A stretch of 64,000 bases of DNA. It comes from a virus. A program made the position numbers and the translations under genes. The notes below the pieces were generated by a model. The model saw only the letters and a program-made list of their open reading frames with translations. It had not been told where the DNA came from and ran no database searches. Positions 1-64,000 of the stretch are shown here, piece by piece. The stretch is from the IMG/VR virus record IMGVR_UViG_3300009159_000033. The stretch is one strand, 5' to 3'. The first letter of the stretch is position 1. Every line of letters starts with the position of its first letter.

Positions 1-1
1 T

Positions 2-1201
2 GGAATAAACGCAGCAAGTGCAAATACCGCTTCTTATGTAGTTCAAAGAGATGCTTCTGGTAACTTTTCTGCTGGCACTATCACCGCAGCGTTAACAGGG
101 AACGCATCAACTGCAACTAGTCTTGCTAGTGGTGGTGCTGGTCAAGTTCCTTACAACACAGCATCTGGTGCAACTAGTTTTCTTGCTGCTGGAACAGCTG
201 GGCAAGTACTACAATCAAACGCAACATCTGCTCCTACATGGTCAAGTAGAGTAAACTACACCGCTGGTACATCCGCCCCTACAAGCCCAGTTGCTGGGGA
301 TCAATGGTACGATACCAATACTGGAGCTTTGTTAGTTTATGTAAATGATGGAAACACTTCGCAGTGGGTTGAAGCAAGTAACCCTAGCGTTGGTGCTGCT
401 TCTATTCAATCAAATGGAAGGCTTACCTTAGAGTCTGGTGTTCCTGTTTCATCAACCGATCAGACAGCTAAAACAACTGTTTATTACACTCCATACAATG
501 GAAACTTTCTTAGCCTTTATAACGGAACAAGCTGGAATGCTTATAGCTTTGCTGAGTTATCCATAACCACTTCTGGATTATCTGCTAACGCCAACTACGA
601 TATATTTGCCTATGTAAGCGGATCAACAGTTACGCTAGAGTACAGTTCAGCGTGGACTAATGACACTACTAGAGCTAATGCTTTATCCTTGCTTAATGGT
701 GTTTATGTTAAGAGCAGCGATAATACTAGAAGATACTTAGGAACAATAAGAAGCAACGCTTCCGCACAATTTACAGACTCGCAAGCAAATAGGCTGGTTT
801 GGAATTTTAATAATAGAATTTTAAGAGCAATGAGCCAAGTTATGTATTCGGGATCACACACCTATAACGGAGGCTCAAGAGAATGGAATGGTGGTACTGG
901 TGTTACAAGACTGTATTTTATGACAGGAATTAATGGTGAGACATTTACTGCTAGTGGCATGTTTGCGGTTACAGGTACACTTAATATACCAGGAAACTGT
1001 AATTACGCTGTTGATTCAACAATAAACAGTTTTGGTATGGGCACTGCTGATGATCGTGCTGCAGTATTTACAAGAAGACCTATGACTGTAATGGGTACAC
1101 TTAATGCTGGATTTCATTACCTTACCGCAACTCAAAGCACAGAGTCGTCTGGAACCGTTACATTTTTAGATGTATTTGGCGGTGGTATGCTTTTATGCTA
1201 A
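2..1201 (+). CDS. tail fibre-like protein, 5'-partial (frame is open from the window start)
   Basis: The frame of ORF 329..1201 continues upstream to base 2 (GINAASANTASYVVQRDASGNFSAGTITAA, a common phage fibre repeat). It is Ser/Thr/Gly/Asn rich and carries a GRLTLESGVPV...YYTPYNG domain shared with the next gene. Confidence 0.7.
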   Translation, partial: GINAASANTASYVVQRDASGNFSAGTITAALTGNASTATSLASGGAGQVPYNTASGATSFLAAGTAGQVLQSNATSAPTWSSRVNYTAGTSAPTSPVAGDQWYDTNTGALLVYVNDGNTSQWVEASNPSVGAASIQSNGRLTLESGVPVSSTDQTAKTTVYYTPYNGNFLSLYNGTSWNAYSFAELSITTSGLSANANYDIFAYVSGSTVTLEYSSAWTNDTTRANALSLLNGVYVKSSDNTRRYLGTIRSNASAQFTDSQANRLVWNFNNRILRAMSQVMYSGSHTYNGGSREWNGGTGVTRLYFMTGINGETFTASGMFAVTGTLNIPGNCNYAVDSTINSFGMGTADDRAAVFTRRPMTVMGTLNAGFHYLTATQSTESSGTVTFLDVFGGGMLLC

Positions 1202-1210
1202 AGGAACTTT

Positions 1211-2101
1211 ATGCCAATTGACTTTCCAGCATCACCTACAACAAACCAAATCTACTCCTACAACAATAGGGCATGGACATGGAACGGGTCTGCATGGCTA
1301 TCTGCCCAACCATCTAACTCTTTTGGAAACATATTCTCATCAGGAAGGTTAACAGTAAGTTCTGGTGTTCCTGTTCCAACAACAGACATAAGCACTAGCA
1401 CCATTTACTACACACCTTACAACGGTAATGTAATAAGTCTTTATGACGGCACAAGCTGGGCTGCCTACACTTTTACAGAAAGAACATTAGCACTAGGCAC
1501 TTTAGTATCTGGTAAAAACTACGATGTGTTTATGTACAACAACGCAGGAACTCTTACTCTAGAGTCTCTGGTGTGGACTTCGGATACTGCAAGAGCTACC
1601 GCACTAGTATTAACAGATGGTGTTTACCTAAAGACTGGTGCCTTAACTAGAAGATACTTAGGTACTTTTAGAACTACTTCAACTACTACTACAGCAGACA
1701 GCGTTAACAACAGACTTGTTTGGAATGTTAACAATCAAGTAGAGCGTGTAGTTGTACAGAACACTTATAATACTTACGCTTACACCGGACACACTTATAC
1801 TACAGCAGCATGGAGAGCATGGAACAATGATGCAAATATGAAAATAGGTTATGTAGTTGGGCTAGACCGTGGCATATCCGTTGGATTTGGTTGTGCTTCA
1901 AGCGGTTCGGCAACTAGCCAAGCTGCCGCATGGGATGGCGCTACTCCAGGTTATGATACATTAGACCTTGCTAGTAGAGCCGGAAGAACTTACTCGACTA
2001 GAGGTTCAGTTTTAGGGTATCATTATGTACAAATGTGGGAATATGGGCAGGCTTCTTCTAATTACATTCAAGGTATTTTAGAAGGTACTTTTTGGTGTTA
2101 A
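1211..2101 (+). CDS. tail fibre / receptor-binding-like protein, paralog of the upstream gene
   Basis: N-terminal MPIDFPASP...WTWNGSAW module typical of phage fibres; GRLTVSSGVPV...YYTPYNG...RRYLGT aligns with the upstream gene; RBS aaggaac. Confidence 0.65.
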   Translation: MPIDFPASPTTNQIYSYNNRAWTWNGSAWLSAQPSNSFGNIFSSGRLTVSSGVPVPTTDISTSTIYYTPYNGNVISLYDGTSWAAYTFTERTLALGTLVSGKNYDVFMYNNAGTLTLESLVWTSDTARATALVLTDGVYLKTGALTRRYLGTFRTTSTTTTADSVNNRLVWNVNNQVERVVVQNTYNTYAYTGHTYTTAAWRAWNNDANMKIGYVVGLDRGISVGFGCASSGSATSQAAAWDGATPGYDTLDLASRAGRTYSTRGSVLGYHYVQMWEYGQASSNYIQGILEGTFWC

Positions 2102-2123
2102 GTTACTTTAGAAAGGAATCACA

Positions 2124-2621
2124 ATGTTAATTGTATTACACGAAAAGATTAACTCTATTGTCCCCATACAAGGTATCTCCGACAATGGAGACGGAACCTA
2201 CAGGGTTGACTATGTGTCTGAGCCTACGGAAGAACAGTTAGTTCTAGTAAACAAAGCTATTGAAGACTTTCCTTTATCTTTAGCAAAAGAAGCTAAGTTA
2301 AAGCAGATAGAGGCTGAGTGGACAGCCGTAGAAAAAACTGGATGGGACTCAGGCCAAGGTTATCACTTAGGTATCACTCCTTCTGATGTTGCCCTTATTG
2401 TAGGTGTATTTTCTTTAGCCAGAGAGGCGGTAGCAGTCGGGCTACCTTTACCAGGATTAATCAGCTTAGAAGGAAACTCAGTTGAATTTGAATCTATACA
2501 AGATATGACTGTACTACTTCTGCACTATGGTAAGGCTAGATCTGATATGTCTAAAGATTTTGCTGCTAGACGCAAGGCTGTTGAAGCTGCTACTATGATT
2601 GAAGAGATACCAGTAACTTAA
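2124..2621 (+). CDS. tail fibre assembly-like protein (DUF4376-like)
   Basis: Follows the fibre genes; LAKEAKLKQI...RRKAVEAATMIEEI pattern resembles DUF4376-type fibre chaperones. Confidence 0.5.
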   Translation: MLIVLHEKINSIVPIQGISDNGDGTYRVDYVSEPTEEQLVLVNKAIEDFPLSLAKEAKLKQIEAEWTAVEKTGWDSGQGYHLGITPSDVALIVGVFSLAREAVAVGLPLPGLISLEGNSVEFESIQDMTVLLLHYGKARSDMSKDFAARRKAVEAATMIEEIPVT

Positions 2622-2633
2622 GAAAGAACAAGT

Positions 2634-2975
2634 ATGATACCTTTCAAAACTCGAGTGGCAGTCCAGCTCAGTGTAGATGACCCGCACGATTTAGAACCTA
2701 TCAAACAAGCTTACTGCGTACTCGTTGAAGTTCATATGAACTTTGAACTTGAAGCTATGGTTGCTGTGTTTAAGTGCTGGAAGAGTGAACAAGCATTCCT
2801 GTCTGACCGCAAAGCATTTCATACCATTCAAGTACCTTTCCCTCCCGAAGAAGGGGGCAAGGTATTCTTTGAAAAGTGGGGAACAGATGAAGCAAGCGTA
2901 AAGCTAAGCGAACATTTGCGAAACCACTGTCTGCGTCATTCAGCCCTAGCAAAAGCAAAGGTCGTAAGTGAGTAA
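2634..2975 (+). CDS. hypothetical protein
   Basis: 113 aa ORF in operon, overlapping the next start. Confidence 0.6.
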   Translation: MIPFKTRVAVQLSVDDPHDLEPIKQAYCVLVEVHMNFELEAMVAVFKCWKSEQAFLSDRKAFHTIQVPFPPEEGGKVFFEKWGTDEASVKLSEHLRNHCLRHSALAKAKVVSE

Positions 2976-4929
2976 GACTCAGCTTGTTATCAAGCACAAA
3001 TGGGCACTAGGCGATACAGTGCTGCTAACTGCACTCGTTCGTGATATTCAGCTAGCCTACCCTAATCAGTATCAAATCGTAGTAAACACCAACTGGAGTA
3101 ATGTTTGGTGGAACAACCCCCATGTTGTGCGGTCTGACGCAGCTGCATCAAGTCAAGCAAAGCATGTAGAGGTAAGCTGGGGAGATGCTATTCGCTGGAA
3201 CTCCTATGCCAAATATGATGACCGCCGTGAGATGAAACATATCCTAGCTTGGTATCACTATGACTTTGAACGCAAAACCGGCATTCATGTCCCAGTGACG
3301 AAACCTCGCCCAGACCTACACATGTCGGAACAAGAGTTAAATTCCAGAATTGAAGGACGCTACTGGGTTATCTTATCTGGAGGTAAACTAGACCTAACTG
3401 CTAAGCACTGGCATGCTCATCGAGCACAAGAGGTGGTAGATAAGTTATTAGCAAAAGGTATTCATTGCGTACAAGCTGGGGCAACCCACACCAACCACAT
3501 ACATCCGCCATTGCAGAACACTACAAACATGCTTGGTAAAACTGAGAATGTAAGAGATTTATGGAATATCATTCGCTATGCTGATGGTGTGATTTGTGGG
3601 GTAACTGGTGCAATGCATATTGCAGCAGCTTTTGAAAGACCCTGTGTGGTTTACGCAGGCGGGCGAGAAGACCCTTGGTTTGAAGCCTATGTAAATGCTT
3701 TCCAAGCTTTTGGGCCAACTGCTGAACCTGTGAAAGTAGAACACAAGTTTTTACACACTATTGGATTACTAGAATGCTGTGCGAATCAAGGGTGCTGGAA
3801 GAACAGAACAGTAGCATTAGACCCACAGGATCTAACACGCAAAGCACACACGCTCTGTCGGCAGCCACTTCGCACCGCTCCTCATCCGGTACCGAAATGC
3901 CAAGACTTAATTTCATCGGATCATGTAGTAGAGGCAGTTATGGACTATTACGATAAGTCGGTATTACCCCCTATTAAAATTGTGGATAACCCTGCTCCAA
4001 CTGTAAGCATAGTACGAGTGCAAGAGGGTAACCCCATAACAACAGAAATGCCTATAAAGATTGTGCGAGAGCCCTCCACCCCTATCAAGGAACAGAAACC
4101 TTTTCAAAAGGTTCATCCACTAGAACTAACAAGTGTAGGAGTGGGGCAGATACAACGGCAGTTGCCTCTCATGGATAACCCAATAATCGGGGGTAGGATT
4201 ACTATCTGTGTCCTTTGCTATGGTCCGCATCCACAGCTCGCCAAGACTTGCCTATCCAGCATTCTAGCCACCATTCCGCCCGAACGATTAGACTTGCGCA
4301 TTGGGCTTAATGAAGTGCACCCCGATACTTTTGCTTACGTGAAAACATTACCGGTTACAAAGATCTACGCAAACAGTCTTAACCGCTATAAGTATCCTGT
4401 CATGCGAGATATGTTCTGGGATGAGCAAAGACCTATTACCACGAACTATGTAGTATGGTTTGACGATGATACTTGGGTAGTTAATCCAAACTGGATCAAT
4501 GATCTATGCCAGACCATCATAGATAATCATCCTAAAAATTATCGTATGTTTGGTTCTTTATTGTACCATGATTTAACAATGTATGCTAAAAATGGCAACG
4601 ACCCATCTATTTGGTTTAAGACTGCTGACTGGTACCAAGGTCGTAATTTTCGCATGCGTGGCAGTCAGAAAGAGCAAGCAAATGGAAGTGTAATAGACTT
4701 TGCAACAGGATGGTGCTGGGCTGCAGCTACGGAAGCTATTCGTAAAGCGAACATCCCAGATGTAAGGCTTGGGCATAATGGTGGCGATATCGCATGCGGA
4801 GAAGCAATGCACCAAGCTGGCTTTGGTATTAAGCAATGGAATATGGGCAAAGCATTAGTAGCTTGCCCAAGTAAAGTTGATGGCGGACGAAGAGGTTATT
4901 CTGAAAAATTCCCATGGGCAAGCGAGTAA
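2968..4929 (+). CDS. two-domain glycosyltransferase: GT9 (heptosyltransferase-like, GT-B) fused to a GT-A-like domain
   Basis: N-terminal ALGDTVLLTALVRDI, ADGVICGVTGAMHIAAAFERPCVV (GT9 pattern); C-terminal ITICVLCYG...VVWFDDDTW (DxD-type GT-A). Confidence 0.75.
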   Translation: MSKTQLVIKHKWALGDTVLLTALVRDIQLAYPNQYQIVVNTNWSNVWWNNPHVVRSDAAASSQAKHVEVSWGDAIRWNSYAKYDDRREMKHILAWYHYDFERKTGIHVPVTKPRPDLHMSEQELNSRIEGRYWVILSGGKLDLTAKHWHAHRAQEVVDKLLAKGIHCVQAGATHTNHIHPPLQNTTNMLGKTENVRDLWNIIRYADGVICGVTGAMHIAAAFERPCVVYAGGREDPWFEAYVNAFQAFGPTAEPVKVEHKFLHTIGLLECCANQGCWKNRTVALDPQDLTRKAHTLCRQPLRTAPHPVPKCQDLISSDHVVEAVMDYYDKSVLPPIKIVDNPAPTVSIVRVQEGNPITTEMPIKIVREPSTPIKEQKPFQKVHPLELTSVGVGQIQRQLPLMDNPIIGGRITICVLCYGPHPQLAKTCLSSILATIPPERLDLRIGLNEVHPDTFAYVKTLPVTKIYANSLNRYKYPVMRDMFWDEQRPITTNYVVWFDDDTWVVNPNWINDLCQTIIDNHPKNYRMFGSLLYHDLTMYAKNGNDPSIWFKTADWYQGRNFRMRGSQKEQANGSVIDFATGWCWAAATEAIRKANIPDVRLGHNGGDIACGEAMHQAGFGIKQWNMGKALVACPSKVDGGRRGYSEKFPWASE

Positions 4930-4933
4930 TAAA

Positions 4934-6043
4934 ATGAAGAAGATTGGCTTATGCATGATTGTTAAAGACGAGAGCAAAGTAATTAAAAGGTGTCTTGATA
5001 GCGTCAAGCCACTGATAGACTATGTCTGTATTGTGGACACTGGTTCAACCGATAACACGATTGAGCTAATCTTATCTTGGCTTAATGAAAATAACATACT
5101 AGGTAAGGTAATCACAGAACCTTGGAAAGATTTTGCACACAACCGCACCTCCGCACTTGCACACATCCGTAAGCAAGTTGACATGGACTATGTATTGATG
5201 ATCGATGCAGACGAAACCTTGGTGTACGATATTGACTTTGATGCCGATAAGTTTAAACAAACTATGGACAAAGATCTTTACATGATTAAGTGTCATCACG
5301 ATAACATCGTGTTTGATCGTCTATCTATTACAAAGAATGAAAAACCTTTTATATACAAAGGTGTCTTGCACGAGTATGTAGATTGCGAAGAACCAATAGA
5401 AACTAGAGCTGTGTTACTTGGTGTTCGCAACACCACACCACACGATGGGGCAAGAAGCCAAATCAATAAGTTTGAGAATGATGTGGCTATCTTTGAGAAT
5501 GCTCTTCTGACTGAAACAGATCCATTCTTAATAGCAAGGTATACATTCTATCTCGCACAGTCATTCCGAGATCTTAATCAAGATGCCAAAGCATTAAAGT
5601 TTTATCTTGAAAGATCGACAAAGGGTTTCTGGTCTGAAGAAGTCTTTATGTCTCTTTTAAACGCAGCAAGATTGAAAGAAAAATTAAAGTACAAGGATGA
5701 GGATATTATTCAAAGCTACATGCAAGCACATGAGGTAGCCCCCCATAGGATTGAAGCCTTACATGGAGCAGCAAAGTTTTGTCGCACAAGCTCAAAATAC
5801 CATCAAGCTTACATCCTTGGTAAATGGGGACAAAGCCTTCCAGTGCAAAAAGATGGGTTGTTTGTGGAAGCTTGGATCTGGGACTATGGTATAGACGATG
5901 AAGTTAGCGTAAGTGCTTACTGGTCGGGACACTACGAAGATGGGGCAAAAATTTCTAAAGAACTTTTAAAAAAGATACCAGAGAAACATTTGGACAGAAT
6001 TAAACAAAATCTTATCTATTTTGAAGGTAAACTCAAATGCTGA
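4934..6043 (+). CDS. glycosyltransferase family 2 with TPR-like C-terminus
   Basis: KIGLCMIVKDESKVIKRCLDSV, DTGSTD, MIDADE, KGVLHE, RYTFYLAQS; start moved to ATG 4934. Confidence 0.85.
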   Translation: MKKIGLCMIVKDESKVIKRCLDSVKPLIDYVCIVDTGSTDNTIELILSWLNENNILGKVITEPWKDFAHNRTSALAHIRKQVDMDYVLMIDADETLVYDIDFDADKFKQTMDKDLYMIKCHHDNIVFDRLSITKNEKPFIYKGVLHEYVDCEEPIETRAVLLGVRNTTPHDGARSQINKFENDVAIFENALLTETDPFLIARYTFYLAQSFRDLNQDAKALKFYLERSTKGFWSEEVFMSLLNAARLKEKLKYKDEDIIQSYMQAHEVAPHRIEALHGAAKFCRTSSKYHQAYILGKWGQSLPVQKDGLFVEAWIWDYGIDDEVSVSAYWSGHYEDGAKISKELLKKIPEKHLDRIKQNLIYFEGKLKC

Positions 6044-6360
6044 TTTTTGACCACAATATAATGCATACATTGTGGCAAGATCCTCTATTCTGGGAATGCG
6101 TACCCTGCCTTGAAAACTACCGAGAAGAAGCAGAGCAAGTGGCTGTACAAGCAAATATTGTGCAAAGTAGTCTAAAAGTAAAACAGAGTTTATTGTATAC
6201 TCAATGGCTACAACTGCTGCAAGAATGGGTAACAGAGCAGCCAGACAAGGTAGGACAGCTAGTAGCCTACATTCAACAGAAACGACAGCATTGTATGGAA
6301 GACATTACGCTACCGCTTATGCTGGGGCAGAAAGCTCAAGTGTTTCTTTTTAGGAAGTAA
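6037..6360 (+). CDS. hypothetical protein
   Basis: 107 aa ORF overlapping the previous stop. Confidence 0.6.
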   Translation: MLIFDHNIMHTLWQDPLFWECVPCLENYREEAEQVAVQANIVQSSLKVKQSLLYTQWLQLLQEWVTEQPDKVGQLVAYIQQKRQHCMEDITLPLMLGQKAQVFLFRK

Positions 6361-6364
6361 TTAC

Positions 6365-7351
6365 ATGACTCGACGCATATGCCTTACACGATCTGCAACC
6401 ACCGCTACTTCATACACAAATTATGGGACCTACCGCTTACGAGTAGATGTCACTGCGGTAACCGGACCCGATATAGACGCTAATGTTTTTGTGTACCGCC
6501 GTAACCCGCCTAGTCCTTACACTACGCTATCCACGGACATATTTGAAGCTGTAGCTGGACCCCAACAGATTGCCGGTGTTCCTGCAGGAGCTCCAAATCC
6601 GGATTTGAACTGGCCTTACTATCGCCTAGATTACATTGAATTAGATGTAGCCTCCACAGCTCAAGCAGACAGTATTTGGGAAGAGATTCAAGCACAGGTA
6701 CAAGAGCTGCTCGGTGCGATGGAGCGACTAGAGCAACTACAAGTGGTTCAAACTGTGTGGCTTCCTTCTACACCTCCATGTATTACCGGCTGGGAACTTA
6801 CAAACTTTACCGGTACAACATTTAGGAATGGCAATCCTATTCCTCAAATTACAGATCAGGCAGCTTGGAATGCTGCCACAGGCCCAGGCTGGTGTTATTA
6901 TAATAATGACCCTTTGAACAATGATATTTACGGCAAACTTTACAATTGGTTTGCTGTGACTGATGCTAGGGGATTAGCTCCAGTGGGCTTCCATGTGCCG
7001 ACTCTAGCAGAATGGGTAACTTTAATCACATGCCTAGGTGGCACAGATACAGGCGGTGGCATATGGTTTGTTGCAGGGGCCAAGATGAAGACGACAGGCA
7101 CGCTTGCAAATAATGATGGGTTGTGGAATTCTCCTAATGTTGCAACAAATGAAAGTGGTTTCTCTGGAGTACCAGCTGGCTGCAGAACAGGTAGCTTTAT
7201 TAATCTTAATGCAAGAGGCAGCTTCTGGGTTTACGATCAAACTACATGTGTTAATCTTAACAATGGTGCTTCTACTGTTTACATCGGTGGCGATAGTTCA
7301 ACAGTTGGATATTCTGTACGATTAAAACAAGGTGCTCCACCTACCCCATAA
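6365..7351 (+). CDS. virion-type protein with C-terminal Fibrobacter succinogenes major paralogous (FISUMP) domain
   Basis: TFRNGNPIPQ, YGKLYNWFAV, LAPVGFHVPTLAEW, NESGFSGVPAG, GYSVR are FISUMP hallmarks. Confidence 0.75.
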   Translation: MTRRICLTRSATTATSYTNYGTYRLRVDVTAVTGPDIDANVFVYRRNPPSPYTTLSTDIFEAVAGPQQIAGVPAGAPNPDLNWPYYRLDYIELDVASTAQADSIWEEIQAQVQELLGAMERLEQLQVVQTVWLPSTPPCITGWELTNFTGTTFRNGNPIPQITDQAAWNAATGPGWCYYNNDPLNNDIYGKLYNWFAVTDARGLAPVGFHVPTLAEWVTLITCLGGTDTGGGIWFVAGAKMKTTGTLANNDGLWNSPNVATNESGFSGVPAGCRTGSFINLNARGSFWVYDQTTCVNLNNGASTVYIGGDSSTVGYSVRLKQGAPPTP

Positions 7352-7380
7352 GAATCTATTAACTACAAGGAAGACAAGCC

Positions 7381-7686
7381 ATGGCCGAACTAAACAAACT
7401 GTTAATCCTAGAAGAATCCGTACTGCTAGGTATGATTGGCAATCCTAGCTTCGTGCAAGAGTTTCCTTTCTTGGCAGGTTCCGAGAGTACTATAAAAGCT
7501 AAGTCATCGGGATGTGGGCGATGCAGCCAGAAAGCTGGAAGAAGGATTCAAGCAATCAATGGCATTAAGCAATCGATTGTCTCCATGAGTATTGAGAAGA
7601 AACAGAAGCTTAAACAAATGGTAAACGCAGACAAAGTCCGTGTATTAATCTCCGCTGGCGGTAAGGTTACAGCCTACACTTTTTAG
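7381..7686 (+). CDS. hypothetical protein with CxxC
   Basis: 101 aa ORF, GCGRC, RBS aaggaag. Confidence 0.6.
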   Translation: MAELNKLLILEESVLLGMIGNPSFVQEFPFLAGSESTIKAKSSGCGRCSQKAGRRIQAINGIKQSIVSMSIEKKQKLKQMVNADKVRVLISAGGKVTAYTF

Positions 7687-7697
7687 CCTAAATAATA

Positions 7698-7724
7698 GGC
7701 AATTCGGTGTCATTATTATATGAG
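7698..7724 (+). promoter_or_regulatory. putative phage promoter, copy 1 of GGCAATTCGGTGTCATTATTATATGAG
   Basis: 27 bp identical to 9117..9143; both intergenic, preceded by TAAATAA, with a TATTAT -10-like hexamer. Confidence 0.55.
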
Positions 7725-7814
7725 AGCGATTAGCTCTTGAACCCTTTCTTTACTTGCTAGTGCTAGCAAGAGTTAGGAGTTCTGTTTCTAGGTATCTAGT
7801 AGGGAGACTTTGCA

Positions 7815-8480
7815 GTGAATATTATACAATCTAAGTTGACGGCCTACATCAATCCAACGTCGGACGGTGAGGGACGAGAGTACTCAGTTCCTGTAAAGGG
7901 GACTAGATATTCGACAGGTTGCACAAACCTCCGTGACATTCGTCACGGAAAAGACCAGCTAGACAAGGCTGCGGCCTTGTTTTGTGGGAACAACTTCTGG
8001 GCCACCCGAGTGGCACAGTTGATGGGGCAAGGGTGTCCGGTGTCTCACATCCAAAAAATGGCTGCGGAGGGTCGTGCCGCTTACGAGGCGGATCAAAAGA
8101 GGGCCGAAGAAAGGTCAGACCTTAAACGAAACATCTTTGAAAAGTATGGCGGCTGGAAAAAGTCGTACTTGGCTAACACGGCCAAGTGGCGTGAGATGAT
8201 CGAGGAATTTAGGGAAAACCATTTCTTGGAAGAGGCCGAAAAGCAAGAGCTCTGCCTAGCTCGTGAACTGTCGGATTGCTACGGCCCAGAGGGAGAAAGA
8301 CCCTCAAAGTTTCGGTTGGTAGACGTAAATCCGTATTACTACAACTGTGGGCATTACCCCACGTTTGTAGTGAGGGCCGTTGAAAGCGGCGGATTTGAAA
8401 CATACGAAGAGGCAGAAGCTGCTGCTTCAGTGGCTAATGAAAAAAGCCACAGAAGCTGGATACAGTTTCTGAATGGCTAA
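7815..8480 (+). CDS. hypothetical protein
   Basis: 221 aa ORF, GTG start after RBS agggag. Confidence 0.65.
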   Translation: MNIIQSKLTAYINPTSDGEGREYSVPVKGTRYSTGCTNLRDIRHGKDQLDKAAALFCGNNFWATRVAQLMGQGCPVSHIQKMAAEGRAAYEADQKRAEERSDLKRNIFEKYGGWKKSYLANTAKWREMIEEFRENHFLEEAEKQELCLARELSDCYGPEGERPSKFRLVDVNPYYYNCGHYPTFVVRAVESGGFETYEEAEAAASVANEKSHRSWIQFLNG

Positions 8481-8587
8481 ACCCCGTCCTGAGCCGACGT
8501 TAAAGGGCTCATTGTTATTATTACCCGCCCTCGCTTACCAACTAATGGTAAGTGAGGGTTTTCTTTTTTTAACTATTGGAGAATAAC

Positions 8588-8890
8588 GTGACTAAAGTAG
8601 CACTGGGTTACCATACCCTATACGGGCAAGGGAGCTATCAAAAAGATATTTTTACTCTCCTCTTTGATGATGGCAGCATTAGTGAAGTGCGGGAGGAGCC
8701 TAATGGCATACCTTGTGTATGCCATTATTTGTTTCTTGACCAGCTGGGGGTGGGGGCACGAGACTTGGTAGCGGGAAGCCGCGCCATAATTGTTGGTGAA
8801 GACCGGTGGGAAAAAGAACAAGTTGAGGCACTAAACAAACTTGAAAAAGTTTGGAAAGCTCAACGCAGATTTACAGCTACCCCAGCCTAA
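8588..8890 (+). CDS. hypothetical protein
   Basis: ORF 8576..8890; GTG at 8588 follows RBS ggag. Confidence 0.55.
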   Translation: MTKVALGYHTLYGQGSYQKDIFTLLFDDGSISEVREEPNGIPCVCHYLFLDQLGVGARDLVAGSRAIIVGEDRWEKEQVEALNKLEKVWKAQRRFTATPA

Positions 8891-8912
8891 GCCGACATCA
8901 AAGGAGGTATTA

Positions 8913-9062
8913 ATGGAAAATGTGATAGTTCAAAAATCCTTGTTTTCCGTCATCCGGCGGACAAGGTATCACTTCACAAAAGAACCAAGGTGGGAGACTC
9001 TTATCCCAGCCTTAGTTCTTTTAGTTTCAATCTTAGTTGCTTGTGCCTATTACAAGGCATAA
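8913..9062 (+). CDS. small membrane protein (C-terminal TM helix ending CAYYKA)
   Basis: ATG 8913 after aaggagg; LIPALVLLVSILVACAYYKA. Confidence 0.65.
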   Translation: MENVIVQKSLFSVIRRTRYHFTKEPRWETLIPALVLLVSILVACAYYKA

Positions 9063-9116
9063 GCAGCTAGTCCTAAGCAGGACATTAAAAGGCTTGCAGC
9101 CCTCAGCTAAATAAAT

Positions 9117-9143
9117 GGCAATTCGGTGTCATTATTATATGAG
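9117..9143 (+). promoter_or_regulatory. putative phage promoter, copy 2
   Basis: Identical to 7698..7724. Confidence 0.55.
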
Positions 9144-9220
9144 GGCAACCTTAACTATTGACCCTCGTTTACCCGCTACTGGTAAACGAGGGTTTTCTTT
9201 TAACCAAGTAGCATGGAGGA

Positions 9221-9424
9221 TTGACCATTAACGATCTACAAGTTTTTCATAGGTTAGCCGAGGGAAAGCTCACTGCTATGGAGATGTCAGCTATTCACGA
9301 CATACTCAAAAATTATGAGCCACCGGAAAGATCTTTTGCAGCTAAAGCAAAGGACATAGCAAGTGATTTACTCATATTGGCAATATCAGTATGTGCAGTC
9401 ACTTGCGCATACTACTACAAGTAA
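9221..9424 (+). CDS. small membrane protein (C-terminal TM helix ending CAYYYK), related to 8913..9062
   Basis: TTG start after ggagga; LLILAISVCAVTCAYYYK. Confidence 0.65.
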   Translation: MTINDLQVFHRLAEGKLTAMEMSAIHDILKNYEPPERSFAAKAKDIASDLLILAISVCAVTCAYYYK

Positions 9425-9539
9425 ACCATGTCCTAAGCAAGACATTAAAAGGCTTAATGATATTGTTACCCTCGTTTGCCAGCTACAGCAAGCGAGGGTT
9501 TTTTATTCGTAGTAGGTAATCGAGTAAGGAGATATCAAC

Positions 9540-9722
9540 ATGGACGATTATGAGTCGCCCGATGATGATCAGGATCACCAAGAATTTATCGCAGGGTTGG
9601 ATATCAACAACCCTGCGATAACAGAAGTTAGCAGGTGCAATTCCTGCAAAGAGGTATGGACTGGGACATACCTCGTGGAAGGCGAGTTTTATCCTCGTGC
9701 TAATTGCTGCGGGATGAACTAA
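9540..9722 (+). CDS. small Cys-containing hypothetical protein
   Basis: RBS aaggag; acidic N-terminus, CNSC...CC. Confidence 0.6.
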   Translation: MDDYESPDDDQDHQEFIAGLDINNPAITEVSRCNSCKEVWTGTYLVEGEFYPRANCCGMN

Positions 9723-10025
9723 TCTCATGTCCTAAGCAAGACGTTAAAAGGCTTTTAAAGGTAGGGGAAAGAGTTCACTTCAAGTTATCGGCCTGCCTAC
9801 TTGGCTTGATAATGATGAGGTACTGCCAACCGGCGAAGTGAACTAGTACTAATGGCTGCAAAGTTAGATATGGTAACCCACCAGAGGCAAATGGGAAGTA
9901 GATGAAAATTCTAATCGCCCTCGGCAAGGCGTTAAAAGGTCAGTCTTCATTGTAACCCCCTCACTTGAGCTACAGCAAGTGAGGGTTTTTTATTTGTAGC
10001 AAGTATCGAGCAGGGAGATATCGAG

Positions 10026-10124
10026 ATGGAATTGTTTATTTGGGTAGTTGGTTTGGTTGTGTTCGTAGTGGTTTCAGTTTACTCGGTGGACATGGCCTTA
10101 AGTGGCCTAGGTTCCCATAAGTAA
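10026..10124 (+). CDS. 32 aa membrane peptide (not in ORF track)
   Basis: RBS agggag; MELFIWVVGLVVFVVVSVYSVDMALSGLGSHK translated by hand. Confidence 0.55.
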   Translation: MELFIWVVGLVVFVVVSVYSVDMALSGLGSHK

Positions 10125-10191
10125 TTTTTTCAACCCTCGCTTGCTCGCTACAGCAGGTGAGGGTTTTTATTTGTAGCAGGGAGACTCTATC

Positions 10192-10389
10192 ATGAGTCCT
10201 TATACTTGTCCGTTCTATGGAGAGTTGTCGGAGGAGGAGGCGGAACTTTTACGAGTACCTCACGGTACTCCGGTTAAGCTAGTCAAAGAAATGCGTAAGG
10301 TTAGACGCATAATGCGTCTGGTGCTGCGAGCAGCCTCGGCTGCAATCGTGATGGTAGCGGTGGCAATTGTGGTGGTGGTATTAATTTAA
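10192..10389 (+). CDS. small membrane protein
   Basis: RBS agggag; C-terminal AASAAIVMVAVAIVVVVLI. Confidence 0.6.
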   Translation: MSPYTCPFYGELSEEEAELLRVPHGTPVKLVKEMRKVRRIMRLVLRAASAAIVMVAVAIVVVVLI

Positions 10390-10401
10390 CTTTTCAACCC
10401 C

Positions 10402-10767
10402 TTGTGTGAGGCACAAGCGCAAGGGGGTATTCTAGTGCCATGGAGATTAGCGATGACTCTGACTATGCAGTTTCAAAAGAGCGTTCAGCCGGAGGCGGGG
10501 GTTTATGACGATTCCCAAGGCACCAAGGCAAGACTCTATGCCTTGGCCCAGAAGGCCAAGCGGCTCAAAGGTAGAGGTAAACGATTGCCAAAAGGGTTTC
10601 AGTTGGATGCGTTCGACCCCGAAAAAGTCGGTCTAGATCAGGAAACCTCGGACTTTTACAGTCCCGAGCAGCTGGTAGAACTGTTCGCTCATCCACGGAA
10701 AACCGTGGATTGGGATCAACTAGACGAGCTAAATTCGATTGGTTACTTTTATACAGGAGATGAGTAA
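10402..10767 (+). CDS. hypothetical protein
   Basis: 121 aa ORF whose stop overlaps the csrA start; true start may be downstream. Confidence 0.55.
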   Translation: MCEAQAQGGILVPWRLAMTLTMQFQKSVQPEAGVYDDSQGTKARLYALAQKAKRLKGRGKRLPKGFQLDAFDPEKVGLDQETSDFYSPEQLVELFAHPRKTVDWDQLDELNSIGYFYTGDE

Positions 10768-10955
10768 TGCTAGTTCTAACCAGAAAGCCAGGTGAGATAA
10801 TTGTTCTCGACCTTGATGGTCGAGAGATTAGTGTGCACATCTTGCACACTAGTACAGGCAGAGTTTCCCTTGGGGTTGATGCCCCAAGGGAAGTAAAAGT
10901 GCGGAGAGGTGAACTCTCCGCAAACCCCGCCAAGATGGCGGGGATAGTTGGGTAA
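10767..10955 (+). CDS. csrA: carbon storage regulator CsrA/RsmA family RNA-binding protein
   Basis: MLVLTRKPGEIIVL...V.LGVDAPREVKVRRGEL matches the CsrA consensus. Confidence 0.9.
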   Translation: MLVLTRKPGEIIVLDLDGREISVHILHTSTGRVSLGVDAPREVKVRRGELSANPAKMAGIVG

Positions 10956-11092
10956 TCCCAATGGTCGCAGTATGCGATTTGTTATTGTTGCTTTATTGCA
11001 ATAATAATGAATCTCATACTGCGGCCGTTACCTTCCTATTGCTACAACGCAATGGGAAGGTTTTTTTCTTAGCTATTGGACAAGGAGATGAT

Positions 11093-11290
11093 ATGGAAGC
11101 AGAAAGAGATAACATGTCGGATGTGTACCAAAGCTTTATGCTACAGGTACAGTCCACGCTGGAAGCCAACCTAGCCCCAAAGGCTAAGCTAGATATCATT
11201 GCAGAAGTCGTGGAAGACTTCCAAAAGTTCCGCAAGGCATGTAGGCATGTCAAGCGGGTACTACGAAAACAAAAACCCCTAGATAAGTAA
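11093..11290 (+). CDS. hypothetical protein
   Basis: ATG 11093 after aaggag, within ORF 10961..11290. Confidence 0.55.
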   Translation: MEAERDNMSDVYQSFMLQVQSTLEANLAPKAKLDIIAEVVEDFQKFRKACRHVKRVLRKQKPLDK

Positions 11291-11355
11291 TTTAGCTTTC
11301 TTATTAAGGGGTCGTGTAATAAACTAACCTTAGTTCAAAATGAAAGGAACTAAAC

Positions 11356-11685
11356 ATGGCCGTAAAAGCATTGGTAGTAGAATTGTTAGGAGATGGTAGT
11401 CGAGGCGTAGTTACGATTGAAAGTGACTTGCCTGACTTCGTCATGCAGATTGAAGAGCTTCAGTCTGCCAAAGCAAGGGACTTTGTCTTGCAAGCAACGG
11501 TGAAAGCGGGCATCAAGGGTCTGCCTGGCATTAGCCGGACAGTAGATAGCCCTTATCCTGTAACGGCAGAGGGTGAACCACTGGAAACGCTGAAAGACGA
11601 TAAGGGTGTACCAATTCCTTTGACAGACCCAAGAGCGGTGCCTAAGAGCTACAGAGCTAAGTACGAGGTCACCGCTCGCCAATGA
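11356..11685 (+). CDS. hypothetical protein
   Basis: RBS aaagga; 109 aa. Confidence 0.65.
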   Translation: MAVKALVVELLGDGSRGVVTIESDLPDFVMQIEELQSAKARDFVLQATVKAGIKGLPGISRTVDSPYPVTAEGEPLETLKDDKGVPIPLTDPRAVPKSYRAKYEVTARQ

Positions 11686-12173
11686 GCCAAAACGAAATGA
11701 TCATGCTTGATGAGGCAGCAACAAAGCGTCTCATCAAAGCAGTCGGTACAGATCTAGAGCAGATCTTATGGCTGGCGGACTGGTTGCTGCATCTGAATGT
11801 ATTTTCAGATGCACAAGTCTATGATACATTGAACTTTGTAAAATCTGGAATTGAAGCTTTTGCAGTATCAGTAAAGACTGACACTCCACGAGTTACCACT
11901 GTCTGTGTATGCGATTCCCGCTGGGTTTCCATATCGGGTGCTGCTTCCTTTCTAGATACGCAAACCTCGGAAGTGGTAGAACAATTACCACAAGCAGCGG
12001 TAACGCATATCTTTTGCGACCTAGCTGCACTGCAGCTACGCATGGAACACCGAAAGAGGAAGTTCAATGGTCCACAACCAGCTACTAAAGAATCTGCTCA
12101 AGCAAGCAGCGACAAGCCAACTGAGCAAACCAGTGGCCCCAAAGATGATTCAGCGCACACTGCTGATGTCTGA
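11682..12173 (+). CDS. hypothetical protein
   Basis: ATGA overlap with the previous gene. Confidence 0.6.
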   Translation: MSQNEMIMLDEAATKRLIKAVGTDLEQILWLADWLLHLNVFSDAQVYDTLNFVKSGIEAFAVSVKTDTPRVTTVCVCDSRWVSISGAASFLDTQTSEVVEQLPQAAVTHIFCDLAALQLRMEHRKRKFNGPQPATKESAQASSDKPTEQTSGPKDDSAHTADV

Positions 12174-12846
12174 GGACGCATTTGCTACACCCCTATTCCT
12201 ATTGGTAATGGATAAGTATGGCCCAGAAGCTATGCAATGGGCTCCAGAAACGATACGCATGGAGCTAGAAGCGGATTTCCAATGTGAGCTGCCTTCATTC
12301 TCCCTAGATAAAATCATGGCTGCAATTACAATTGTAACCACAAACTTCTTTTACAAGGATGTAGGTAGGTTCATATCTATCTGCAACATACTCGCAGGGG
12401 ATGACTTCAATCCCGAAGTCTTTGACCCTGCAGATACAGACGAAATGCTTCTCGGAATTACGGAAGCCATGCTTTTATGGCCTCCGGATGAAGACAAGAA
12501 TGATTCAGAATTTTGTGAAGAAATCCGAGAATACATTTCACAAATGTTAAAGGTAGAAGGTATACTTCACCCCTTCGATGTCCTGCGATTGGCGTTACCC
12601 GCCGACCAATCGGTAAATGTGGACGCAGATTACGCCGATGATCCAGAGATGTATTCTGCCATTTACCAAGTACAGCAGGGGAAGACAGACGAGACGCGGG
12701 CTATATATCTGGATAATGTCTCAGCGTTAGCTAAACAATTATCTGCGTTGTCTTTGCAAAATGGCAGCACAGAACCTATGGTTAAACAACTACAGGATAT
12801 TGTACAAAAGGCTGGGCTGGGATCTTCTCAAGGAGAAGCGTTATGA
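12067..12846 (+). CDS. conserved-looking phage hypothetical protein
   Basis: 259 aa ORF, acidic helical; overlaps the upstream ORF. Confidence 0.65.
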   Translation: MVHNQLLKNLLKQAATSQLSKPVAPKMIQRTLLMSEDAFATPLFLLVMDKYGPEAMQWAPETIRMELEADFQCELPSFSLDKIMAAITIVTTNFFYKDVGRFISICNILAGDDFNPEVFDPADTDEMLLGITEAMLLWPPDEDKNDSEFCEEIREYISQMLKVEGILHPFDVLRLALPADQSVNVDADYADDPEMYSAIYQVQQGKTDETRAIYLDNVSALAKQLSALSLQNGSTEPMVKQLQDIVQKAGLGSSQGEAL

Positions 12847-13019
12847 TGACTGTTATTGCGGTGGCGTTAATGTCGGTAACTAGTGCAGGCGAACCTGCAA
12901 AATGTGCTGGAGCTACTTGCTCCGCTGCCCCTAGAAAGGTAGTGACTATTAATAGGACTCGTACCACAACCAAGGGTTGCGGTGCTAAAGTTAGCAGAAA
13001 GAAACGCTGCTGCCGTTAA
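12843..13019 (+). CDS. small secreted Cys/Arg-rich peptide (not in ORF track)
   Basis: RBS aaggag; MMTVIAVALMSVTSAGEPAKCAGATCSAAPRKVVTINRTRTTTKGCGAKVSRKKRCCR, with a signal-peptide-like N-terminus. Confidence 0.6.
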   Translation: MMTVIAVALMSVTSAGEPAKCAGATCSAAPRKVVTINRTRTTTKGCGAKVSRKKRCCR

Positions 13020-13042
13020 GCACTAGCGTTAAATTACAAACC

Positions 13043-13079
13043 AAAGGACTAGCATGAAAGTGCTGGTCCTTTTTCTTTT
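13043..13079 (+). terminator. intrinsic terminator
   Basis: aaaggactagca-tgaaag-tgctggtccttt followed by a T tract. Confidence 0.7.
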
Positions 13080-13092
13080 ATAGGGGAACAAA

Positions 13093-13350
13093 ATGGAACC
13101 AGTAAAGGTCGTAGTGGTGTGGGCATCTACCCAAGAAAACTTGGACAAAGGGTTTGTCCACATAGTGACTGGGCACGAAGGCCCAAGGGTATACGATAAA
13201 GATGTTTTGGATACAAGAATAGAAGAGGACAAAAACATACCATATGCGTTGACTTGGCAGGAAGCTTGGCACTTCATGGATGGAGCTAACATCGGAAACA
13301 AAGTTCAGTTGAACTTAAAAACAGCAAAGCGTATCGGACTATTTAAATAA
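13093..13350 (+). CDS. hypothetical protein
   Basis: 85 aa, RBS agggga. Confidence 0.55.
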   Translation: MEPVKVVVVWASTQENLDKGFVHIVTGHEGPRVYDKDVLDTRIEEDKNIPYALTWQEAWHFMDGANIGNKVQLNLKTAKRIGLFK

Positions 13351-13359
13351 GGAGAAAGA

Positions 13360-13581
13360 ATGATAGTCAATTTATTCTTTAATGAGCGGGGTCGGGCTAG
13401 GTCTAGAGGAGCATATCACCCACTCAGAAAACGCTACCCATTTACCCGCAACGAGAAAATCGTCGTGAAGCTGGCAGCGAGTTTAAAGGACATGACTATG
13501 GGCGACTACATAAGGTCGGTAGTTGTGCCAAAAGCATCGCAAGATGCAAATAAGATCAACGAAATTATTGACACATTATAA
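13360..13581 (+). CDS. putative ribbon-helix-helix DNA-binding protein
   Basis: EKIVVKLAASLKDMTMGDYIRSVV resembles RHH helices; similar to 36424..36624. Confidence 0.4.
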   Translation: MIVNLFFNERGRARSRGAYHPLRKRYPFTRNEKIVVKLAASLKDMTMGDYIRSVVVPKASQDANKINEIIDTL

Positions 13582-13591
13582 AGGAGAAAAT

Positions 13592-14290
13592 ATGTCGCAT
13601 CTCGCAAGCGGGTTCTGCGTTACAGATATTGAGGCACTCGCCTTGACTGTAAAAGAGAAGTGCCCAGAGTTGGAGTTAGTTAAACAAAAGACCTACAGAA
13701 CATGGACCACCGATCATGGTGGTAGGCTTGTGGGGGATTATCCCCTGCCAGGCTTGTATCAACTCAAAATGATGGCAGTATTAAAGCGGCAAGGTGTTGA
13801 TGTACATGCCAAGGCAGAAGTACAAGGAGTTAAGCTCCCAGCTAATCTCGCTGAGTTGGAACTTAAATCTTGGGACCTAGCCCAGCAAAATTTATTGCTG
13901 CAAGACGCAGAGTTCAAAGCTGCATACCAAAAGATATGCAGTGAAACAGTGGGTCAAGATGCCGAATTCGTCATTCGGTACAAGCAGTCCCACAACAACA
14001 CTAAAGCCTACGAGATAGGCTTGATCCCTCACCCGATAAGAAAAGGTGAATACTTGATGATGACGGACTTCTATGCCCAAGGTAATGGGCTGCTTAATGC
14101 TAAAGGCATGGGCCAGCACAAGTACAAAGACGGAAGCTGGGGTGGAGAGCTTAAGCAAGCTTATGCAGGCATGGCAGCAGAAAGAGCCATCGTATCTCAG
14201 ATCAAAGCTGGGAACCCAGAGTATGGCCGGTATGAGAAGACTGTGTTGCCCGATGGCAAGATAAAGATCGAAGTATTCCCAAGGAGTTAA
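13592..14290 (+). CDS. DUF1257 (Ycf35)-like protein with an internal insertion
   Basis: MSH...VTDIEALALT...TYRTW...GDYPLPG...YEIGL...LKQAYA...KTVLPDGKIKIEV pattern; sits next to DUF2997 and an AAA ATPase. Confidence 0.6.
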   Translation: MSHLASGFCVTDIEALALTVKEKCPELELVKQKTYRTWTTDHGGRLVGDYPLPGLYQLKMMAVLKRQGVDVHAKAEVQGVKLPANLAELELKSWDLAQQNLLLQDAEFKAAYQKICSETVGQDAEFVIRYKQSHNNTKAYEIGLIPHPIRKGEYLMMTDFYAQGNGLLNAKGMGQHKYKDGSWGGELKQAYAGMAAERAIVSQIKAGNPEYGRYEKTVLPDGKIKIEVFPRS

Positions 14291-14291
14291 C

Positions 14292-14489
14292 ATGAACAAC
14301 AAGAAGATCGTCATCATGATCGATGACAAAGGTGAAGTGCAAGTAGAAGCCTTCGGGCACAAAGGTGGAAGTTGCACTAAAGCAACAGATCCACTGACCA
14401 AAGCATTAATAGGCGGAGTGATAGAAGATCGGAAAAAACCCGAATTCTATCAGAATGATGTGACAATAAAAGTTCGTGAGTTCGAATAA
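14292..14489 (+). CDS. DUF2997 family protein
   Basis: IVIMIDDKGEVQVEAFGHKGGSCTKAT...KKPEFYQ. Confidence 0.75.
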   Translation: MNNKKIVIMIDDKGEVQVEAFGHKGGSCTKATDPLTKALIGGVIEDRKKPEFYQNDVTIKVREFE

Positions 14490-14503
14490 CTAAAGGAGTC
14501 AGT

Positions 14504-16351
14504 ATGAATATTGTGGAAAAATTGAATGGGTATTTCGCAGCTGGTCAATCCGGGCTAGTACTTACCTCAGTCGAGCCAGAGGAGTGTCTTCGTGAGCTAG
14601 CTGAAGCAGCTAGAGCTTCGCAAGCAACGGAAGACAGACTTGACCTATTGTTCTGGGATGTTGCCGACGGCGTGACGGATGCCCATGGCAACCCCGTCAA
14701 CCTCGGGGCAGCAGATGCGTCACAAGATGACGATATAGCTGCGTTGGGTCTTGGTAGCTCATCTAAGAAGATTGGGCTGCATGACTGCTTTGAGATCGTG
14801 CTAGGTATGATCCGTGGCCGTGCTTACCGAGCAGCTGCGGATGAGACTAGCGCAGATGATAAGCACATGCGTGTACTTGTTGTAAGGAACTTTGACCGAC
14901 ATCTGATGCCACAAGGCCAGCAAGGTGCACTAGACTCTGTGCTACTAGCACAAGCTCAAAAGCTTATCAACGAGGGGCAAGCAACGCAGGTGTTCTTGAT
15001 CATGCAGACTACACCAGAGTTCGAGCTCCCCATGGAGCTCATGGTTCATTGTGAATATGTGGTGCATGAGCTTCCCACAGGAGAAGAGCGTAGCACCATC
15101 ATCACGGACTTAGGAGTGTCCGAGGTCAGTCAAGCGTTGCTTAATGCAACTGCGGGCCTATCTAGGGCCAAGACGGCACAATATGTAGCAGAGACGATGG
15201 CAAACTTTGGGTACCTTAACCCAGCTGCCATCTTCCAGAAGAAGGCTAGCCACTTGTCTAGGGCATCCAAGCTGGATGTCTGGAGTCCAGAGTTTGTTAC
15301 GCAGATCAAGCTGTGGCCAACCCCTAACTGTCTTGAGCTGCAAGATGCTACAGATGTGACAATGATCCAAGAGGAGAGTCATGTCCAGAACAAGCAGTTA
15401 AAGGAAGGGGAAATCCGTGTAAGGGTAAAGTATGTGCAGAATGGTAAGAAGATAGAGAAGTGGCTAGACCCAATGCTATCTAGTTACTTTGAGCACACAT
15501 GCCGACCCGAGCGGGATTTCTTCTCGCTTAAGTCGGTGGTTGGTCTTAATGGTTTGAAGGGTTTTCTAAGGAAAGGTTTTAGACCCGAAGTGCCAGATCG
15601 TGCCCGCATGAAGCATGTCCTTATGTTGGGTGTGCCGGGCACTGGTAAGTCATTTACCATGCAGTGCTGCTCCGGCGAGTTCAACACTCCGCTATCCAGC
15701 ATGCAAGCTTCCAATCTGTATTCCAAGTGGCTGGGCGACACCGACAAGATCCTTGCTAGAATGCTATCCACAGTTGAGATGATCGGTGGCATCCTTGCTA
15801 TCGACGAGTTTCAGCGGTTCTTGCCCCAAGGTGGTGGTGGCGAAAGCGGTGGGGTAGAAAGCCGTCTGTTGGGTACGCTACTCGGTTGGTTTAACAATCA
15901 GCAAAGTAACTTAGTGTTATCGGCGGCTAACAACATCAGCAACCTACCCGACGAGATCACCCGCTCTGGTCGTGTGGATGCTTTGATGTTTGTAGGTTTC
16001 CCAGGCAGAGAAGCCAAGGATGCTGCATGGGCTATGTACATGAAGCGGCATGAGCTAATCGAGCAAGAGAGACCAGAAGACAACTATTGGACTCCAGCCG
16101 ACATCATGTCGTGCTGTCGTCTAGCTGAGTTACAAGGTGTAACCATCAAGTACGCAAGCAGGTGGATAACTCCTTCGTATGAAAAGAATCAGAAACAGAT
16201 GGATGGCCTAATGGAGTGGGCAGAGTCCGCTGGCTGTATCTGCTCCGAAAGTGGAGAACGGTTTAAGCATCCAAAAAGTGCAGGGAAATCCTCTGTGACT
16301 GATGCCCCTAAGAAAGTGACTAGAAAAGTAAAAACTAGTCGAGAACTCTAA
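14504..16351 (+). CDS. AAA+ ATPase, Ycf46-like
   Basis: Walker A GVPGTGKS, Walker B ILAIDE, SRH AANNISNLPDEITRSGRVD; degenerate N-terminal AAA domain. Confidence 0.85.
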   Translation: MNIVEKLNGYFAAGQSGLVLTSVEPEECLRELAEAARASQATEDRLDLLFWDVADGVTDAHGNPVNLGAADASQDDDIAALGLGSSSKKIGLHDCFEIVLGMIRGRAYRAAADETSADDKHMRVLVVRNFDRHLMPQGQQGALDSVLLAQAQKLINEGQATQVFLIMQTTPEFELPMELMVHCEYVVHELPTGEERSTIITDLGVSEVSQALLNATAGLSRAKTAQYVAETMANFGYLNPAAIFQKKASHLSRASKLDVWSPEFVTQIKLWPTPNCLELQDATDVTMIQEESHVQNKQLKEGEIRVRVKYVQNGKKIEKWLDPMLSSYFEHTCRPERDFFSLKSVVGLNGLKGFLRKGFRPEVPDRARMKHVLMLGVPGTGKSFTMQCCSGEFNTPLSSMQASNLYSKWLGDTDKILARMLSTVEMIGGILAIDEFQRFLPQGGGGESGGVESRLLGTLLGWFNNQQSNLVLSAANNISNLPDEITRSGRVDALMFVGFPGREAKDAAWAMYMKRHELIEQERPEDNYWTPADIMSCCRLAELQGVTIKYASRWITPSYEKNQKQMDGLMEWAESAGCICSESGERFKHPKSAGKSSVTDAPKKVTRKVKTSREL

Positions 16352-16358
16352 AAGGAGA

Positions 16359-16586
16359 GTGAAAATGGCACACGATGAAAAGTTATACAAAAAATGCGTA
16401 AGCATTTATGAAGCAGATGGGCAACATGCAGTAATCGAGTACTGCACGAAAATAGGACATAAAAAATGGGGCAAGTGTAAGCCTTGTGATTACGATGAAA
16501 GTCCAATCATGGATGATAACTTTATGACCTGTCTAGTGTGCGGACATTCTACCTATCACGATGGAAAATTTAACAAGGAGAAATAA
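16359..16586 (+). CDS. small Zn-finger-like hypothetical protein
   Basis: CKPC and CLVC pairs. Confidence 0.55.
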   Translation: MKMAHDEKLYKKCVSIYEADGQHAVIEYCTKIGHKKWGKCKPCDYDESPIMDDNFMTCLVCGHSTYHDGKFNKEK

Positions 16587-16587
16587 C

Positions 16588-17112
16588 ATGGGAATGATTA
16601 CAAGAATGCTAATGAAGTTAGTGCCTCAAGAAAAAATCGATAGCCTCATCAAAGAGGTTATCGAAGCTAAGTTCAGCGATGTGTTAATGCAAGATCAAAT
16701 CCAGCTATCCATAAGGGTAGCTGCAGAGGCAGGGATAAATAATTTGGAACTGGAAGAAGCGGTTTCTTCCAAGTGGAGCCTCAAAGATGTGGCAGCTTCG
16801 GTTGCAGATGTGCTTTCTCAAGACAGGGGCCTCTTAATAGATGAGATCGCAGAGAAGTTCCATGCCTCAGACATCGCCAACGAGATCGACACCAGTGATA
16901 TTGCCTACGAAATCGGAGCAGAGTCCGTTGCGGAAAATGTCAACATAGGCGATGTCGCTGGTTCCATTGATCTTGATGCGTTAGCCGACAAGATCATAGA
17001 TAAGAGAATGAAGGAAATAGACATGTCTAAGATTGACTATGAGCAACTAGCCATAGCATTGATGTCCACAATTAAATTACTAGCAACACTCAAAGAAAAA
17101 GTTTCTAAATAA
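16588..17112 (+). CDS. hypothetical protein with short acidic internal repeats
   Basis: ATG 16588 after aaggag; recurring DIAxEI / VAxxV units about every 9 aa. Confidence 0.6.
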   Translation: MGMITRMLMKLVPQEKIDSLIKEVIEAKFSDVLMQDQIQLSIRVAAEAGINNLELEEAVSSKWSLKDVAASVADVLSQDRGLLIDEIAEKFHASDIANEIDTSDIAYEIGAESVAENVNIGDVAGSIDLDALADKIIDKRMKEIDMSKIDYEQLAIALMSTIKLLATLKEKVSK

Positions 17113-17128
17113 TAATAAGGAGAATAGT

Positions 17129-18421
17129 ATGCAGAAGGAAATATTCAGTCCCGAAGGTAAGTCTTTGGTAAACAACAAGACGGTAACCTATTGCACAGTG
17201 AAGTTCACTGTGGGCTGGTTGCCCGGAAGCATAGGCTTCACGGAACAAGCCAAGGCCGTGTTGGCATCTGGACTTGGCACAGACAGCAAGGTCATCCGAG
17301 GATCCTATGCGATCCTCGGTGCATCTAGAGACAGTCTAATCCAAGAGGGAGCTGCCCTTCGTAGATTGCTCACCCTCATCCGTGACAGTTACACGATTCC
17401 AGAGTACACCTTGGTTGCATCCGCAGCCCAAGATATCTCGAATCTTCGTCCAGAGAAAATCAAGGGTAGCTACCTTATCGAGTCATGTAAGGTAGATGAG
17501 TTCATGAAGAGGTTCAATGAAGCAAGGTTACAGTACCTCACATGGGGTAAACGAGTATCTGAGCCAGATAACTACGAGCGTATCCGAGATGCAGATCGCA
17601 TCAGCCTTGCTAAGGACTGGGATATCATCAGTAGTAAGTATCCAAGTGCACATGCACTTGCAGACTCTGTCACTTGTGACATGCCTCGCATCGAGCCCTT
17701 CGATGCATCGTTCACCATGGCGGATGTCGCCCCAGCGACCGCCAAGTACCTGCGAGAACAAGCAGAAGCACGACTCAATGCTTCTGTAGAAGGTGCTACC
17801 TCCGAGCTTATTGCTGAGTTCAAGGAAATGGTCGAAGCCGTTGCCAAGAACTGCGGTAAGCGTATTCGCCTATTGCCTGGGCTAGAGTCTAAACGGCAAG
17901 AACTGCGTTACGCAGAAGTTCAGCAGATCCTCCGTCACACTGACGACGAGGAAGTACCAGTAGGAAAGTTACTGGTGACAGTGCAAACAGCAAGTCCTAA
18001 AGGCGGATCATCCGATGCCTTTATTCAAACAGGTAAGCCAACCACCCTGCTTCTCACCGAGGCAGAGTACAAGGCGCTGCAGCCCTACGAGACTGAGGAG
18101 CATCGTGCTCTAACTCAGTCCGCATTCGAGAATCTTCAATGGCTAGCCCAGAAGATATCTGCAGTCAAAACTATGCTGGGAACTGACCCAGAAGTTAGTA
18201 ACCTAACAACCCTTGCAGATGAGATCTCTGCAACCTTAGGTACCTTAGGCGGTTCTGCTGCTGAGATTACCAAGCAGCTAAAGAACAGCAGCTTTGCTAG
18301 GACTACAACCAAGCAAACCTTTAACAAGTTCTTTGATCGTCTTGTAGCACAAGACATCGAGGTCAAGACCAAGAGCAAAGTAGCTCGCCGTAAGATCAAG
18401 GTAGGTGGAGGTGATGAATGA
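17129..18421 (+). CDS. DUF3150-like protein with an internal insertion
   Basis: Helical protein of the type that accompanies DUF1257/DUF2997/AAA modules; ...SAFENL motif. Confidence 0.45.
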   Translation: MQKEIFSPEGKSLVNNKTVTYCTVKFTVGWLPGSIGFTEQAKAVLASGLGTDSKVIRGSYAILGASRDSLIQEGAALRRLLTLIRDSYTIPEYTLVASAAQDISNLRPEKIKGSYLIESCKVDEFMKRFNEARLQYLTWGKRVSEPDNYERIRDADRISLAKDWDIISSKYPSAHALADSVTCDMPRIEPFDASFTMADVAPATAKYLREQAEARLNASVEGATSELIAEFKEMVEAVAKNCGKRIRLLPGLESKRQELRYAEVQQILRHTDDEEVPVGKLLVTVQTASPKGGSSDAFIQTGKPTTLLLTEAEYKALQPYETEEHRALTQSAFENLQWLAQKISAVKTMLGTDPEVSNLTTLADEISATLGTLGGSAAEITKQLKNSSFARTTTKQTFNKFFDRLVAQDIEVKTKSKVARRKIKVGGGDE

Positions 18422-18723
18422 TCATCTTCATCAAGAAGGACGGAATAACTGAAGGGCTAGTCAGCCCAGTTACCCAGCTACTACAGCTGGGTAACATCAA
18501 GAGGGTTAGTCACATTGAACCTGTTAACTCCGTATTGCGGTGGTTGTTCCACCTCATTCGGTGTCGGGTCAAGGACACCTCTTATCTCGCAGCATTCACC
18601 CGCTATTGGCCTTGCCAGTGGCGGGCAAACATTATTGGTGGGCCTATTATCGGTCCATTCAAAAGGCGTAAAGATGCGATAGCAGCGGAAGTACTTTGGA
18701 TTAATTCTAAACTAGGAGAATAA
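18418..18723 (+). CDS. hypothetical protein
   Basis: ATGA overlap; SHIEP...GPF..R.DAIAAEV.WI. Confidence 0.65.
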   Translation: MIIFIKKDGITEGLVSPVTQLLQLGNIKRVSHIEPVNSVLRWLFHLIRCRVKDTSYLAAFTRYWPCQWRANIIGGPIIGPFKRRKDAIAAEVLWINSKLGE

Positions 18724-18725
18724 CT

Positions 18726-19229
18726 ATGAGTGATTTAAACATTGTTGAAGTAACAGCTTTAGGTAAATTAGTTGACAAGCAGCTCAAGCAGCTTAAGGAT
18801 GCAGGTGAAACAATTGCCCCAGGCAATCATACCTTCAATTTTGATGTTCATTTGGACGGAAGTCTGTCCAGAGGGGAAGATACTAAGGCTACCCCACCTT
18901 TCGCAATTGCGGGGTTCCTAAAGCCCTTGCTGTTGAAGTATGCAATGGGGCTAGGCAAAGAAGAAGGCAAACAGTGGTTGCAAAACTTAATGAGCGTACA
19001 AGCTGCGTTAGGGGCTGTCATTCAGCTGGGTGCAGACTCAGTCATGCAGTCGATTGATCCAGCGTTCACAGCGTTGTGGTCAGCAGCGGAAGCTGCTGCT
19101 AAGGAAAAATTTCAGTCAGTTGCCGAGAAGGCTGACAGAGCTGGACAGACCATCGTGGTCGGCGGTTTAGAAAGAGTAGCAGAGGTAGCAAAGCTGCCTA
19201 AGATCGTAAGGTCAGCTAAGAAGAAATAA
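18726..19229 (+). CDS. hypothetical protein
   Basis: 167 aa, RBS aggag. Confidence 0.65.
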   Translation: MSDLNIVEVTALGKLVDKQLKQLKDAGETIAPGNHTFNFDVHLDGSLSRGEDTKATPPFAIAGFLKPLLLKYAMGLGKEEGKQWLQNLMSVQAALGAVIQLGADSVMQSIDPAFTALWSAAEAAAKEKFQSVAEKADRAGQTIVVGGLERVAEVAKLPKIVRSAKKK

Positions 19230-19249
19230 ACACTTTAAAGGAGATTGTT

Positions 19250-19459
19250 ATGAAAATTGAAGTCTCAAGTGCGGAGTTAGACTTACTTCATGTGGTAATA
19301 GAAAATGTAAGATATCTATTAAAGGAGGAAGCAAAAAAACTTGATGCTGTTACATTTGTGGGCATGAATGAGCTGTGTCAGTCTCGTACAACTCACTTAG
19401 AGAATCTAAAGCTACAAATATCAGTGCTAGATGCACTTTATTCAAAACTTCCAGACTAA
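19250..19459 (+). CDS. hypothetical protein
   Basis: RBS aaggag; 69 aa. Confidence 0.55.
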   Translation: MKIEVSSAELDLLHVVIENVRYLLKEEAKKLDAVTFVGMNELCQSRTTHLENLKLQISVLDALYSKLPD

Positions 19460-19461
19460 GA

Positions 19462-20640
19462 CTAGCCTTGGCCATAAGCCTTGGCTAGTTCTTCTAGTGT
19501 AGCGTCATCAATCTCACGGAACTCTGCTGACTTACTAAGCTGTGGGTGCTGCCCAGCTTCGCTCATCAAGCGTTCGAGCAGCTCCGCATCTGGCCTAGGC
19601 AGGGTGTGTGCTACTTCTGCAATCTTTTCGGGGTCTATGTCAAACCCACGGCATACCTCATCAGCAAAGTCGTTACCGAATAAGCTGACTACATCTTCAC
19701 GCGCAAGCTTGGAGAACTGTGACTTATCGTATGCGTTCCCTGTTTGCAGTGTGCACAGCTTTGTGATATCTGCAGCAGCCTTCGTGTAACTGACTTTGAA
19801 AAGGACATCTTCAGCCCTTGGGATTAGTTCCGTGTACTTGCCCTTAAGCCCAATGTTATGGTCAATCAGATCGACTATAGCAGCCAACTTGATTAGCTCT
19901 CTAGGTTGCAATGCAGTGCGAGGAGTAGTCCTAACAGCTGCAGCAAGCTTTGTAATCGCCTCACGCTGTTCGTGCTTGTTGGCAAGTCTGGCTCTGTTCT
20001 CTAGCATGCTACATACTTCAAGGGGATCGGGTATACCTCGCCCTGCTTGCTTCTCGATAAAGTCAGTAATAGCTTCGCCCATGTTTGCACCATAGCGAGC
20101 AGCTTTCTCTAGAATCTTATCGGCAATTTTATTACGATCAATAAAAGGTATTCGGTCACAGTTTGATTGCAACCATTCAGCTGCAGTTTTGACTTGCAAA
20201 GAATTGGTCATGGGGTAATAGCGTTCCTTAATCCCATCTTTGCTTTGCCATACATAAGCATAGCTGCTGTCTGGAAGTTGATCGCTGCCCCTTAAATCGG
20301 TGGCACGCTTGACTATTGCATCGTAAGCGGGTCGAATACCAAAATAATCAGAAAACCTTTTAAAACGTTCACAAATTTTGTTTTGGTCGTTAGGATGGTA
20401 CTCTGCTGACTTTTCATGGAAGTACGCTGCAGACAGCCAAGTAGCAGCTGCGGAATGGCATGCGTACTTCTTATGTAGCGGGTCGGCATAAGCGGTGACT
20501 GCGATAGTTGCTGGAGCCATTGTGGTTTCCAGATCGGCATCCTTCACGAATTGTGGGAAATCATAACGCTGAGCGATCTTAACCAGCTCGGTTTTATTTT
20601 TGTCACTTGCAGGATCTAAAACTATAGAAGGCGAAGGCAT
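19462..20640 (-). CDS. phage protein with two DUF6582-like repeats (possibly virion/capsid associated)
   Basis: AYADPLHKKYACHSAAATWLSAAYF...YFGI and LPDSSYA...RYYPM...V..AAEW...KILEKAARYG resemble each other. Confidence 0.5.
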   Translation of the reverse strand: MPSPSIVLDPASDKNKTELVKIAQRYDFPQFVKDADLETTMAPATIAVTAYADPLHKKYACHSAAATWLSAAYFHEKSAEYHPNDQNKICERFKRFSDYFGIRPAYDAIVKRATDLRGSDQLPDSSYAYVWQSKDGIKERYYPMTNSLQVKTAAEWLQSNCDRIPFIDRNKIADKILEKAARYGANMGEAITDFIEKQAGRGIPDPLEVCSMLENRARLANKHEQREAITKLAAAVRTTPRTALQPRELIKLAAIVDLIDHNIGLKGKYTELIPRAEDVLFKVSYTKAAADITKLCTLQTGNAYDKSQFSKLAREDVVSLFGNDFADEVCRGFDIDPEKIAEVAHTLPRPDAELLERLMSEAGQHPQLSKSAEFREIDDATLEELAKAYGQG

Positions 20641-22876
20641 TGTGTCTCTCCTAGATATTCATGCAGGGTTATCATTTGCGGCCATTGCTCCACTAATCGG
20701 GATGGAACCAACCGCATCTTACCCAGTAGCAGCTAAGTGCCCTTACTGTGAAGCACAAGCTTGGGCCATTTATCAAGATACCAAGTCTTTGGAAGAATGG
20801 TATTATTGCTCCCAGTGTAAGGCCACAGGGACGATTTTGGCAATGGCAGCTGCACGATTAAATATGCTTCAAGAAGAAGCAATGTACTATTTAGCCGAGC
20901 AGTTGAACAGAACCATAAGTCCGAGCAATATGCGATTATACATACGTGGGTTAGGATTTTCTGCAAAATTGCAAGAATTATGGAAACAATCTCAACTTTC
21001 CATGAAGAACGAAGGCAGAGAACATTATCAAGCTTTGCTTCGTTTGGGCTGGAATATATCTTCACCCATGAGCCGAGAAAGACATCTAGCAGGGCCTGGT
21101 CAACTCTTGGGTATTCTAACCCCAACACAAGTTGCTAAGTATGGAAGGTTCCGTTTACTTAAAAAGAAAGACCCTACCGTGGTAGTGCCTTATTACCGCT
21201 CACCTACGCAGATAGGTGCGCTAGCATGCTTCAACAACGGAACCGAAACAATAGTGACTTCTAATATAGGTGGTGAGGTCGGGTTTGCAGGCTTGCCATT
21301 CCTATGGCAAACGCAGTCAGACAGTCTTGTGCTCACTTCAATGCTTACCAACATGGTGCGGATGCAGCTGCGTAACTTTAATAGCAGCGAGATGCCATTG
21401 CCCATACTAGCATGGCGACAGTTCATGATTACTGAGCGTAAGAAGCAATGGCCTATGCTAGGAGGTAGACAACTAATCTTCTGGGAGTGTCATCCTACTG
21501 CAGCAATCTTGCATCAAGCTATGTTGTCCAATGCTTCTATGACTTTTACTGGTCCGGAGACTGTGCGACAGCAACCTAAAGAAGTCAGTGGACCTAGGTG
21601 GAATCGCTGGATGTCTGACATGCCGGTAATGGAAGTCTATCAGCAGATAGTACGCACAGCTAAGCCTTACGAGCGAGCTCTTTCTAACTGGGCACTATAC
21701 GCAGCACCAGCAGACAAGACTAAATTGCTTCAAGATGCAGAACAGCATAGCTCGGAAGTAGCTAAGCTTGTCCGCTCCTATGTTGCTCCAAACTTGCTCA
21801 CAGAAGTTGGTAGACGGATACGAGTTCCAGTCCACCAGAAGCTTCCAACAGTAGGTGGCACCACCTACATGGTAATGGTAGAGAAGAATAACAAGTGGTA
21901 TGACGATGCGGGCAACGTAAGGTTCTCAGGCATTCTTCGAGTAGACAAGATAGTGATTCGCCCCGATACATCTAAAGAATACATTGGATACTTGCAGACT
22001 AACGAAGGCAAGTATCCATTTAGAGTTCCGGTTGAGAAGGCTAACCTATCTTGGATAACTGAATTTGCATTGAGCCATGGCATAGTCTTGCAATCTGATT
22101 GCTTCTGTAACATATGGGGTAATCGTTGGTTAGAGAAGTTTAACCCCTTCGTGGCAGCTTGTCAGATTGAGTTACCCGAAGTTGTTAATGGGTTGGAATC
22201 TATTGGCTGGGATGGTAGTGGTTTTCAATTCCGTAACTCTAGATTGTGTCGTGGTGAGTTTTCTTCAAATCCGGAATTTACATTTCCAGAGGATGCCCCT
22301 GGTCCTAAACAATTACTGTGTAGGTTGCGAGATGATGTGATCTTTGCAATCAGTGACGAGAGCCCAGAGTTAGAAATAATATGGGCTTTTGCTCTAGCCA
22401 TGTGCGCTCAGATTACAGCCCCTGCTGTAAACTTTCCAGCTTATGGCATATGGGTAGACCATCCTACTTGCAGTTTGTTTTTGCAAGAACTGTACCATAG
22501 GTTTGAGATAAGATGCGGGCAACCTCGTGGATGGGTACACAAATGGCCACGCAGGCTTCAGCGGTTTGCAACTGCTTTAACTCAAGATGATACCGGATTC
22601 TTTGTAACTAGCTTCACAGCAAGCCAATGTAAAAGCAACACATCTAACTTAATCAAAGTTACGAACATTCCTAAAGGGCTGCAGCCTAGGAAAGTAACCC
22701 ACAGTTGTGACAAAATTGTGCTGCAGTATTTAAAACATTTTAGTAAGTCTGACCATGAGATACCCGCTAGTTGGGAAGCGTGGAAGGATTATACAGTAAG
22801 GCAGATGCAACAGCTGTTTGGCTTTATTAAATCTAAAGCTTTAGACAATGCTCCAAGTCATCTGCACATTACATAA
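20600..22876 (-). CDS. primase-like protein (N-terminal Zn finger), apparently degenerate
   Basis: KCPYC...YYCSQCKATGTILAM resembles a primase Zn-binding domain; no clear catalytic motifs downstream. Confidence 0.45.
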
Positions 22877-22884
22877 GGAGTAAC

Positions 22885-23112
22885 ATGAGAGACAATTTTA
22901 TAATCTATGTAGATCGTGGAGGAAATATGCCACAGCTGTGGCGTAAAAAATGGGATAGTAAAACACATCCATTTTACATTCGATATCAAAACAATCACCC
23001 AGTAGGGTTACATGGCCCTACCGCAGTGCTGGCCGAAGACATAACAAAGACGAAAGTGTATAGCTACGCTAAGCATGAGTTCGTCAATATTGCAGGCATA
23101 CCACAAGAGTAG
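22885..23112 (+). CDS. hypothetical protein
   Basis: RBS aaggag; lone + strand gene inside the minus block. Confidence 0.5.
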   Translation: MRDNFIIYVDRGGNMPQLWRKKWDSKTHPFYIRYQNNHPVGLHGPTAVLAEDITKTKVYSYAKHEFVNIAGIPQE

Positions 23113-25140
23113 CTACTCTGGATCAGCGATGGCTCGTCCTTGCATTGCAGTACGAACCTCATCGCTGATACGCATGTCTTCGTAAGCGGACAAGTCTGGC
23201 CATCGTCCATGCATCTGGAACAGCATCATAGTCCCCATAGTAACTGCTTGTGCAAAGTCATCTGGACCTGCTGGATCTCGCAGAATTCGGTAATGATCTC
23301 TCCCGCTTCCAGATTCTGATTTATCTTCAATAAGATTTAGAAAGTCGTGGAGTAATCCAATGTCTTCCGAACCTTTATGATCATATTGGAAGAATCGAAC
23401 TATGTGTGACTTGATAAACTGACAGCAGTAGTTCAAAGCACGATTGCGATCCATGGTGTAATGGTTTCGGGGATGAAACTCATTAGCTGGCTTAAAGTTA
23501 ATCAACCCGCTCTTAGCTGGACCTACATAGGCAACCGCTAAGATGTTAGCTGGGTCTAACCCAGATTGCACTAACAAAGTTTCTCGGACAGTACCCGCAC
23601 CTGTGTAGTCGTGCACCACATGGCTGCAATAGAATGTCTGCATGATTCCAAGGATAAGCCTAGCTTCTCGTACATGGTCATGCGGAGTTAGACTGCGGAA
23701 GCCATAGATAATATCTACCCGCCCATCTGGGGTCAAACCGCACACTGCAATCGTAGTGTACGACTGCAAGCTCATGCTGCTTTTACCTCGGCTTACACCA
23801 CCGCCACCCCAGTCTACAGAGACAAAGCGGTATATGTAACTGTCAATGTTCTTTTTGGCTTCGTCTACCATACAACGCCAAGGAAGACAAGCAGCTTGCT
23901 TTAAGTCAGTAACAGTAACTAACTTAGAGCCACTGTCCCAAGACTCTCCGCAGACTTCGTTGTAGAAAACATTGATAGGGACATTGCCCTTACCATTCAT
24001 CTTGTCTACAAGCTTTTGCCATTTCTCGGGGTCAGAGTAATGCATCGGCATAATTAGCTGAGGAACATGGTATCCCACAAAGGACCAGCGTTTGCTTGCG
24101 TTGCGGTGCACCCATCGTCCTGTTCCACCTTGTGCAGCTGGGCGAGGGTTTATAGCTTTTGCACACTTAGCACAAATTACACCCGGTACAGTTTCGCTGA
24201 TGCCGGAATGAACTGGCCCAATCATCTTGATTAGGTCGTACTCCAATGCTGGAATGTTCCAATGTCCGCAGCCGGGGTGAGGGCAATGGATAACCCACTC
24301 AGCCATGGAAGAATCATTCCAAAGCTTCTCGATAGTATTGTCTAGAGTCTTAGGAGTTCCAGCGTATTGGATAATCCCCCAGTCTCTAGACGCAGACAGC
24401 GTTTCATGAATGATAGGTAAAAATGAGATATCCATGTATTGGATCTCGTCAATACAGTTCTTATCCGCACTTACCCCACGCACTCTTTCTGCGTCGGTGT
24501 AGGCAAACGAGAAGAGCATCTGCGACTTATTCTTAAATGAACGCTGTAGCACATTGTTAATCGTAGTCTCTCCAGAAAACAGACGACCTACTGGACTGCT
24601 TTCAATAAAGGGAGCTACATAGTTTTGCGAAAACCTTCGCACCATTTCAAACAGTGGTGTGATGTAAAGTGTCGAAAAATAGGGAATGCAGTTAGCGAAT
24701 AACACTCCTTGCGCTGCAAGTGAAGTAGACTTCGACACCTGCCTTCCTGTTTTCAATAAGGTGGTACGAGGCATTCTTGTTCTAAAGAAAGGAGCAAATG
24801 GAAAATGGTCATGTAAGTGATAAGGCTTTCCTCGAATAGATAACAAAAGAGGAAGCAATGGCTTGAGTGTCAGATAACCAGTCTTGGCCATTACATGCTG
24901 GGCCATGCGTAACTGTTGAATTTGCTGAGTATCTAAAGAATTCTTTACATAATCAGATAACAGCGACGACTCCAGCATTGGGCCGAAGTCAATTCCAGAA
25001 CTTGAACTTTGTTCCTCTGCCAACATTTGGCTAGAGGTTTTTTGTAAATTAAGCATAAAGGAACTTTCTATGTCAAAACCAGAAATCAGTAATATCATCG
25101 GTATGTGTCTAGCATACCCTGTTCTTGTGGTCGGTTGCAC
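23113..25140 (-). CDS. terL: terminase large subunit, GpA type
   Basis: LLKTGRQVSKST (Walker A), VRGVSADKNCIDEIQ (Walker B), YAGTPKT, WVIHCPHPGC Zn motif, VSVDWG and DDFAQA nuclease motifs; exact start uncertain. Confidence 0.85.
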   Translation of the reverse strand: MQPTTRTGYARHIPMILLISGFDIESSFMLNLQKTSSQMLAEEQSSSSGIDFGPMLESSLLSDYVKNSLDTQQIQQLRMAQHVMAKTGYLTLKPLLPLLLSIRGKPYHLHDHFPFAPFFRTRMPRTTLLKTGRQVSKSTSLAAQGVLFANCIPYFSTLYITPLFEMVRRFSQNYVAPFIESSPVGRLFSGETTINNVLQRSFKNKSQMLFSFAYTDAERVRGVSADKNCIDEIQYMDISFLPIIHETLSASRDWGIIQYAGTPKTLDNTIEKLWNDSSMAEWVIHCPHPGCGHWNIPALEYDLIKMIGPVHSGISETVPGVICAKCAKAINPRPAAQGGTGRWVHRNASKRWSFVGYHVPQLIMPMHYSDPEKWQKLVDKMNGKGNVPINVFYNEVCGESWDSGSKLVTVTDLKQAACLPWRCMVDEAKKNIDSYIYRFVSVDWGGGGVSRGKSSMSLQSYTTIAVCGLTPDGRVDIIYGFRSLTPHDHVREARLILGIMQTFYCSHVVHDYTGAGTVRETLLVQSGLDPANILAVAYVGPAKSGLINFKPANEFHPRNHYTMDRNRALNYCCQFIKSHIVRFFQYDHKGSEDIGLLHDFLNLIEDKSESGSGRDHYRILRDPAGPDDFAQAVTMGTMMLFQMHGRWPDLSAYEDMRISDEVRTAMQGRAIADPE

Positions 25141-25478
25141 TTGTTATTATACTGGAAAAGGTCTAGTAACAGTGGGATCTTTTATGGTGGAAGCTAGCGG
25201 GCTAGTCCCACCCCCAGTCGTAATAAAGAACGAATAAACTTAACCAGGGGAGGCTATTATGCCATCTCGAAGTGCCTACGCCTACCAAACAAGACAGCAA
25301 ATGCGACCGCCCGGAGGGTTGTTGCCATCGTTTTCTACTAAACAATTATTAATTCACCAATACCCAGACCCGACTGGTAAGCCATTAAGTGAACTAGTAA
25401 TTGGCGAAGGTGCACCGTCCCCTGACCGAGTTGTATTAGCTAATTGGTCTCCTCCCAACACGGAAGAGACGTAAAGAA

Positions 25479-25613
25479 ATGGATTCAGATATCGCTTTGT
25501 GGGGGCTATGCTATACCATAGCCATCGTTGTTTTTTTGTTCATGGGACTTTATTTCGCTGCATTTGTAGCAGGGGTAATCCTATACATGGGGATGAGACT
25601 TACAGGTCATTAA
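25479..25613 (+). CDS. 44 aa membrane peptide (not in ORF track)
   Basis: MDSDIALWGLCYTIAIVVFLFMGLYFAAFVAGVILYMGMRLTGH translated by hand. Confidence 0.5.
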   Translation: MDSDIALWGLCYTIAIVVFLFMGLYFAAFVAGVILYMGMRLTGH

Positions 25614-25621
25614 GGAATCTT

Positions 25622-25954
25622 ATGTTTATAATCGTTGCTGCGTTAGCCACTTGGCAGATCGTAGAGATATGGAGACACTCAAAACTAATGGCATCGTTGC
25701 GAAGTCGCACCGAGATGTGGGATAACTTCCTAGGGGAACTACTAAGCTGCCCCTTTTGCCTATCAGTCTGGGTGAGTCTCTTTTGTATGCTCGGTCTAGA
25801 GCTGTCTGACTGGGGATTAGCGGGATATATACTATCACTGATGATCTATGCATTAGCGGTATCAAGGCTCGCCAATCTAGGCAACGATGTTTTTAAACAA
25901 TTCTGTCTTACCCCAAAGATGGATATAAATTTTAAAGAAATGGAGGAGTTATGA
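25622..25954 (+). CDS. DUF1360-like membrane protein
   Basis: ALATWQIV...LRS...LGELLSCPFCLSVW; ATG 25622 after aagga. Confidence 0.65.
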   Translation: MFIIVAALATWQIVEIWRHSKLMASLRSRTEMWDNFLGELLSCPFCLSVWVSLFCMLGLELSDWGLAGYILSLMIYALAVSRLANLGNDVFKQFCLTPKMDINFKEMEEL

Positions 25955-26307
25955 GTCAAGAACCAGAAGTCGAACCTAATTACATGTTCGATGAAAAACT
26001 AGACAACAAGTTTAGAACAGTTATCCATTCTGCGTTTCTGGAAGTCCCAGAACTACGCAGTGTAATAGTCGTGTATGACTATTACAGAAACCTAAACGAT
26101 ATTCAAGATATCGGCAAAGGTATGTGGCTGTCCGCAGAAGGTGGCAAAGAAAAACCAATAGACTCCGTTGTTGGGTCTTTTGGTGCCTTGCTACAAAGTG
26201 CTGCACACATCCTTGATGAAATGTTTCAAAGACACCAAGCACTGTTAACGGAATTAACAAAAGTGTCTAAAGAATTACTGGAGAAGAAAAATGAATTACA
26301 AAAATAA
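25951..26307 (+). CDS. hypothetical protein
   Basis: ATGA overlap; RBS ggagga. Confidence 0.6.
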   Translation: MSQEPEVEPNYMFDEKLDNKFRTVIHSAFLEVPELRSVIVVYDYYRNLNDIQDIGKGMWLSAEGGKEKPIDSVVGSFGALLQSAAHILDEMFQRHQALLTELTKVSKELLEKKNELQK

Positions 26308-26317
26308 AGGAGTATAA

Positions 26318-26527
26318 ATGACAACCTCAACTGAGGCACCAATCGTGCCAGAATTCGTTATTAGGCGGGATGGTACTGACATAAGCGTGCAGCTTCGTGT
26401 AAGCTGCATAGGTAATGGTTACCTAATAAAAACAGGTGGTGCTCCATTATACTTTGCAACTAAAGAGGGTATGGCAAAAGCCGTATACGCAGGGTTGCTA
26501 AACTTAAAAGATAGCCAGAAGGTTTAG
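26318..26527 (+). CDS. hypothetical protein
   Basis: RBS aaggag. Confidence 0.55.
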   Translation: MTTSTEAPIVPEFVIRRDGTDISVQLRVSCIGNGYLIKTGGAPLYFATKEGMAKAVYAGLLNLKDSQKV

Positions 26528-26529
26528 TA

Positions 26530-28158
26530 ATGAAATATTTATCAGTGTGTTCAGGGATAGAAGCCGCAACCGCAGCTTGGCACCATCTTGGTTGGAAGCC
26601 TGTTGCCTTCTCAGAAATTGATAAATTCCCTTCTGCAGTCCTCCACCATCATTACCCTAAAGTCCCTAACCTTGGGGATATGACTAAGTACATGGAATGG
26701 AAAAATGAAAAAATCGATCTTCTCGTCGGCGGCACTCCCTGTCAAAGCTTCTCCATCGCCGGCCTTAGAAAAGGTCTCGAAGATCCCCGAGGTAACCTTA
26801 TGCTTACCTATCTTGCAATCGCTGCGCGTTACCAACCTAGGTGGATGGTCTGGGAAAACGTCCCCGGTGTTCTGTCCTCCAACGGAGGAAGGGATTTTGG
26901 AACCTTCCTCGGGGCGTTGGGAAACTTGGGGTATGGGTTCGCATTTAGGGTCATGGACGCTCAGTGGTTCGGAGTGGCCCAGAGAAGGCGACGTGTGTTC
27001 GTTGTCGGATGTCTTGGAGACGCAGGGAGTGCAGCAAAAGTTCTATTTGAGTCCGAGAGCTTGTCAAGGCATCCTGCGCCGAGCAGAGAAACGGGGAAAA
27101 GAGTTGCCGCCACTCTTACGGGCGGCTTTGGAGAACGCGGCGTTGATTCCGACCAAATAGCTAATGGCAACTATGCAGTTGCGGCTTGCCTCAGAAGTGG
27201 TGGCAATGGCGGGGTGCCAAGCTCCAGAGGCGAGCATTTAGTTGTCGGCAGTCTCGACACCGAATGCGGTGGCGGGAAGTTGACGCACCAAACAATAGCC
27301 AATGGTCATATCATCGGTGAATGGCAAAGCCCAAATGGTAAAGACATCGTAGGGGCTATGCGGGCTAGAGACTACAAAGGAATTGGTAATGATGACCTTA
27401 CCGAAGGTCGTGGGCTAGCAGTAGCCTATGCCTTCGAGCCGGGCATTGCAGCTCGAGAAGGTAATCCTAGTCGATTCACAGAGGAAGTAGCGGGCACATT
27501 AAGACGCAACATGGGAGATAACCAGACTGCAGTAGCCATCGGTACTGACTGCTACAATGGTGCAGTAACTGGAGATGTCTCCGCAACCGTAACCTCAAGT
27601 ACAGGCAGCAGTGCGACCCATTCTGGTCCCACTGTGATGCAACCTGTGCTTGGTACTGACTGCTACAATGGTGCGATCACTGGAGATGTTGCTGCCACGA
27701 TGGGTACATCAGGCAGCAGCGTAAATGCCAGCGGTCCGACTGTTATGCACGCATTCAGAATGCAAGCCTTCGGTGAATACGCAGACGACCAGACAGCCTC
27801 AGCCATGAAGGCTAGAGATTACAAGGACGCAACCGACCTAGTGTCTGTAACAACTATGAAAGCAGTTGGCACAGATATGTTTAATGGTGCGATAACTGGC
27901 GATGTTGCAGTGCCCATGACCAACAGAGCAGACGGAACAGGTACCGGCCCCACTGTCATGCAAGCCATGGCAGTGCGAAGATTAACCCCCATCGAGTGTG
28001 AAAGATTGCAAGGATTCCCTGACAATTACACTCAGATTCCCTGGAGTAAAAAGCCAGCGGATCAGTGCCCAGATGGAGTTCGTTACAAAGCATTAGGTAA
28101 CAGCATGGCTGTACCCGTAATGCGTTGGATTGGCGAACGAATCAACAAGTTCAAATAA
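26530..28158 (+). CDS. DNA (cytosine-5) methyltransferase
   Basis: Motif I YLSVCSGIEA, IV GGTPCQSFS, VI WENVPGV, VIII QRRRRVF, C-terminal RRLTPIECERLQGFPD and RYKALGNSM. Confidence 0.95.
   Translation: MKYLSVCSGIEAATAAWHHLGWKPVAFSEIDKFPSAVLHHHYPKVPNLGDMTKYMEWKNEKIDLLVGGTPCQSFSIAGLRKGLEDPRGNLMLTYLAIAARYQPRWMVWENVPGVLSSNGGRDFGTFLGALGNLGYGFAFRVMDAQWFGVAQRRRRVFVVGCLGDAGSAAKVLFESESLSRHPAPSRETGKRVAATLTGGFGERGVDSDQIANGNYAVAACLRSGGNGGVPSSRGEHLVVGSLDTECGGGKLTHQTIANGHIIGEWQSPNGKDIVGAMRARDYKGIGNDDLTEGRGLAVAYAFEPGIAAREGNPSRFTEEVAGTLRRNMGDNQTAVAIGTDCYNGAVTGDVSATVTSSTGSSATHSGPTVMQPVLGTDCYNGAITGDVAATMGTSGSSVNASGPTVMHAFRMQAFGEYADDQTASAMKARDYKDATDLVSVTTMKAVGTDMFNGAITGDVAVPMTNRADGTGTGPTVMQAMAVRRLTPIECERLQGFPDNYTQIPWSKKPADQCPDGVRYKALGNSMAVPVMRWIGERINKFK
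26705..27160 (+). CDS. nested alternative-frame ORF resembling the beta polypeptide of split C5 methyltransferases (M.EcoHK31I type)
   Basis: 151 aa ORF inside the MTase in another frame, ending SLSDVLET...FYLSPRACQGILRRAEKRGKELPPLL. Confidence 0.6.
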   Translation: MKKSIFSSAALPVKASPSPALEKVSKIPEVTLCLPILQSLRVTNLGGWSGKTSPVFCPPTEEGILEPSSGRWETWGMGSHLGSWTLSGSEWPREGDVCSLSDVLETQGVQQKFYLSPRACQGILRRAEKRGKELPPLLRAALENAALIPTK

Positions 28159-28229
28159 CCTCACCATTACAAATACGCTTTGACACAATTACATTGTGTG
28201 TGTATTTGCACACCTACAAGGAAGTTCCA

Positions 28230-28391
28230 ATGGTAAAGACAAGCTTAATGTTATTAGTAACCGCAGTGTTGTTGAGCAACATAGGTTGTACCCGCACGAT
28301 GGAGTACACAACGAGTACCGAAGTGTATCCAAACAACCCGAATGTGGTACAGCGTATCAATGTTAGCACCACATTTAGATCACAATGGTAA
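28230..28391 (+). CDS. small putative lipoprotein
   Basis: MVKTSLMLLVTAVLLSNIG-C lipobox-like; RBS aagga. Confidence 0.55.
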   Translation: MVKTSLMLLVTAVLLSNIGCTRTMEYTTSTEVYPNNPNVVQRINVSTTFRSQW

Positions 28392-28401
28392 AGAGAGAAA
28401 A

Positions 28402-28737
28402 ATGAAGAAAGCAAAGTTAGTGCTTGTAATAGAACCGAAAGAAGCATGGGTAATAATCAGCGAGGAGCTAAATGGAGCCATTGTTCCAGCATGGTGGGAC
28501 ACTGATGAAAAGAACTTCAGCACTCCTGTAACCTATGCAACCCAGCGAGAGGCTTATCTCGAAGTAGTAGATCTATTAAAGCATAGGATCGAGACCTTTC
28601 TCGAAGATAAGACCATGGATTGCCCCCACCTCGATGAAGACATGGTTGTTCCATGTTCCATCACAAATGGAATTATCACCACAGAGTACGGTGAACTGTT
28701 CAGCCCCTTTAGACCTCAATCTGATTATGGGAGATAA
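28402..28737 (+). CDS. hypothetical protein
   Basis: ATG 28402 inside ORF 28342..28737. Confidence 0.55.
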   Translation: MKKAKLVLVIEPKEAWVIISEELNGAIVPAWWDTDEKNFSTPVTYATQREAYLEVVDLLKHRIETFLEDKTMDCPHLDEDMVVPCSITNGIITTEYGELFSPFRPQSDYGR

Positions 28738-29100
28738 ATGACACCTTACCACCACGCAGTAAGCAGTGCCCTAAAGTTCGGAGGGTTTCCCGATGATTAC
28801 ATGGAAATCCATAATTGGTTTGATGAGACCAAAGCTTTCACAGGCAACTGGACTCATAGGGCATTGCGCCACCATTCCGCTGGCGTGGAATGGGCGGTGC
28901 AAAAGTTTGGTAACACGCTGCGCAACAGTGAAGAAAAGAAAGTGCCAGTAAAGTTCATTGCGGAGCAGCATGTAGAAGAAGATTGTGGTTTCATCCCTAC
29001 AGTACAAGACTGGCTTCAACCAGTCTTAGAAAGCCCTAAGAAGTGGATGCTTAGGGTGGCTAAGAAAAGTGTTGAAAGTAATTTAGAAATTAGTGAATAA
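28738..29100 (+). CDS. DUF6915-like phage protein
   Basis: PYHHAVSS...IHNWFDETK...HRALRHHSAG...IAEQHVEEDCGFIPTVQDWL. Confidence 0.7.
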   Translation: MTPYHHAVSSALKFGGFPDDYMEIHNWFDETKAFTGNWTHRALRHHSAGVEWAVQKFGNTLRNSEEKKVPVKFIAEQHVEEDCGFIPTVQDWLQPVLESPKKWMLRVAKKSVESNLEISE

Positions 29101-29109
29101 GGAGAAACT

Positions 29110-29520
29110 ATGTCAGATTTGAGTCCTATCCCATTGCCAAAGAAGATTTACGATGAAGCAAAAGAGTTAGGTGTAAGTTCTATAGAACTTGAATTTCGTG
29201 GAGGGAATGACGAAGGTCATCTACATGTAGGTTTTGTAGAACATAAAACAGACGATCTAGTAAAGATTGTGAAAAGAAAAAATAGAATAAACGAGCTAGC
29301 CATGGAGATAGAAGAATGGGCATTTGATGCCTATTCGTACAGCGGTGCCGGTGACGGAAACGATTATGGTGACGATGTCACCTATAACCTAGACACGATG
29401 AAAGCTTCTGTTTCATCGTGGTATATGGAACGAGTAGACCTTGAGCCAGATGAAGAAGTCTCTATCGAAATAGAGACTGAGAACGAAAACGAAAATGAGG
29501 AGGTAGAAGACGATGAGTGA
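29110..29520 (+). CDS. DUF6878-like phage protein
   Basis: IELEFRGGNDEG...YSGAGDG; acidic; adjacent to the DUF6915-like gene. Confidence 0.45.
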   Translation: MSDLSPIPLPKKIYDEAKELGVSSIELEFRGGNDEGHLHVGFVEHKTDDLVKIVKRKNRINELAMEIEEWAFDAYSYSGAGDGNDYGDDVTYNLDTMKASVSSWYMERVDLEPDEEVSIEIETENENENEEVEDDE

Positions 29521-29821
29521 TAATAGCAAACCAGTTTATGACAATCCAAACCTTTTACAAAGGTGGGAAAGACAACATATTAGGACATGTGTTAGGTTTT
29601 ACACTGATAGCATGAGGGCTTTTCTCGAAAGCCAAGTAGCTACAAAAGGCAATCAGGATATTTGGATCCAACGCAACGACGCAAGGCAAGAACATATAAT
29701 GGAGAAGCTTCTACAGTTTCAAGATCAACATGAGCCAGAAGATGATGATGAAGAAGAAGAAACTTACGAAGAACAGCTTGCAGAAATAACCACTTTCACA
29801 AAGGTGGATAACAATGAGTAG
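29513..29821 (+). CDS. hypothetical protein
   Basis: Coupled ORF, RBS gaggagg. Confidence 0.55.
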   Translation: MSDNSKPVYDNPNLLQRWERQHIRTCVRFYTDSMRAFLESQVATKGNQDIWIQRNDARQEHIMEKLLQFQDQHEPEDDDEEEETYEEQLAEITTFTKVDNNE

Positions 29822-30005
29822 CATATCGTACGATGTGTATATCGATTCTGGAATCAACCTTAAACTTCCTTCTGGAACAGATCCAGATACACCAGAAGGC
29901 AGTAAAGTTTTAAGTGAATTAGCAACTCAAATATTTATTGACATGCTATTAAAAAAGCAAATTGATTTTACACATGAACCTTTAGATGGAGATAACAATG
30001 AGTGA
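29814..30005 (+). CDS. hypothetical protein
   Basis: Coupled ORF. Confidence 0.5.
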   Translation: MSSISYDVYIDSGINLKLPSGTDPDTPEGSKVLSELATQIFIDMLLKKQIDFTHEPLDGDNNE

Positions 30006-30702
30006 TTTAAAGAGCCCAGTAGAATTAAACACCTATGGCCAAGACTGCTTGGAAATACTAAACACTAAGGTCAATAGGTATCTGCATGGACTCGCAGAGC
30101 ATTGGAAAGGTAAAGCCTACTTTACGCAGCATGGGGAAACCCGACTTGGTTCTATTGCAGGGTATATCCTTGCAATGTACCATGCGGGGAAAACCGACAC
30201 TGCCGAGAAGTTAGCAGAAAGTTTCTTTACCAAGATGGCACACCTAACTCACAGCAGCACTGCCCAATATGCAGAGCTGCCCGATCCATCTTGGATAGAG
30301 CTACAAGTTCTGTTTGGTCCGGAAGACAAAGATCCGGTCACCATTGGTGTACCTAAGCAGAAAATTATCTTGCATGACGATGGCTGTCTGCACAGCTTTA
30401 GTTTCTCCGCTTACTTCCCGCTTAGATCAGAAATGTATTGGGATTGCTTTAACAAGCATGCCCAAGCAGGAGTTAGCAACCCGCATCAAAAAGTGGTGGA
30501 AGAGCTCAAGATAACGGAGCGAGTGCATCTAAACGAAGGGTACTCTCAGCAACTGACCGAGTATGCGTTTAAAAATGCGTATAGATATAGTCAGTACTAT
30601 ACCTACGGGTATAATGGCGGGCTCATCTATCATGGACCAGGCTCGGGAGAAACCTTTAGCGTGACTCTTGAGACCAACGCACTTTGGAGCATTCATACCT
30701 AG
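29998..30702 (+). CDS. hypothetical protein
   Basis: ATG 29998 after ggag; ends YNGGLIYHG...WSIHT. Confidence 0.65.
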   Translation: MSDLKSPVELNTYGQDCLEILNTKVNRYLHGLAEHWKGKAYFTQHGETRLGSIAGYILAMYHAGKTDTAEKLAESFFTKMAHLTHSSTAQYAELPDPSWIELQVLFGPEDKDPVTIGVPKQKIILHDDGCLHSFSFSAYFPLRSEMYWDCFNKHAQAGVSNPHQKVVEELKITERVHLNEGYSQQLTEYAFKNAYRYSQYYTYGYNGGLIYHGPGSGETFSVTLETNALWSIHT

Positions 30703-30712
30703 GAGGAGTGTT

Positions 30713-31309
30713 ATGAAGAATCAAGGATACGAAGCGTGGACTTCCAGACTCAAATTCTTCAATGGAGAGTTTGGGTTCGGACCACTTAAACGAATCTTAA
30801 ATGAAGATGGTAGGCTCCATTGTGATAATGGGCCAGCCTACATTAGTCCAACGAGGATAATGTGGTACAAGAATGGTCAACAGCATGGGATGGATGCCGA
30901 CAAGTTCGGCAGCATCCTGTATTACTATGAAGGGGTGCGTATTCCTCCGCATTTCTTTACCAAGCCGGAAACGGTTTTGTTAGAAGAGGTGTTGCGAAAT
31001 CCAAACACTGAGGTAAGATATGTAGGCATGAAGGTCATAGGTCTAGAAAAGATTATGGCCCTGCCTACTACTAAAATTATCCACAAGGATGTGGATCAGT
31101 TTGGAAGAGAAAGGATTCTGTTTGAGATCCCAAGGGTCTTCACAGAGCCTACCTTGTATGTCAAGGTAGTCAACTCTACTGCAGAGCCCGATGGTACATT
31201 TAAGAATTACTTCTTATGCGTACCTCCCACGATGAAAACTTGCCTTGAGGCAGTTGCGTGGACCAATTACATGAAGGCTGACAAGTATCAGCCTTCGCAA
31301 GAATCTTAA
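30713..31309 (+). CDS. DUF6745-like phage protein
   Basis: RLHCDNGPA, NTEVRYVGM, VKVVNSTAEPDGTFKNYFLCVPP...EAVAW. Confidence 0.7.
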   Translation: MKNQGYEAWTSRLKFFNGEFGFGPLKRILNEDGRLHCDNGPAYISPTRIMWYKNGQQHGMDADKFGSILYYYEGVRIPPHFFTKPETVLLEEVLRNPNTEVRYVGMKVIGLEKIMALPTTKIIHKDVDQFGRERILFEIPRVFTEPTLYVKVVNSTAEPDGTFKNYFLCVPPTMKTCLEAVAWTNYMKADKYQPSQES

Positions 31310-31330
31310 CTTTTACGAAGGAGCATTAGT

Positions 31331-31657
31331 ATGAAGAATTTTCAAAGTCGTCAAGGTGATATCTTTTTCAAGACTGTGGCTAAGCCCAAGGACTTGAAGG
31401 AGATGAAGAAGCATGAATCTAGAATTCTTGCATTCGGAGAAGTGACTGGTCACAGTCATGCCATCAAAGCAGGGCCCGAAGTCGAAAGCTATGTAAATGT
31501 AAAAGGAGATATCTATCTCTTTTCCAAAGAAGAAACCATCGTAGGACATGATGAGCATTCGGATATCCGTTTGCCCGCCAACAGCTGGGTATGTGTCACC
31601 AGACAGCGTGAGTATGACCCCTTATCTGCAGAGCGTGAACGTAAAGTAGCAGACTAA
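31331..31657 (+). CDS. conserved phage protein usually paired with DUF6745
   Basis: RQGDI...LAFGEVTGHSH...HDEH..I.LP...RQREY. Confidence 0.7.
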   Translation: MKNFQSRQGDIFFKTVAKPKDLKEMKKHESRILAFGEVTGHSHAIKAGPEVESYVNVKGDIYLFSKEETIVGHDEHSDIRLPANSWVCVTRQREYDPLSAERERKVAD

Positions 31658-31690
31658 TCGGTGTCGTTGTTAATATTATTTAGTTTACCC

Positions 31691-31718
31691 AAGGGAGCAG
31701 AGTGTCTGCTCCCTTTTT
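31691..31718 (+). terminator. intrinsic terminator
   Basis: aagggagcaga-gtg-tctgctcccttttt. Confidence 0.7.
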
Positions 31719-31753
31719 CGTTGGAATCAATCTTATCTTAAGGAATTAGTATT

Positions 31754-32071
31754 ATGGCAAAAGTAAAGAACAAAGTGGCTTTGGTTAACATCGATGGCAC
31801 CCTTGCTGGCAACATGGCTAGTATTGCACAACAGTTTCTGGGTCAACCTGTTGCGGTGCTTTGTGCCCGCTACAACTATCGTGGAATCCTCAGCCATGTG
31901 GCTGATGACTGCCTAGTGTTGGCCCAAGCTAGGGCAGTAGAGACATCGGGTGCTTCTTCCCAAGAGCAACCTAACACAGAGGATCCAATCGGTTCTTCTG
32001 TTGTGATCTCCTTAGGTGCTATAGAGATCATCTATCAGCCACGCTGGTGCTTCGCTCCCTTGGATGCATAA
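31754..32071 (+). CDS. Sm/Hfq-like fold protein (putative), first gene of the microprotein array operon
   Basis: QFLGQPVAVLC..YNYRGILSHVADDCLVLAQA...VVISLGAIEII matches the Sm1/Sm2 beta-strand pattern. Confidence 0.55.
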   Translation: MAKVKNKVALVNIDGTLAGNMASIAQQFLGQPVAVLCARYNYRGILSHVADDCLVLAQARAVETSGASSQEQPNTEDPIGSSVVISLGAIEIIYQPRWCFAPLDA

Positions 32072-32083
32072 CAAGGGGTGCAT

Positions 32084-35000
32084 ATGAGAATAATAAGATC
32101 TATTCCGCCGTGGTCCAGAGCACAGCTCTGGACCAATGGTTGGACTTGTAGCACTTTTAGAACAGTCTACTGCGTGTATTCATGTAATAGAACAGTGATA
32201 CAGCCTTGGTCAGTTAACTGGTCACATAGTGAAGTTATTTCCACTACAGCATGGAGGGAATACCGATGATAAGAAGAAGTATAGATTTTGCGGGGTCTGA
32301 GTCTTGGGCCGAGAATTTTAATACATCTATTTGGATGCCATTTGCACCTCAATATGTGGCTGTGGCTTGGTCTCAAAATTATGCTAAATCTTGGTCTGGG
32401 ATTGGGTCTTGGGCTAGGTCTGGTGCTTGGGTTAAAAATAGAATTGAATCTTGGCATTGGAGGGATAACTTATGATAAGAAAAACAATATATTCTCAAAC
32501 TTATTCTTGGGCTTTGTCTTACCCTACAGCTTGTCACTGGATGTTTACTTTTAAAAGCTGGTCTAGGTCTTGGATATGGAAAAAGCATTGTCCTAAGTCT
32601 AAATCTTGGAGAAATAACTTATGATAAGAAAAATATCATATAGAGGGTCATACTCTTGGAGAGGTGCTATGGATAAGCCTTGGGGCGAAACTGAATCTGC
32701 AGCTTGGTCAGATTCTAGGTACAGATTTGGAAATTGGAGTTTAACTAGGGCTTGGGCAAAGTCTTGGTCTTCTTTTTCTTCTTGGGGTTGGGTTTGGTCG
32801 GCGACAGCTGTTATGTCTTCACCTACATCCGAGTCATGGGGAGAAGACACATGATAAGAAAAGTATTGGCAAATTCTCAAACTGAAGCTTGGTCCATAGG
32901 TCTTTCTTGGTGCCATCATCACTCTTGGGCTGCGCCTTGGAGTTGGAACTGGCATTTAAGTCAAACTTACACTAAGTGCTGGCCTCAAGCTAGACTGCGT
33001 TCTAAATTCGTAGTCGATTCCACCCCTAGATCTTGGAAGCACCACATATGATAAAACGAACAATGAGAGAACCTGAAAAACTATCTCGTAACTGGGCTGG
33101 GTCTGTGTACTGGTCTGCGTCTTTGTTATCCGGTTCTGGATCTCTAGGCTGGCCCGGACGCTGGCATTACAGCTATGCGTGGAAATCTAGAAACTGGACC
33201 CTAGCTATTCTGCGAATAGGATGGAGATAACATGATAAGAAAAACATTAATAACTCCTAGATCAAGAGATTGGTCAGACTTGTTTTTATGGGGAACTTGC
33301 TTTACACGGAACTGGCACAGAGCCACCGCTACGCCTTCCGGAAAAGCTTGGTCCTACTTGTGGGTCTTTCCAAAACTCAGATCTAATTCTTGGAGTTCTT
33401 TCCGATGATAAGAAGAAAAGCTTTTGGCCAATCTTTCTCTTGGTCTTTAGATACGAACATGTCTTGGTGTTTGGCTAAATATAGACCTTGGCCTACATGG
33501 GCTCATCTTTGGACAGAAGAATGGCGTATTGGCGGGTCTTGGGCTGAGGACAATATAGAATCTTCCTCTTGGAAAGGAGATATATGATAAGAAAGCTAGC
33601 ACGGCCTAGAACTATAGCTTGGGCGGGATTTACGTGCAAGTCTGGGTGTTCTGAGAATTGGAGTTGGGTGTGCGAGGTTTGGCGTAGGTCCGACAATTAC
33701 TCTGTATGTTGGACTAAGTTTGGGTGTTGTTCTTGGGTATGGAGGAATAACACATGATAAGAAAAATGCGACCTGATTCTGGGGCTATGTCCCTTTCTTG
33801 GCATTGCTCTGCGTTTAGGTCTAAGTCTTGGGCTGAGTCTTGGCCCGGGATTAGGTCTTGGTCTTCGTTTATGATTTGGTCCTGGTCTTGGCACTGGGCT
33901 AGCTCTAGATCTTGGAAAGGACATATATGATAAGAAAAATATGGTCTGGGTCTGGGTCTGAGTCTGGGTCTTGGTCTGAGTCTGGGGCTGAGTCTGGGTC
34001 TTGGCCTAGGTCTGGGTCTTGGTCTTGGCCTTGGTCTGTGCCTTGGTTTTGGTCTGGGTCTTGGTCTAAATCTTGGAAAGGGCGTATATGATAAGAAAAA
34101 CTTTAGCTATGGGAGGTTGTGCTTGGTCTACATCTCAACCTTCCGCTAGTGTTGACAATACAGACTTCGATATGCGAGAGCGTAGTGTTATTAATTTTTG
34201 TTGGACTAGGCTTCGTTGGAAATCTGTTAGCGGTCAAGATGGTGAAATTACTTCTTATTCTTGGAGCACCAGCACATGATAAGAAAAACAAAATGTTTTG
34301 CTGCTACGACTTTTTCTCGGGATTGTGCTAGATCTTGGGATTGGACAGAAGAATGGCGTGAGTCTTGGTCTTGGTCTATGTCTAATTATGATTCTGGGTC
34401 TTGGACTAATACTTGGGTAAAGGCTAGGTGCTGGGGAAGGAATTCTCAATGATAAGAAAAACAAATGCAGTAATCATCTCTGATGTTTGGAATTGCCAAC
34501 AGAAATGTTCGTGGTTTAATCAATGGGATCATTACGATTTAAAATCAGGTAACTGGTTTCGTGAGCGCACCCATAGCGATTTTGGTAGTTCCATATGGTA
34601 CAACCGTTCCCACTCTTGGAGAACAAATCAATGAGAACGATAATATCGTCAACACGGTCTAAAAATTGGACGATAGAAATGAAAAGGTCTACAACATCAA
34701 CTAACCCTTGGTCGCTTTCTCTGCACAGTTGTGCTGCTTGCTGGTCTTTGTGTCGTCTATTCTCTGAAGCTATTTGGGTTCGATCAAAGAGTTGGAGAAC
34801 AGACGCATGATAAGAAAGGTAGCCAGAATACATGCTAAGACCGGATCTTGGGACAACAGTTATGTCTGGTCTTCGTGGGGTGGCACACTTGTTAAAGGGC
34901 CAGGTGTTCCATTCTTTGGAGGCTGGGGTTCTGGCCCTGCATTTTCTAAAGTCTGGGCGCATCGTCACCTATGGTCTGACTATGGGGTTGCACTCTGGCC

Positions 35001-35395
35001 GTCACCTAGAAGGAGGAGGTAATGATAAGAAGAACTAACTCATTTCCAGGAGCTCAATCTAAGTCTTTTACAGAAGCTATAGTTTGGAGTTACTCTTATC
35101 CAAGAAATCATTCTTGGTCTGCAAGTTGGAGAGTTCTTGTAGCCACAAGTAGATCAGAATCTTGGTCTCTTGACTGGACTACTTATTGGAAAGGAATGTT
35201 CCAATGATAAGAAGAATACGATCTGCAAATTGTTCATGGGATACTAAACTCCCTTCTAAAGGTTGGCATAGAAATAGGATTTGGTCGTTGAGTAATCTCA
35301 ATGCAATGTCAAAATCCAGATTTGTAAACAATGCGTATTCAGGTGTATGGGCTATTAATAGCTCTGCAACTGAAAATTGGTCACAACAATTCTAA
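32084..35395 (+). repeat. tandem array of 18 Trp/Ser-rich microprotein ORFs (50-77 aa) with conserved junctions
   Basis: Units: 32084-32269, 32266-32475, 32472-32624, 32621-32854, 32851-33051, 33048-33230, 33232-33408, 33405-33587, 33584-33757, 33754-33930, 33927-34091, 34088-34279, 34276-34452, 34449-34634, 34631-34810, 34807-35022, 35022-35207, 35204-35395. 15 of 18 start ATGATAAGAA (MIRK/MIRR) and 15 of 17 junctions are ATGA overlaps. Every unit is open from start to stop. Confidence 0.9.
33927..34091 (+). CDS. array unit 11, low-complexity (Ser-X)n peptide
   Basis: MIRKIWSGSGSESGSWSESGAESGSWPRSGSWSWPWSVPWFWSGSWSKSWKGRI; near-pure TCTGGG/TCTTGG hexamer repeats; missing from the ORF track (<60 aa). 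Confidence 0.8.
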   Translation: MIRKIWSGSGSESGSWSESGAESGSWPRSGSWSWPWSVPWFWSGSWSKSWKGRI

Positions 35396-35413
35396 CAAAG
35401 AAATGAGATTCTA

Positions 35414-35707
35414 ATGGAAACTAAATCGTTCAGTCATATACCTTTCTTCACCAAACCCGAACTACTAAAAGCCAACTTGTTGGCAATCAATAGAGGTTAC
35501 AACCGCACTCTTAGCCCAGAGCTGCTAGCAGAACTGCCAGAAGACTTCATATTCCCAGTAAGCTTCAGCATGATTCATGAACATGCTGCAGGCAACTCAG
35601 TAGATCCGCACATGCGTTGCATCATAATCACAGGGCACAACTGTAAAGGAGTATTCTTAGATTGCGATATGAACATCTTTAAACAAATTAAAGAAAGAAA
35701 GGACTAA
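35414..35707 (+). CDS. hypothetical protein
   Basis: 97 aa ORF after the array. Confidence 0.6.
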   Translation: METKSFSHIPFFTKPELLKANLLAINRGYNRTLSPELLAELPEDFIFPVSFSMIHEHAAGNSVDPHMRCIIITGHNCKGVFLDCDMNIFKQIKERKD

Positions 35708-35709
35708 AG

Positions 35710-35991
35710 ATGAGACTAACGATTGCTGTTACGGCCTATGGTAACATTGACCACGGGCAAAACCCAGAGAAACCCATTTGCGGTGCATGGCTTAAAGCCG
35801 ACACCATTGAAGAAATGAGAGCAAAAGTTCGAAAATGGCAATATGATGAAAATGTGGGGGCGGGCAACTGGGCACCTGCCCCCCTTTGGTTAGGTGACAA
35901 GCGTGTAGGATATATGTCCTACAATGGAAAAGTTTGGAAAAATAAATTAAGCAAGTCAAAAGTCATCGAAGTACCTGACTGGAAACTCTAA
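35710..35991 (+). CDS. hypothetical protein
   Basis: GNIDHGQNP...VGAGNW...GYMSYNGKVW. Confidence 0.65.
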   Translation: MRLTIAVTAYGNIDHGQNPEKPICGAWLKADTIEEMRAKVRKWQYDENVGAGNWAPAPLWLGDKRVGYMSYNGKVWKNKLSKSKVIEVPDWKL

Positions 35992-36006
35992 CAAAAGGAG
36001 CATAAA

Positions 36007-36234
36007 ATGAAGATTTTTACTACATATCAAAAAGCAGTAGGCAAATGTCCTAAATGCAAAAGATTCCCCAGATGGTTCAATGATGTACCACTAAGAGCAT
36101 TTTGTTGGGGGCCAACAAAGAAAGAACATGAAGAATGTTCAAGGGTAGTGCCAAGCCCAGAACAACCCTACGGCACTGCAAACAATACTCCATGGATTAT
36201 AAGAAAAGAATTTACAATAATGGAGGAAATATAG
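36007..36234 (+). CDS. hypothetical protein with CxxC
   Basis: RBS aaggag. Confidence 0.55.
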   Translation: MKIFTTYQKAVGKCPKCKRFPRWFNDVPLRAFCWGPTKKEHEECSRVVPSPEQPYGTANNTPWIIRKEFTIMEEI

Positions 36235-36235
36235 C

Positions 36236-36427
36236 ATGACCTACATAGAAAAGCTAACCAGCGAAGACACAGGAGGCGGTGTCATGGTAGATGTAGTCCA
36301 TCTAAAGGATGGAAGATGTCTCGGCATTACAAACGAATGTGTAGTGCTATGCCCAGATTTCGAAGGTGTATTTACAGCCACTGCTGATTTTCCAGCAATC
36401 AATTTAATAGAAGGAAAAGTACCATGA
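36236..36427 (+). CDS. hypothetical protein
   Basis: RBS ggagga. Confidence 0.55.
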   Translation: MTYIEKLTSEDTGGGVMVDVVHLKDGRCLGITNECVVLCPDFEGVFTATADFPAINLIEGKVP

Positions 36428-36624
36428 AGAAGAATGTATCAGCTAAAATCGGAGTTACGGAACCAACAATCCAAAAAACAATGAAGGTGCTGCTCTCTCC
36501 CGAGCAGCATGCCACTGTAACCTTTGCTGCAAACAGCAAAGGGATGCGTGTAGGAGCCTACATGCAAAAAGTAGTAATGGAACAAGCCACGAAAGATTTT
36601 AAAGAAAAAACTAAAGGAGAATAA
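36424..36624 (+). CDS. putative ribbon-helix-helix DNA-binding protein
   Basis: MKVLLSPEQHATVTFAANSKGMRVGAYMQKVV. Confidence 0.45.
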   Translation: MKKNVSAKIGVTEPTIQKTMKVLLSPEQHATVTFAANSKGMRVGAYMQKVVMEQATKDFKEKTKGE

Positions 36625-36626
36625 CT

Positions 36627-36926
36627 ATGACAGAAGAAAAAGAAGAAGAAAAAAGAGTAAAAATCAAATTGCAAGAAAATGTGTTACCAGACCGTTTTAT
36701 GTCCGTGCTGGAATACAAAAACATGGTAGGCAAAATGGAACGAAAAGTCGTTGCTGTTGCCGACTTAATAATCATGGCTAAATATGCTCTTGTAGATTTT
36801 GAGAAAATTCTAAAAGAGTATGAGTTTAGTGGAGAAAAGAAACCTTCAAGCTGGAAACATCCAGCTTGTCAAACAATTGAGCAACTCCGAATAGCAATTC
36901 AAAATGCTGCTTGGTGCTTTGTATGA
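36627..36926 (+). CDS. hypothetical protein
   Basis: RBS aaggag. Confidence 0.55.
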   Translation: MTEEKEEEKRVKIKLQENVLPDRFMSVLEYKNMVGKMERKVVAVADLIIMAKYALVDFEKILKEYEFSGEKKPSSWKHPACQTIEQLRIAIQNAAWCFV

Positions 36927-36938
36927 AAGGTGGTTTAA

Positions 36939-37175
36939 ATGAAAGCAGTTCGATTCTTTAATCTAGGGTCTGGCGGTGGTGGTAGTCAAGAGTTCTGGGT
37001 CAACCCTGCGTTTGTCAAATCGTTCTGGGAAGAAAAGTCAAAGTACTCCACCGCAATTACTTGCATCGAAGTGTCGGGTCCTACTTATCCTAATGGACTT
37101 CTCTGGGTAAAAGAAACACCCAGAGAAGTGGCTAATTTGCTAAACACTCAAATAGGAGAAAAACATGAAGATTGA
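36939..37175 (+). CDS. hypothetical protein (flagellar FlbD-like beta pattern possible)
   Basis: FWVNPAFVKSF...T.I......LWVKETPREVANLL. Confidence 0.45.
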   Translation: MKAVRFFNLGSGGGGSQEFWVNPAFVKSFWEEKSKYSTAITCIEVSGPTYPNGLLWVKETPREVANLLNTQIGEKHED

Positions 37176-37569
37176 TGATGCAATTAAATCTCTAATAGAA
37201 GTGAAGAAAAGAGGTGTTAAGAACATCATCTTTGCTCACTGGGAAGCTGACTTGTTTGACGAAAAAGATGACAAGGATTGGGAAATCATCTGTGAGCACA
37301 TCGACAGCGAAATGGATTGGGGCAATGCTTATGACAACATTGTAAGAGTTATGGATCTAATGCCCACGACAACTGCAGAAAGTATTTACAGTAGGAACCA
37401 ACCTGTTATGGCTTCATTCTTCGATGATCCCAGATATGGGAAACAAAAGAAAGAGCCAGAGCTAGTTGACGATATCCTCAAAGCAATGATGCAAGCGGAA
37501 GGAGTTGACGAATTCCCAAAGAAGATTGAAGACTCTATTCGTGAGCAAATTATTGATGGGTTAACTTAA
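37165..37569 (+). CDS. hypothetical protein
   Basis: RBS aggag; 134 aa. Confidence 0.6.
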   Translation: MKIDDAIKSLIEVKKRGVKNIIFAHWEADLFDEKDDKDWEIICEHIDSEMDWGNAYDNIVRVMDLMPTTTAESIYSRNQPVMASFFDDPRYGKQKKEPELVDDILKAMMQAEGVDEFPKKIEDSIREQIIDGLT

Positions 37570-37588
37570 ATAAAGTACATAATGTAGG

Positions 37589-37625
37589 TAGCCACAAGCT
37601 TAGTTCATTGCTAAACTTGTGGCTA
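37589..37625. other. intergenic hairpin with CACAAG...CTTGTG arms
   Basis: tagccacaag...cttgtggcta; arm ends match the palindromes at 39161 and 39596. Confidence 0.5.
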
Positions 37626-37651
37626 AATGTTTTTTAACTCACAGGTGCTAA

Positions 37652-37963
37652 ATGGAACTACACGGCGGGCCGGTCAAACGTAAACGAAGAAAACCCCCAG
37701 ATCAACTCTGGGTGCAATTCATGTCTGACGACGAAAAAGAGAAAGACAGAATTGAACAATGTCAAACTATCTCGTTGTCAGATGTTGGACTGCCTGTCCG
37801 TGTAGCTAACACGCTAGAAAACTATGGGCTATTGACTGTAGGGGATCTAGCTAAGCTAACTGTGGAAGACTTAGAAAGCATTCAAAATCTTGGAGAAGTT
37901 ACTATTGCACGCTGCACTAAGCTGTTAGATGAAATGCAGATACCCCATCGCCTTGGAGAATAA
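37652..37963 (+). CDS. stand-alone RNA polymerase alpha subunit C-terminal domain protein
   Basis: SLSDVGLPVRVANTLENYGLLTVGDLAKLTVEDLESIQNLGEVT matches alpha-CTD (LSVRS.NCL...I.T.GDL...L..I.NLG.KS). Confidence 0.85.
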   Translation: MELHGGPVKRKRRKPPDQLWVQFMSDDEKEKDRIEQCQTISLSDVGLPVRVANTLENYGLLTVGDLAKLTVEDLESIQNLGEVTIARCTKLLDEMQIPHRLGE

Positions 37964-37973
37964 GGAAATACAC

Positions 37974-38744
37974 ATGAGCGAAATCTTAGTAGTAATTCCC
38001 ACTATCTTTAAAAACTCTTTTAAAGACAACCTATTAGATCAGCTGTGTGGTGACTCTTTAGTCAAACAAGTAGTAGTAGTAGATAATGGAAACTGTTTTG
38101 AGATACCTCCAGAAAAACAACAAGCATGGGCTAAAGTGCAACGTGTAGAAGCTGGCTGCAACTTAAACTGGCTTACCTCTTGTAACCTTGGAGCTGCTAT
38201 CACAATAGCACAACAAATTCCCTATGTCTGCTTCTTGAACGATGATGTTAAACTTTCAAATCCGTTTTTTAAAGAAATGTTAAAAACTTTTACTAACTGT
38301 AAAGATGCAGCAGTTGTAGTACCTAGGTATACTGGGTATTGTCCTACTGCAAAAGAACTTCGTAACGAAGCAGACTGGAAACCAGAGGAAAAAGAAAAAG
38401 TAGTAGGTTATGTAGATGGAACTTGCATGTTAATATCTTTGCAAACGCTTCAAACTATAGGGTTACTAGATCCAAGCTTTCAACCACCTGGCTGGGGAGC
38501 AGATCAAGATTATTCCTACAGAGTCAAATGCAAAGGCAAATCACTTTATGTTAGTTATCGTGCCATGCTTTGGCATGGAGAAGAAAACAAAGAAAAAGAT
38601 AACCGAGTTTATGGCGGCACTTCTGCTACAAAATTATATGGAAGTAAAGCTAATTGGCTATCTGCAGGCTGCCGACAAATGAATCATGATATGGATAAAA
38701 AGTATGGTAAAGACTGGAAAAGAATTCTTGAAATACAAGAATAA
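37974..38744 (+). CDS. glycosyltransferase family 2
   Basis: ILVVIPT, VVVVDNG, FLNDDV, DGTCML...IGLLD..F...WGADQDYSYR. Confidence 0.8.
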   Translation: MSEILVVIPTIFKNSFKDNLLDQLCGDSLVKQVVVVDNGNCFEIPPEKQQAWAKVQRVEAGCNLNWLTSCNLGAAITIAQQIPYVCFLNDDVKLSNPFFKEMLKTFTNCKDAAVVVPRYTGYCPTAKELRNEADWKPEEKEKVVGYVDGTCMLISLQTLQTIGLLDPSFQPPGWGADQDYSYRVKCKGKSLYVSYRAMLWHGEENKEKDNRVYGGTSATKLYGSKANWLSAGCRQMNHDMDKKYGKDWKRILEIQE

Positions 38745-38766
38745 AACTAAAAGAAAGGAAAACATA

Positions 38767-39117
38767 ATGCGGAAAGACTACACAAAAGGTTTTAACAAAG
38801 GTAAGCAAAAGATTTGTCAGTATATCAAACAGCTTGGTAGTGTTTGTGACATAGACATACAAAAGGCGACAGGGCTAACTAAAGCAACGGTATTAATATA
38901 TCGGAGTCAGTTAGTTCAAGCAGGGATAATTGAAAGGCATATGTCTACAATTAGAGCGGGTAAAACCAGACCTGCATGGAGAATGAAAGCAGATATACCT
39001 AAGTTGGCAGTAATTACCGCCAAAGTTAAAACCCAACCTAAATCAGAAATTCAAACAAGTATAAAGCTACTTCATCAAATTCTTAATTTAATTGAAAAAG
39101 AAATTTTAAAACTGTAG
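38767..39117 (+). CDS. winged helix-turn-helix protein
   Basis: KICQYIKQLGSVCDIDIQKATGLTKATVLIYRSQLVQAGIIER. Confidence 0.6.
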   Translation: MRKDYTKGFNKGKQKICQYIKQLGSVCDIDIQKATGLTKATVLIYRSQLVQAGIIERHMSTIRAGKTRPAWRMKADIPKLAVITAKVKTQPKSEIQTSIKLLHQILNLIEKEILKL

Positions 39118-39152
39118 ACATTGATACATATCGTCCTACAATATGTATCAAT
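39115..39152 (+). promoter_or_regulatory. sigma70-like promoter overlapped by a palindromic operator
   Basis: TAGACA-N16-TACAAT; ATTGATACATA...TATGTATCAAT inverted repeat at 39120-39152. Confidence 0.5.
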
Positions 39153-39156
39153 AACC

Positions 39157-39627
39157 ACAACACAAGTTCACAACTTTGTGAACTTGTGGTATTCTACACT
39201 AAAGTGTAGAGAAGAACACCCGTAGGAAAGTGTTCTTCTCTAATTAACAAAATTGAAAGCAAACTAAGGCCAGTGCTAAGAAGAAGGCGACTCTTTTTCG
39301 ATGTGTGTTGCCCCTTGAGATCCGGCACTGGCTTTAGCTTTAAACCTAACGAGGAGAACCAATGGAAAACAAAGAACTAGAAGACGGAGACTATGTCCTA
39401 ACCAATCAGGCAGGTTGGTTTACTGTAAAAGGATTTTCAATAAGAATCCACGCAACCGACGAAGGAGTAGCGGTGGATGTGTATGTGAATGGAAAGGAAA
39501 CAGACGGCCCCATCTCGAGCGCGTATGGGTTAGACGTGGAGGCGGATGTGCGTGAGTTGGCTTAGCTATTGTTCTACTCTCTTAGAGTAGAATACCACAA
39601 GTTCACAACTTTGTGAACTTGTGTTGT
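39157..39627. repeat. 41 bp inverted repeats (39157-39197, 39587-39627), each containing the same 28 bp palindrome, flanking one small ORF
   Basis: CACAAGTTCACAACTTTGTGAACTTGTG at 39161-39188 and 39596-39623; the flanks ACAA/TTGT and GTATTCTAC/GTAGAATAC are reverse complements. Confidence 0.8.
39362..39565 (+). CDS. hypothetical protein inside the inverted-repeat cassette
   Basis: RBS gaggag; 67 aa. Confidence 0.65.
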   Translation: MENKELEDGDYVLTNQAGWFTVKGFSIRIHATDEGVAVDVYVNGKETDGPISSAYGLDVEADVRELA

Positions 39628-39647
39628 AACTTACTAAAGGAAAACAT

Positions 39648-39845
39648 ATGGAACTACGCTACAAGATTATTCGGTTTTACTCTAAAGGAGGGGCTAGAAC
39701 GCTGCATCGAGGGTTAACTCTTGAGCAAGCCCAAAAGCATTGCTCTGACCCAGAGACAAGTTCTAAGACGGCTGTGCTGCCGCTTGCAAAAGCTAGAACA
39801 GCAAAGGTTGGAGATTGGTTTGAAGGTTATGAAGTGGACGCTTGA
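39648..39845 (+). CDS. hypothetical protein
   Basis: RBS aaagga; YKIIRFY...GLTLEQAQKHCSDPETSS. Confidence 0.65.
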   Translation: MELRYKIIRFYSKGGARTLHRGLTLEQAQKHCSDPETSSKTAVLPLAKARTAKVGDWFEGYEVDA

Positions 39846-39858
39846 ACAGGAGATTGAT

Positions 39859-40092
39859 ATGACTGAGTGGAAAACTGAAGAAGAAGTAGTTAATGGGGTT
39901 AAACATGTTACTCACCGCTTTAAATATTCTAAAACTGTTTACCCCACTATTTTCGAGCGTGGCAACATTGCTGGGGTTACTTTGATGATTAATGGGTATC
40001 AGTTTAAATGTAAATCAGTAGAAGATGCCAAGATTGAAGCTGAAGACCGATTGCGGACAAACAGAGGCATCTATTTGCAGTCTTCTAACTAA
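39859..40092 (+). CDS. hypothetical protein
   Basis: ATG 39859 after aggag. Confidence 0.55.
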   Translation: MTEWKTEEEVVNGVKHVTHRFKYSKTVYPTIFERGNIAGVTLMINGYQFKCKSVEDAKIEAEDRLRTNRGIYLQSSN

Positions 40093-40108
40093 CAGGAGGG
40101 GTAAGGGT

Positions 40109-40423
40109 ATGCTTAAGACTAAGAAGCGAGAAAAGCTGTTTAAAGCGGTAGACAAGTTTGTGTCAAAATACATTGATACAAAAACCTATACGGCTGAACA
40201 GTGGGAAGAGAAAGAAAAGGATATGGCGTTTGGAGAAGTGGTGTTTGTTGCAGAAGGGCTATTGTACCATTTGTTAAATGGGGGCAATGGGGAAAAAGAG
40301 TGGGCTAAGTTGGATAAGATAGCTGCGGATCATGGGTGCCACATTGAGCAAGGCTTTCATTGGTCCTGGCATTTCTGTGATAGTCAAAATTTAGAAAGAG
40401 AAAGAAACAGTAAACATGAATAA
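40109..40423 (+). CDS. hypothetical protein
   Basis: ATG 40109. Confidence 0.55.
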   Translation: MLKTKKREKLFKAVDKFVSKYIDTKTYTAEQWEEKEKDMAFGEVVFVAEGLLYHLLNGGNGEKEWAKLDKIAADHGCHIEQGFHWSWHFCDSQNLERERNSKHE

Positions 40424-40757
40424 TTACATTGCCTTATTGCAAGATGATAAGGCTGTAAACAATAGGCTAGGGTATCACGCAAAGATTACAGACATACTTC
40501 GTAACTGGGATAAGGATTTAAAGCAGTTTTGTAAACACTTAACTGACAATAAATTTCCTATTGGTTATACGCTTTTTGTTCCTGACTTTTTTGCTATAAC
40601 CTTTGGAACTTCGCAAGTGCTTTGCCCAAAAGAAATAGCTTTCTTATGGCGAAGCATTGCTGAAGTTAGCAAAGTGTTAAAGTTTCAGAAGGAACAGAAT
40701 CAAATAACAGCAGTACAAGTTTACAAACCTTATTTAGGCACACAGTTTATTTGGTAA
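40416..40757 (+). CDS. hypothetical protein
   Basis: Coupled ORF. Confidence 0.5.
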   Translation: MNNYIALLQDDKAVNNRLGYHAKITDILRNWDKDLKQFCKHLTDNKFPIGYTLFVPDFFAITFGTSQVLCPKEIAFLWRSIAEVSKVLKFQKEQNQITAVQVYKPYLGTQFIW

Positions 40758-41581
40758 CAGAAAGACTTATCATGGACGATCCGAACATTGTTGAAGCAGT
40801 TAATTCTATTAAAGGCGTGGTTAAACATCAGTTGCAAGATAAAGGGGAAAACACTGCGTTATCACTTTTACGCTATTGTGTTTTAAACGCATTACCAAAT
40901 ACGCACAGCTCGGATATGGCTCGCACGCAAATACTGCAGAAGAATCTGCGTAATCAGTACTATCGATTAATGCACCAATATCCAGAAAACAAGTACGCTT
41001 ACACCTATGCTTTAAACTGTTGTCCTGTTGGTTTTTTGATAGAGCCTATCACTCGCTTTTGTAACAATCCAAAAGCTTGTCCTTGGTGTTTTGTGCGTAG
41101 GCGGCTGTATCCTATTTACTTGGCTTTAAATCGTATCCCTAGAGCAATAAGGCAACCTTGTAAAGTCATAGCTTGGCAGCGTACCAAAATCTGGAATTTA
41201 CAAGAATTACCTTTCTTTCGTTCTGACTATGGCCCGCATCAGTGGTGCTCTGCTTTGGCTACTGTTCAACTGTGCGTTCCATTTGTAGACAAAGGTAACC
41301 TACAAGTACGGCATGCAGGTATTCAAATTGTACCGGCAGATTGTGACATTCGTAAGCAACTGACTAGGCTTGCCGTACAGCCTAGTTTAACTTTTACAAC
41401 TTTTAAAGGAGGTACTAACACTAACATCGTTAAAGCAATGGCGACAGTTTTGCGTGTTCCTTGGGCAACTTTGTTTGCTTCTGAAAATCTGCAAAGTTTT
41501 GTTTCGTTATTGACTAGATCTGACGCTCATTTATTACGCATTACTAAATACAAACAAAGAGGAGACATCGATGGAAATTAA
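40751..41581 (+). CDS. hypothetical protein with a Rep-like Cys cluster
   Basis: LNCC...TRFCNNPKACPWCFVRR recalls the Zn motif of rolling-circle Rep proteins. Confidence 0.4.
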   Translation: MVTERLIMDDPNIVEAVNSIKGVVKHQLQDKGENTALSLLRYCVLNALPNTHSSDMARTQILQKNLRNQYYRLMHQYPENKYAYTYALNCCPVGFLIEPITRFCNNPKACPWCFVRRRLYPIYLALNRIPRAIRQPCKVIAWQRTKIWNLQELPFFRSDYGPHQWCSALATVQLCVPFVDKGNLQVRHAGIQIVPADCDIRKQLTRLAVQPSLTFTTFKGGTNTNIVKAMATVLRVPWATLFASENLQSFVSLLTRSDAHLLRITKYKQRGDIDGN

Positions 41582-42116
41582 TTCACCCCCATATCCCAAG
41601 AACAGCGGCAGCCCACGAGACTTATTCTTCAATCTAACAGAATTATATCAGTGGGCTGCAGAGCAGTTTGACTGGGCTAATGAAGAAGCTATTCGTTTAA
41701 ATGCTCCCGAAACTCCTTTTATTAGGAAGATGGGGCAAGAGCCCTTGCCAACGGATGCATCTATAAACCAGTTTACACGGCTGGCTGTACCCGATATGTT
41801 TATGTCGTGGCAAGCTCTAAGACGCATCCGTGAAAAGTACGATGCTATCGTGCGGAACTATGAAGAGGAAGATGAATGGAATTCAGATGCGTGTGTGTTT
41901 CACCGCATCACAACAGTAAAGGCAGCTGCACTGCTGCTGTCCGTAGCATTTCTTGACTTTGAGAGGCGGGAAGCCAAAGGTATGGAATTGGCTAAAAAGA
42001 CAAGGAAAGAGTTTTTTAAATGGCTTAAAGGTGCTCTTGGAGAGTTAAGCCACATTCAAGGAGGAAATGATAATGACGAAATCGACTTCGATAGCTTCCA
42101 AGGGGAAGAAGACTAG
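41571..42116 (+). CDS. hypothetical protein
   Basis: RBS gaggag; 181 aa. Confidence 0.6.
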   Translation: MEINSPPYPKNSGSPRDLFFNLTELYQWAAEQFDWANEEAIRLNAPETPFIRKMGQEPLPTDASINQFTRLAVPDMFMSWQALRRIREKYDAIVRNYEEEDEWNSDACVFHRITTVKAAALLLSVAFLDFERREAKGMELAKKTRKEFFKWLKGALGELSHIQGGNDNDEIDFDSFQGEED

Positions 42117-42396
42117 GACTAGCGTTTGTCGTATGCATGTGTCTCGGGCAGACATGCGTAGCAACATTAGAAGCGGTAAAGATGATCCGGTGATTGCGGT
42201 GCATAGACGAGGTCGCAGTTTGCGTGGCAATTTAGTGATCATATACGATAAGCTAGGTAACGAGGTTGCACGCATTGTGCAGAGTATGGACAAGCCTTTG
42301 AAGAATGGAGCTAGAATTTGGATTGAGACGCATGAGACTGTAGCTTTGTTTTACACTGATGGCGATGCAGTAGTATCTGAGTTATTGGACCGCTGA
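42067..42396 (+). CDS. conserved phage hypothetical protein
   Basis: HVSR...DPVIAV...KPL.NGARIWIET. Confidence 0.6.
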   Translation: MIMTKSTSIASKGKKTRTSVCRMHVSRADMRSNIRSGKDDPVIAVHRRGRSLRGNLVIIYDKLGNEVARIVQSMDKPLKNGARIWIETHETVALFYTDGDAVVSELLDR

Positions 42397-42758
42397 CTAA
42401 TGTGATTCATTTTGCAGTCACTAAATTCAGGTTGTCCGGCCAACATGGTAATCTTGTTTTTAATGGCAACTCGAATGCAATTTAAATTCCGGATTTTAAT
42501 AGCTCGTTTACCTATTTCAGCTAGCCCTAGTATGTCGTCTAGCCCTTTGCGTATGTCGTGTTCTGCGTCCCACATTTGTCCGTTGATATCAAGCAACGCA
42601 GCAATCAAATCGCAGATTTTGGAATCGTTATGATCAATCCCAGTTTCATAGTATGCAATTTGTTTTCGTAATAAAGTTTTGTTTAGTTCTTCAGCTGGCA
42701 ATCGTTGCAGTTTTAACTTTGCAATGGTAAGACGATCACATAGCTCGCAAATGGGCAT
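42351..42758 (-). CDS. DUF6165-like protein
   Basis: MPICELCDRLTIAKLK...LLDINGQMWDAEHDIRK...RVAIKNKI; lone minus-strand gene. Confidence 0.55.
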   Translation of the reverse strand: MPICELCDRLTIAKLKLQRLPAEELNKTLLRKQIAYYETGIDHNDSKICDLIAALLDINGQMWDAEHDIRKGLDDILGLAEIGKRAIKIRNLNCIRVAIKNKITMLAGQPEFSDCKMNHISQRSNNSDTTASPSV

Positions 42759-42800
42759 GGCAACTATCTGTACATTATTTTTTAACATAAGGAGTATCTC

Positions 42801-43922
42801 ATGAATATCTTAGTAACAAGTGACCTTCACCTCAGCAATCGAGTCTGGACTCATCGCCCTATCGAGGGAGATAGTTATTATGCGTGGGACCAGATTGTAA
42901 CGCTAGCCCTCGACAATGGAGTCGAGGCAGTCATACTTGCAGGAGACATCCTTGACAAACAGGTCAATGTCTCAGAACCCATTCACAAGCTTTTGGAGGG
43001 TGTCCGTAAACTAACGGAAACGGGTATTAAGGTTTATTATAACCAAGGGCAGCATGAGTATCAAGAAAGCCCATGGCTACAAGCAGCTACTAAGGCTGTT
43101 TGGCTTCACGAACAAAGCACATCTTTTGACGGCTGGCAAATTGCTGGATGCGATTACCAGAACAATGAAGAGAATTTAAAACAATTTCTCAAAAGTGATT
43201 TAGCAAAAGAGTCTTCTATACTTGTTTGCCATCAAGTGTGGCGAGACTTTATGGGAGACATGGCTAAACCACAAGGGTGTTTCAATGACATCCCTCCAAA
43301 TGTAAAGTATCTAATCACTGGTGATTACCATATGAATTTGATTCATCACCATGGTGATCTTACTGTGCTCAGTCCTGGCAGCACGCACATGCGTAGTATC
43401 TCAGAGCCCGTGGATAAGAAAGTATTTTTAATTAAGAATTACGATAAAAAATACAATACAACAGAGAAGCTTATAATAGAAACTCTGCCTTTGTATAGCC
43501 GTAGGTGCATTCGTTTGAATGCAACTACAGCAAAAGGTTCTTGGGAAGTATTAAGATTAATGGCAGAAAAAGAATTAGCTACAGCTGCAGCTTATGCGGA
43601 AGACAACGCAATACCCGCAGAAATCGCAATGCCTTTGCTGCACCTATTACATACCTCTAGTGACATCGAGTTGGTAGGTAGATTTAAACAACACTTTGAA
43701 TCCAAAGCTCATTTGTTTTTCAAACAAAAAGAAAACAAACAATTTGAAGTAGAAGAACAAGGTGTTCAAGTTGTCGCTGGGGATCGCATAGGCATGATGC
43801 AATGCGTAGACGCTTGTATAAGCAAATCAGAAAAGCCTTTAGTTCATGATTTAGTGTTAACGCTTTTACAAAGCCCTGACCCTGAACAAGCATTACAACA
43901 GTGGGTTAAATCCCATGCTTAG
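42801..43922 (+). CDS. sbcD: Mre11/SbcD-like metallophosphoesterase nuclease
   Basis: SDLHL, AGDILD, GQHE, GDYH, PGS motifs. Confidence 0.85.
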   Translation: MNILVTSDLHLSNRVWTHRPIEGDSYYAWDQIVTLALDNGVEAVILAGDILDKQVNVSEPIHKLLEGVRKLTETGIKVYYNQGQHEYQESPWLQAATKAVWLHEQSTSFDGWQIAGCDYQNNEENLKQFLKSDLAKESSILVCHQVWRDFMGDMAKPQGCFNDIPPNVKYLITGDYHMNLIHHHGDLTVLSPGSTHMRSISEPVDKKVFLIKNYDKKYNTTEKLIIETLPLYSRRCIRLNATTAKGSWEVLRLMAEKELATAAAYAEDNAIPAEIAMPLLHLLHTSSDIELVGRFKQHFESKAHLFFKQKENKQFEVEEQGVQVVAGDRIGMMQCVDACISKSEKPLVHDLVLTLLQSPDPEQALQQWVKSHA

Positions 43923-43930
43923 GAGTTACC

Positions 43931-52632: not shown

Positions 52633-55600
52633 ATGGCACGAAAGATAAAGATGGCGGGAGGAGGTGGGATTGCTCCAGCAATTAAAACTTCCTCTGCAGC
52701 AATTGAAATGGTTTATAAAAAACGATTACATGAAGTACAGAATGGCGGAGGCATCTTTCCTTTAGCAGCTCCCGGCTTGCCTATCTTGCCTGCTAACTCT
52801 GCGTTTCTTAGACATGTGTTAGGCTTAGGAGATATCGAGTCTAAGTTAGTTGAGGAAACGATAACCAATGCCGATGGAGAAAAAACTAAAGCAAAGCGAT
52901 TAGAGTACAGTAATGAACTGATGAATTTAATCCTGTGTTCTTTACGAGTTTCTCCTTTTACTTTAGATGTAGAAGTAGGCCCGCACCAGTTTAAAGAAGC
53001 AGAGTTTGTTCTCGGTCACTTGTTAGGCTCGGTCACGCCTAGCGGTCCAGTTCCTGCAGATGTGATGATCATTGGACGCAATCCTTGGGCGGAAGAAGTT
53101 AATCTAGGTAGATGCATGGCAGGAGCAGATGGAACTCTATTGATTAATACCTTTCGTAATTTAAAGGCATCTAATTTAAGTAAATTTTATGTAACAAATT
53201 TAGTTAAGTTTAAACCGCCAGATTACAAAACCACATTAAAAGCGGTTTGGATCAAAGACTGCATGCATCTGCTTTACCAAGAGATAAAGATTGTGCAACC
53301 TAAGTACATTCTTTGCTTGGGTGCGGATGTTAGTAAAGCTTTGCTTGGCGGTACTGCTGGCGTAGGTGAGATGGAAGGTAGAGTAGAAAAACTACGCTAC
53401 AATGTTGCGTTTACATCTAGAGATCAAGAGCAGCATTGGAAAGAAGCACAGGTTATGACAGTGGTACATCCTAGGCAAGTACTTCGAGATCAATCTGCGG
53501 GCAGACAACTAGAAAACGGAATATCTCGTTTCATTGCTTTAACCAAGGGAGTAACGATTGGAGCTTCAGAAGTAATAGATCATAAGGTGGTGGATAACCA
53601 TTGGGATCTGCTGCAGCAACTTATTAGCATTGAGAAAGACGAGAACAAGAGAGACAGCATTATTGCAGTAGATGCAGAATGGCATGGAAAACATCCTATC
53701 AACAAGAATGCTTACATGCGAACTATGCAAATCTCGTGGTATGAGAAGAAAGCACTTGGTATCAAGTTTCATGAGGCTGGGGGTGAGATGACTCCCGGTT
53801 TTGCTACTAGTAGAGCAAGACAGTTACCCGACAAAACTCTAAAGCTTTTAAACATGTTCTTTCTTGGCGGTGTCTTTAAATACAAAGATGCTGAAGAGGT
53901 CAAAGAAATTAAGTTTAGGCGTAAACGAGTTATCGGGCATTTCTTCAATGCAGATTTAGAATGGTTGTTAGATTACGGAATCAACATCCAAGCTTGTTTC
54001 TCATGCCAGTTGTTTGATTATGAAATGAAGCCAGAAAATGCGGATAAGAGATTGTTTAAACTTTACAAGAAAGAAGGGTTTACTGAAGAAGCAATCGTAC
54101 CCGCATGGTATCGCACTAATTTTGAAGGTGGGGCAGACACAGGGTTGATGGCACATGCTATTGAAGAAACCGCTAGTTATAAGTTAGAAACTTTGGCGAT
54201 GCGGTATACTTCGGCTCCAAGGTATGACCGAGAACTGCAACATTGGAAGACAGCTTACTGCAAATCTCAAGGTATCACTAATGCAGATCTAGAAGGTTAT
54301 GGAGAGTGCCCTGACGATATTTTGCTGCCTTATGGTATGTACGATGCTGATGTTACTTTGCGGTTGTTCTACAAGTTGTCAGTGTTACTTGATGAAGATT
54401 ACGAAGGTAATAACTGTCGAGAAGCATTTTGGGAATCTCAGATTGCAACCCCTGCGGTGTTAGAGATACACCGGACTGGAATTACTGTAGACAAGGATCG
54501 TATTGATTTTCTAACTAAACGATTCATGCATGCAAAGAATACACTTGAAGTAAAGCTACGCACAGAAATCAAATGGCCCGAGTTTAATATTAGGTCTACG
54601 CAACATGTGCGAGAATTTCTTTATGGTCATGCTCTTAATGGTAAGAAAGACAGTAAAACTGGAGATGTAATAAGGTTAAGGCCAGCGGGTGCAGTTAGCT
54701 TAAACTTAGAGCCATTGTTTGACACAGGTAAACCGCCTAAGCCTTGGTCTGAAGTTAAAAAGTTAGGTAGGTCGGCGGAGCACGCTCCATCTACTAACAA
54801 AATGATTTTATCATTGTTGGCTCAAGCAACTTCTAATGAAGGTAAAGCAAAGTTAATAAATCAACTGCGTGATTACCGATTCTTAGATCAAGTCTTGAAA
54901 ACAGTTTTGCATCCTCCTACTTGTGACGAGGCTACCGAAGAATCAATGTACGATGACGATGGTAACTTAGAGTACAACGATGGACTTGCTTCTTTGTGCT
55001 GCGATGATGGCAAAGTGCGTACTCATGTCTATCAAACCAAGGAGACTGGAAGGTGGTCTAGTGCTCGCCCTAACTTACAAAACATTAGTAAGCAGCGAGA
55101 CCCAGACTACAAACGGCTACTTGGGGAGGAAGATTACAAATACACTTTGCGTAGTGTGCTAAAAGCTTCGCCTGGCCATGTGATGGTAGAGGCAGATTAT
55201 GTTGGTGCAGAGTTATTCGGAATGGCAGTTATGTCTGGTGACGAAAATATGATTAAACATGCGTTGCGAAATCAACTGCCTGAGAATCATCCAGATTATT
55301 ATGACATACACAGCCAAGTGGCTTGCTTTGCATTTAAGTTAGATTGCCCACCTACTAAAAGTGGTTTAGCTGCTATAGGTAAAAAGCACATTAGGATCGT
55401 AGCCAAGTCTGTAATTTTCGGCATTGCATATGGTCGAGGCCCTAAAGCAATTGCGATAGCAGCAAAAGAGCAAGGTATTGAAATTGAAGTAGATGAAGCA
55501 CAGGCGGTCATCGATGCAATTTTCCAAATGTATCCAAGGTTAAATCCATTCTTTAAAGAATGCAAAGATCGAGCAACTGGAAGTTACATAGATCCAAAGA

Positions 55601-56106
55601 CCGGCGAGACAGTAGCTGGGCGTTACTTGTGTAATTGCTATGGTAGGTTTCGTAGGTTTCCCGAAGCTCACTCTGACAGAGGTCTAGAAGGTGAGTTTGA
55701 AAGGCAAGCTATGAACTACCCAATTCAATCTATGATTGCTTCAGCGGTTAGCCGTGCTTTGGCTTATATCCACGATTACAAGGAAAAGCAGTTAAAGCAG
55801 GGTAAAGACTTGTTTAAAGTATTGCTCCAAATCCACGATGCAGTGCTGCTTGAGGTTCCTTACGAACATGTAAAACATGTTTGCGAATATGTTTTGCCTA
55901 CTTTCATGCGAGACGCAGTTCCAATCTATCCTTCTAGCTTAGATGGGTTACCAACTGGAACCGGCCCATATTACTTAGGGATTGAAATGGAAGTGGTAAA
56001 GCATTGGGGTGAACTTTTAACAGCAGCAGAAGCTCGAGAACTTGGATTGCCGGTTGGAGTCGGTGGAGTTGAAAGCTGTGTTGTCAATTACAGTAAACCT
56101 GATTAA
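52633..56106 (+). CDS. polA: family A DNA polymerase with N-terminal uracil-DNA-glycosylase-like and 3'-5' exonuclease domains
   Basis: UDG-like DVMIIGRNPW...YVTNLVK...QPKYILCLG; Exo VDAEW, YDADVT; motif A EADYVGAEL, B AKSVIFGIAYG, C QIHDA. Confidence 0.95.
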   Translation: MARKIKMAGGGGIAPAIKTSSAAIEMVYKKRLHEVQNGGGIFPLAAPGLPILPANSAFLRHVLGLGDIESKLVEETITNADGEKTKAKRLEYSNELMNLILCSLRVSPFTLDVEVGPHQFKEAEFVLGHLLGSVTPSGPVPADVMIIGRNPWAEEVNLGRCMAGADGTLLINTFRNLKASNLSKFYVTNLVKFKPPDYKTTLKAVWIKDCMHLLYQEIKIVQPKYILCLGADVSKALLGGTAGVGEMEGRVEKLRYNVAFTSRDQEQHWKEAQVMTVVHPRQVLRDQSAGRQLENGISRFIALTKGVTIGASEVIDHKVVDNHWDLLQQLISIEKDENKRDSIIAVDAEWHGKHPINKNAYMRTMQISWYEKKALGIKFHEAGGEMTPGFATSRARQLPDKTLKLLNMFFLGGVFKYKDAEEVKEIKFRRKRVIGHFFNADLEWLLDYGINIQACFSCQLFDYEMKPENADKRLFKLYKKEGFTEEAIVPAWYRTNFEGGADTGLMAHAIEETASYKLETLAMRYTSAPRYDRELQHWKTAYCKSQGITNADLEGYGECPDDILLPYGMYDADVTLRLFYKLSVLLDEDYEGNNCREAFWESQIATPAVLEIHRTGITVDKDRIDFLTKRFMHAKNTLEVKLRTEIKWPEFNIRSTQHVREFLYGHALNGKKDSKTGDVIRLRPAGAVSLNLEPLFDTGKPPKPWSEVKKLGRSAEHAPSTNKMILSLLAQATSNEGKAKLINQLRDYRFLDQVLKTVLHPPTCDEATEESMYDDDGNLEYNDGLASLCCDDGKVRTHVYQTKETGRWSSARPNLQNISKQRDPDYKRLLGEEDYKYTLRSVLKASPGHVMVEADYVGAELFGMAVMSGDENMIKHALRNQLPENHPDYYDIHSQVACFAFKLDCPPTKSGLAAIGKKHIRIVAKSVIFGIAYGRGPKAIAIAAKEQGIEIEVDEAQAVIDAIFQMYPRLNPFFKECKDRATGSYIDPKTGETVAGRYLCNCYGRFRRFPEAHSDRGLEGEFERQAMNYPIQSMIASAVSRALAYIHDYKEKQLKQGKDLFKVLLQIHDAVLLEVPYEHVKHVCEYVLPTFMRDAVPIYPSSLDGLPTGTGPYYLGIEMEVVKHWGELLTAAEARELGLPVGVGGVESCVVNYSKPD

Positions 56107-56122
56107 ATAAAGGAGTACTGTA

Positions 56123-56806
56123 ATGTTTGTAGTAATTGAAGGTATTGATGGATCGGGCAAAGGATCTGTAACCAAGGTATTGCAGTCAAGCCTGCAGGAA
56201 GCAGGTTTGACTGTTGCAACGATTAGTTTTCCTAGGTACACAGATACTCTTTATGGAAAGTTAGTTGGTCGGTATCTGAATGGTGATTTTGGAAAAAACA
56301 CACATCCTTACCTACACAGCACTTTATTTTCCATTGACCGCTACGAGTCCAAATCATACCTAGAATCGTTAATTAAAAATAACGATGTGGTTATTGCAGA
56401 TCGTTACATACCTTCAGCATTGTGTTATTCCGCAATGAAGACGGAGGAAGGAGAACGAGATGAATTAATCAAGCATTTTGTTAAATTGGAATATGGCTTA
56501 TGGCAGATGCCAGTTCCAGACATAATGTTTTTTTTGGATGTTCCCACATCTTTTGCAATAAAAAACATTGCACAAAAAAATGTCCGTGGGTACACTGCTA
56601 AACCGAAAGATCTTCACGAAGAAGATGAAGTGTATCTAGAGAAAGTTAGATCTTTCTACACATCGGATTTAATGGATTATCATCCGAAGACTAAGTTTGA
56701 AGTAGTTGACTGTATGGGTGTTTCTCAACTTTTGTCAATTGCGGTAATTGGCAATGAGATACACACCCGTGTTGTTTCACTTTTGAAAGGTTTTAATCAT
56801 GCGTAA
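56123..56806 (+). CDS. tmk: thymidylate kinase
   Basis: IEGIDGSGKGS, SFPRY, IADRY, PDIMFFLDV. Confidence 0.9.
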   Translation: MFVVIEGIDGSGKGSVTKVLQSSLQEAGLTVATISFPRYTDTLYGKLVGRYLNGDFGKNTHPYLHSTLFSIDRYESKSYLESLIKNNDVVIADRYIPSALCYSAMKTEEGERDELIKHFVKLEYGLWQMPVPDIMFFLDVPTSFAIKNIAQKNVRGYTAKPKDLHEEDEVYLEKVRSFYTSDLMDYHPKTKFEVVDCMGVSQLLSIAVIGNEIHTRVVSLLKGFNHA

Positions 56807-58643
56807 GCAAAGATCGTTAGTTCCTCGCACCTTAGCTTCCTTAAATAGGCAGATGGATCCTGCCAAGGAAGACACAACTCGTAGGGGAGTCCCGATGGGT
56901 AATGTGTGCATCAACCCAAGTCTCTCTAGTGTAAGACTTGAGAATTTGCGCTGCTACACTGGTGGCAAAACAGTATTGCGAGTATGGCCTATGTTGGATC
57001 CAGAAGATCCAAGTAACAAGCTGCTCAATGGTAGGCTATCTGCCATTGATATGGCTGGGCTTGGTGGCATGTCGGTTTCGGAACCTGCGTACACAATCCA
57101 GTATGCGGGCATTAAAAGGGACACTCCACACTTCGGTGGCAATGGGGAGTTTCAGCAATGCAGTTATATTATTGCACGCAACAAAAGCTCTGTTTACGAA
57201 GGTGTAACCTTCTGGAACGAGCCTTATGTAAAGCTTTATATGACAGTTAAAAAGGCATTTGAAGGTAAAGACTTCGGATATGGTGGTGTTTATGACGCAA
57301 AATGGAATGGCTTGATGAGTGCAAAAATGCCCGCTCTTGGGGCTTTCACTCAGAAGTATTTCGTCATTGCTTCTGTGTACGAAAATGGGGATTCGCTTGA
57401 TTTGCTGCGTGAGCATATCTCATACAAACAGCAAGGCAAGGATGTGTCGAAAGACATACCACGCAATGGTATCCCACTAGGTGAAGGTGAGAACGATCCT
57501 TTAGTTGTTATCCCTATGTCTGTATCTGCTGGCAGAAATCTGCTTAAGCTTTGTTGCATTGAAAAGCAAGAGTGGGTAGGGGATGAACAAGCAAACCCTA
57601 GTCTTCCCTTTAAATACGGCGATCCTACTGGTATCTTTGATGCCAAAACAGGAACTGTTAAAGGTGGATTGTTCTTTACAATCTACAACCCAACCAAGGA
57701 AGTAGTTGACAAGCACAGTACATTTGCAGGTGGTGCAACCAGCAAGATGGCTGTGGAATACGAAGCAGCTGTTAGCACTAAATATTCAGGTCCAACGGGA
57801 GTTTTGACTCCAGACTTGAGTAGTGCCCAAGTTGATCACATTCTTAGTAAGAATGTGTTCTTGTGGAAAGAAAATGCAGGTGACCCTGCTGATTCTTACC
57901 TACTGCATGAGCCAACGATTGAAGAAAGGTGCGTGTTGATTGCGAAAGCATTTCGACAAGTACCAAAACTTCTCGAGTTTGGTTGGATGAGCCACCCAGA
58001 GTATCTAAACTTTGATGCGGTGGCTGGCATTCTAAACAACCGTGTGGTGACCTCGGGGGTTGCTAATATGGTCGAGGAGGATAGTGAGGAAGATTTGCCG
58101 GTTTATCCAAAGGTTAATCCTTTGGCAAAACCAAAGGTGGTTGCAGCTAAGGCGGGCGTTACCAACAGCCCTAACCTTGCTAAACCATCCAGTGGCAAAA
58201 AATCCGCTGCAGAACTCGTAGATGAGTTTGACGAAGAACTCGACGAGGATAAGTTGGATGACGAGGAGTCTGATGATGAGTTTGCAACAGGATCTATCGG
58301 GAATGCGAAAGTCAGCAAAAGTAAGTCCAAAGACGAAGACTTCGGTGACGAAGAGTTCGACGAAGACGAGCTTGAAGAAGACGACGACAGCGAAGAAGCT
58401 GACCCCAAAGAAGACGACGAAGACAGCGAAGACGATGACGACTTCGTTGACGAAGACGAAGAAAACAGCAAGTCCAAAGACTTCGATGAAGACGAAGAAG
58501 CCAGCGAAACGCTAAACGACCAGCTGAACAACAGCTTGGCCAAAGCAAAAGGGCTGGCTCGAAGCCGTAAACGAATTGCGCCTATTCCAGCAAAAGAAGT
58601 GGCACCCGCTCCTTCTCCTGTTAAGAAAAAGCGTCCTCGTTAA
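56799..58643 (+). CDS. putative ssDNA-binding protein (gp32-like) with a long acidic tail
   Basis: GKTVLRVWP resembles the gp32 N-terminal strand; Asp/Glu-rich C-terminus; lies directly before the RecA-like gene. Confidence 0.45.
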   Translation: MRKQRSLVPRTLASLNRQMDPAKEDTTRRGVPMGNVCINPSLSSVRLENLRCYTGGKTVLRVWPMLDPEDPSNKLLNGRLSAIDMAGLGGMSVSEPAYTIQYAGIKRDTPHFGGNGEFQQCSYIIARNKSSVYEGVTFWNEPYVKLYMTVKKAFEGKDFGYGGVYDAKWNGLMSAKMPALGAFTQKYFVIASVYENGDSLDLLREHISYKQQGKDVSKDIPRNGIPLGEGENDPLVVIPMSVSAGRNLLKLCCIEKQEWVGDEQANPSLPFKYGDPTGIFDAKTGTVKGGLFFTIYNPTKEVVDKHSTFAGGATSKMAVEYEAAVSTKYSGPTGVLTPDLSSAQVDHILSKNVFLWKENAGDPADSYLLHEPTIEERCVLIAKAFRQVPKLLEFGWMSHPEYLNFDAVAGILNNRVVTSGVANMVEEDSEEDLPVYPKVNPLAKPKVVAAKAGVTNSPNLAKPSSGKKSAAELVDEFDEELDEDKLDDEESDDEFATGSIGNAKVSKSKSKDEDFGDEEFDEDELEEDDDSEEADPKEDDEDSEDDDDFVDEDEENSKSKDFDEDEEASETLNDQLNNSLAKAKGLARSRKRIAPIPAKEVAPAPSPVKKKRPR

Positions 58644-58663
58644 TTGGCACTACTGTTAATTTC

Positions 58664-58700
58664 AATAAGAGTGGGGTTATCAGCCTCACTCTTATTTTCT
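58664..58700 (+). terminator. intrinsic terminator
   Basis: aataagagtgggg...ctcactcttatt followed by tttct. Confidence 0.65.
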
Positions 58701-58725
58701 ATGTAATTTTATCTGAGGAGTGGTT

Positions 58726-60159
58726 ATGTCAGATGAGACAGATGACTTGCTAGACTCGGTTTTAAATCCGCCAATTCAACCTGCAAAGAAATCAAAAGTT
58801 AAACTTAAAGAAGCTAAAATTGATGTGCCTACTCCGAGCAACAAAGACACTGAACCGAAGAAAAAGATTATAGGTTTGTCCGGTGGGGTTAAGCTTACTA
58901 ACAAAGGTAAAGACACTTTACGAGCACGCTGGTCTAGAGAGAAGAGCGGGGAAAGCCGTAATGAGATGATGAATACTTTATTCTCAACCGCTCGAGATAA
59001 ATTTGGAGCAGATCGAGTGTTTGGTTCACGAGAAGAGTTAGGACAATTGGCAATTGGTATCCCAACTCCTTCCTTGGCATTTGAATACTTGATTGCCAAT
59101 GATGTGTTCCCGCTGTCAAGCGTGATGATGCTTGCGGGTAGCTGGGGTAGTTGTAAGTCTGCGTTGGCTTATGAGTTCTTTCGTTGGTTCTACGAGCAGC
59201 GAGGGTTAGCGGTACATATCGATACCGAAGATAAATTTGATGCAGATTTTGCATGCGACATCATGCGTGTGGAACGAGATGCTATTCCAATCTTATCTAA
59301 CCGAGCAAACTCTGTAGAACAGATGCAGCAGATCCTTACGCATTATTTAAGGGAAGTGCAGCAGATGCTGGTAGGTACTGCTACTGAGCCTGGCCCAGGC
59401 AAAACCATACCATGTTGTTTTTGCATTGACTCTCTTGCTGGTGCAACTTCTGAAGAGATTCAAGAGAAAATTATCAAGGAAGGTAATGCAGGGCGAACTC
59501 ACCCAATCAATGCATTGAAGAATACTCACTACTTAACTGGCATCAAAAAGCAGTTTGAGAACTGGCCCTTCACTCTTTTGATTGTTAATCATCTTAAGGA
59601 AAAAACAGATGATCGAGGTAATGCTCACCAGTATACCTTGGGTGGCCAAAGCTTTAACTTCCATGAAAGCTTTGAGCTTCGAAATTCGGTGTGGAGATCT
59701 AAGTTTAAAAACGCACAGTTTGAAGGGTTAGGCATTAAAATCCATTGTGCTAAGAACTCATTTGGTCCCACAGGTCGTGCGCTTAAAACTAGGTTCCTAT
59801 GGTGGATCGAAGATGAACCCGAAACAGGTCACCCTCGTGATATGTTCCTATGGGACTGGAACTGGGCATTGTGTACCTTGCTGAATGAAATGGATGGAAT
59901 TCATAAAGTAAGGTTGACGGATCGAGAGCTAGTAATTAAATGTAAGTCTCCAGCTGCTGATGTTGAATGCTTAGCAAACTTTAGAGCAATTGGTATGGGT
60001 AAAGATGAATATCTGCCTTTTCAAGAAGTTGGGCAACTTATTCAAGATAATCCTAAAGTATGCGATGGCATCAGAGATGCCTTGAATATTAAACGCAGGT
60101 ATCAGCTAGACAGACCGTATGATGAGATTGTGGCTAAACACATAAAATCAGCGGAGTAA
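58726..60159 (+). CDS. recA: RecA/UvsX-like recombinase
   Basis: LAGSWGSCKS, IDTED, IDSLA, LIVNHL, KNSFGP. Confidence 0.8.
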   Translation: MSDETDDLLDSVLNPPIQPAKKSKVKLKEAKIDVPTPSNKDTEPKKKIIGLSGGVKLTNKGKDTLRARWSREKSGESRNEMMNTLFSTARDKFGADRVFGSREELGQLAIGIPTPSLAFEYLIANDVFPLSSVMMLAGSWGSCKSALAYEFFRWFYEQRGLAVHIDTEDKFDADFACDIMRVERDAIPILSNRANSVEQMQQILTHYLREVQQMLVGTATEPGPGKTIPCCFCIDSLAGATSEEIQEKIIKEGNAGRTHPINALKNTHYLTGIKKQFENWPFTLLIVNHLKEKTDDRGNAHQYTLGGQSFNFHESFELRNSVWRSKFKNAQFEGLGIKIHCAKNSFGPTGRALKTRFLWWIEDEPETGHPRDMFLWDWNWALCTLLNEMDGIHKVRLTDRELVIKCKSPAADVECLANFRAIGMGKDEYLPFQEVGQLIQDNPKVCDGIRDALNIKRRYQLDRPYDEIVAKHIKSAE

Positions 60160-60162
60160 CCC

Positions 60163-60717
60163 ATGGATAAGATAAACCCATTAAATCCACTGCTCAGCAA
60201 GATCGCTAAGTTTGAGCAAGTGGATACACATGGTAAACAATGGGAATCTAATCGAGTAGAATGGACTTTACGAAGATTAAAGTTAGAGAAGAAACGAAAA
60301 GAAATCTTAGATCTAGGACCTTACTATTCTTTTGAAGCCTATAATCAAGTAGTTAATTTCCCGATGTACTTATTTGCGGAACCATTATTAAATGTTCCTC
60401 CAATTCATCGAGACCCTAGAACTATTCATCCTTTTTGGTTTAAAGCTTTTCGTGGGCTTCCCTTTGTGGAACGCTACGAAGAACAACTGGAACCTTTGCT
60501 AGCAAAGTACCCAGATCGCCCTATTGGTATGGTGTTCCCACGGAAGGGTTTCCTACAAGGATTGTTGATTCATAATGGTGACTGGGAATTGTTCGCACCG
60601 CTGCAAGCCAGCTGCCATATTTTTAAAAGCGGTAAAAAGAGAGAGATGAATCTAATTGTACAGCCGTACAGTGGATTCATCGACCATGTACGAGATGTTC
60701 TCGCATGGAAAGAATAA
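60163..60717 (+). CDS. hypothetical protein
   Basis: 184 aa, RBS ggag. Confidence 0.6.
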   Translation: MDKINPLNPLLSKIAKFEQVDTHGKQWESNRVEWTLRRLKLEKKRKEILDLGPYYSFEAYNQVVNFPMYLFAEPLLNVPPIHRDPRTIHPFWFKAFRGLPFVERYEEQLEPLLAKYPDRPIGMVFPRKGFLQGLLIHNGDWELFAPLQASCHIFKSGKKREMNLIVQPYSGFIDHVRDVLAWKE

Positions 60718-60747
60718 GTTTAAAATCCAGATTTTAAGGAACGCACT

Positions 60748-61686
60748 ATGAGTAAGACAAAATCAGTGACACCAAACAAGTTAGTAAGGTTAGATGTAAA
60801 GAAACAGGAAGATAGAGAAGCCATCTTTTCGGAGATGGACCCAACAACGCAAGCAATTGCTTTAGAGGTGGGAAAGAAGCTCCAAGTAGGATTTCAAGTT
60901 GCACTGTTAGTACAGCATGATATTGGCACATCAGTCTTAAATCTGCTCAACCAAGAGCATTTAAATGAGGCACAGAAAAAGACTGAGATAAGAAAGCTGG
61001 CAGCGTATTGGAATTTACCAACGCTTACCCCAGCTACGATCTATGATCTTTCCAATGTTTCTGCTGCGTTCACCCGTGACTTTGTTAAAGCACAGGTTGA
61101 AGAAAAGATGTCTAATGGTGGCTATCTGACATGGAATCACTTCAAAGAATTGCAGAAGGTTGGTTCAGAAAAGCGACAGTTGGCATTGCTTAAGCAAGTG
61201 CGAAGAGAATGCTTATCCGCAAATGAGCTTGCACTTGAATTGCAGGGTAATAAGGAAGCTGAAGTAAAGCGGTCCGGTGGTCGCAAGCCTAAGTTACCAA
61301 GAACACCTGTAGCGATGCTCCAGAAGATCTACACTACCATCCAGCTAGCTGATAACTACTTGGAAGCAGTAGCTGAGCCTCTTGATGGCATGTTCATGGA
61401 AATGCCACCACAAGAAGTGTCTGAGCAGTTTGTGAGCAACATTAAGAACACGATGGAGCGTATTGGTAAGACTAAGAACCAATTAATCAGCACAATGGAA
61501 AAGCTTTCCAAAGTGCTTGAGCGTTCCCAGAGTGTGTTGATTAAGCAAGCTCAGCTTCCATTAAGTAAGAATGTAATGGCTTTAGCTGCTAAGAAATCAG
61601 TTGAAGAACTTGATGAGCTACCTGAGATAATTGAATTGCCCGAAGCTCCAGCGAAAAGGCAGTTAAGAGGCCGGTCACCCCGCTAA
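60748..61686 (+). CDS. DUF1016 N-terminal-like DNA-binding protein, putative
   Basis: LTWNHFKELQKV.SEKRQ..L...LSANEL resembles the LSWSHY...WS.REL pattern. Confidence 0.4.
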   Translation: MSKTKSVTPNKLVRLDVKKQEDREAIFSEMDPTTQAIALEVGKKLQVGFQVALLVQHDIGTSVLNLLNQEHLNEAQKKTEIRKLAAYWNLPTLTPATIYDLSNVSAAFTRDFVKAQVEEKMSNGGYLTWNHFKELQKVGSEKRQLALLKQVRRECLSANELALELQGNKEAEVKRSGGRKPKLPRTPVAMLQKIYTTIQLADNYLEAVAEPLDGMFMEMPPQEVSEQFVSNIKNTMERIGKTKNQLISTMEKLSKVLERSQSVLIKQAQLPLSKNVMALAAKKSVEELDELPEIIELPEAPAKRQLRGRSPR

Positions 61687-61700
61687 CAATAGCTAAAATA

Positions 61701-61738
61701 AAAAGGCTCACAGTATTAACACTGTGGGCCTTTTTTTT
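61701..61738. terminator. bidirectional intrinsic terminator
   Basis: aaaaggctcacagt-attaac-actgtgggcctttttttt. Confidence 0.8.
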
Positions 61739-61762
61739 AGCTATTATCTAAAGGAGTTATTT

Positions 61763-62581
61763 ATGTTTTCTGTGTGTGCACTTCTGTATGGAGATTACCC
61801 AAATCTGGCGAAAGATTTGTTAAGTTCTTTTAGATATACCGCACATATACAAGATATTCGTCTCGGTTTAAATGCAGTTAGTAGGGAAACTAAAGAATAT
61901 GTAGAAGGTTGGGCAACAAAACAAATGCGTAGTTGTCCCGTTTATATTTACGAAGAAGAACAAGGAAAAAACTTAGGTAAGTATCCTTTAATGCGACAGA
62001 TGTTTAAAGATAGACAGTTAGCACCTAAGACAATGTGGTTTGATGATGATAGTTTTTTAGACGCAACTTACACGGATTGGTGGGATAAAGCTTTAGCAAT
62101 GAGCCAGCATCATACTCAAATTGGATCTTTACATAAAATGCCGCAGCAAGGTCTTCAGTATGAAGTAATTGCTAAACAGCCTTGGTTTACTGGAAAACCA
62201 TTTAACAACCGTAGCCTATATTTATTTGCCACAGGTGGTTGGTGGGTTGCAGATACTGCATTTTTAGCTAAATGGGATTATCCTTTTGCAGACTTATACC
62301 ATAATGGTGGCGATTCTATTTTAGGAGAGTTGATAAGGCAGCAAGGTGGCAGCGTAGGTGAGTTTCATAAAGGAGTGCAATGCTGTTGCGATAGTTGTCT
62401 TAAAAATTACATAAAACTACATGCAGTAGTTAGGATCAATGTCGGGGGTAGAAATGGTAGACGGGGGATAGGTAAAACCTCTGAACAAACTCTTTGGAAA
62501 GATGGTAATGTTACCCCCTCGCTTGAACATCAAGCATTTAATTTAAAAATAACTAGATATGAAAAAGGAGGAGTTGAATGA
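61763..62581 (+). CDS. GT-A-like glycosyltransferase, paralog of the C-terminal domain of 2968..4929
   Basis: SVCALLYG, RLGLN, KYPLMR.MF, WFDDD, FATG.W, HNGGD all shared with the 2968 gene. Confidence 0.7.
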   Translation: MFSVCALLYGDYPNLAKDLLSSFRYTAHIQDIRLGLNAVSRETKEYVEGWATKQMRSCPVYIYEEEQGKNLGKYPLMRQMFKDRQLAPKTMWFDDDSFLDATYTDWWDKALAMSQHHTQIGSLHKMPQQGLQYEVIAKQPWFTGKPFNNRSLYLFATGGWWVADTAFLAKWDYPFADLYHNGGDSILGELIRQQGGSVGEFHKGVQCCCDSCLKNYIKLHAVVRINVGGRNGRRGIGKTSEQTLWKDGNVTPSLEHQAFNLKITRYEKGGVE

Positions 62582-63492
62582 CTATTGCAGAAGAACATCC
62601 TCCTTTACCGGAGATGTCAATTAAGCGGGTGCTGGCGACTCGAGATAGGCTAATAGGTACTTTGGCCTCTTTTATAAGCACTACATTAGTAGGCCCTAAT
62701 TTTGCTTCTTTTGTGTCACAGCTACATACTGCCTTACCGGACAACATTCTTAAAACTACGGTATATGCCAGCGTTAAAAGCTTAGTAGGTAGAGAGCTGA
62801 CTCGTCCGCTATTGGTAGCTACTTGTTGGCGGATGGCCGGTAATTTACCCGCACTAGCTTGCCAACGACCTGTTACGCAATGGTTACATCAAGCGTGTTT
62901 CGAGTGGATTCCGGCGCGCATATGTGATGTATGTACACATAAGCAATCTAAACAATTTGTAAATGCTTTTACTTTTCAAAGCCTAGCAGGAACTGTAGTG
63001 CCTAAAAAGTTAACGCAAACTTGGTCTTTCAAAAAAACACAGTATTTGGCAACTTACCGTAATGCGAAGGGATTAGGTTTTGGGTTTAATAGGTCCCGCA
63101 TAAACAGTAGAGGGGAACAGCGTAACCAAGGGTTGTACTCTGATTTGCAGCAATTTTATGGGTTACAGTGTTTTCTACTACTTGATCCAAAACGCTCACA
63201 GCAAGACCCTTTTGTAATAGAAATTGGACACAGTCATGCTACAATGACGCACAATCGTCAACTGATTGTGGCGAGAGATAGAAGTCAGACACCCTGCTTG
63301 AAAGGATTTCCAGAGACACACGAATGTTTTCGTTGCCCTTATGGTACTGATAATTGTGCGTTGGCAACGCATCTATTAACTTATAAAAAGGGTAAGTGTA
63401 AAAGGTGTAATCAGTTAAGTTTTTTTAACCCTGCAGAAATAGATCATATTGGGATATGTATCACATGTGCAGACATTGAAAGGAAGTCATGA
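62578..63492 (+). CDS. hypothetical protein with a C-terminal Cys cluster
   Basis: CFRCPYG..NC, CKRC, CITC. Confidence 0.6.
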   Translation: MTIAEEHPPLPEMSIKRVLATRDRLIGTLASFISTTLVGPNFASFVSQLHTALPDNILKTTVYASVKSLVGRELTRPLLVATCWRMAGNLPALACQRPVTQWLHQACFEWIPARICDVCTHKQSKQFVNAFTFQSLAGTVVPKKLTQTWSFKKTQYLATYRNAKGLGFGFNRSRINSRGEQRNQGLYSDLQQFYGLQCFLLLDPKRSQQDPFVIEIGHSHATMTHNRQLIVARDRSQTPCLKGFPETHECFRCPYGTDNCALATHLLTYKKGKCKRCNQLSFFNPAEIDHIGICITCADIERKS

Positions 63493-63998
63493 CACTACAA
63501 GCTAGAATGAGTTCGGAAGATCGCCGGCTTTATAACCCAAGTAGAGATGTTGCTCATAATTTTCAACAAGTTATGGAGCTGGTGGCAGCTAGATTAGAAG
63601 ATCAAAGTTGGCCTGAGCTTGAAGAAATACTCCGTCGGGAGAAAGTAAGCATGGACGATTTAGGGGAAGCTTGCGGAGCTTATTGTTGTTATCTAGCTAA
63701 CGCTGTTGATTCTCCTACCTTGTCTATGTTTGACAGTTTAGCTCAAAGTAAATTCTTCCAGTGCAAACCAGGAGCACAAGTAGCTGTTCTAGCTATGATT
63801 GGTACATGTTATGCTGGTATACATTATGCAGGCATAAGAGAAGCTACAGTTGCTAGTGAAGGTCCAATGCAGACTATTGGCGATTTGCTGAAACATGCCG
63901 AACGATTTCGTAAATACGCTGGTATGTCCAGATGGCAACGCTGGTTTATTAAATGGAAAGCTCGCATATATGCTAGCTTTTCTGCTTTATCAAAGTAA
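63489..63998 (+). CDS. hypothetical protein
   Basis: ATGA overlap; stop at 63998. Confidence 0.6.
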   Translation: MTLQARMSSEDRRLYNPSRDVAHNFQQVMELVAARLEDQSWPELEEILRREKVSMDDLGEACGAYCCYLANAVDSPTLSMFDSLAQSKFFQCKPGAQVAVLAMIGTCYAGIHYAGIREATVASEGPMQTIGDLLKHAERFRKYAGMSRWQRWFIKWKARIYASFSALSK

Positions 63999-64000
63999 GA

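Follow-up and report, generated by a model that had tools for sequence, protein, structure and literature searches.

The window, by which we mean the whole 64-kb stretch of viral DNA analysed, carries five copies of a short element, here called motif A, all on the plus strand between positions 8485 and 9942. Four of them start a few nucleotides past the TAA stop codon of an open reading frame (ORF). A1 (8485–8511; 38.3 bits) starts 4 nt past the TAA at 8478–8480, with a first stem (S1) formed by CGUC (8485–8488) and GACG (8496–8499), a second stem (S2) formed by (U)GAGC (8490–8494) and GCUC(A) (8507–8511), a second loop (L2) of 1 nt (C8495) and a third loop (L3) reading UUAAAGG. A2 (9069–9096; 41 bits) starts 6 nt past the TAA at 9060–9062; its S2 is AAGC/GCUU plus a U·G pair, and its S1, GUCC/GGAC, is shifted by one position because L2 ends in G. 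A3 (9429–9456; 49.8 bits) starts 4 nt past the TAA at 9422–9424 and pairs UGUC/GACA in S1 and UAAGC/GCUUA in S2, while A4 (9728–9755; 45.5 bits) starts 5 nt past the TAA at 9720–9722, with UGUC/GACG (outer pair U·G) in S1, AAGC/GCUU in S2 and no terminator directly downstream. The fifth copy, A5 (9916–9942; 34 bits), is divergent and not preceded by an ORF; its S1 is CGCC/GGCG, in which the third pair is doubly changed. A5 had been taken to be devoid of stem 2, but three pairs are kept (GGC/GUC), one of them a double change with respect to the consensus; the homologue of A5 in locus L085 reads GAC/GUC. All stem variants listed in a first-pass annotation of this DNA (tgtc/gaca, cgtc/gacg, cgcc/ggcg, taagc/gctta and tgagc/gctca) are indeed present, and the stop-to-S1 distances of 4, 6, 4 and 5 nt for A1–A4 come close to the 5–8 nt it had given.

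The covariance model retrieved A1–A5 at 34–50 bits (E-values from 2e-7 to 7e-12), and the next best score anywhere in the 64 kb was 11.8 bits. A degenerate pattern matched the window five times vs. 0.34 expected from shuffles, the matches being four motif A copies and one site with two mismatches on the opposite strand (12572–12593). Five copies had thus been counted correctly, but the additional "degenerate" copy at 8888–8910 (plus strand) gave no model match at E ≤ 10 and falls outside the family. The sole resemblance of this site to the 3′ half of motif A is GACATCAAAGG, which also is the ribosome-binding site (RBS) of the gene at 8914; the site is at most a remnant of that 3′ half (GACAUCAAAGG), now used as an RBS.

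Terminator-like hairpins, all on the plus strand, are found close to most of the copies. Motif B, a hairpin followed by a U run (8527–8559), lies 15 nt after A1 and is followed by an RBS and a GTG start codon at 8589. An independently folding hairpin is found after A2 (9160–9194), with a further hairpin in between (9099–9146), and others are located 11 nt after A3 (9468–9499) and 15 nt after A5 (9958–9985). The arrangement of pseudoknot, terminator, RBS and gene occurs four times in the window and also at other loci. When each pseudoknot was folded together with its terminator using RNAfold, the two behaved as independent modules without a competing helix. Altogether six co-directional terminator-like hairpins lie within 8527–11061 with no recognisable promoters between them, and no promoter-like site was found in the window from the elements to the next start codon, a gap of only 25–30 nt. 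The region between A4 and A5 (9757–9915) was not supported as a structured RNA (z-score −0.49).

Motif A is confirmed to be a real, tightly folded H-type pseudoknot RNA of ~27 nt. The family consensus reads YGUC-CU-RAGC-AN-GACR-UUAAAAG-GCUY, and the unit is self-contained within 27–28 nt. Both stems comprise 4 bp (S1, YGUC/GACR; S2, RAGC/GCUY); the first loop (L1) is the dinucleotide CU with an invariant C as its first base, L2 consists of an A followed by 0–2 nt, and L3 is an A-rich strand of 7–9 nt ending in AAAAG, the last two letters of which are altered in some members. Directed scans of viral contigs, which imposed a departure from the consensus on the 5′ base alone, revealed compensatory change at all eight core pairs. 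At pair 10:21, the variants comprised 38 A:U and 37 C:G pairs, i.e. 75/75 compensated and none uncompensated; at pair 16:32, 13/14 variants were A:U, and at pair 15:33 eight were G:C and three G·U (n = 11). Pairing was likewise retained in 5/8 variants at 9:22, 3/3 at 11:20 and 15/16 at 17:31. Among 79 distinct sequences collected with a search model lacking S2, 97.5% of the cells were able to pair, compared to 22–46% in slid registers, and seven of the eight pairs changed on both sides. The first-pass annotation had argued for selection on structure and had named the loss of covariation in a larger alignment as the finding that would speak against it; the opposite was observed, as the covariation strengthened upon enlargement and is overwhelming.

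G·U pairs are common and A·C pairs rare among the members, and the long ORFs on both sides were in sense orientation in 83 cases and in antisense orientation in a single case, which together identify the sense strand as the folding strand. The stems are weak when considered singly (−2.9 and −4.2 kcal/mol). Several unpaired bases are strongly conserved, including C12, A18 and the AAA of L3, and, by analogy with known pseudoknots, the A-rich L3 would lie in the minor groove of S1, with the invariant cytosine of L1 placed in the groove of S2. Such an anatomy is known from compact triplex pseudoknots, to which motif A conforms with its short L1 and A-rich L3. Beyond S2, conservation is limited to a U-rich tract (T frequency ~0.5 at 2–9 nt past S2), and the flanks are U-rich in general; many members have this tract after S2, and the copies in the window and in Desulfobacterota have no U run directly after it. 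A candidate helix between GCAUGA within the element and a downstream UCAUGC was found to recur, but was discarded since it did not covary with the variable L2 base; the downstream ATGC was equally frequent when L2 was AA.

The family is large and phage-borne, encompassing hundreds of unrelated phages with hosts in at least eight bacterial phyla. More than 300 viral loci and 71 loci in host genomes were collected, the latter in prophages or MAG contigs from Bacillota, Cyanobacteriota, Thermodesulfobacteriota, Patescibacteria, Chloroflexota, Actinomycetota, Nitrospirota and Pseudomonadota. The viral groups carrying the element include Autographiviridae (T7-like), Schitoviridae (N4-like), Crassvirales (crAss-like) and jumbo-phage contigs. 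Motif A is nearly letter-identical in phages whose hosts include Bacillus, lactic acid bacteria, cyanobacteria, Vibrio, Geobacter, Saccharibacteria and, for the crAss-like phages, gut Bacteroides, and few RNA elements are known to be so closely alike over such a range of phages, including phages with quite different RNA polymerases. Comparable conservation is otherwise known from riboswitches, ribozymes and tRNA. The absence from named Rfam families suggested by the first-pass annotation was borne out: at gathering score, neither the window nor any of 31 loci matched an Rfam 15 family, and there was nothing at E ≤ 10 over positions 8300–10500 of the window or 2380–2540 of locus L036. Literature searches with sequence strings and by topic found no description of motif A, and the RNAs presented in genome-language-model preprints and in a paper on hammerhead permutations are different ones. 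BLAST retrieved nothing for the 3-kb region among named phages, and nothing for a 39-nt member among complete E. coli genomes. As judged from Rfam 15 and the literature searches, the family is uncatalogued.

Motif A is found in sense orientation to its neighbours, at junctions between genes and between tRNAs. The distance from the stop codon to S1 has its mode at 3–8 nt (72/240), whereas distances to the following start codon vary widely; spacers of 3, 4, 5, 6, 7 and 8 nt were counted 2, 9, 10, 7, 1 and 3 times, respectively, covering all three phases. Next to tRNAs, the element lies 0–2 nt past CCA-less 3′ ends and 2–4 nt ahead of 5′ ends, and in the tRNA arrays of jumbo phages it occupies the entire spacer between two tRNAs. 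Motif A also brackets RNAs of ~100 nt and is found in tandem in locus L203, and on Desulfobacterota contigs the element comes with its own terminator-like hairpin and without an upstream sense gene. Convergent and divergent gene contexts were about equally frequent (11 vs. 8), and a preference for the unit upstream over the one downstream is thus unproven. A hairpin with a U run directly abuts motif A in ~57 loci and follows it in ~32 loci, most family members have no terminator downstream, and where one exists the spacing varies between 2 and 79 nt. In four relatives belonging to one scaffold-gene family (L434, L438, L440 and L444), an ordinary hairpin with a U run replaces the pseudoknot in the same slot. 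The genes downstream are functionally unrelated, encoding e.g. scaffold proteins and tiny membrane proteins or being tRNAs.

The segment covering A1, its terminator and the RBS (8484–8586) is 89–94% identical to relatives with unrelated genes on both sides, and in Bacillus prophages the homology sets in precisely at the 5′ border of the pseudoknot, next to at least eight different left flanks. In the window, pseudoknot, terminator and RBS together form a conserved junction between swapped genes, and across the family motif A can link any one unit to the next. The association with small cassette genes noted earlier is therefore real, but it is not specific, as the element joins units of any kind and is not a property of the upstream gene. 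The occurrence of near-identical sequence in many genomes makes motif A a DNA-level crossover point for the exchange of neighbouring genes. A resemblance exists to the PeSL (promoter-early stem-loop) cassettes of T4-type phages, which were reportedly described by Arbiol and co-workers in 2010 and are said to be lineage-specific and to consist of a promoter and a plain stem-loop. Both are short, repeated intergenic modules that bracket small swappable genes and act as crossover points; motif A, in contrast, contains a pseudoknot and no early promoter with stem-loop, and its sequence stays the same between phage groups that are unrelated and between host phyla.

The placement after stop codons and tRNAs, together with the interchange with hairpins in relatives, is best explained by protection or processing of RNA 3′ ends, and we tentatively propose, at a likelihood clearly short of even, that motif A is a boundary element that stabilises gene ends in the manner of a hairpin. 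The element would act on the sense transcript as an autonomous module at the borders between successive units, be they ORFs, tRNAs or small RNAs, most likely by the same mechanism as the stem-loop found in the same slot. It would fold upon transcription and stay closed against the terminating ribosome; endonucleolytic or RNase P/Z cuts could then be made in the flanking U-rich spacers, with the pseudoknot serving as a structural stop that defines and protects the resulting RNA ends. The main effect would be to shield the 3′ end of the upstream unit from 3′-to-5′ exonucleases, and a second effect may be to insulate adjoining units from each other. Since no phage- or host-specific partner would be needed, such an element could function in any host, which would account for its occurrence in so many phyla and together with different types of polymerase. 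Known intercistronic or terminator stem-loops that protect the upstream mRNA include REP elements, the hairpins of the puf operon and the RNase III sites of T7. Motif A shares with these the position at the 3′ boundary of cistrons in polycistronic RNA, the interchange with hairpins and U-rich flanks that would suit an endonuclease; it differs in being a conserved pseudoknot with loop bases kept across phyla, where protective stem-loops are variable hairpins, and its protective role is one that we infer. Several observations fit the boundary element less well. Its 8 bp are a weak obstacle compared to the 12–14-bp terminators alongside, and a passive block does not obviously require C12, A18 and the AAA of L3 to be so strictly conserved. 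A block directly after a tRNA would hinder exonucleolytic tRNA maturation, and the strong downstream terminator in the window would already protect the 3′ end. Furthermore, an ATG at a fixed distance past the element in 21% of the members (see below) points to some involvement of ribosomes that a boundary element does not predict.

That ATG is the main argument for a translational operator, a reading we regard as rather unlikely, in which the pseudoknot would hide a Shine-Dalgarno (SD) sequence (AAAGG, across L3 and the 3′ strand of S2, S2b) and gate ribosome loading at a nearby start, often that of a throw-away mini-ORF through which the expression or stability of the next gene would be affected; the fold might either be present at all times or need a small ligand or a protein for its stability, as is known for the preQ1-I riboswitch and for the T4 gene 32 and rpsO operators. 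In 60 of the 289 unique members the ATG is located exactly 7 nt past S2b, which places it 10 nt past AAAGG, over a background of ~4 per offset. The ORFs it opens are mostly 2–26 codons long and not conserved, and in a few loci (L168, L173, L177 and L138) they stop at or overlap the RBS or start of the next gene; in the Vibrio N4-like phage 1.238.A, a start is annotated 4 nt past the element. Size and layout also match the aptamer of preQ1-I (RF00522), at ~34 nt the smallest known riboswitch: both are H-type folds whose A-rich 3′ strand occupies, or in motif A is predicted to occupy, the minor groove of the first helix and whose 3′ stem opens with a purine-rich, SD-like run, sometimes with a terminator next. 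Motif A, however, has different conserved bases, no platform overlapping the fold and no link to queuosine genes, and it flanks tRNAs and unrelated genes; the RF00522 model gave no match at E ≤ 10 in the window at 8300–10500 or in L036 at 2380–2540, and none at gathering score in the 31 loci and the window. Against an operator, 79% of the members lack the +7 ATG, most mini-ORFs end 24–50 nt ahead of the next RBS, coupling to the next gene is not general, and in the window the real RBS is reached only beyond a terminator. Where the element sits between two tRNAs, neither translation nor an expression platform could be accommodated, some copies, among them those of tRNA arrays, have lost G30 from the SD-like run (ACU, AAU, ACC), and relatives without the pseudoknot likewise have a U run and then an ATG after a plain hairpin. 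A processing signal or an excised small RNA is an explanation that we find distinctly unlikely. The element would either cut itself or guide a universal RNase (such as RNase P or RNase Z), and the freed pseudoknot of ~30 nt might have a target in trans, serving as an aptamer or decoy that binds a small molecule or a conserved host factor. With only 0–2 and 2–4 nt to spare in the tRNA spacers, cuts by RNase Z and RNase P would release motif A precisely; the bracketed ~100-nt RNAs, the tandem in L203, the Desulfobacterota copies with their own hairpin and the conservation of loop bases across phyla, at the level of riboswitches and ribozymes, are also in favour. Small ribozymes are known from comparable intergenic slots in phages. 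The Pistol ribozyme (RF02679), which is also frequent between small phage genes, resembles motif A in having a short hairpin, a loop that pairs downstream and an A-rich linker (GUUAAA...); in Pistol, P2, P3 and a G-U cleavage site follow, whereas in motif A the pseudoknot strand comes right after the linker and only the U-rich tract is conserved past S2. At 27 nt motif A would be far below any natural self-cleaving ribozyme, none of which, to our knowledge, is nearly as small. No Rfam ribozyme model matched, RNase P would find neither an RCCA tail nor an acceptor-like end, a conserved partner gene is not evident, and nothing obvious would free the element in mRNA contexts. The broader idea that motif A is a host-independent punctuation of transcripts with an activity of its own, i.e. 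self- or RNase-directed cutting or the release from tRNA arrays, by RNase Z and RNase P, of a ~30-nt aptamer or decoy acting in trans on a conserved host factor or signalling molecule, is very doubtful.

Control of transcription was considered in two forms. A ligand-sensing riboswitch aptamer acting on the downstream terminator or RBS would agree with the fourfold succession of pseudoknot, terminator, RBS and gene in the window and its occurrence elsewhere, with an architecture akin to the pseudoknot aptamers preQ1-I and SAM-II, and with the strongly conserved unpaired bases. It is very unlikely in light of the missing antiterminator (no pairing overlaps aptamer and terminator, and the GCAUGA/UCAUGC helix does not covary with L2), the unrelated functions of the downstream genes, terminator distances from 2 to 79 nt and tRNA-flanked copies without any expression platform. 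A signal to RNA polymerase, either put-/nut-like antitermination at motif B or a pseudoknot terminator with a U-rich tract, appears highly improbable, even if six co-directional hairpins without recognisable promoters between them mean that some readthrough must occur, four of the six are preceded by motif A, many members are followed by a U-rich tract and relatives have a plain terminator in the slot. Most members lack a downstream terminator and no alternative pairing with the terminators is found, which disfavours the antitermination at motif B suggested in the first-pass annotation. One processive copy of a put or nut site, as in HK022 and lambda, would suffice, but five are present within 1.5 kb, and the element also occurs in tRNA arrays and in T7-like, N4-like and crAss-like phages. 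Such phages transcribe much of their genome with their own, non-host RNA polymerases. As for termination, motif A is not a hairpin, its stems are weak, and the members in the window and in Desulfobacterota have no U run right after S2. A role as a DNA-only site (for recombination, attC-like, or for protein binding) or as a stimulator of readthrough or frameshifting is scarcely plausible. The crossover behaviour between swapped genes would suit a DNA site, but the covariation of a crossing fold, the many G·U and few A·C pairs and the strict sense orientation speak against it, and no recombinase is linked. The 3–8-nt spacing after stop codons equals that of recoding pseudoknots, among which those of the luteoviruses (beet western yellows virus, 28 nt) are particularly similar: they have two short stems within ~28 nt, a 2-nt L1 starting with cytosine, 1–2 unpaired junction bases and a 7-nt A-rich L3 capable of minor-groove triples with a G-C-rich stem 1, and lie a few nucleotides downstream of a decoding event. 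These, however, belong to plant RNA viruses and have no sequence relation to the element of DNA phages, which follows stops in any phase and also tRNAs, with neither a slippery heptamer 5–9 nt upstream nor an overlapping −1 frame. With spacers in all three phases and downstream frames that close within a few codons, the readthrough stimulator proposed earlier can be rejected.

Fully supported by covariation, represented by hundreds of members and missing from the catalogue searched, this 27-nt fold is a ready subject for structural and functional work. Whether it acts as a nuclease block, ribosome gate, cleavage mark or binder, it represents a general principle in how phages arrange their genes, one that textbooks do not yet contain, and the swapping of small accessory genes between phages is explained by motif A being the crossover point. 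If it were self-cutting or RNase-directing, it would be the smallest natural ribozyme or processing tag, and a released RNA acting in trans would make it the first phage RNA "sponge". Synthetic operons could make use of it as a tiny insulator or stability part that does not depend on the host.

Many members are located upstream of scaffold genes of the GP20/DUF4355 type in Firmicutes phages, including g20 of mv4. The structured RNAs GP20-a (RF02991) and GP20-b (RF03003), of 72–107 nt, and six csRNAs have been reported upstream of GP20 genes (Fremin et al. 2023; PMC10690425). The GP20-a and GP20-b models gave no match in the scaffold-gene loci L036, L045, L057, L071, L190, L226, L228, L262, L354 and L378, and what motif A shares with these RNAs is the placement upstream of GP20 genes.

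A 27–28-nt motif (motif A) occurs in five copies on the plus strand of the window, spanning 8485–9942. A covariance model places them at 8485–8511 (A1), 9069–9096 (A2), 9429–9456 (A3), 9728–9755 (A4) and 9916–9942 (A5), with scores of 34–50 bits compared to at most 11.8 bits in the rest of the 64 kb, and the repeat described in the first-pass annotation is thus real. A degenerate-pattern search recovered four of the five copies (shuffled sequences yielded 0.34 matches) and gave an additional two-mismatch match on the opposite strand at 12572–12593. A sixth, degenerate copy had been proposed at 8888–8910, but it is not recognized by the model and is better described as the ribosome-binding site (RBS) of the gene at 8914. 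As had been noted, A1–A4 follow the TAA of small open reading frames (ORFs), the measured gap being 4–6 nt rather than 5–8 nt. Strong terminator-like hairpins with a U run (motif B) are found 11–64 nt downstream of A1 (8527–8559), A2 (9160–9194), A3 (9468–9499) and A5 (9958–9985), followed by an RBS and then the next small gene. The window resembles a phage or another mobile element, with nearly all long ORFs on a single strand and products that include glycosyltransferases, a DNA methyltransferase/primase-like protein and an ATPase. The 3-kb region used as query had no match among named phages.

The consensus, YGUC-CU-RAGC-AN-GACR-UUAAAAG-GCUY, folds into an H-type pseudoknot, where stem 1 comprises the outer 4 bp and stem 2 forms between four loop bases and the four bases past the A-rich strand (loop L3). 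The stems are weak in isolation (−2.9 and −4.2 kcal/mol), and the fold must therefore rest on both stems together with tertiary contacts. Double changes in both stems are present already among A1–A5, and an exact-pattern scan of IMG/VR returned at least 115 loci. Pairs were examined in scans that forced the 5′ base of one pair away from the consensus and set no constraint on its partner (numbering follows A1). The 75 distinct variants at pair 10:21 comprised 38 A:U and 37 C:G with none uncompensated; 15:33 gave 8 G:C and 3 G.U of 11, 16:32 gave A:U in 13 of 14, 17:31 gave 11 U.G, 3 U:A and 1 A:U of 16, 11:20 gave 2 G:C and 1 U.G of 3, and 9:22 was paired in 5 of 8. The outer pair of stem 1 (8:23) was C:G, U:A or U.G in 80% (Fisher 4e-6), and that of stem 2 (14:34) was paired in 89% (Fisher 7e-7). 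Among 79 distinct sequences gathered with a model of stem 1 only, from which stem 2 was absent, 97.5% of the cells were paired for the pseudoknot compared to 22–46% in slid registers, with double changes at seven of the eight pairs. Covariation hence persists in the larger alignment, and the earlier proposal of a pseudoknot selected for its structure is confirmed beyond what its author could see. G.U pairs are common and A.C pairs rare in the stems, and the long ORFs on the two flanks are both sense in 83 cases and both antisense in one, which indicates that the folding molecule is the sense-strand transcript. The search patterns prescribed C12 and A18, both unpaired, and the AAA in L3, and the tolerance of loop positions was read from model matches lying outside these patterns, in which L3 measures 7–9 nt, begins with UU, CU, AA, UA or GC and ends with AG, GG, CU, CC or AU, and C12 and the AAA core are retained. 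Two pseudoknots in direct tandem precede one gene at two loci outside the window (L174 6335–6400, L188 60–140), the second copy having the L3 UUAAACC and the stem 2 CGAGC/GCUUG.

We collected 289 members of unique context with 170 distinct cores, a count that the family exceeds, since divergent pseudoknots such as that of L415/L433 (GAC/GUC, CCGG/CCGG, UUUAAAAG) escape the search patterns. Scanning a single genome per prokaryotic species gave only 71 loci, in Bacillus, Paenibacillus, Leuconostoc, Weissella, many Lachnospiraceae and other Clostridia, Saccharibacteria, Geobacter/Desulfuromonadales/Syntrophaceae/Desulfomonile, Chamaesiphon, Methylococcales, Anaerolineae, Coriobacteriales and Nitrospiraceae. 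The pseudoknot lies upstream of g20 in Lactobacillus phage mv4, between the minor head and scaffold genes of Staphylococcus epidermidis phage phiIPLA7 and 3 nt upstream of a tRNA-like gene in the T7-like Nostoc phage NMeng1, and is present in Streptococcus phage Javan308, Microcystis phage Mwe-JY13, N4-like Vibrio phages and crAss-like phages. It is phage-borne, spans no fewer than eight host phyla and is found in phages whose transcription machineries differ widely. Rfam 15, searched with the window and 31 loci, has no model for it, in agreement with the first-pass annotation. No description was found in the literature, and the named motifs that large phage RNA surveys place ahead of GP20 scaffold genes are different ones (PMC10690425). 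We regard the pseudoknot as a small phage RNA that is very widespread and apparently undescribed.

The spacing between the preceding stop codon and the pseudoknot has a sharp mode at 3–8 nt (72 of 240), and that to the next start is broad. The flanks are U-rich. In about 57 members the 5′ side directly adjoins a terminator-like hairpin at its U run, as is typical for Firmicutes prophages in the interval that separates the portal/minor-head genes from the scaffold gene; about 32 have a terminator-like hairpin on the 3′ side, as in the window. Entire inter-tRNA spacers are occupied by the pseudoknot in jumbo-phage tRNA arrays (L318 8546–9930; L380 1690–1800; L283 7040–7200, minus strand; L284; L286), where it starts 0–2 nt past the discriminator of a CCA-less tRNA and the next tRNA follows after 2–4 nt. 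L203 (4280–4680, minus strand) has five copies in 400 nt, two of them in tandem with 9 nt between, and these enclose ~100-nt RNAs of unknown kind.

The block at 8484–8586, containing pseudoknot, terminator and RBS, shares 89–94% identity with relatives of the window (L077, L085/L098), and the genes on either side are unrelated; other cassettes vary likewise. Unrelated genes replace the small genes between conserved junction modules in close relatives (window 7815–8480, 8589–8890 and 9221–9722, compared with L098 6740–8650 and L077). The small-gene stretch is a hyperplastic cassette region. Just upstream, at 2968–7351, are three larger genes, encoding a family 9 glycosyltransferase-like protein, a family 2 glycosyltransferase (PHROG "moron/host takeover") and a Fibrobacter succinogenes major domain protein. 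In a Bacillus prophage family chosen by its scaffold protein, all relatives down to 60% identity keep the pseudoknot and leader, with at least eight unrelated sequence versions to the left, and homology thus begins at the pseudoknot's 5′ edge. The same slot in more distant relatives holds a divergent pseudoknot with other stems or an ordinary hairpin and U run, the latter in L434, L438, L440/L443 and L444, about 100 nt ahead of the scaffold start (at 1201 in each). PeSL modules in T4-type phages likewise form a repeated junction of swappable genes; unlike these, the pseudoknot lacks a promoter and is not tied to one lineage.

With recoding and control of motif B set aside (below), the pseudoknot would act post-transcriptionally and independently of any partner, at the boundaries between units. 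The best-supported reading, held tentatively, is a boundary element equivalent to a hairpin, which would define and protect RNA ends and insulate neighbouring units, with a shared crossover site as its by-product. This is favoured by the interchange with terminator-type hairpins, the position closest behind the upstream unit yet outside the terminating ribosome, and the U-rich flanks; the 3′-end protection or processing suggested in the first-pass annotation is thereby retained in part. The boundary reading leaves unexplained an ATG at exactly +7 nt in 21% of members. Located 7 nt past stem 2 and 10 nt past AAAGG, it is found in 60 of 289 members (background ~4 per offset; ATGC in 45), such as L008 396–440, L168, L173, L177 and L190, and is absent from the window copies. 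It suggests that AAAGG of the 3′ half can act as an RBS, in keeping with a translational operator, a reading that we consider rather improbable; the ORFs opened are mostly 2–26 codons and non-conserved, and a few end at the next gene's RBS or overlap the next start (ATGA). Slightly less probable again is a processing tag or excised aptamer, to which the exact tRNA-to-tRNA fit and the riboswitch-grade conservation of loop bases would point.

The anatomy matches that of luteoviral frameshifting pseudoknots and the preQ1-I aptamer, which have in common with it the size, the short C-first L1, the junction bases and the 7-nt A-rich L3. Membership fails in both cases, as the slippery site and overlapping frame of the former are absent and the latter gives no model match and has no expression platform here. 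Recoding, including the readthrough stimulation once considered, is ruled out by stop-to-element spacers in all phases, the lack of a slippery site or open frame and the copies flanking tRNAs. Control of motif B by the antitermination also proposed, or by a riboswitch, is unlikely: pseudoknot and terminator do not compete, a downstream terminator is missing from most members, the genes served are unrelated, copies with tRNAs on both sides leave no space for an expression platform, and the pseudoknot is present in T7-like, N4-like and crAss-like phages, whose own polymerases transcribe much of the genome.

In a 2.6-kb stretch at 8527–11061 the window has seven terminator-like hairpins of the same direction, starting at 8527, 9160, 9468, 9958, 10132, ~10396 (this one lacks a U run) and 11030. 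The intervals between them contain no recognisable sigma-70 promoter and each is only 25–30 nt from the next start, so that the small genes need readthrough or promoters within coding sequence. Motif B terminators at 9454–9507 and 9896–9993 gave weak, sub-threshold matches to NsiR1 of Nostocales in Rfam (18–20 bits; gathering score 39), which together with the pseudoknots in Nostoc and Microcystis phages faintly hint at a cyanobacterial host. In Desulfobacterota MAG contigs (L172 6600–6780; L132, L140, L144, L179, L181) the pseudoknot is antisense to a conserved ~496-aa gene without a Pfam domain, 8 nt upstream of that gene's start, with a terminator-like hairpin downstream on the pseudoknot's own strand; it may there be a small RNA in its own right, or the gene may draw its AGGA ribosome-binding site from the reverse complement of the pseudoknot.

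Follow-up and report, generated by a model that had tools for sequence, protein, structure and literature searches.

Pseudoknots of the H type control translation initiation in the leaders of T4 gene 32, of rpsO (S15) and of the alpha operon (S4); the gene 32 and ribosomal-protein operators are present in single copy, are bound by the product of their own gene and are not built on terminators. In the rep mRNAs of the IncI-alpha and IncB plasmids (repZ and repA), the loop of a hairpin pairs just 5' of the ribosome-binding site and the pseudoknot so formed allows translation, as described by Asano and Mizobuchi (1998), summarised in PMC8383071. Elements of another kind, the PeSLs (promoter-early stem-loops), are found in T4-type phages; the crossover that yields their mini-circles was mapped inside the stem-loop's loop, according to PMC2839356.

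The DNA considered in this work (64,000 nucleotides, called the window) belongs to an uncultured large phage from a lake, of roughly 175–195 kb, which encodes its own multisubunit RNA polymerase. It carries a family of hairpins, Motif B, which resembles PeSLs as these are depicted in PMC2839356 and PMC4122927: repeated composite intergenic units of about 60–100 bp, containing a terminator stem-loop, closing with the Shine-Dalgarno (SD) and start that serve the next small ORFan, and clustered in a plastic early region at the joints of gene insertion, deletion or replacement among close relatives. Indeed we find a stem-loop terminator in a repeated intergenic unit together with an SD and a start codon, and the flanking genes are exchanged.

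Results

The initial annotation had pointed to five CCCTCRYTT...AARYGAGGG hairpins followed by a U tract and placed before a ribosome-binding site. This is borne out: the pattern CCCTC...GAGGG plus U tract matches exactly five times in the window, for 0.02 matches expected by chance. The hairpins start at 8528, 9162, 9469, 9958 and 10134; their stems have 10–14 pairs, 6–7 of them G-C, their loops 5–8 nt, and every copy has at least five T in the 8 nt 3' of the stem. Each is followed, in this order, by the U tract, the SD and the start codon. Leader segments of about 80–90 nt fold at -22 to -32 kcal/mol, weak extra pairs included. All five thus present the stem, loop (5–14 pairs, 3–8 nt loop) and adjoining U tract of intrinsic (Rho-independent) terminators, and termination would be expected at each of them.

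These hairpins, like hairpin H and terminator E described below, lie on the + strand. Hairpin 1 (class A, 8527–8571) has the loop ACTAA and a U tract, followed by the box AACTATTGG, an SD GGAG at 8578–8581 and a GTG start at 8588. In hairpin 2 (class B, 9160–9219) the stem pairs 9162–9173 with 9181–9192 and the loop GCTACT (9175–9180) faces the box AGTAGC (9207–9212), with the SD GGAGG at 9215–9219; a conserved promoter-like motif lies immediately 5', at 9105–9145. Hairpin 3 (class C', 9468–9531) opposes the loop GCTACA (9482–9487) to the box CGTAGT (9508–9513), where four positions form Watson-Crick pairs, one is G-U and one A.C, and is followed by an SD GGAG at 9528–9531 and an ATG at 9540. 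Hairpin 4 (9958–10017) is the long form of class C: loop GCTACA (9969–9974), box TGTAGC (9995–10000), then a variable spacer and AGCAGGGAG, which includes the SD (10014–10017), and the ATG at 10026 that opens a gene for a 32-aa membrane peptide. Hairpin 5 (10132–10183), the short form of the same class, pairs GCTACA (10147–10152) with TGTAGC (10172–10177), a box that adjoins the SD GGAG (10180–10183), and the ATG is at 10192. Terminator E (11030–11079; stem CCTTCC.../...GGAAGG, loop TACAAC), which is devoid of loop/leader pairing and served as comparator, is followed by TTAGCTATTGG, a box that is conserved widely.

It had also been claimed that each of the five loops is complementary to a segment preceding the SD. 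The quoted strings are all present, including GCTAC (9482–9486) with GTAGT (9509–9513) and CTAAT (8542–8546) with ATTGG (8575–8579), and the claim holds for 9162, 9958 and 10134, whose duplexes reach -8.3, -9.0 and -6.4 kcal/mol respectively (shuffle p 0.01–0.03); even the best of 83 unrelated CCCTC...GAGGG terminators does not go beyond -6.0 kcal/mol. It is marginal for 9469 (-6.0 kcal/mol, p 0.17) and falls to chance level for 8528 (-0.9 kcal/mol, p 0.72), where the proposed pairing takes in a base of the stem and is broken in the L107 lineage (ATCGG)—relatives are designated here by L numbers. Hairpin 1 is terminator-like, without significant pairing between loop and leader. The same absence of significant pairing was found for class D, whose AATTTY loops occupy the orthologous slot in relatives, and for classes E, F and G.

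When loops were permuted among leaders, the own leader fitted better (p = 0.0003 for 53 families, 0.001 for the 29 intergenic ones), and none of the 812 non-cognate loop/leader pairs had an energy of -8 or below. A coarser comparison of the loop with the downstream and upstream flanks, over 19 families of U-tract terminators, each represented by one partly atypical member, did not reach significance; only a few families show the effect. At the level of sequence, the pairing of the loop with the leader beside the ribosome-binding site is real, departs from chance and recurs. As stand-alone motifs, the boxes TTGTAGCA and AACTATTGGA are not enriched elsewhere in the window; GCTACA has 33 copies on its + strand, a commonness that probably has coding reasons.

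Two degenerate relatives of the family had been proposed as well. That at 7740–7781 is a hairpin of 7 bp whose loop has 4 nt and whose fold is unremarkable (z +0.67). That at 10396–10428 is instead a separate element, hairpin H (10398–10445), without U tract and with a loop/box pair of its own: the stem joins 10398–10407 to 10417–10426, the loop is GAGGCACAA, and GGCAC (10410–10414) pairs with the box GTGCC (10435–10439), 2 nt upstream of an SD GGAG (10442–10445) that precedes the ATG at 10453. The duplex GGCAC/GTGCC reaches -9.9 kcal/mol, and the positional orthologue in L131, GGTAC/GTACC, -8.6 kcal/mol; the genes downstream are 48% identical, and one compensatory pair distinguishes the two second helices. 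A covariance model of the hairpin family revealed, weak matches aside, no more + strand copies, either in the window or in five records from relatives; its - strand match, at 47441–47500, is an unrelated terminator.

Relatives supply 31 distinct copies, 29 of C-type and 2 of B-type, none of which departs from the CTAC/GTAG core, while their stems vary with compensation and their linkers vary in length and sequence. The G-C pair of the GCTAC helix undergoes three single changes in these copies, all from C to T, which yield G-U. A double-sided change of a second-helix pair was found nowhere within the GCTACA subfamily. The switch from t/a to a/t, taken initially as compensatory, does correspond to a U-A pair in class B where class C has A-U, but it concerns a single terminal pair and is weak: as there is only one change, at the end of the helix, and as classes B and C probably have common ancestry, it could arise by chance with a probability of at least 0.25. 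Uncompensated changes also occur, namely the A.C of 9469, a GCTACC loop in L129 and two L135 copies whose loop is CATAAAT.

In more distant lineages, the partners are replaced as a whole: the terminators of the L135 lineage carry GTGAATG/CATTCAC as loop and box (5/7 copies) and those of L150 carry GGTATC/GATACC. The L135 leaders have two boxes, the first of which cannot pair in cis because it stands only 4 nt from a stem of 13–14 bp. L159 possibly has a GGTACC/GGTACC pair without U tract, with which a rival nested fold competes. Nothing of the kind was found in L139, L160 and L161, also more distant.

The Rfam covariance models, int-alpA (RF02996) among them, gave no match at gathering score in the window; cmscan of 7400–11400 at E up to 1 returned only chance-level matches to microRNAs, lncRNAs and snoRNAs, and a tRNA scan found nothing relevant. 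No near-identical sequence was found among GenBank phages, and the AAA ATPase gave only distant tblastn matches. A consensus scan for sigma-70-like promoters detected none at the hairpins, promoter-like sites being fewer in the window than in shuffles; a separate conserved motif, with the core GTGTCATTATT, precedes only some hairpin copies.

Discussion

We propose that Motif B consists of paralogous hairpins of the intrinsic-terminator type which separate small early genes, probably insulate them, and also mark the joints of gene-cassette exchange. Within the subfamily with GCUAC loops (9162, 9958 and 10134, only weakly 9469), a second helix can form between the loop's 3' portion and the conserved box, situated 8–14 nt beyond the stem, which would produce a classical H-type pseudoknot whose long connecting loop is the U tract; the hairpin at 10398 would form a like knot without U tract. 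The geometry agrees: in pairing hairpins the complement lies on the 3' side of the loop, after 1–2 spacer bases, and the linker is usually about 9 nt. With second helices of 5–7 bp and linkers of 7–14 nt, the loop lengths permit an H-type pseudoknot for the GCUAC and H classes only. A gap of 1–2 nt separates box and SD in 9162, 10134, hairpin H, L131, L135 and L150; within the GCUAC-loop subfamily the box is either beside the SD or 12–14 nt away.

Such a knot would form in cis on RNAs containing both hairpin and leader, i.e. read-through transcripts or transcripts started at a promoter-like motif just upstream, and would set the usage of the adjoining ribosome-binding site; it might besides shield the U-rich linker from nucleases. 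The direction we favour is presentation or activation of the ribosome site, as in the plasmid repZ pseudoknot. Formation of the pseudoknot in vivo and its effect on translation or stability are predicted from sequence. The second helices are short, and those rich in A/U are predicted to be only marginally stable after the pseudoknot penalty. We give to a cis-acting leader pseudoknot, built on a terminator stem and tuning the use of the adjacent ribosome-binding site, a probability of about one half.

Another explanation, which we consider rather unlikely, is that the hairpins are plain terminators or insulators within a recombination-prone, PeSL-like intergenic cassette. The complementarity would then have no RNA function; perhaps born of partial duplications of the 3' arm, it would be inherited with a repeat unit spread by duplication and cassette exchange. 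Gene content between homologous hairpins indeed differs (window, L068/L107, L105, L110, L112, L115, L117, L126), even among relatives 94–100% identical in the flanking genes, and L068 lacks the 32-aa gene and one hairpin present in the window. Moreover, the stems have a mosaic make-up, the block AGCAGGGAGG at the ribosome site resembles, with its T run, a 3' arm plus U tract, and a deletion between two TAGCA repeats could have given the short form; several terminator classes do not pair at all, and the C subfamily offers no double change. This explanation nevertheless leaves aside three observations: the same arrangement recurs with unrelated loop/box sequences (hairpin H, L131, L135, L150), cognate loops and leaders fit better than non-cognate ones, and the loop core is invariant beside variable stems and linkers.

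At the opposite, the pairing might do more than the cis pseudoknot that we favour. In a programmable version, the terminator of gene n would be stem 1 of a knot that, on read-through RNA, licenses or blocks translation of gene n+1; the short loop/box address (GCUAC, GGCAC, GUGAAU, GGUAU) would be freely rewritten between lineages, and terminated 3' ends would perhaps titrate the same boxes in trans, leading to a self-timed shut-off of the early cassettes. We regard this scheme as unlikely.

That the pairing acts in trans appears doubtful as well. The loops of terminated transcripts, whose 3' ends carry the hairpin and a U tail, would pair with the boxes in the leaders of other messages belonging to that class and, as the ends accumulate, damp the translation of early genes, perhaps with the help of an Sm/Hfq-like protein. 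Since loop and box are each shared throughout a class, every terminated RNA would be able to address all its leaders. A hairpin followed by a U tail is the customary 3' module bound by Hfq, and the L135 leaders carry a first box sterically barred from cis pairing. On the other hand, no U tract follows hairpin H or the L159 example, which would thus not be at a 3' end; a cis partner about 9 nt away would win on read-through RNA, and by inspection the loops contain no YUNR U-turn motif.

The initial annotation saw in these elements a repeated riboregulator coupling termination or read-through to translation, possibly a target of the phage CsrA or an antiterminator. The loop/leader pairing survives from this proposal and recurs even with unrelated sequences; that the box takes part in the decision to terminate is unlikely, since the U tract is transcribed first and the box does not yet exist when the decision is taken, and two examples (10398 and L159) have no U tract. 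Admittedly csrA lies at 10767–10955, 600 bp downstream, hairpin 2 and the D-type orthologues stand about 20 nt past the conserved promoter-like motif, in an attenuator-like layout, and a conserved loop core is expected of a loop recognised by a protein. However, none of the loops (ACTAA, CGCTACT, CAGCTACA, AGCTACAG, CGCTAC, GAGGCACAA) has a GGA motif, and the leaders contain a single GGA, that of the SD, instead of the two or more (one in a hairpin loop, one at the SD) of a CsrA leader; we found no link to CsrA. As for an antiterminator, no partner is evident 5' of the hairpins, some of which start 8–12 nt past the preceding stop codon (8 nt for hairpin 5); no helix competing with the 5' arm was seen by inspection, and the folds display the terminator alone. 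The proposal as a whole is very improbable.

Hardly credible, finally, is a DNA-level role of loop and box, either as inverted half-sites for a dimeric regulator or as recombinase/nuclease signals moving the cassettes: inverted repeats do flank the 3' arm, cassettes are evidently exchanged and the PeSL mini-circle crossover falls in a loop (PMC2839356), but the centre-to-centre spacing of the half-sites varies from 25 to 27 nt and up to 32 nt, they differ within one genome (GCTACA against GGCAC), which would require several proteins, the window contains GCTACA commonly along its length, and what stays constant is their placement with respect to the SD, a landmark of RNA.

Minor candidates were set aside. 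The box is not a promoter -10 element (TAGCAT-like), since a start 6–8 nt downstream would delete the conserved SD. A start-stop mini-ORF (TTG TAG or GTG TAG past the GAGGG arm) suits most of class C, though not 9469, class B and hairpin H, and the stem would sequester its SD. The 5' arm could act as anti-SD with AGCAGGGAGG by 10 pairs and a bulge, a pairing much weaker than the local hairpin and treated as a by-product. A small hairpin inside TATTTGTAGCAAGTA is not preserved in variants.

If the pairing of loop and box is functional, a unit of 50–60 nt would stop upstream transcription, set the translation of the next gene and give the homology for cassette exchange. This would explain how large phages swap tiny orphan genes without wrecking expression, and would offer synthetic operons a control element that is compact and can be re-addressed.

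How do these elements stand among known systems? They depart from PeSLs in that the window hairpins have no overlapping sigma-70-type promoter, and their carrier is not known as T4-like and has its own RNA polymerase; the sections of PMC2839356 and PMC4122927 considered here do not describe a loop/leader pairing. They are like the activator pseudoknot of repZ/repA, as presented in PMC8383071, by loops complementary to a segment just before the SD; other plasmid features given there—a stem 1 that is not a terminator, a single copy, dependence on a leader peptide, an antisense RNA—were not found here. The operators of T4 gene 32, rpsO and the alpha operon differ from Motif B in not being repeated between unrelated small genes. 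The probable leader pseudoknot built on a terminator stem would be a new variation on the known leader pseudoknots.

Results

Terminator-like hairpins between exchangeable small genes

Between 8.4 and 11.1 kb the window carries a series of short genes (32-104 codons, + strand) that are separated by structured intergenic units; several encode membrane peptides. A pattern search of the window for CCCTC...GAGGG followed by a T run gave exactly five matches against 0.02 expected, all on the + strand: 8528 (class A), 9162 (class B), 9469 (class C'), 9958 and 10134 (both class C). Stems have 10-14 pairs and loops 5-8 nt, the U tract adjoins the stem in all five, and the fold energy is -22 to -32 kcal/mol, a value computed on leader segments of about 80-90 nt and so counting weak extra pairs too. 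By sequence, they have the features of strong intrinsic terminators and, as the initial annotation had proposed, each stands before a ribosome-binding site, with a Shine-Dalgarno (SD) and a start codon 15-40 nt past the hairpin. A covariance model found no further + strand member across the 64-kb window, and no Rfam family matching the hairpins was found. The stem of a sixth terminator, at 11030 (class E), is unlike CCCTC...GAGGG; between it and csrA (10767-10955) lies a long imperfect hairpin (10961-11029), conserved in the related lineages L131 and L128, for which Rfam gave chance-level microRNA matches only. Elsewhere, a strong terminator-like hairpin on the - strand (47466-47500), situated in the space that separates ORF 46968-47462 from ORF 47585-49084, is oriented against all neighbouring genes.

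We found no close relative among GenBank phages; related contigs come from lake metagenomes, with sizes reaching 157-194 kb, and one relative, at 94% identity in a marker protein, has a gene for a beta-like protein of bacterial-type RNA polymerase (PF00562, E 6e-53). Where the flanking genes of a relative are 92-100% identical (mostly 94-100%), homologous hairpins are kept while the intervening genes differ, and the number of hairpins also varies; L068, for example, lacks the 9958-10131 unit (a 32-codon gene and one hairpin). Most relatives have another cassette in the class B slot, with hairpin loop AATTTY and a leader devoid of GTAGC, a difference that amounts to replacement of the entire cassette and not to two independent changes. 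The short hairpin plus RTTAAAAGG described earlier just past stop codons (Motif A) is indeed present at 8485-8510, 9066-9092, 9426-9452, 9726-9750 and 9918-9942. As the L135 lineage has an analogue of it (GTCC..GGAC plus GTTAAAC), the cassette layout is conserved as a whole while its sequences are replaced. In one relative, L119, the cassette region carries an insertion on the opposite strand (454-1068, - strand), an Endonuclease_7-family gene and possibly a mobile nuclease; in L139, the most distant lineage examined closely, inspection of the syntenic region (2361-8277) reveals stretches reading as tRNA genes instead of most small-gene cassettes.

Predicted pairing of loops with SD-adjacent boxes

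The initial annotation held that all five loops pair with a box beside the downstream SD. Each loop was compared with the 45 nt past its stem, using as controls shuffles of those 45 nt and 83 terminators that share these stem ends but come from unrelated viral contigs, relatives of the window phage being removed (L088, an apparent outlier, was rejected from this set as such a relative). The duplex reaches -8.3 kcal/mol at 9162 and -9.0 kcal/mol at 9958 (6 Watson-Crick pairs and shuffle p 0.01 for each), and -6.4 kcal/mol at 10134 (5-6 Watson-Crick pairs, p 0.03). At 9469 it is -6.0 kcal/mol, with 4 Watson-Crick pairs and one G-U (p 0.17), and at 8528 -0.9 kcal/mol with no significant Watson-Crick pairing (p 0.72); the pairing proposed there uses one stem base, and in the L107 lineage it is disrupted by a T to C substitution. 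The signal is thus present in three copies, marginal in one and absent in one. None of the 83 unrelated terminators has a duplex below -6.0 kcal/mol. Classes A, D, E, F and G yielded no loop/leader pairing.

The GCTAC family was followed through 31 distinct copies from 16 relative contigs. Stem pairing holds in 100% of cells, with both-side changes at two stem pairs. The stem-to-box linker is variable, both in its sequence and in its length of 8 to 14 nt. CTAC in the loop and GTAG in the box are invariant cores; the G-C pair of the second helix undergoes three single changes, each C to T giving G-U, and in place of the terminal A-U pair class B has U-A, 9469 has A.C and one L129 copy has C.U. 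Class C therefore shows conservation and no double change. The t/a versus a/t switch of the initial annotation is a single event at one end of the helix, and its chance is 0.25 or more if B and C share ancestry.

Our reading of the pairing changed because the same architecture recurs with unrelated sequences. Hairpin H (10398-10426), conserved in 16 relatives and devoid of U tract, has a loop GGCAC complementary to GTGCC at 10435-10439, 2 nt 5' of the SD (-9.9 kcal/mol). Before the orthologous gene (48% identity) of L131, the hairpin has GGTAC and GTACC, the middle pair being changed with compensation. In L135 (68% identical in the marker protein) the syntenic region contains seven copies of another terminator: in five of them the loop is GTGAAT(G) and one or two CATTCAC boxes follow, the last being 1-2 nt 5' of the SD; in the other two the loop CATAAAT creates two uncompensated A.C mismatches. 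L150 (72%) has a terminator loop GGTAT(C) and a box (G)ATACC adjoining AAGGAG. In L159 (66% identical in the AAA-ATPase marker) loop and SD-adjacent box are both GGTACC, a pairing made uncertain by a competing nested fold. Nothing similar was found in L139, L160 and L161. In H, L131, L135, L150 and L159 the complement occupies the 3' part of the loop, preceded by 1-2 spacer bases, and about 9 nt of linker separate stem and box; these are classical H-type pseudoknot proportions, 9 nt being enough across 10-13 bp stems. The A/U-rich second helices amount to -5 to -6 kcal/mol with no pseudoknot penalty applied, and their stability would be marginal.

In a test less tied to our own selection, we permuted loops among leaders and compared cognate with non-cognate fit. 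It took in every + strand hairpin with a loop of 5-12 nt located 6-30 nt 5' of an SD and start codon, in the window and one locus per lineage; after clustering, each family was represented by its median member. Cognate loops suit their own leaders better (mean-energy permutation p 0.001 for 29 intergenic families; 0.0003 for 53 families under looser rules), and an energy of -8 or below is reached by two cognate families (GCUAC and H) and by none of the 812 non-cognate pairs. Downstream and upstream flanks were also compared in a coarser test on terminator families only, and the result was not significant. The pairing signal is confined to a handful of families and is not general to the terminators of these phages.

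Neighbouring elements

A motif resembling a promoter (core GTGTCATTATT), which can be read as an extended -10 (TGT CATTAT), occurs at 7688-7728 and 9105-9145, the latter copy about 20 nt 5' of hairpin 2 (9162). It is conserved to lineages as low as 58% identical in the marker protein (L131 6999-7040; L150 5509-5565 and 5598-5654; L135 4652-4700; L139 2361-2400) and may be a promoter for the phage's own RNA polymerase. Another box, TT(T)AGCTATTG(G), lies directly 3' of terminators in every lineage regardless of the upstream hairpin or loop (window 11066-11079; L131 7460-7475 and 9700-9715; L135 about 9975-9990; L139 about 9925-9940; L159 5235-5250); TAACTATTGG, past hairpin 1, is a variant of it. 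It resembles only loosely the epsilon enhancer of T7 gene 10. Between a 60-codon gene and hairpin 4, about 230 nt (9723-9955) hold no convincing ORF; as no Rfam match was found there, this may be a non-coding RNA. Its L068 counterpart, about 300 nt, is different in sequence and hairpin-rich.

Discussion

Since the box lies 3' of the U tract, two pairing examples have no U tract at all and the constant landmark is the SD, we interpret the element as a leader pseudoknot acting in cis, with a terminator frequently serving as its stem 1. Read-through transcripts, or transcripts that begin at the GTGTCATTATT-core motif upstream of hairpin 2, would carry the knot, which would control how readily ribosomes reach the adjacent site; plausibly, it might also shield the U-rich linker from nucleases. 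We put the odds that the loop/box pairing is functional at about even. Alternatively, terminated 3' ends may act on the boxes in trans. This would suit the two-box leaders of L135, where the first box is too close (4 nt) to a stem of 13-14 bp for cis pairing with the loop. The coupling of termination or read-through to translation, as initially envisaged, is unlikely: the polymerase reaches the box only after the U tract, so the box can have no influence on its decision at the terminator. As for the suggested CsrA link, we found no support for it, and the loops lack GGA.

Pseudoknots beside ribosome sites and terminator cassettes mediating shuffling are already known separately; the literature searched gave no account of a repeated terminator doubling as pseudoknot stem 1, with loop and box letters re-written between lineages. 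In T4-type phages, promoter-early stem-loops (PeSLs) are composite promoter/terminator units closing with the SD and initiation codon of the following ORFan (PMC2839356, PMC4122927). Like PeSLs, the hairpins of the window phage are kept while the genes between them change; on the other hand they differ in that no overlapping sigma-70-like promoter was found in the window. For the leader element, the nearest worked example is the repZ pseudoknot of IncI-alpha plasmids, where loop pairing just 5' of the ribosome site is needed for translation (PMC8383071).

Follow-up and report, generated by a model that had tools for sequence, protein, structure and literature searches.

What is encoded in 3.3 kb of phage DNA that consists of very short open reading frames set head to tail, and what could the products of such frames do? 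The segment lies in a window of 64,000 nucleotides, the whole stretch of DNA analyzed here, which belongs to an uncultured aquatic phage with a genome of ~210 kb. The original prediction had described 18 ORFs of 50 to 77 aa with conserved ends and 4 to 10 Trp each, joined by ATGA overlaps at 15 of 17 junctions. All of these descriptive claims stand, and our recounts gave the same 4 to 10 Trp per unit and 15 of 17 overlaps. A single phage clade with genomes of ~210 kb has related arrays of 15 to 23 units in numerous independent metagenome contigs (L053, L061, L065, L068, L069, L073, L074, L089-L093, L123, L134, L137, L148 and L157). Since the same layout is present in independent IMG/VR, JGI and ENA assemblies, the array is not an assembly artefact, a concern raised together with the prediction. 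The array and its surroundings comprise the following features.

30713..31309, + strand: DUF6745 protein gene (Pfam PF20530, E=4e-23), first of a trio of conserved genes 5' of the array.
31331..31657, + strand: 108-aa gene (phrog_27831, PHROG match E=6e-7), second of the trio, syntenic in all relatives.
31691..31715, + strand: intrinsic-terminator-like hairpin with an 11-bp stem and a T tail, just 5' of the Sm-like gene.
31754..32071, + strand: gene of a predicted Sm/LSm-fold protein (AF2 and Foldseek), ending 12 nt before unit A.
32084..35395, + strand: whole array, 18 tiled microprotein genes with predicted translational coupling (ORF tiling, offsets, stop counts).
32084..32269, + strand: unit A, the 'head' unit, 61 aa, starts MRIIR; orthologues first in all arrays including the distant L074 and L157.
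32266..32475, + strand: unit B, 69 aa; found in 6/6 close lineages, with two copies in L073 and L137.
32472..32624, + strand: unit c, 50 aa, strain-specific; orthologues in 0/9 other arrays.
32621..32854, + strand: unit d, 77 aa, strain-specific; 53% identity to the (TCT TGG)n template.
32851..33051, + strand: unit E, 66 aa; common to L069; dN ~ dS.
33048..33230, + strand: unit F, 60 aa, starts MIKR; 6/6 lineages, pN/pS ~0.3-0.7, Trp kept 7/7.
33232..33408, + strand: unit G, 58 aa; 6/6 lineages, pN/pS ~0.3.
33405..33587, + strand: unit H, 60 aa; 6/6 lineages, with 31-43% identical relatives in L053, L068 and L074.
33584..33757, + strand: unit I, 57 aa, Cys-rich; common to L123, L137 and the distant L074.
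33754..33930, + strand: unit j, 58 aa, strain-specific and repeat-like; 66% identity to the (TCT TGG)n template.
33927..34091, + strand: unit k, 54 aa, strain-specific, almost pure (TCT-NGG)n hexamer repeat; 80% template identity.
34088..34279, + strand: unit L, 63 aa, only 4 Trp; common to L123, L137 and L089.
34276..34452, + strand: unit M, 58 aa; common to L123, L137 and L069; dN ~ dS.
34449..34634, + strand: unit N, 61 aa; 6/6 lineages, pN/pS 0.05-0.4.
34631..34810, + strand: unit O, 59 aa, starts MRTII; 6/6 lineages.
34807..35022, + strand: unit P, 71 aa, Gly/Pro-rich with RRRR at its C-terminus; best conserved of all units (93-94% between strains, pN/pS 0.12-0.3).
35022..35207, + strand: unit Q, 61 aa; part of the shared backbone in the strain comparison.
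35204..35395, + strand: unit R, the terminal unit, 63 aa; last in the window, L073, L069, L089 and L123.
35414..35707, + strand: 97-aa conserved gene bounding the array downstream, 94-99% identical in relatives; an orthologue also follows the L157 array.

Analysis of the reading frames revealed no in-frame stop in the 1106 codons of the array, whereas the other two forward frames contain 65 and 94; at the stop rates of these frames, the chance of an open array frame is ~1e-30. For 16 of the 17 pairs of neighbouring units, the distance from start to start is 2 mod 3. Sixteen of the 18 units begin with ATGATAA(G/A)A, which is translated to MIRK, MIRR or MIKR, and the two remaining starts are ATGAGAA (MRIIR and MRTII). 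An alternative genetic code or a frameshifted polyprotein was ruled out: the other genes of the window are normal in table 11, and each junction has a tandem stop, its own ribosome-binding site (RBS) and its own start.

The junctions are dual-coded over ~25 nt and follow the consensus TCT...tcTTGGAG.....ac..ATGATAAGAAaAA, with GGAG at -13. Within this stretch TCT-TGG-AGx encodes the last Ser-Trp of one unit and provides the GGAG of the next, so that TGGAG serves as Shine-Dalgarno site and last Trp codon alike. The element ATGATAAGAA contains the start of the next unit and a TGA-TAA tandem stop for the preceding one, and also supplies an A-rich initiation region. A single junction therefore carries coding sequence of two proteins together with three translation signals. 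The offset is -4 (ATGA) in 15/17 junctions; the others are a TAATG overlap of the 3' end of unit P with unit Q and a 1-nt gap after unit F, the sole junction without overlap. The same overlapping tiling was found in the arrays of L123, L069, L089 and L157, and 56 of 96 distinct units have their last Trp five residues before the C-terminus. The translational coupling proposed before is thus supported by the dual-coded junction. Ribosomes would terminate and then re-initiate along the operon, which would yield similar amounts of all peptides. Judged from these signals, the conserved N- and C-terminal ends can be explained by translation alone, without a function of the peptide ends.

The array also seems to be co-transcribed. 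No strong hairpin terminator comparable to 31691..31715 is located between the Sm-like gene and the array end. Promoter-like sites in the array are fewer than in shuffled sequences (10 vs 19.5), and a promoter plus terminator between units was not found. Taken together, the sequence data indicate that the array is a genuine co-transcribed set of 18 coupled microprotein genes in a variable slot of this phage.

The short common N-terminus bears on a comparison with the internal proteins of T4 (ipI, ipII, ipIII and relatives), which are small and basic and have a shared N-terminus, variable bodies and a plastic locus; their targeting sequence comprises ~10 residues and ends in a protease site. 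Small, basic and numerous units with a common N-terminus, hypervariable bodies and a hyperplastic locus might by analogy be virion-internal or ejected peptides, packaged and injected together with the DNA to protect or condense it. In contrast to the T4 proteins, the units of the array share only MIRK, four residues explained by the start context and the tandem stop. No protease-site motif follows the N-terminus, residues 5-12 are not conserved between units, and the array lies amid small accessory and replication genes instead of structural genes. A role inside the virion is quite unlikely.

The composition of the peptides is unusual. Trp accounts for 11.4% of the array residues, compared with 1.8% in the other genes of the window, and Ser for 16.8%. 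Trp residues are located on alternate positions with Ser between them: spacings of 2, 4, 6, 8 and 10 are far commoner than odd spacings, 81% of Trp is in one phase (65% in simulations), and the beta-type hydrophobic moment gave z ~2.5-2.8. The peptides are basic (mean net charge ~+5), their maximal Kyte-Doolittle hydropathy over 15 residues is 1.15, and neither a signal peptide nor a membrane segment was found in the units. High Trp content and positive charge are shared with indolicidin, tritrpticin and the Trp domain of puroindoline; those peptides, however, have 13-40 residues and are secreted or processed, whereas the units have 50-77 aa, lack a signal peptide, are Ser-rich and show period-2 Trp. 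An AF2 model of unit H (13 sequences) contained three weak beta strands at pLDDT 55, which is too low for a fold search, and an uncontrolled complex prediction with four copies of unit H scored 0.01, which speaks neither for nor against self-assembly. The products may be small, beta-prone 'aromatic-face' binders, in which activity would reside in a Trp/Ser/Arg framework and the residues in between would be free to diversify.

Comparison with the relatives showed that their frames are open throughout, the sole exception being one L123 unit without an ATG start; none of more than 100 unit copies in ~10 arrays is broken by a stop or a frameshift. Three close pairs gave dN/dS values of 0.32, 0.59 and 0.41. 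Between orthologous units Trp was kept at 59/59 and 78/83 positions, and the interior conservation was 96% for W, 88% for S and 49% for C. Among the relatives of unit H, W13, W21, W40, W46 and W56 are invariant and W29 and W36 conserved to at least 90%; in the head-unit orthologues W10, R12, A13, L15, W16 and W20 are invariant. Such substitution patterns indicate that the orthologues are under moderate purifying selection, chiefly on Trp and Ser. Open frames in relatives, dN/dS of 0.3-0.6 and the retention of Trp and Ser bear out the selection on the peptides that had been predicted, and the comparison between genomes, which had been proposed as a check, showed that unit number and content differ among strains. 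Some units, E and M among them, have dN ~ dS, which could reflect neutrality instead of diversifying selection.

Orthologous units are 55-100% identical between strains; all units present in both L089 and L091 are identical, and three unit families have identical copies across five samples. The earlier term 'hypervariable' thus applies to fast divergence of paralogues and to cassette turnover, but not to hypermutation. These identities and the absence of a reverse transcriptase (RVT_1) from five related contigs led us to reject a diversity-generating retroelement target. A CRISPR-like non-coding repeat-spacer array was rejected as well, because the 'spacers' are open frames under purifying selection and tRNA and Rfam scans across the window gave no hit.

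At the nucleotide level the array has 12 TCTTGG copies per kb vs 0.35 per kb elsewhere, on one strand only, and TCT makes up 62% of the Ser codons compared with 27% elsewhere in the window. In addition, synonymous change at Ser codons preceding Trp is somewhat lower (9% vs 16%). The TCT preference and the reduced synonymous change would be compatible with a constraint that acts on the RNA or DNA. With an Sm-fold gene immediately upstream, they would fit a UCUUGG/UGG-dense transcript whose role is that of a sponge or decoy, aimed either at an RNA-binding protein such as the Sm-fold protein or at a host ribonuclease with sequence specificity, and which is translated mainly to keep the RNA covered and stable. 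However, all 40 TCTTGG copies of the array are in frame 0, and the old, conserved units have lost most TCTTGG, yet their frames are open and their dN/dS is low. With only 8 copies, the L157 array still encodes 15 Trp-containing units, and the Sm-fold gene is common without arrays. We regard an RNA product as improbable. Separately, a slight TCTTGG excess was observed at 92.5-95.5 kb of G001, a region without an ORF of at least 80 aa on the + strand, the strand scanned.

The repeat also appears to be the origin of the units. Aligned with a phased (TCT TGG)n template, the unit interiors showed an identity of 0.27-0.80, compared with a mean of 0.24 and a maximum of 0.32 for control genes. The strain-specific units c, d, j and k reached a mean of 0.60 and the units common to all lineages a mean of 0.35. 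Repeat copies in the array are mostly spaced by multiples of 6, including those of repeat family D1 in unit k. On this evidence the units appear to have been born from a six-base DNA repeat, from which the widely shared ones have drifted. Fish antifreeze glycoprotein genes are built from a 9-nt unit. Common to both systems are coding sequence from the expansion of a very short repeat, tandem copies and a function that would be driven by composition; in contrast, the array is located in a phage, consists of separate coupled ORFs instead of a polyprotein, and shows a gradient from pure repeat to complex sequence within one locus.

In six close lineages the shared backbone A B .. F G H .. N O .. 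P Q R is collinear and interrupted by variable slots, and ten arrays comprise 78 unit families, 54 of them singletons. Homology endpoints are located within 25 nt of a junction in 54/61 cases, compared with 27% expected by chance (p ~5e-24, for HSP endpoints), and chimeric units are present in L123 and L137, where pieces of unit I reappear. Repeat-like strain-specific units together with breakpoints at junctions indicate birth-and-death evolution in which the units behave as cassettes that undergo gain, loss, duplication and recombination. A related behavior is known from the hyperplastic regions of T4-type phages, where PeSL-bounded ORFan cassettes are swapped at a short conserved motif (Arbiol et al. 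2010, PMC2839356). In both systems close relatives differ in entire cassettes that have been inserted, deleted or replaced. In contrast, a PeSL is an intergenic sigma-70 promoter with a stem-loop terminator between unrelated ORFans, whereas the array has 4-nt overlaps and no intergenic DNA. Its conserved motif is translational (RBS, stop and start) and overlaps both genes, and its cassettes belong to one Trp/Ser period-2 compositional superfamily coupled in one operon.

These features suggest how new units could arise. Any in-frame stretch placed between two dual-coded stop/start/RBS junctions would become an expressed microprotein, the (TCT-TGG)n hexanucleotide repeat would serve as raw material, and the array would contain every stage between a pure repeat and a mature protein kept by purifying selection. 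That the locus is a working phage 'gene nursery' yielding a diversifying Trp-framework binder repertoire against the host is conceivable, if somewhat doubtful. In a version with little or no present function, the repeat and the junction would go on yielding expressed ORFs, most of them approximately neutral, and a role would have been acquired by just a few old units (F, G, H, N and P). Low-complexity repeats as strain-specific units, the 54 singletons among 78 families, the units with dN ~ dS and the restriction of the family to one phage clade would be expected in this case; a head-unit profile against 1.84 billion representatives retrieved only its own cluster and spurious repeat translations. 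However, no frame is broken by a stop or a frameshift in any of the copies, and 96% of the Trp codons are kept, whereas about half would be expected to change by neutral drift at the dS measured. Phages are under strong pressure to shed useless DNA, yet arrays of 15-23 units are present in every lineage of the clade. We consider largely functionless units unlikely.

Next to the array, the 31754..32071 product was modeled by AF2 at pLDDT 89.6 (57 sequences). The best Foldseek matches in the PDB were Sm/LSm proteins (prob 1.00, TM by target 0.58-0.79), and the model has an N-terminal helix and a strongly bent five-stranded beta sheet that superposes on Sm proteins; the product is thus predicted to have a true Sm fold. 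Sequence searches of the three upstream proteins against the PDB gave nothing significant. The original prediction had proposed the units as variable partners of this protein, and they might be interchangeable partners or tails that dock on the ring and alter its RNA specificity or assembly. The gene immediately precedes unit A in all array-bearing lineages, with a terminator upstream of it, although synteny inside one collinear phage clade is weak evidence. Relatives of the protein form more than 150 clusters, mostly in phages without an array, and many array-less phages carry it at ~60-66% identity, so that it must function independently of the array. The Sm gene and its two companions are also retained in six more distant relatives that lack both an array and an adjacent Ser-periodic ORF, and in L053 and L068 a second unit block is located upstream of the DUF6745 gene, away from the Sm gene. 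The fold held up, but we give the partner proposal little probability. The DUF6745 protein, 83-99% identical in all array-bearing relatives, likewise occurs in array-less ones.

The units had further been suggested as precursors for a modifying enzyme. Precursor arrays of ribosomally synthesized peptides (RiPPs) with one maturase, such as the prochlorosins, also consist of many short paralogous ORFs in tandem with constant ends and hypervariable middles; Trp and Ser, which would be modified by an enzyme elsewhere in the phage or the host, are conserved, and motifs such as WSWNW resemble Trp-crosslinked peptides. A RiPP leader or follower recognised by its maturase typically has at least 15 aa. 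The units, in contrast, have no leader or follower beyond the junction-encoded residues (the four of MIRK and the W+4 tail), Cys is poorly conserved, Trp is spread over the full length of 50-77 aa, and the ORFs overlap head to tail. Searched for radical SAM and YcaO genes, five related contigs, three of them 76-88% complete, contain neither, and no RiPP enzyme was present among the 38 window ORFs scanned. A precursor library is very improbable.

Database searches linked the units to no known family or host. The units gave no match in Pfam or PHROG, a feature search of the ESM Atlas reached scores of 0.76 only, which corresponds to noise, and a homologue search with unit H returned its own cluster only. 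A three-junction DNA pattern had nine matches in 185,579 prokaryote genomes, none of them a real array, so that neither a host nor a prophage could be suggested from it. Against 50,697 phage records, blastn yielded only a 100-nt low-complexity match to Synechococcus phage S-SCSM1, and the PolA protein of the window has no close isolate. A literature search on Trp-rich phage microprotein arrays and on DUF6745 found nothing relevant, in agreement with the earlier statement that no described system of this form was known.

The products are probably fast-diversifying accessory binder proteins. We infer this assignment, and that to host take-over, entirely from composition, position among small accessory genes and evolutionary behavior. 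The set of units would provide an accessory repertoire for host take-over or counter-defence, with nucleic acid or host proteins in the cytoplasm as the most plausible binding targets; the anti-defence or decoy binders suggested originally are possible. The combined reading, a genuine coupled array whose products form a fast-evolving accessory binder repertoire, is favoured but tentative, a little short of an even chance. If the peptides are functional, they would represent a class of phage proteins not described before, in which Trp forms a framework at every second residue and which 15-23 coupled genes encode. If the locus indeed generates new genes for such a repertoire, it would be a phage accessory system of a class not described so far, and the array would record de novo gene birth as a natural time series. 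De novo birth could be tested here, as young repeat-like and old conserved units are present in one operon and many natural strains differ by single cassettes. In either case ~3 kb of real coding sequence per genome belongs to no Pfam or PHROG family. Gene callers detected the units only patchily (3 of ~15 in L157), and such arrays are therefore probably under-counted in viromes.

The 18 short ORFs (50-77 aa) claimed in the original prediction are borne out: they tile the window from 32084 to 35395 on the + strand, and the observation of the microprotein array is robust. Neighbouring units overlap by ATGA at 15 of the 17 junctions; of the other two, one is a TAATG overlap and one a 1-nt gap. 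ATGATAA(G/A)A opens 16 of the 18 units (MIRK, MIRR, MIKR) and ATGAGAA the other two (MRIIR, MRTII), with a start-to-start spacing of 149-230 nt that is 2 mod 3 in 16 of 17 cases. The coding frame holds no stop in 1106 codons, compared with 65 and 94 stops in the other two forward frames. The units contain 11.4% Trp (1.8% in 17 other window genes) and 16.8% Ser; their net charge averages about +5 each, and a composition/hydropathy scan showed no hydrophobic segment. Scans of the window for tRNA and Rfam families found neither.

The junction consensus, TCT...tcTTGGAG.....ac..ATGATAAGAAaAA, serves two purposes. Its TGGAG comprises the last Trp codon and a GGAG Shine-Dalgarno site at -13, and this Trp is the fifth residue from the C-terminus in 56 of 96 distinct units. 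ATGATAA provides the start codon and, one base on, the tandem stop TGA-TAA that ends the upstream unit, while the following A-rich codons encode R-K. The array units are real coding genes coupled through this dual-coded junction, and sequential termination and re-initiation would yield similar amounts of every peptide. The predicted conserved unit ends are present, but cannot be taken as a sign of leader and follower, since the RBS, stop and start signals encoded in the junction can account for both. RiPP precursors, which such ends might have suggested, are highly improbable: searches of five related contigs for radical SAM and YcaO genes were negative, as was a scan of 38 window ORFs for RiPP enzymes. 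Between 32266 and 35207 each ATGA junction continues, in the frame of the upstream unit, with TAA. UGA is the stop codon most frequently misread by tRNA-Trp, so this back-up stop may matter in genes so rich in Trp codons.

Using a two-junction pattern, real arrays were identified in the related IMG/VR contigs L053, L061, L065, L068, L069, L073 and L074; the L069 array is also found in L017 and L007, and L026 matches L065. A three-junction pattern revealed the metagenome arrays L123, L134, L137 and L148, and no real array in 185,579 prokaryote genomes. Protein look-up added L089-L093, which come from several ENA samples. In lineage L157 (Sm protein 79% identical) the array comprises 15 units, with different start variants and only a few copies of TCTTGG. 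Unit tiling was alike in every array compared, and apparent gaps proved to be units with other starts or masked bases. Because the same tiling occurs in so many relatives from IMG/VR, metagenomes and ENA samples, the array is not the assembly artefact considered in the original prediction, and the frames in relatives are unbroken. The only possible degenerate unit was the following:

L123 9365-9568: unit without ATG in a 23-unit array, junction ...GGTAATAATTCAAAA, frame open for about 65 codons

It has either a non-canonical ATA/ATT start or is the sole decaying unit seen.

The unit interiors follow a period of two residues. Successive Trp are spaced by 2, 4, 6, 8 and 10 residues in 81, 123, 99, 59 and 72 cases, against 2-15 for odd spacings, and one phase per unit holds 81% of the Trp (simulations 65%, maximum 69%). 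The opposite phase contains 29% Ser, then Ala, Thr and Pro, all single-base neighbours of TCT. TCT accounts for 62% of the Ser codons in the array compared with 27% elsewhere, and none of the 40 TCTTGG copies is out of frame. Identity of the interiors to a phased (TCT TGG)n template spans 27-80%, whereas 60-codon pieces of other genes average 24% (maximum 32%), and an independent repeat finder returned copy spacings that are mainly multiples of 6 (12, 18, 24 and 30 nt). Template identity averages 60% in the strain-only units c, d, j and k and 35% in units common to all six close lineages, the pattern expected if new units arise by hexanucleotide-repeat expansion and then mature.

These six lineages share the collinear backbone A B .. 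F G H .. N O .. P Q R (letters denote the units in order), with variable slots at B-F, H-N, O-P and P-R. Ten arrays comprise 78 unit families, 54 of them singletons. Duplicated units (B in L073 and L137, W in L123, five copies in L065), units common to distant lineages (unit I with L074, an L068 unit in L123) and chimeric units (L123 8750, L137 10301) were all detected. Between the window array and five relatives, 54 of 61 homology endpoints lie within 25 nt of a junction (chance 27%; p ~5e-24). The array evolves through birth and death from a hexamer repeat, and its cassettes swap at junctions. The closest behaviour is the modular shuffling of T4-type phages mediated by PeSLs, promoter and stem-loop cassettes (PMC2839356); unlike the PeSL motif, the conserved motif of the array is translational and overlaps genes. 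A diversity-generating retroelement was rejected, as no reverse transcriptase was found in five related contigs.

For orthologous units between the window, L073 and L069 the overall dN/dS was 0.32, 0.59 and 0.41, with single units as low as ~0.1 (N, P) and as high as ~1 (B, E, M, Q). Among interior residues Trp is conserved to 96%, Ser to 88%, Ala to 59% and Cys to 49%, although about half of neutral TGG codons should have changed at the observed synonymous divergence (~0.2). The Trp/Ser framework is under purifying selection, and a largely neutral gene nursery, with which the many singletons and the units near dN/dS 1 would agree, appears rather unlikely. Synonymous change is 9% at Ser codons before Trp and 15-16% elsewhere, which points to only mild constraint at the nucleotide level. 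An RNA-level sponge could draw on this constraint; given the selection on the peptides we regard it as very unlikely.

The array is flanked by the conserved trio (DUF6745 gene, phrog_27831 protein, 105-aa protein) on one side and by a conserved 97-aa gene on the other, with a strong terminator-like hairpin ahead of the 105-aa gene. 'Sm-like' is the right label for the 105-aa protein (31754): its predicted fold (pLDDT 89.6) has Sm/LSm proteins as best PDB matches. Relatives of this protein form more than 150 clusters. We inspected the gene context in six more distant relatives of about 60-66% identity (L151/L152, L153, L155, L158, L159, L160). All keep the Sm-fold gene, most with DUF6745 nearby, and in none does an array or Ser-periodic ORF adjoin it. 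In the more distant lineage L053/L068 a single unit lies between the phrog_27831 and Sm-fold genes, and a second Trp/Ser unit block is found upstream of DUF6745:

L053 2246-4366 and 5316-5573 (- strand view): additional units
L068 401-1758: additional units

Several slots around the trio are therefore open to units. Judged from these gene orders, the array is an insertion that a single sub-clade carries in a variable slot next to a conserved module. The proposed dedicated partnership of Sm-fold protein and peptides, suggested by their adjacency, is possible but not supported by the array-less relatives and the second block, and we give it very little credence. Sm-fold homologues with a nearby DUF6745 gene (window 30713-32071; L151-L160) are found repeatedly in a large assemblage of uncultured phages; the ~108-aa gene is also close by in several, and the gene order varies. 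No PDB relative is known for the DUF6745 and ~108-aa proteins. The array-less L159 has two isolated unit-like ORFs (14121-14309, MITRK..SQSWSRS..; 14718-14858, ..SFSRSYSFSHCW..) about 6 kb from the Sm-fold gene, which may be array seeds or relics. L160, also array-less, encodes a stand-alone Peptidase_C39 domain of the bacteriocin-leader protease type (4629-5108), with no counterpart seen among the larger ORFs of the window.

No Pfam/PHROG family was found for any unit, no look-alike in the ESM Atlas and no literature description of such arrays, and a search of 1.84 billion representatives returned relatives of the head unit from within the clade only; we found no described counterpart of the architecture or the protein family. 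The period-2 pattern also shows up as a beta-type amphipathic signal of modest strength (z 2.5-2.8), and AF2 predicted three strands for unit H at low confidence. The peptides may act in the cytoplasm as basic, beta-prone binders that present an aromatic face; as a set they could give the phage a diversifying accessory repertoire for taking over the host or countering its defences. Taken together, coupled coding units turning over as birth-and-death cassettes and delivering a similar-dose repertoire of aromatic-face binders against the host is a tentative reading, to which we assign somewhat less than an even chance. Packaged internal peptides, which the basic charge would also suit, are quite unlikely.

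The window is phage DNA, with genes for a gpA-type terminase, DnaB-like helicase, SbcC/D, C5 methyltransferase, thymidylate kinase, glycosyltransferases and a PolA fused to a UDG domain:

52615-56106: family A DNA polymerase with N-terminal uracil-DNA glycosylase superfamily domain (residues 144-295), single 1163-aa ORF

A nucleotide search of phage records and a PolA search of isolates found no cultured relative. The IMG/VR contig G001 (178.8 kb, CheckV 83% complete), about 87% identical across the window, carries one array only and zero tRNA; from its completeness the genome size is ~210 kb. In the related phage L158 a gene with N_methyl and SBP_bac_10 (DUF1559) domains was located at 12843-13919 (-). 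Genes of this type are very common in Planctomycetota and Verrucomicrobiota, which hints weakly at the group that hosts the phage assemblage. The sole blastn match in the phage database (33815-33916, 100 nt, 75% identical, low-complexity) is to the 'virulence associated protein' gene of Synechococcus phage S-SCSM1 on the opposite strand and probably reflects common repeat composition. Finally, a 151-aa ORF (26705-27160) lies in a different frame within the C5 cytosine methyltransferase gene (26530-28158).
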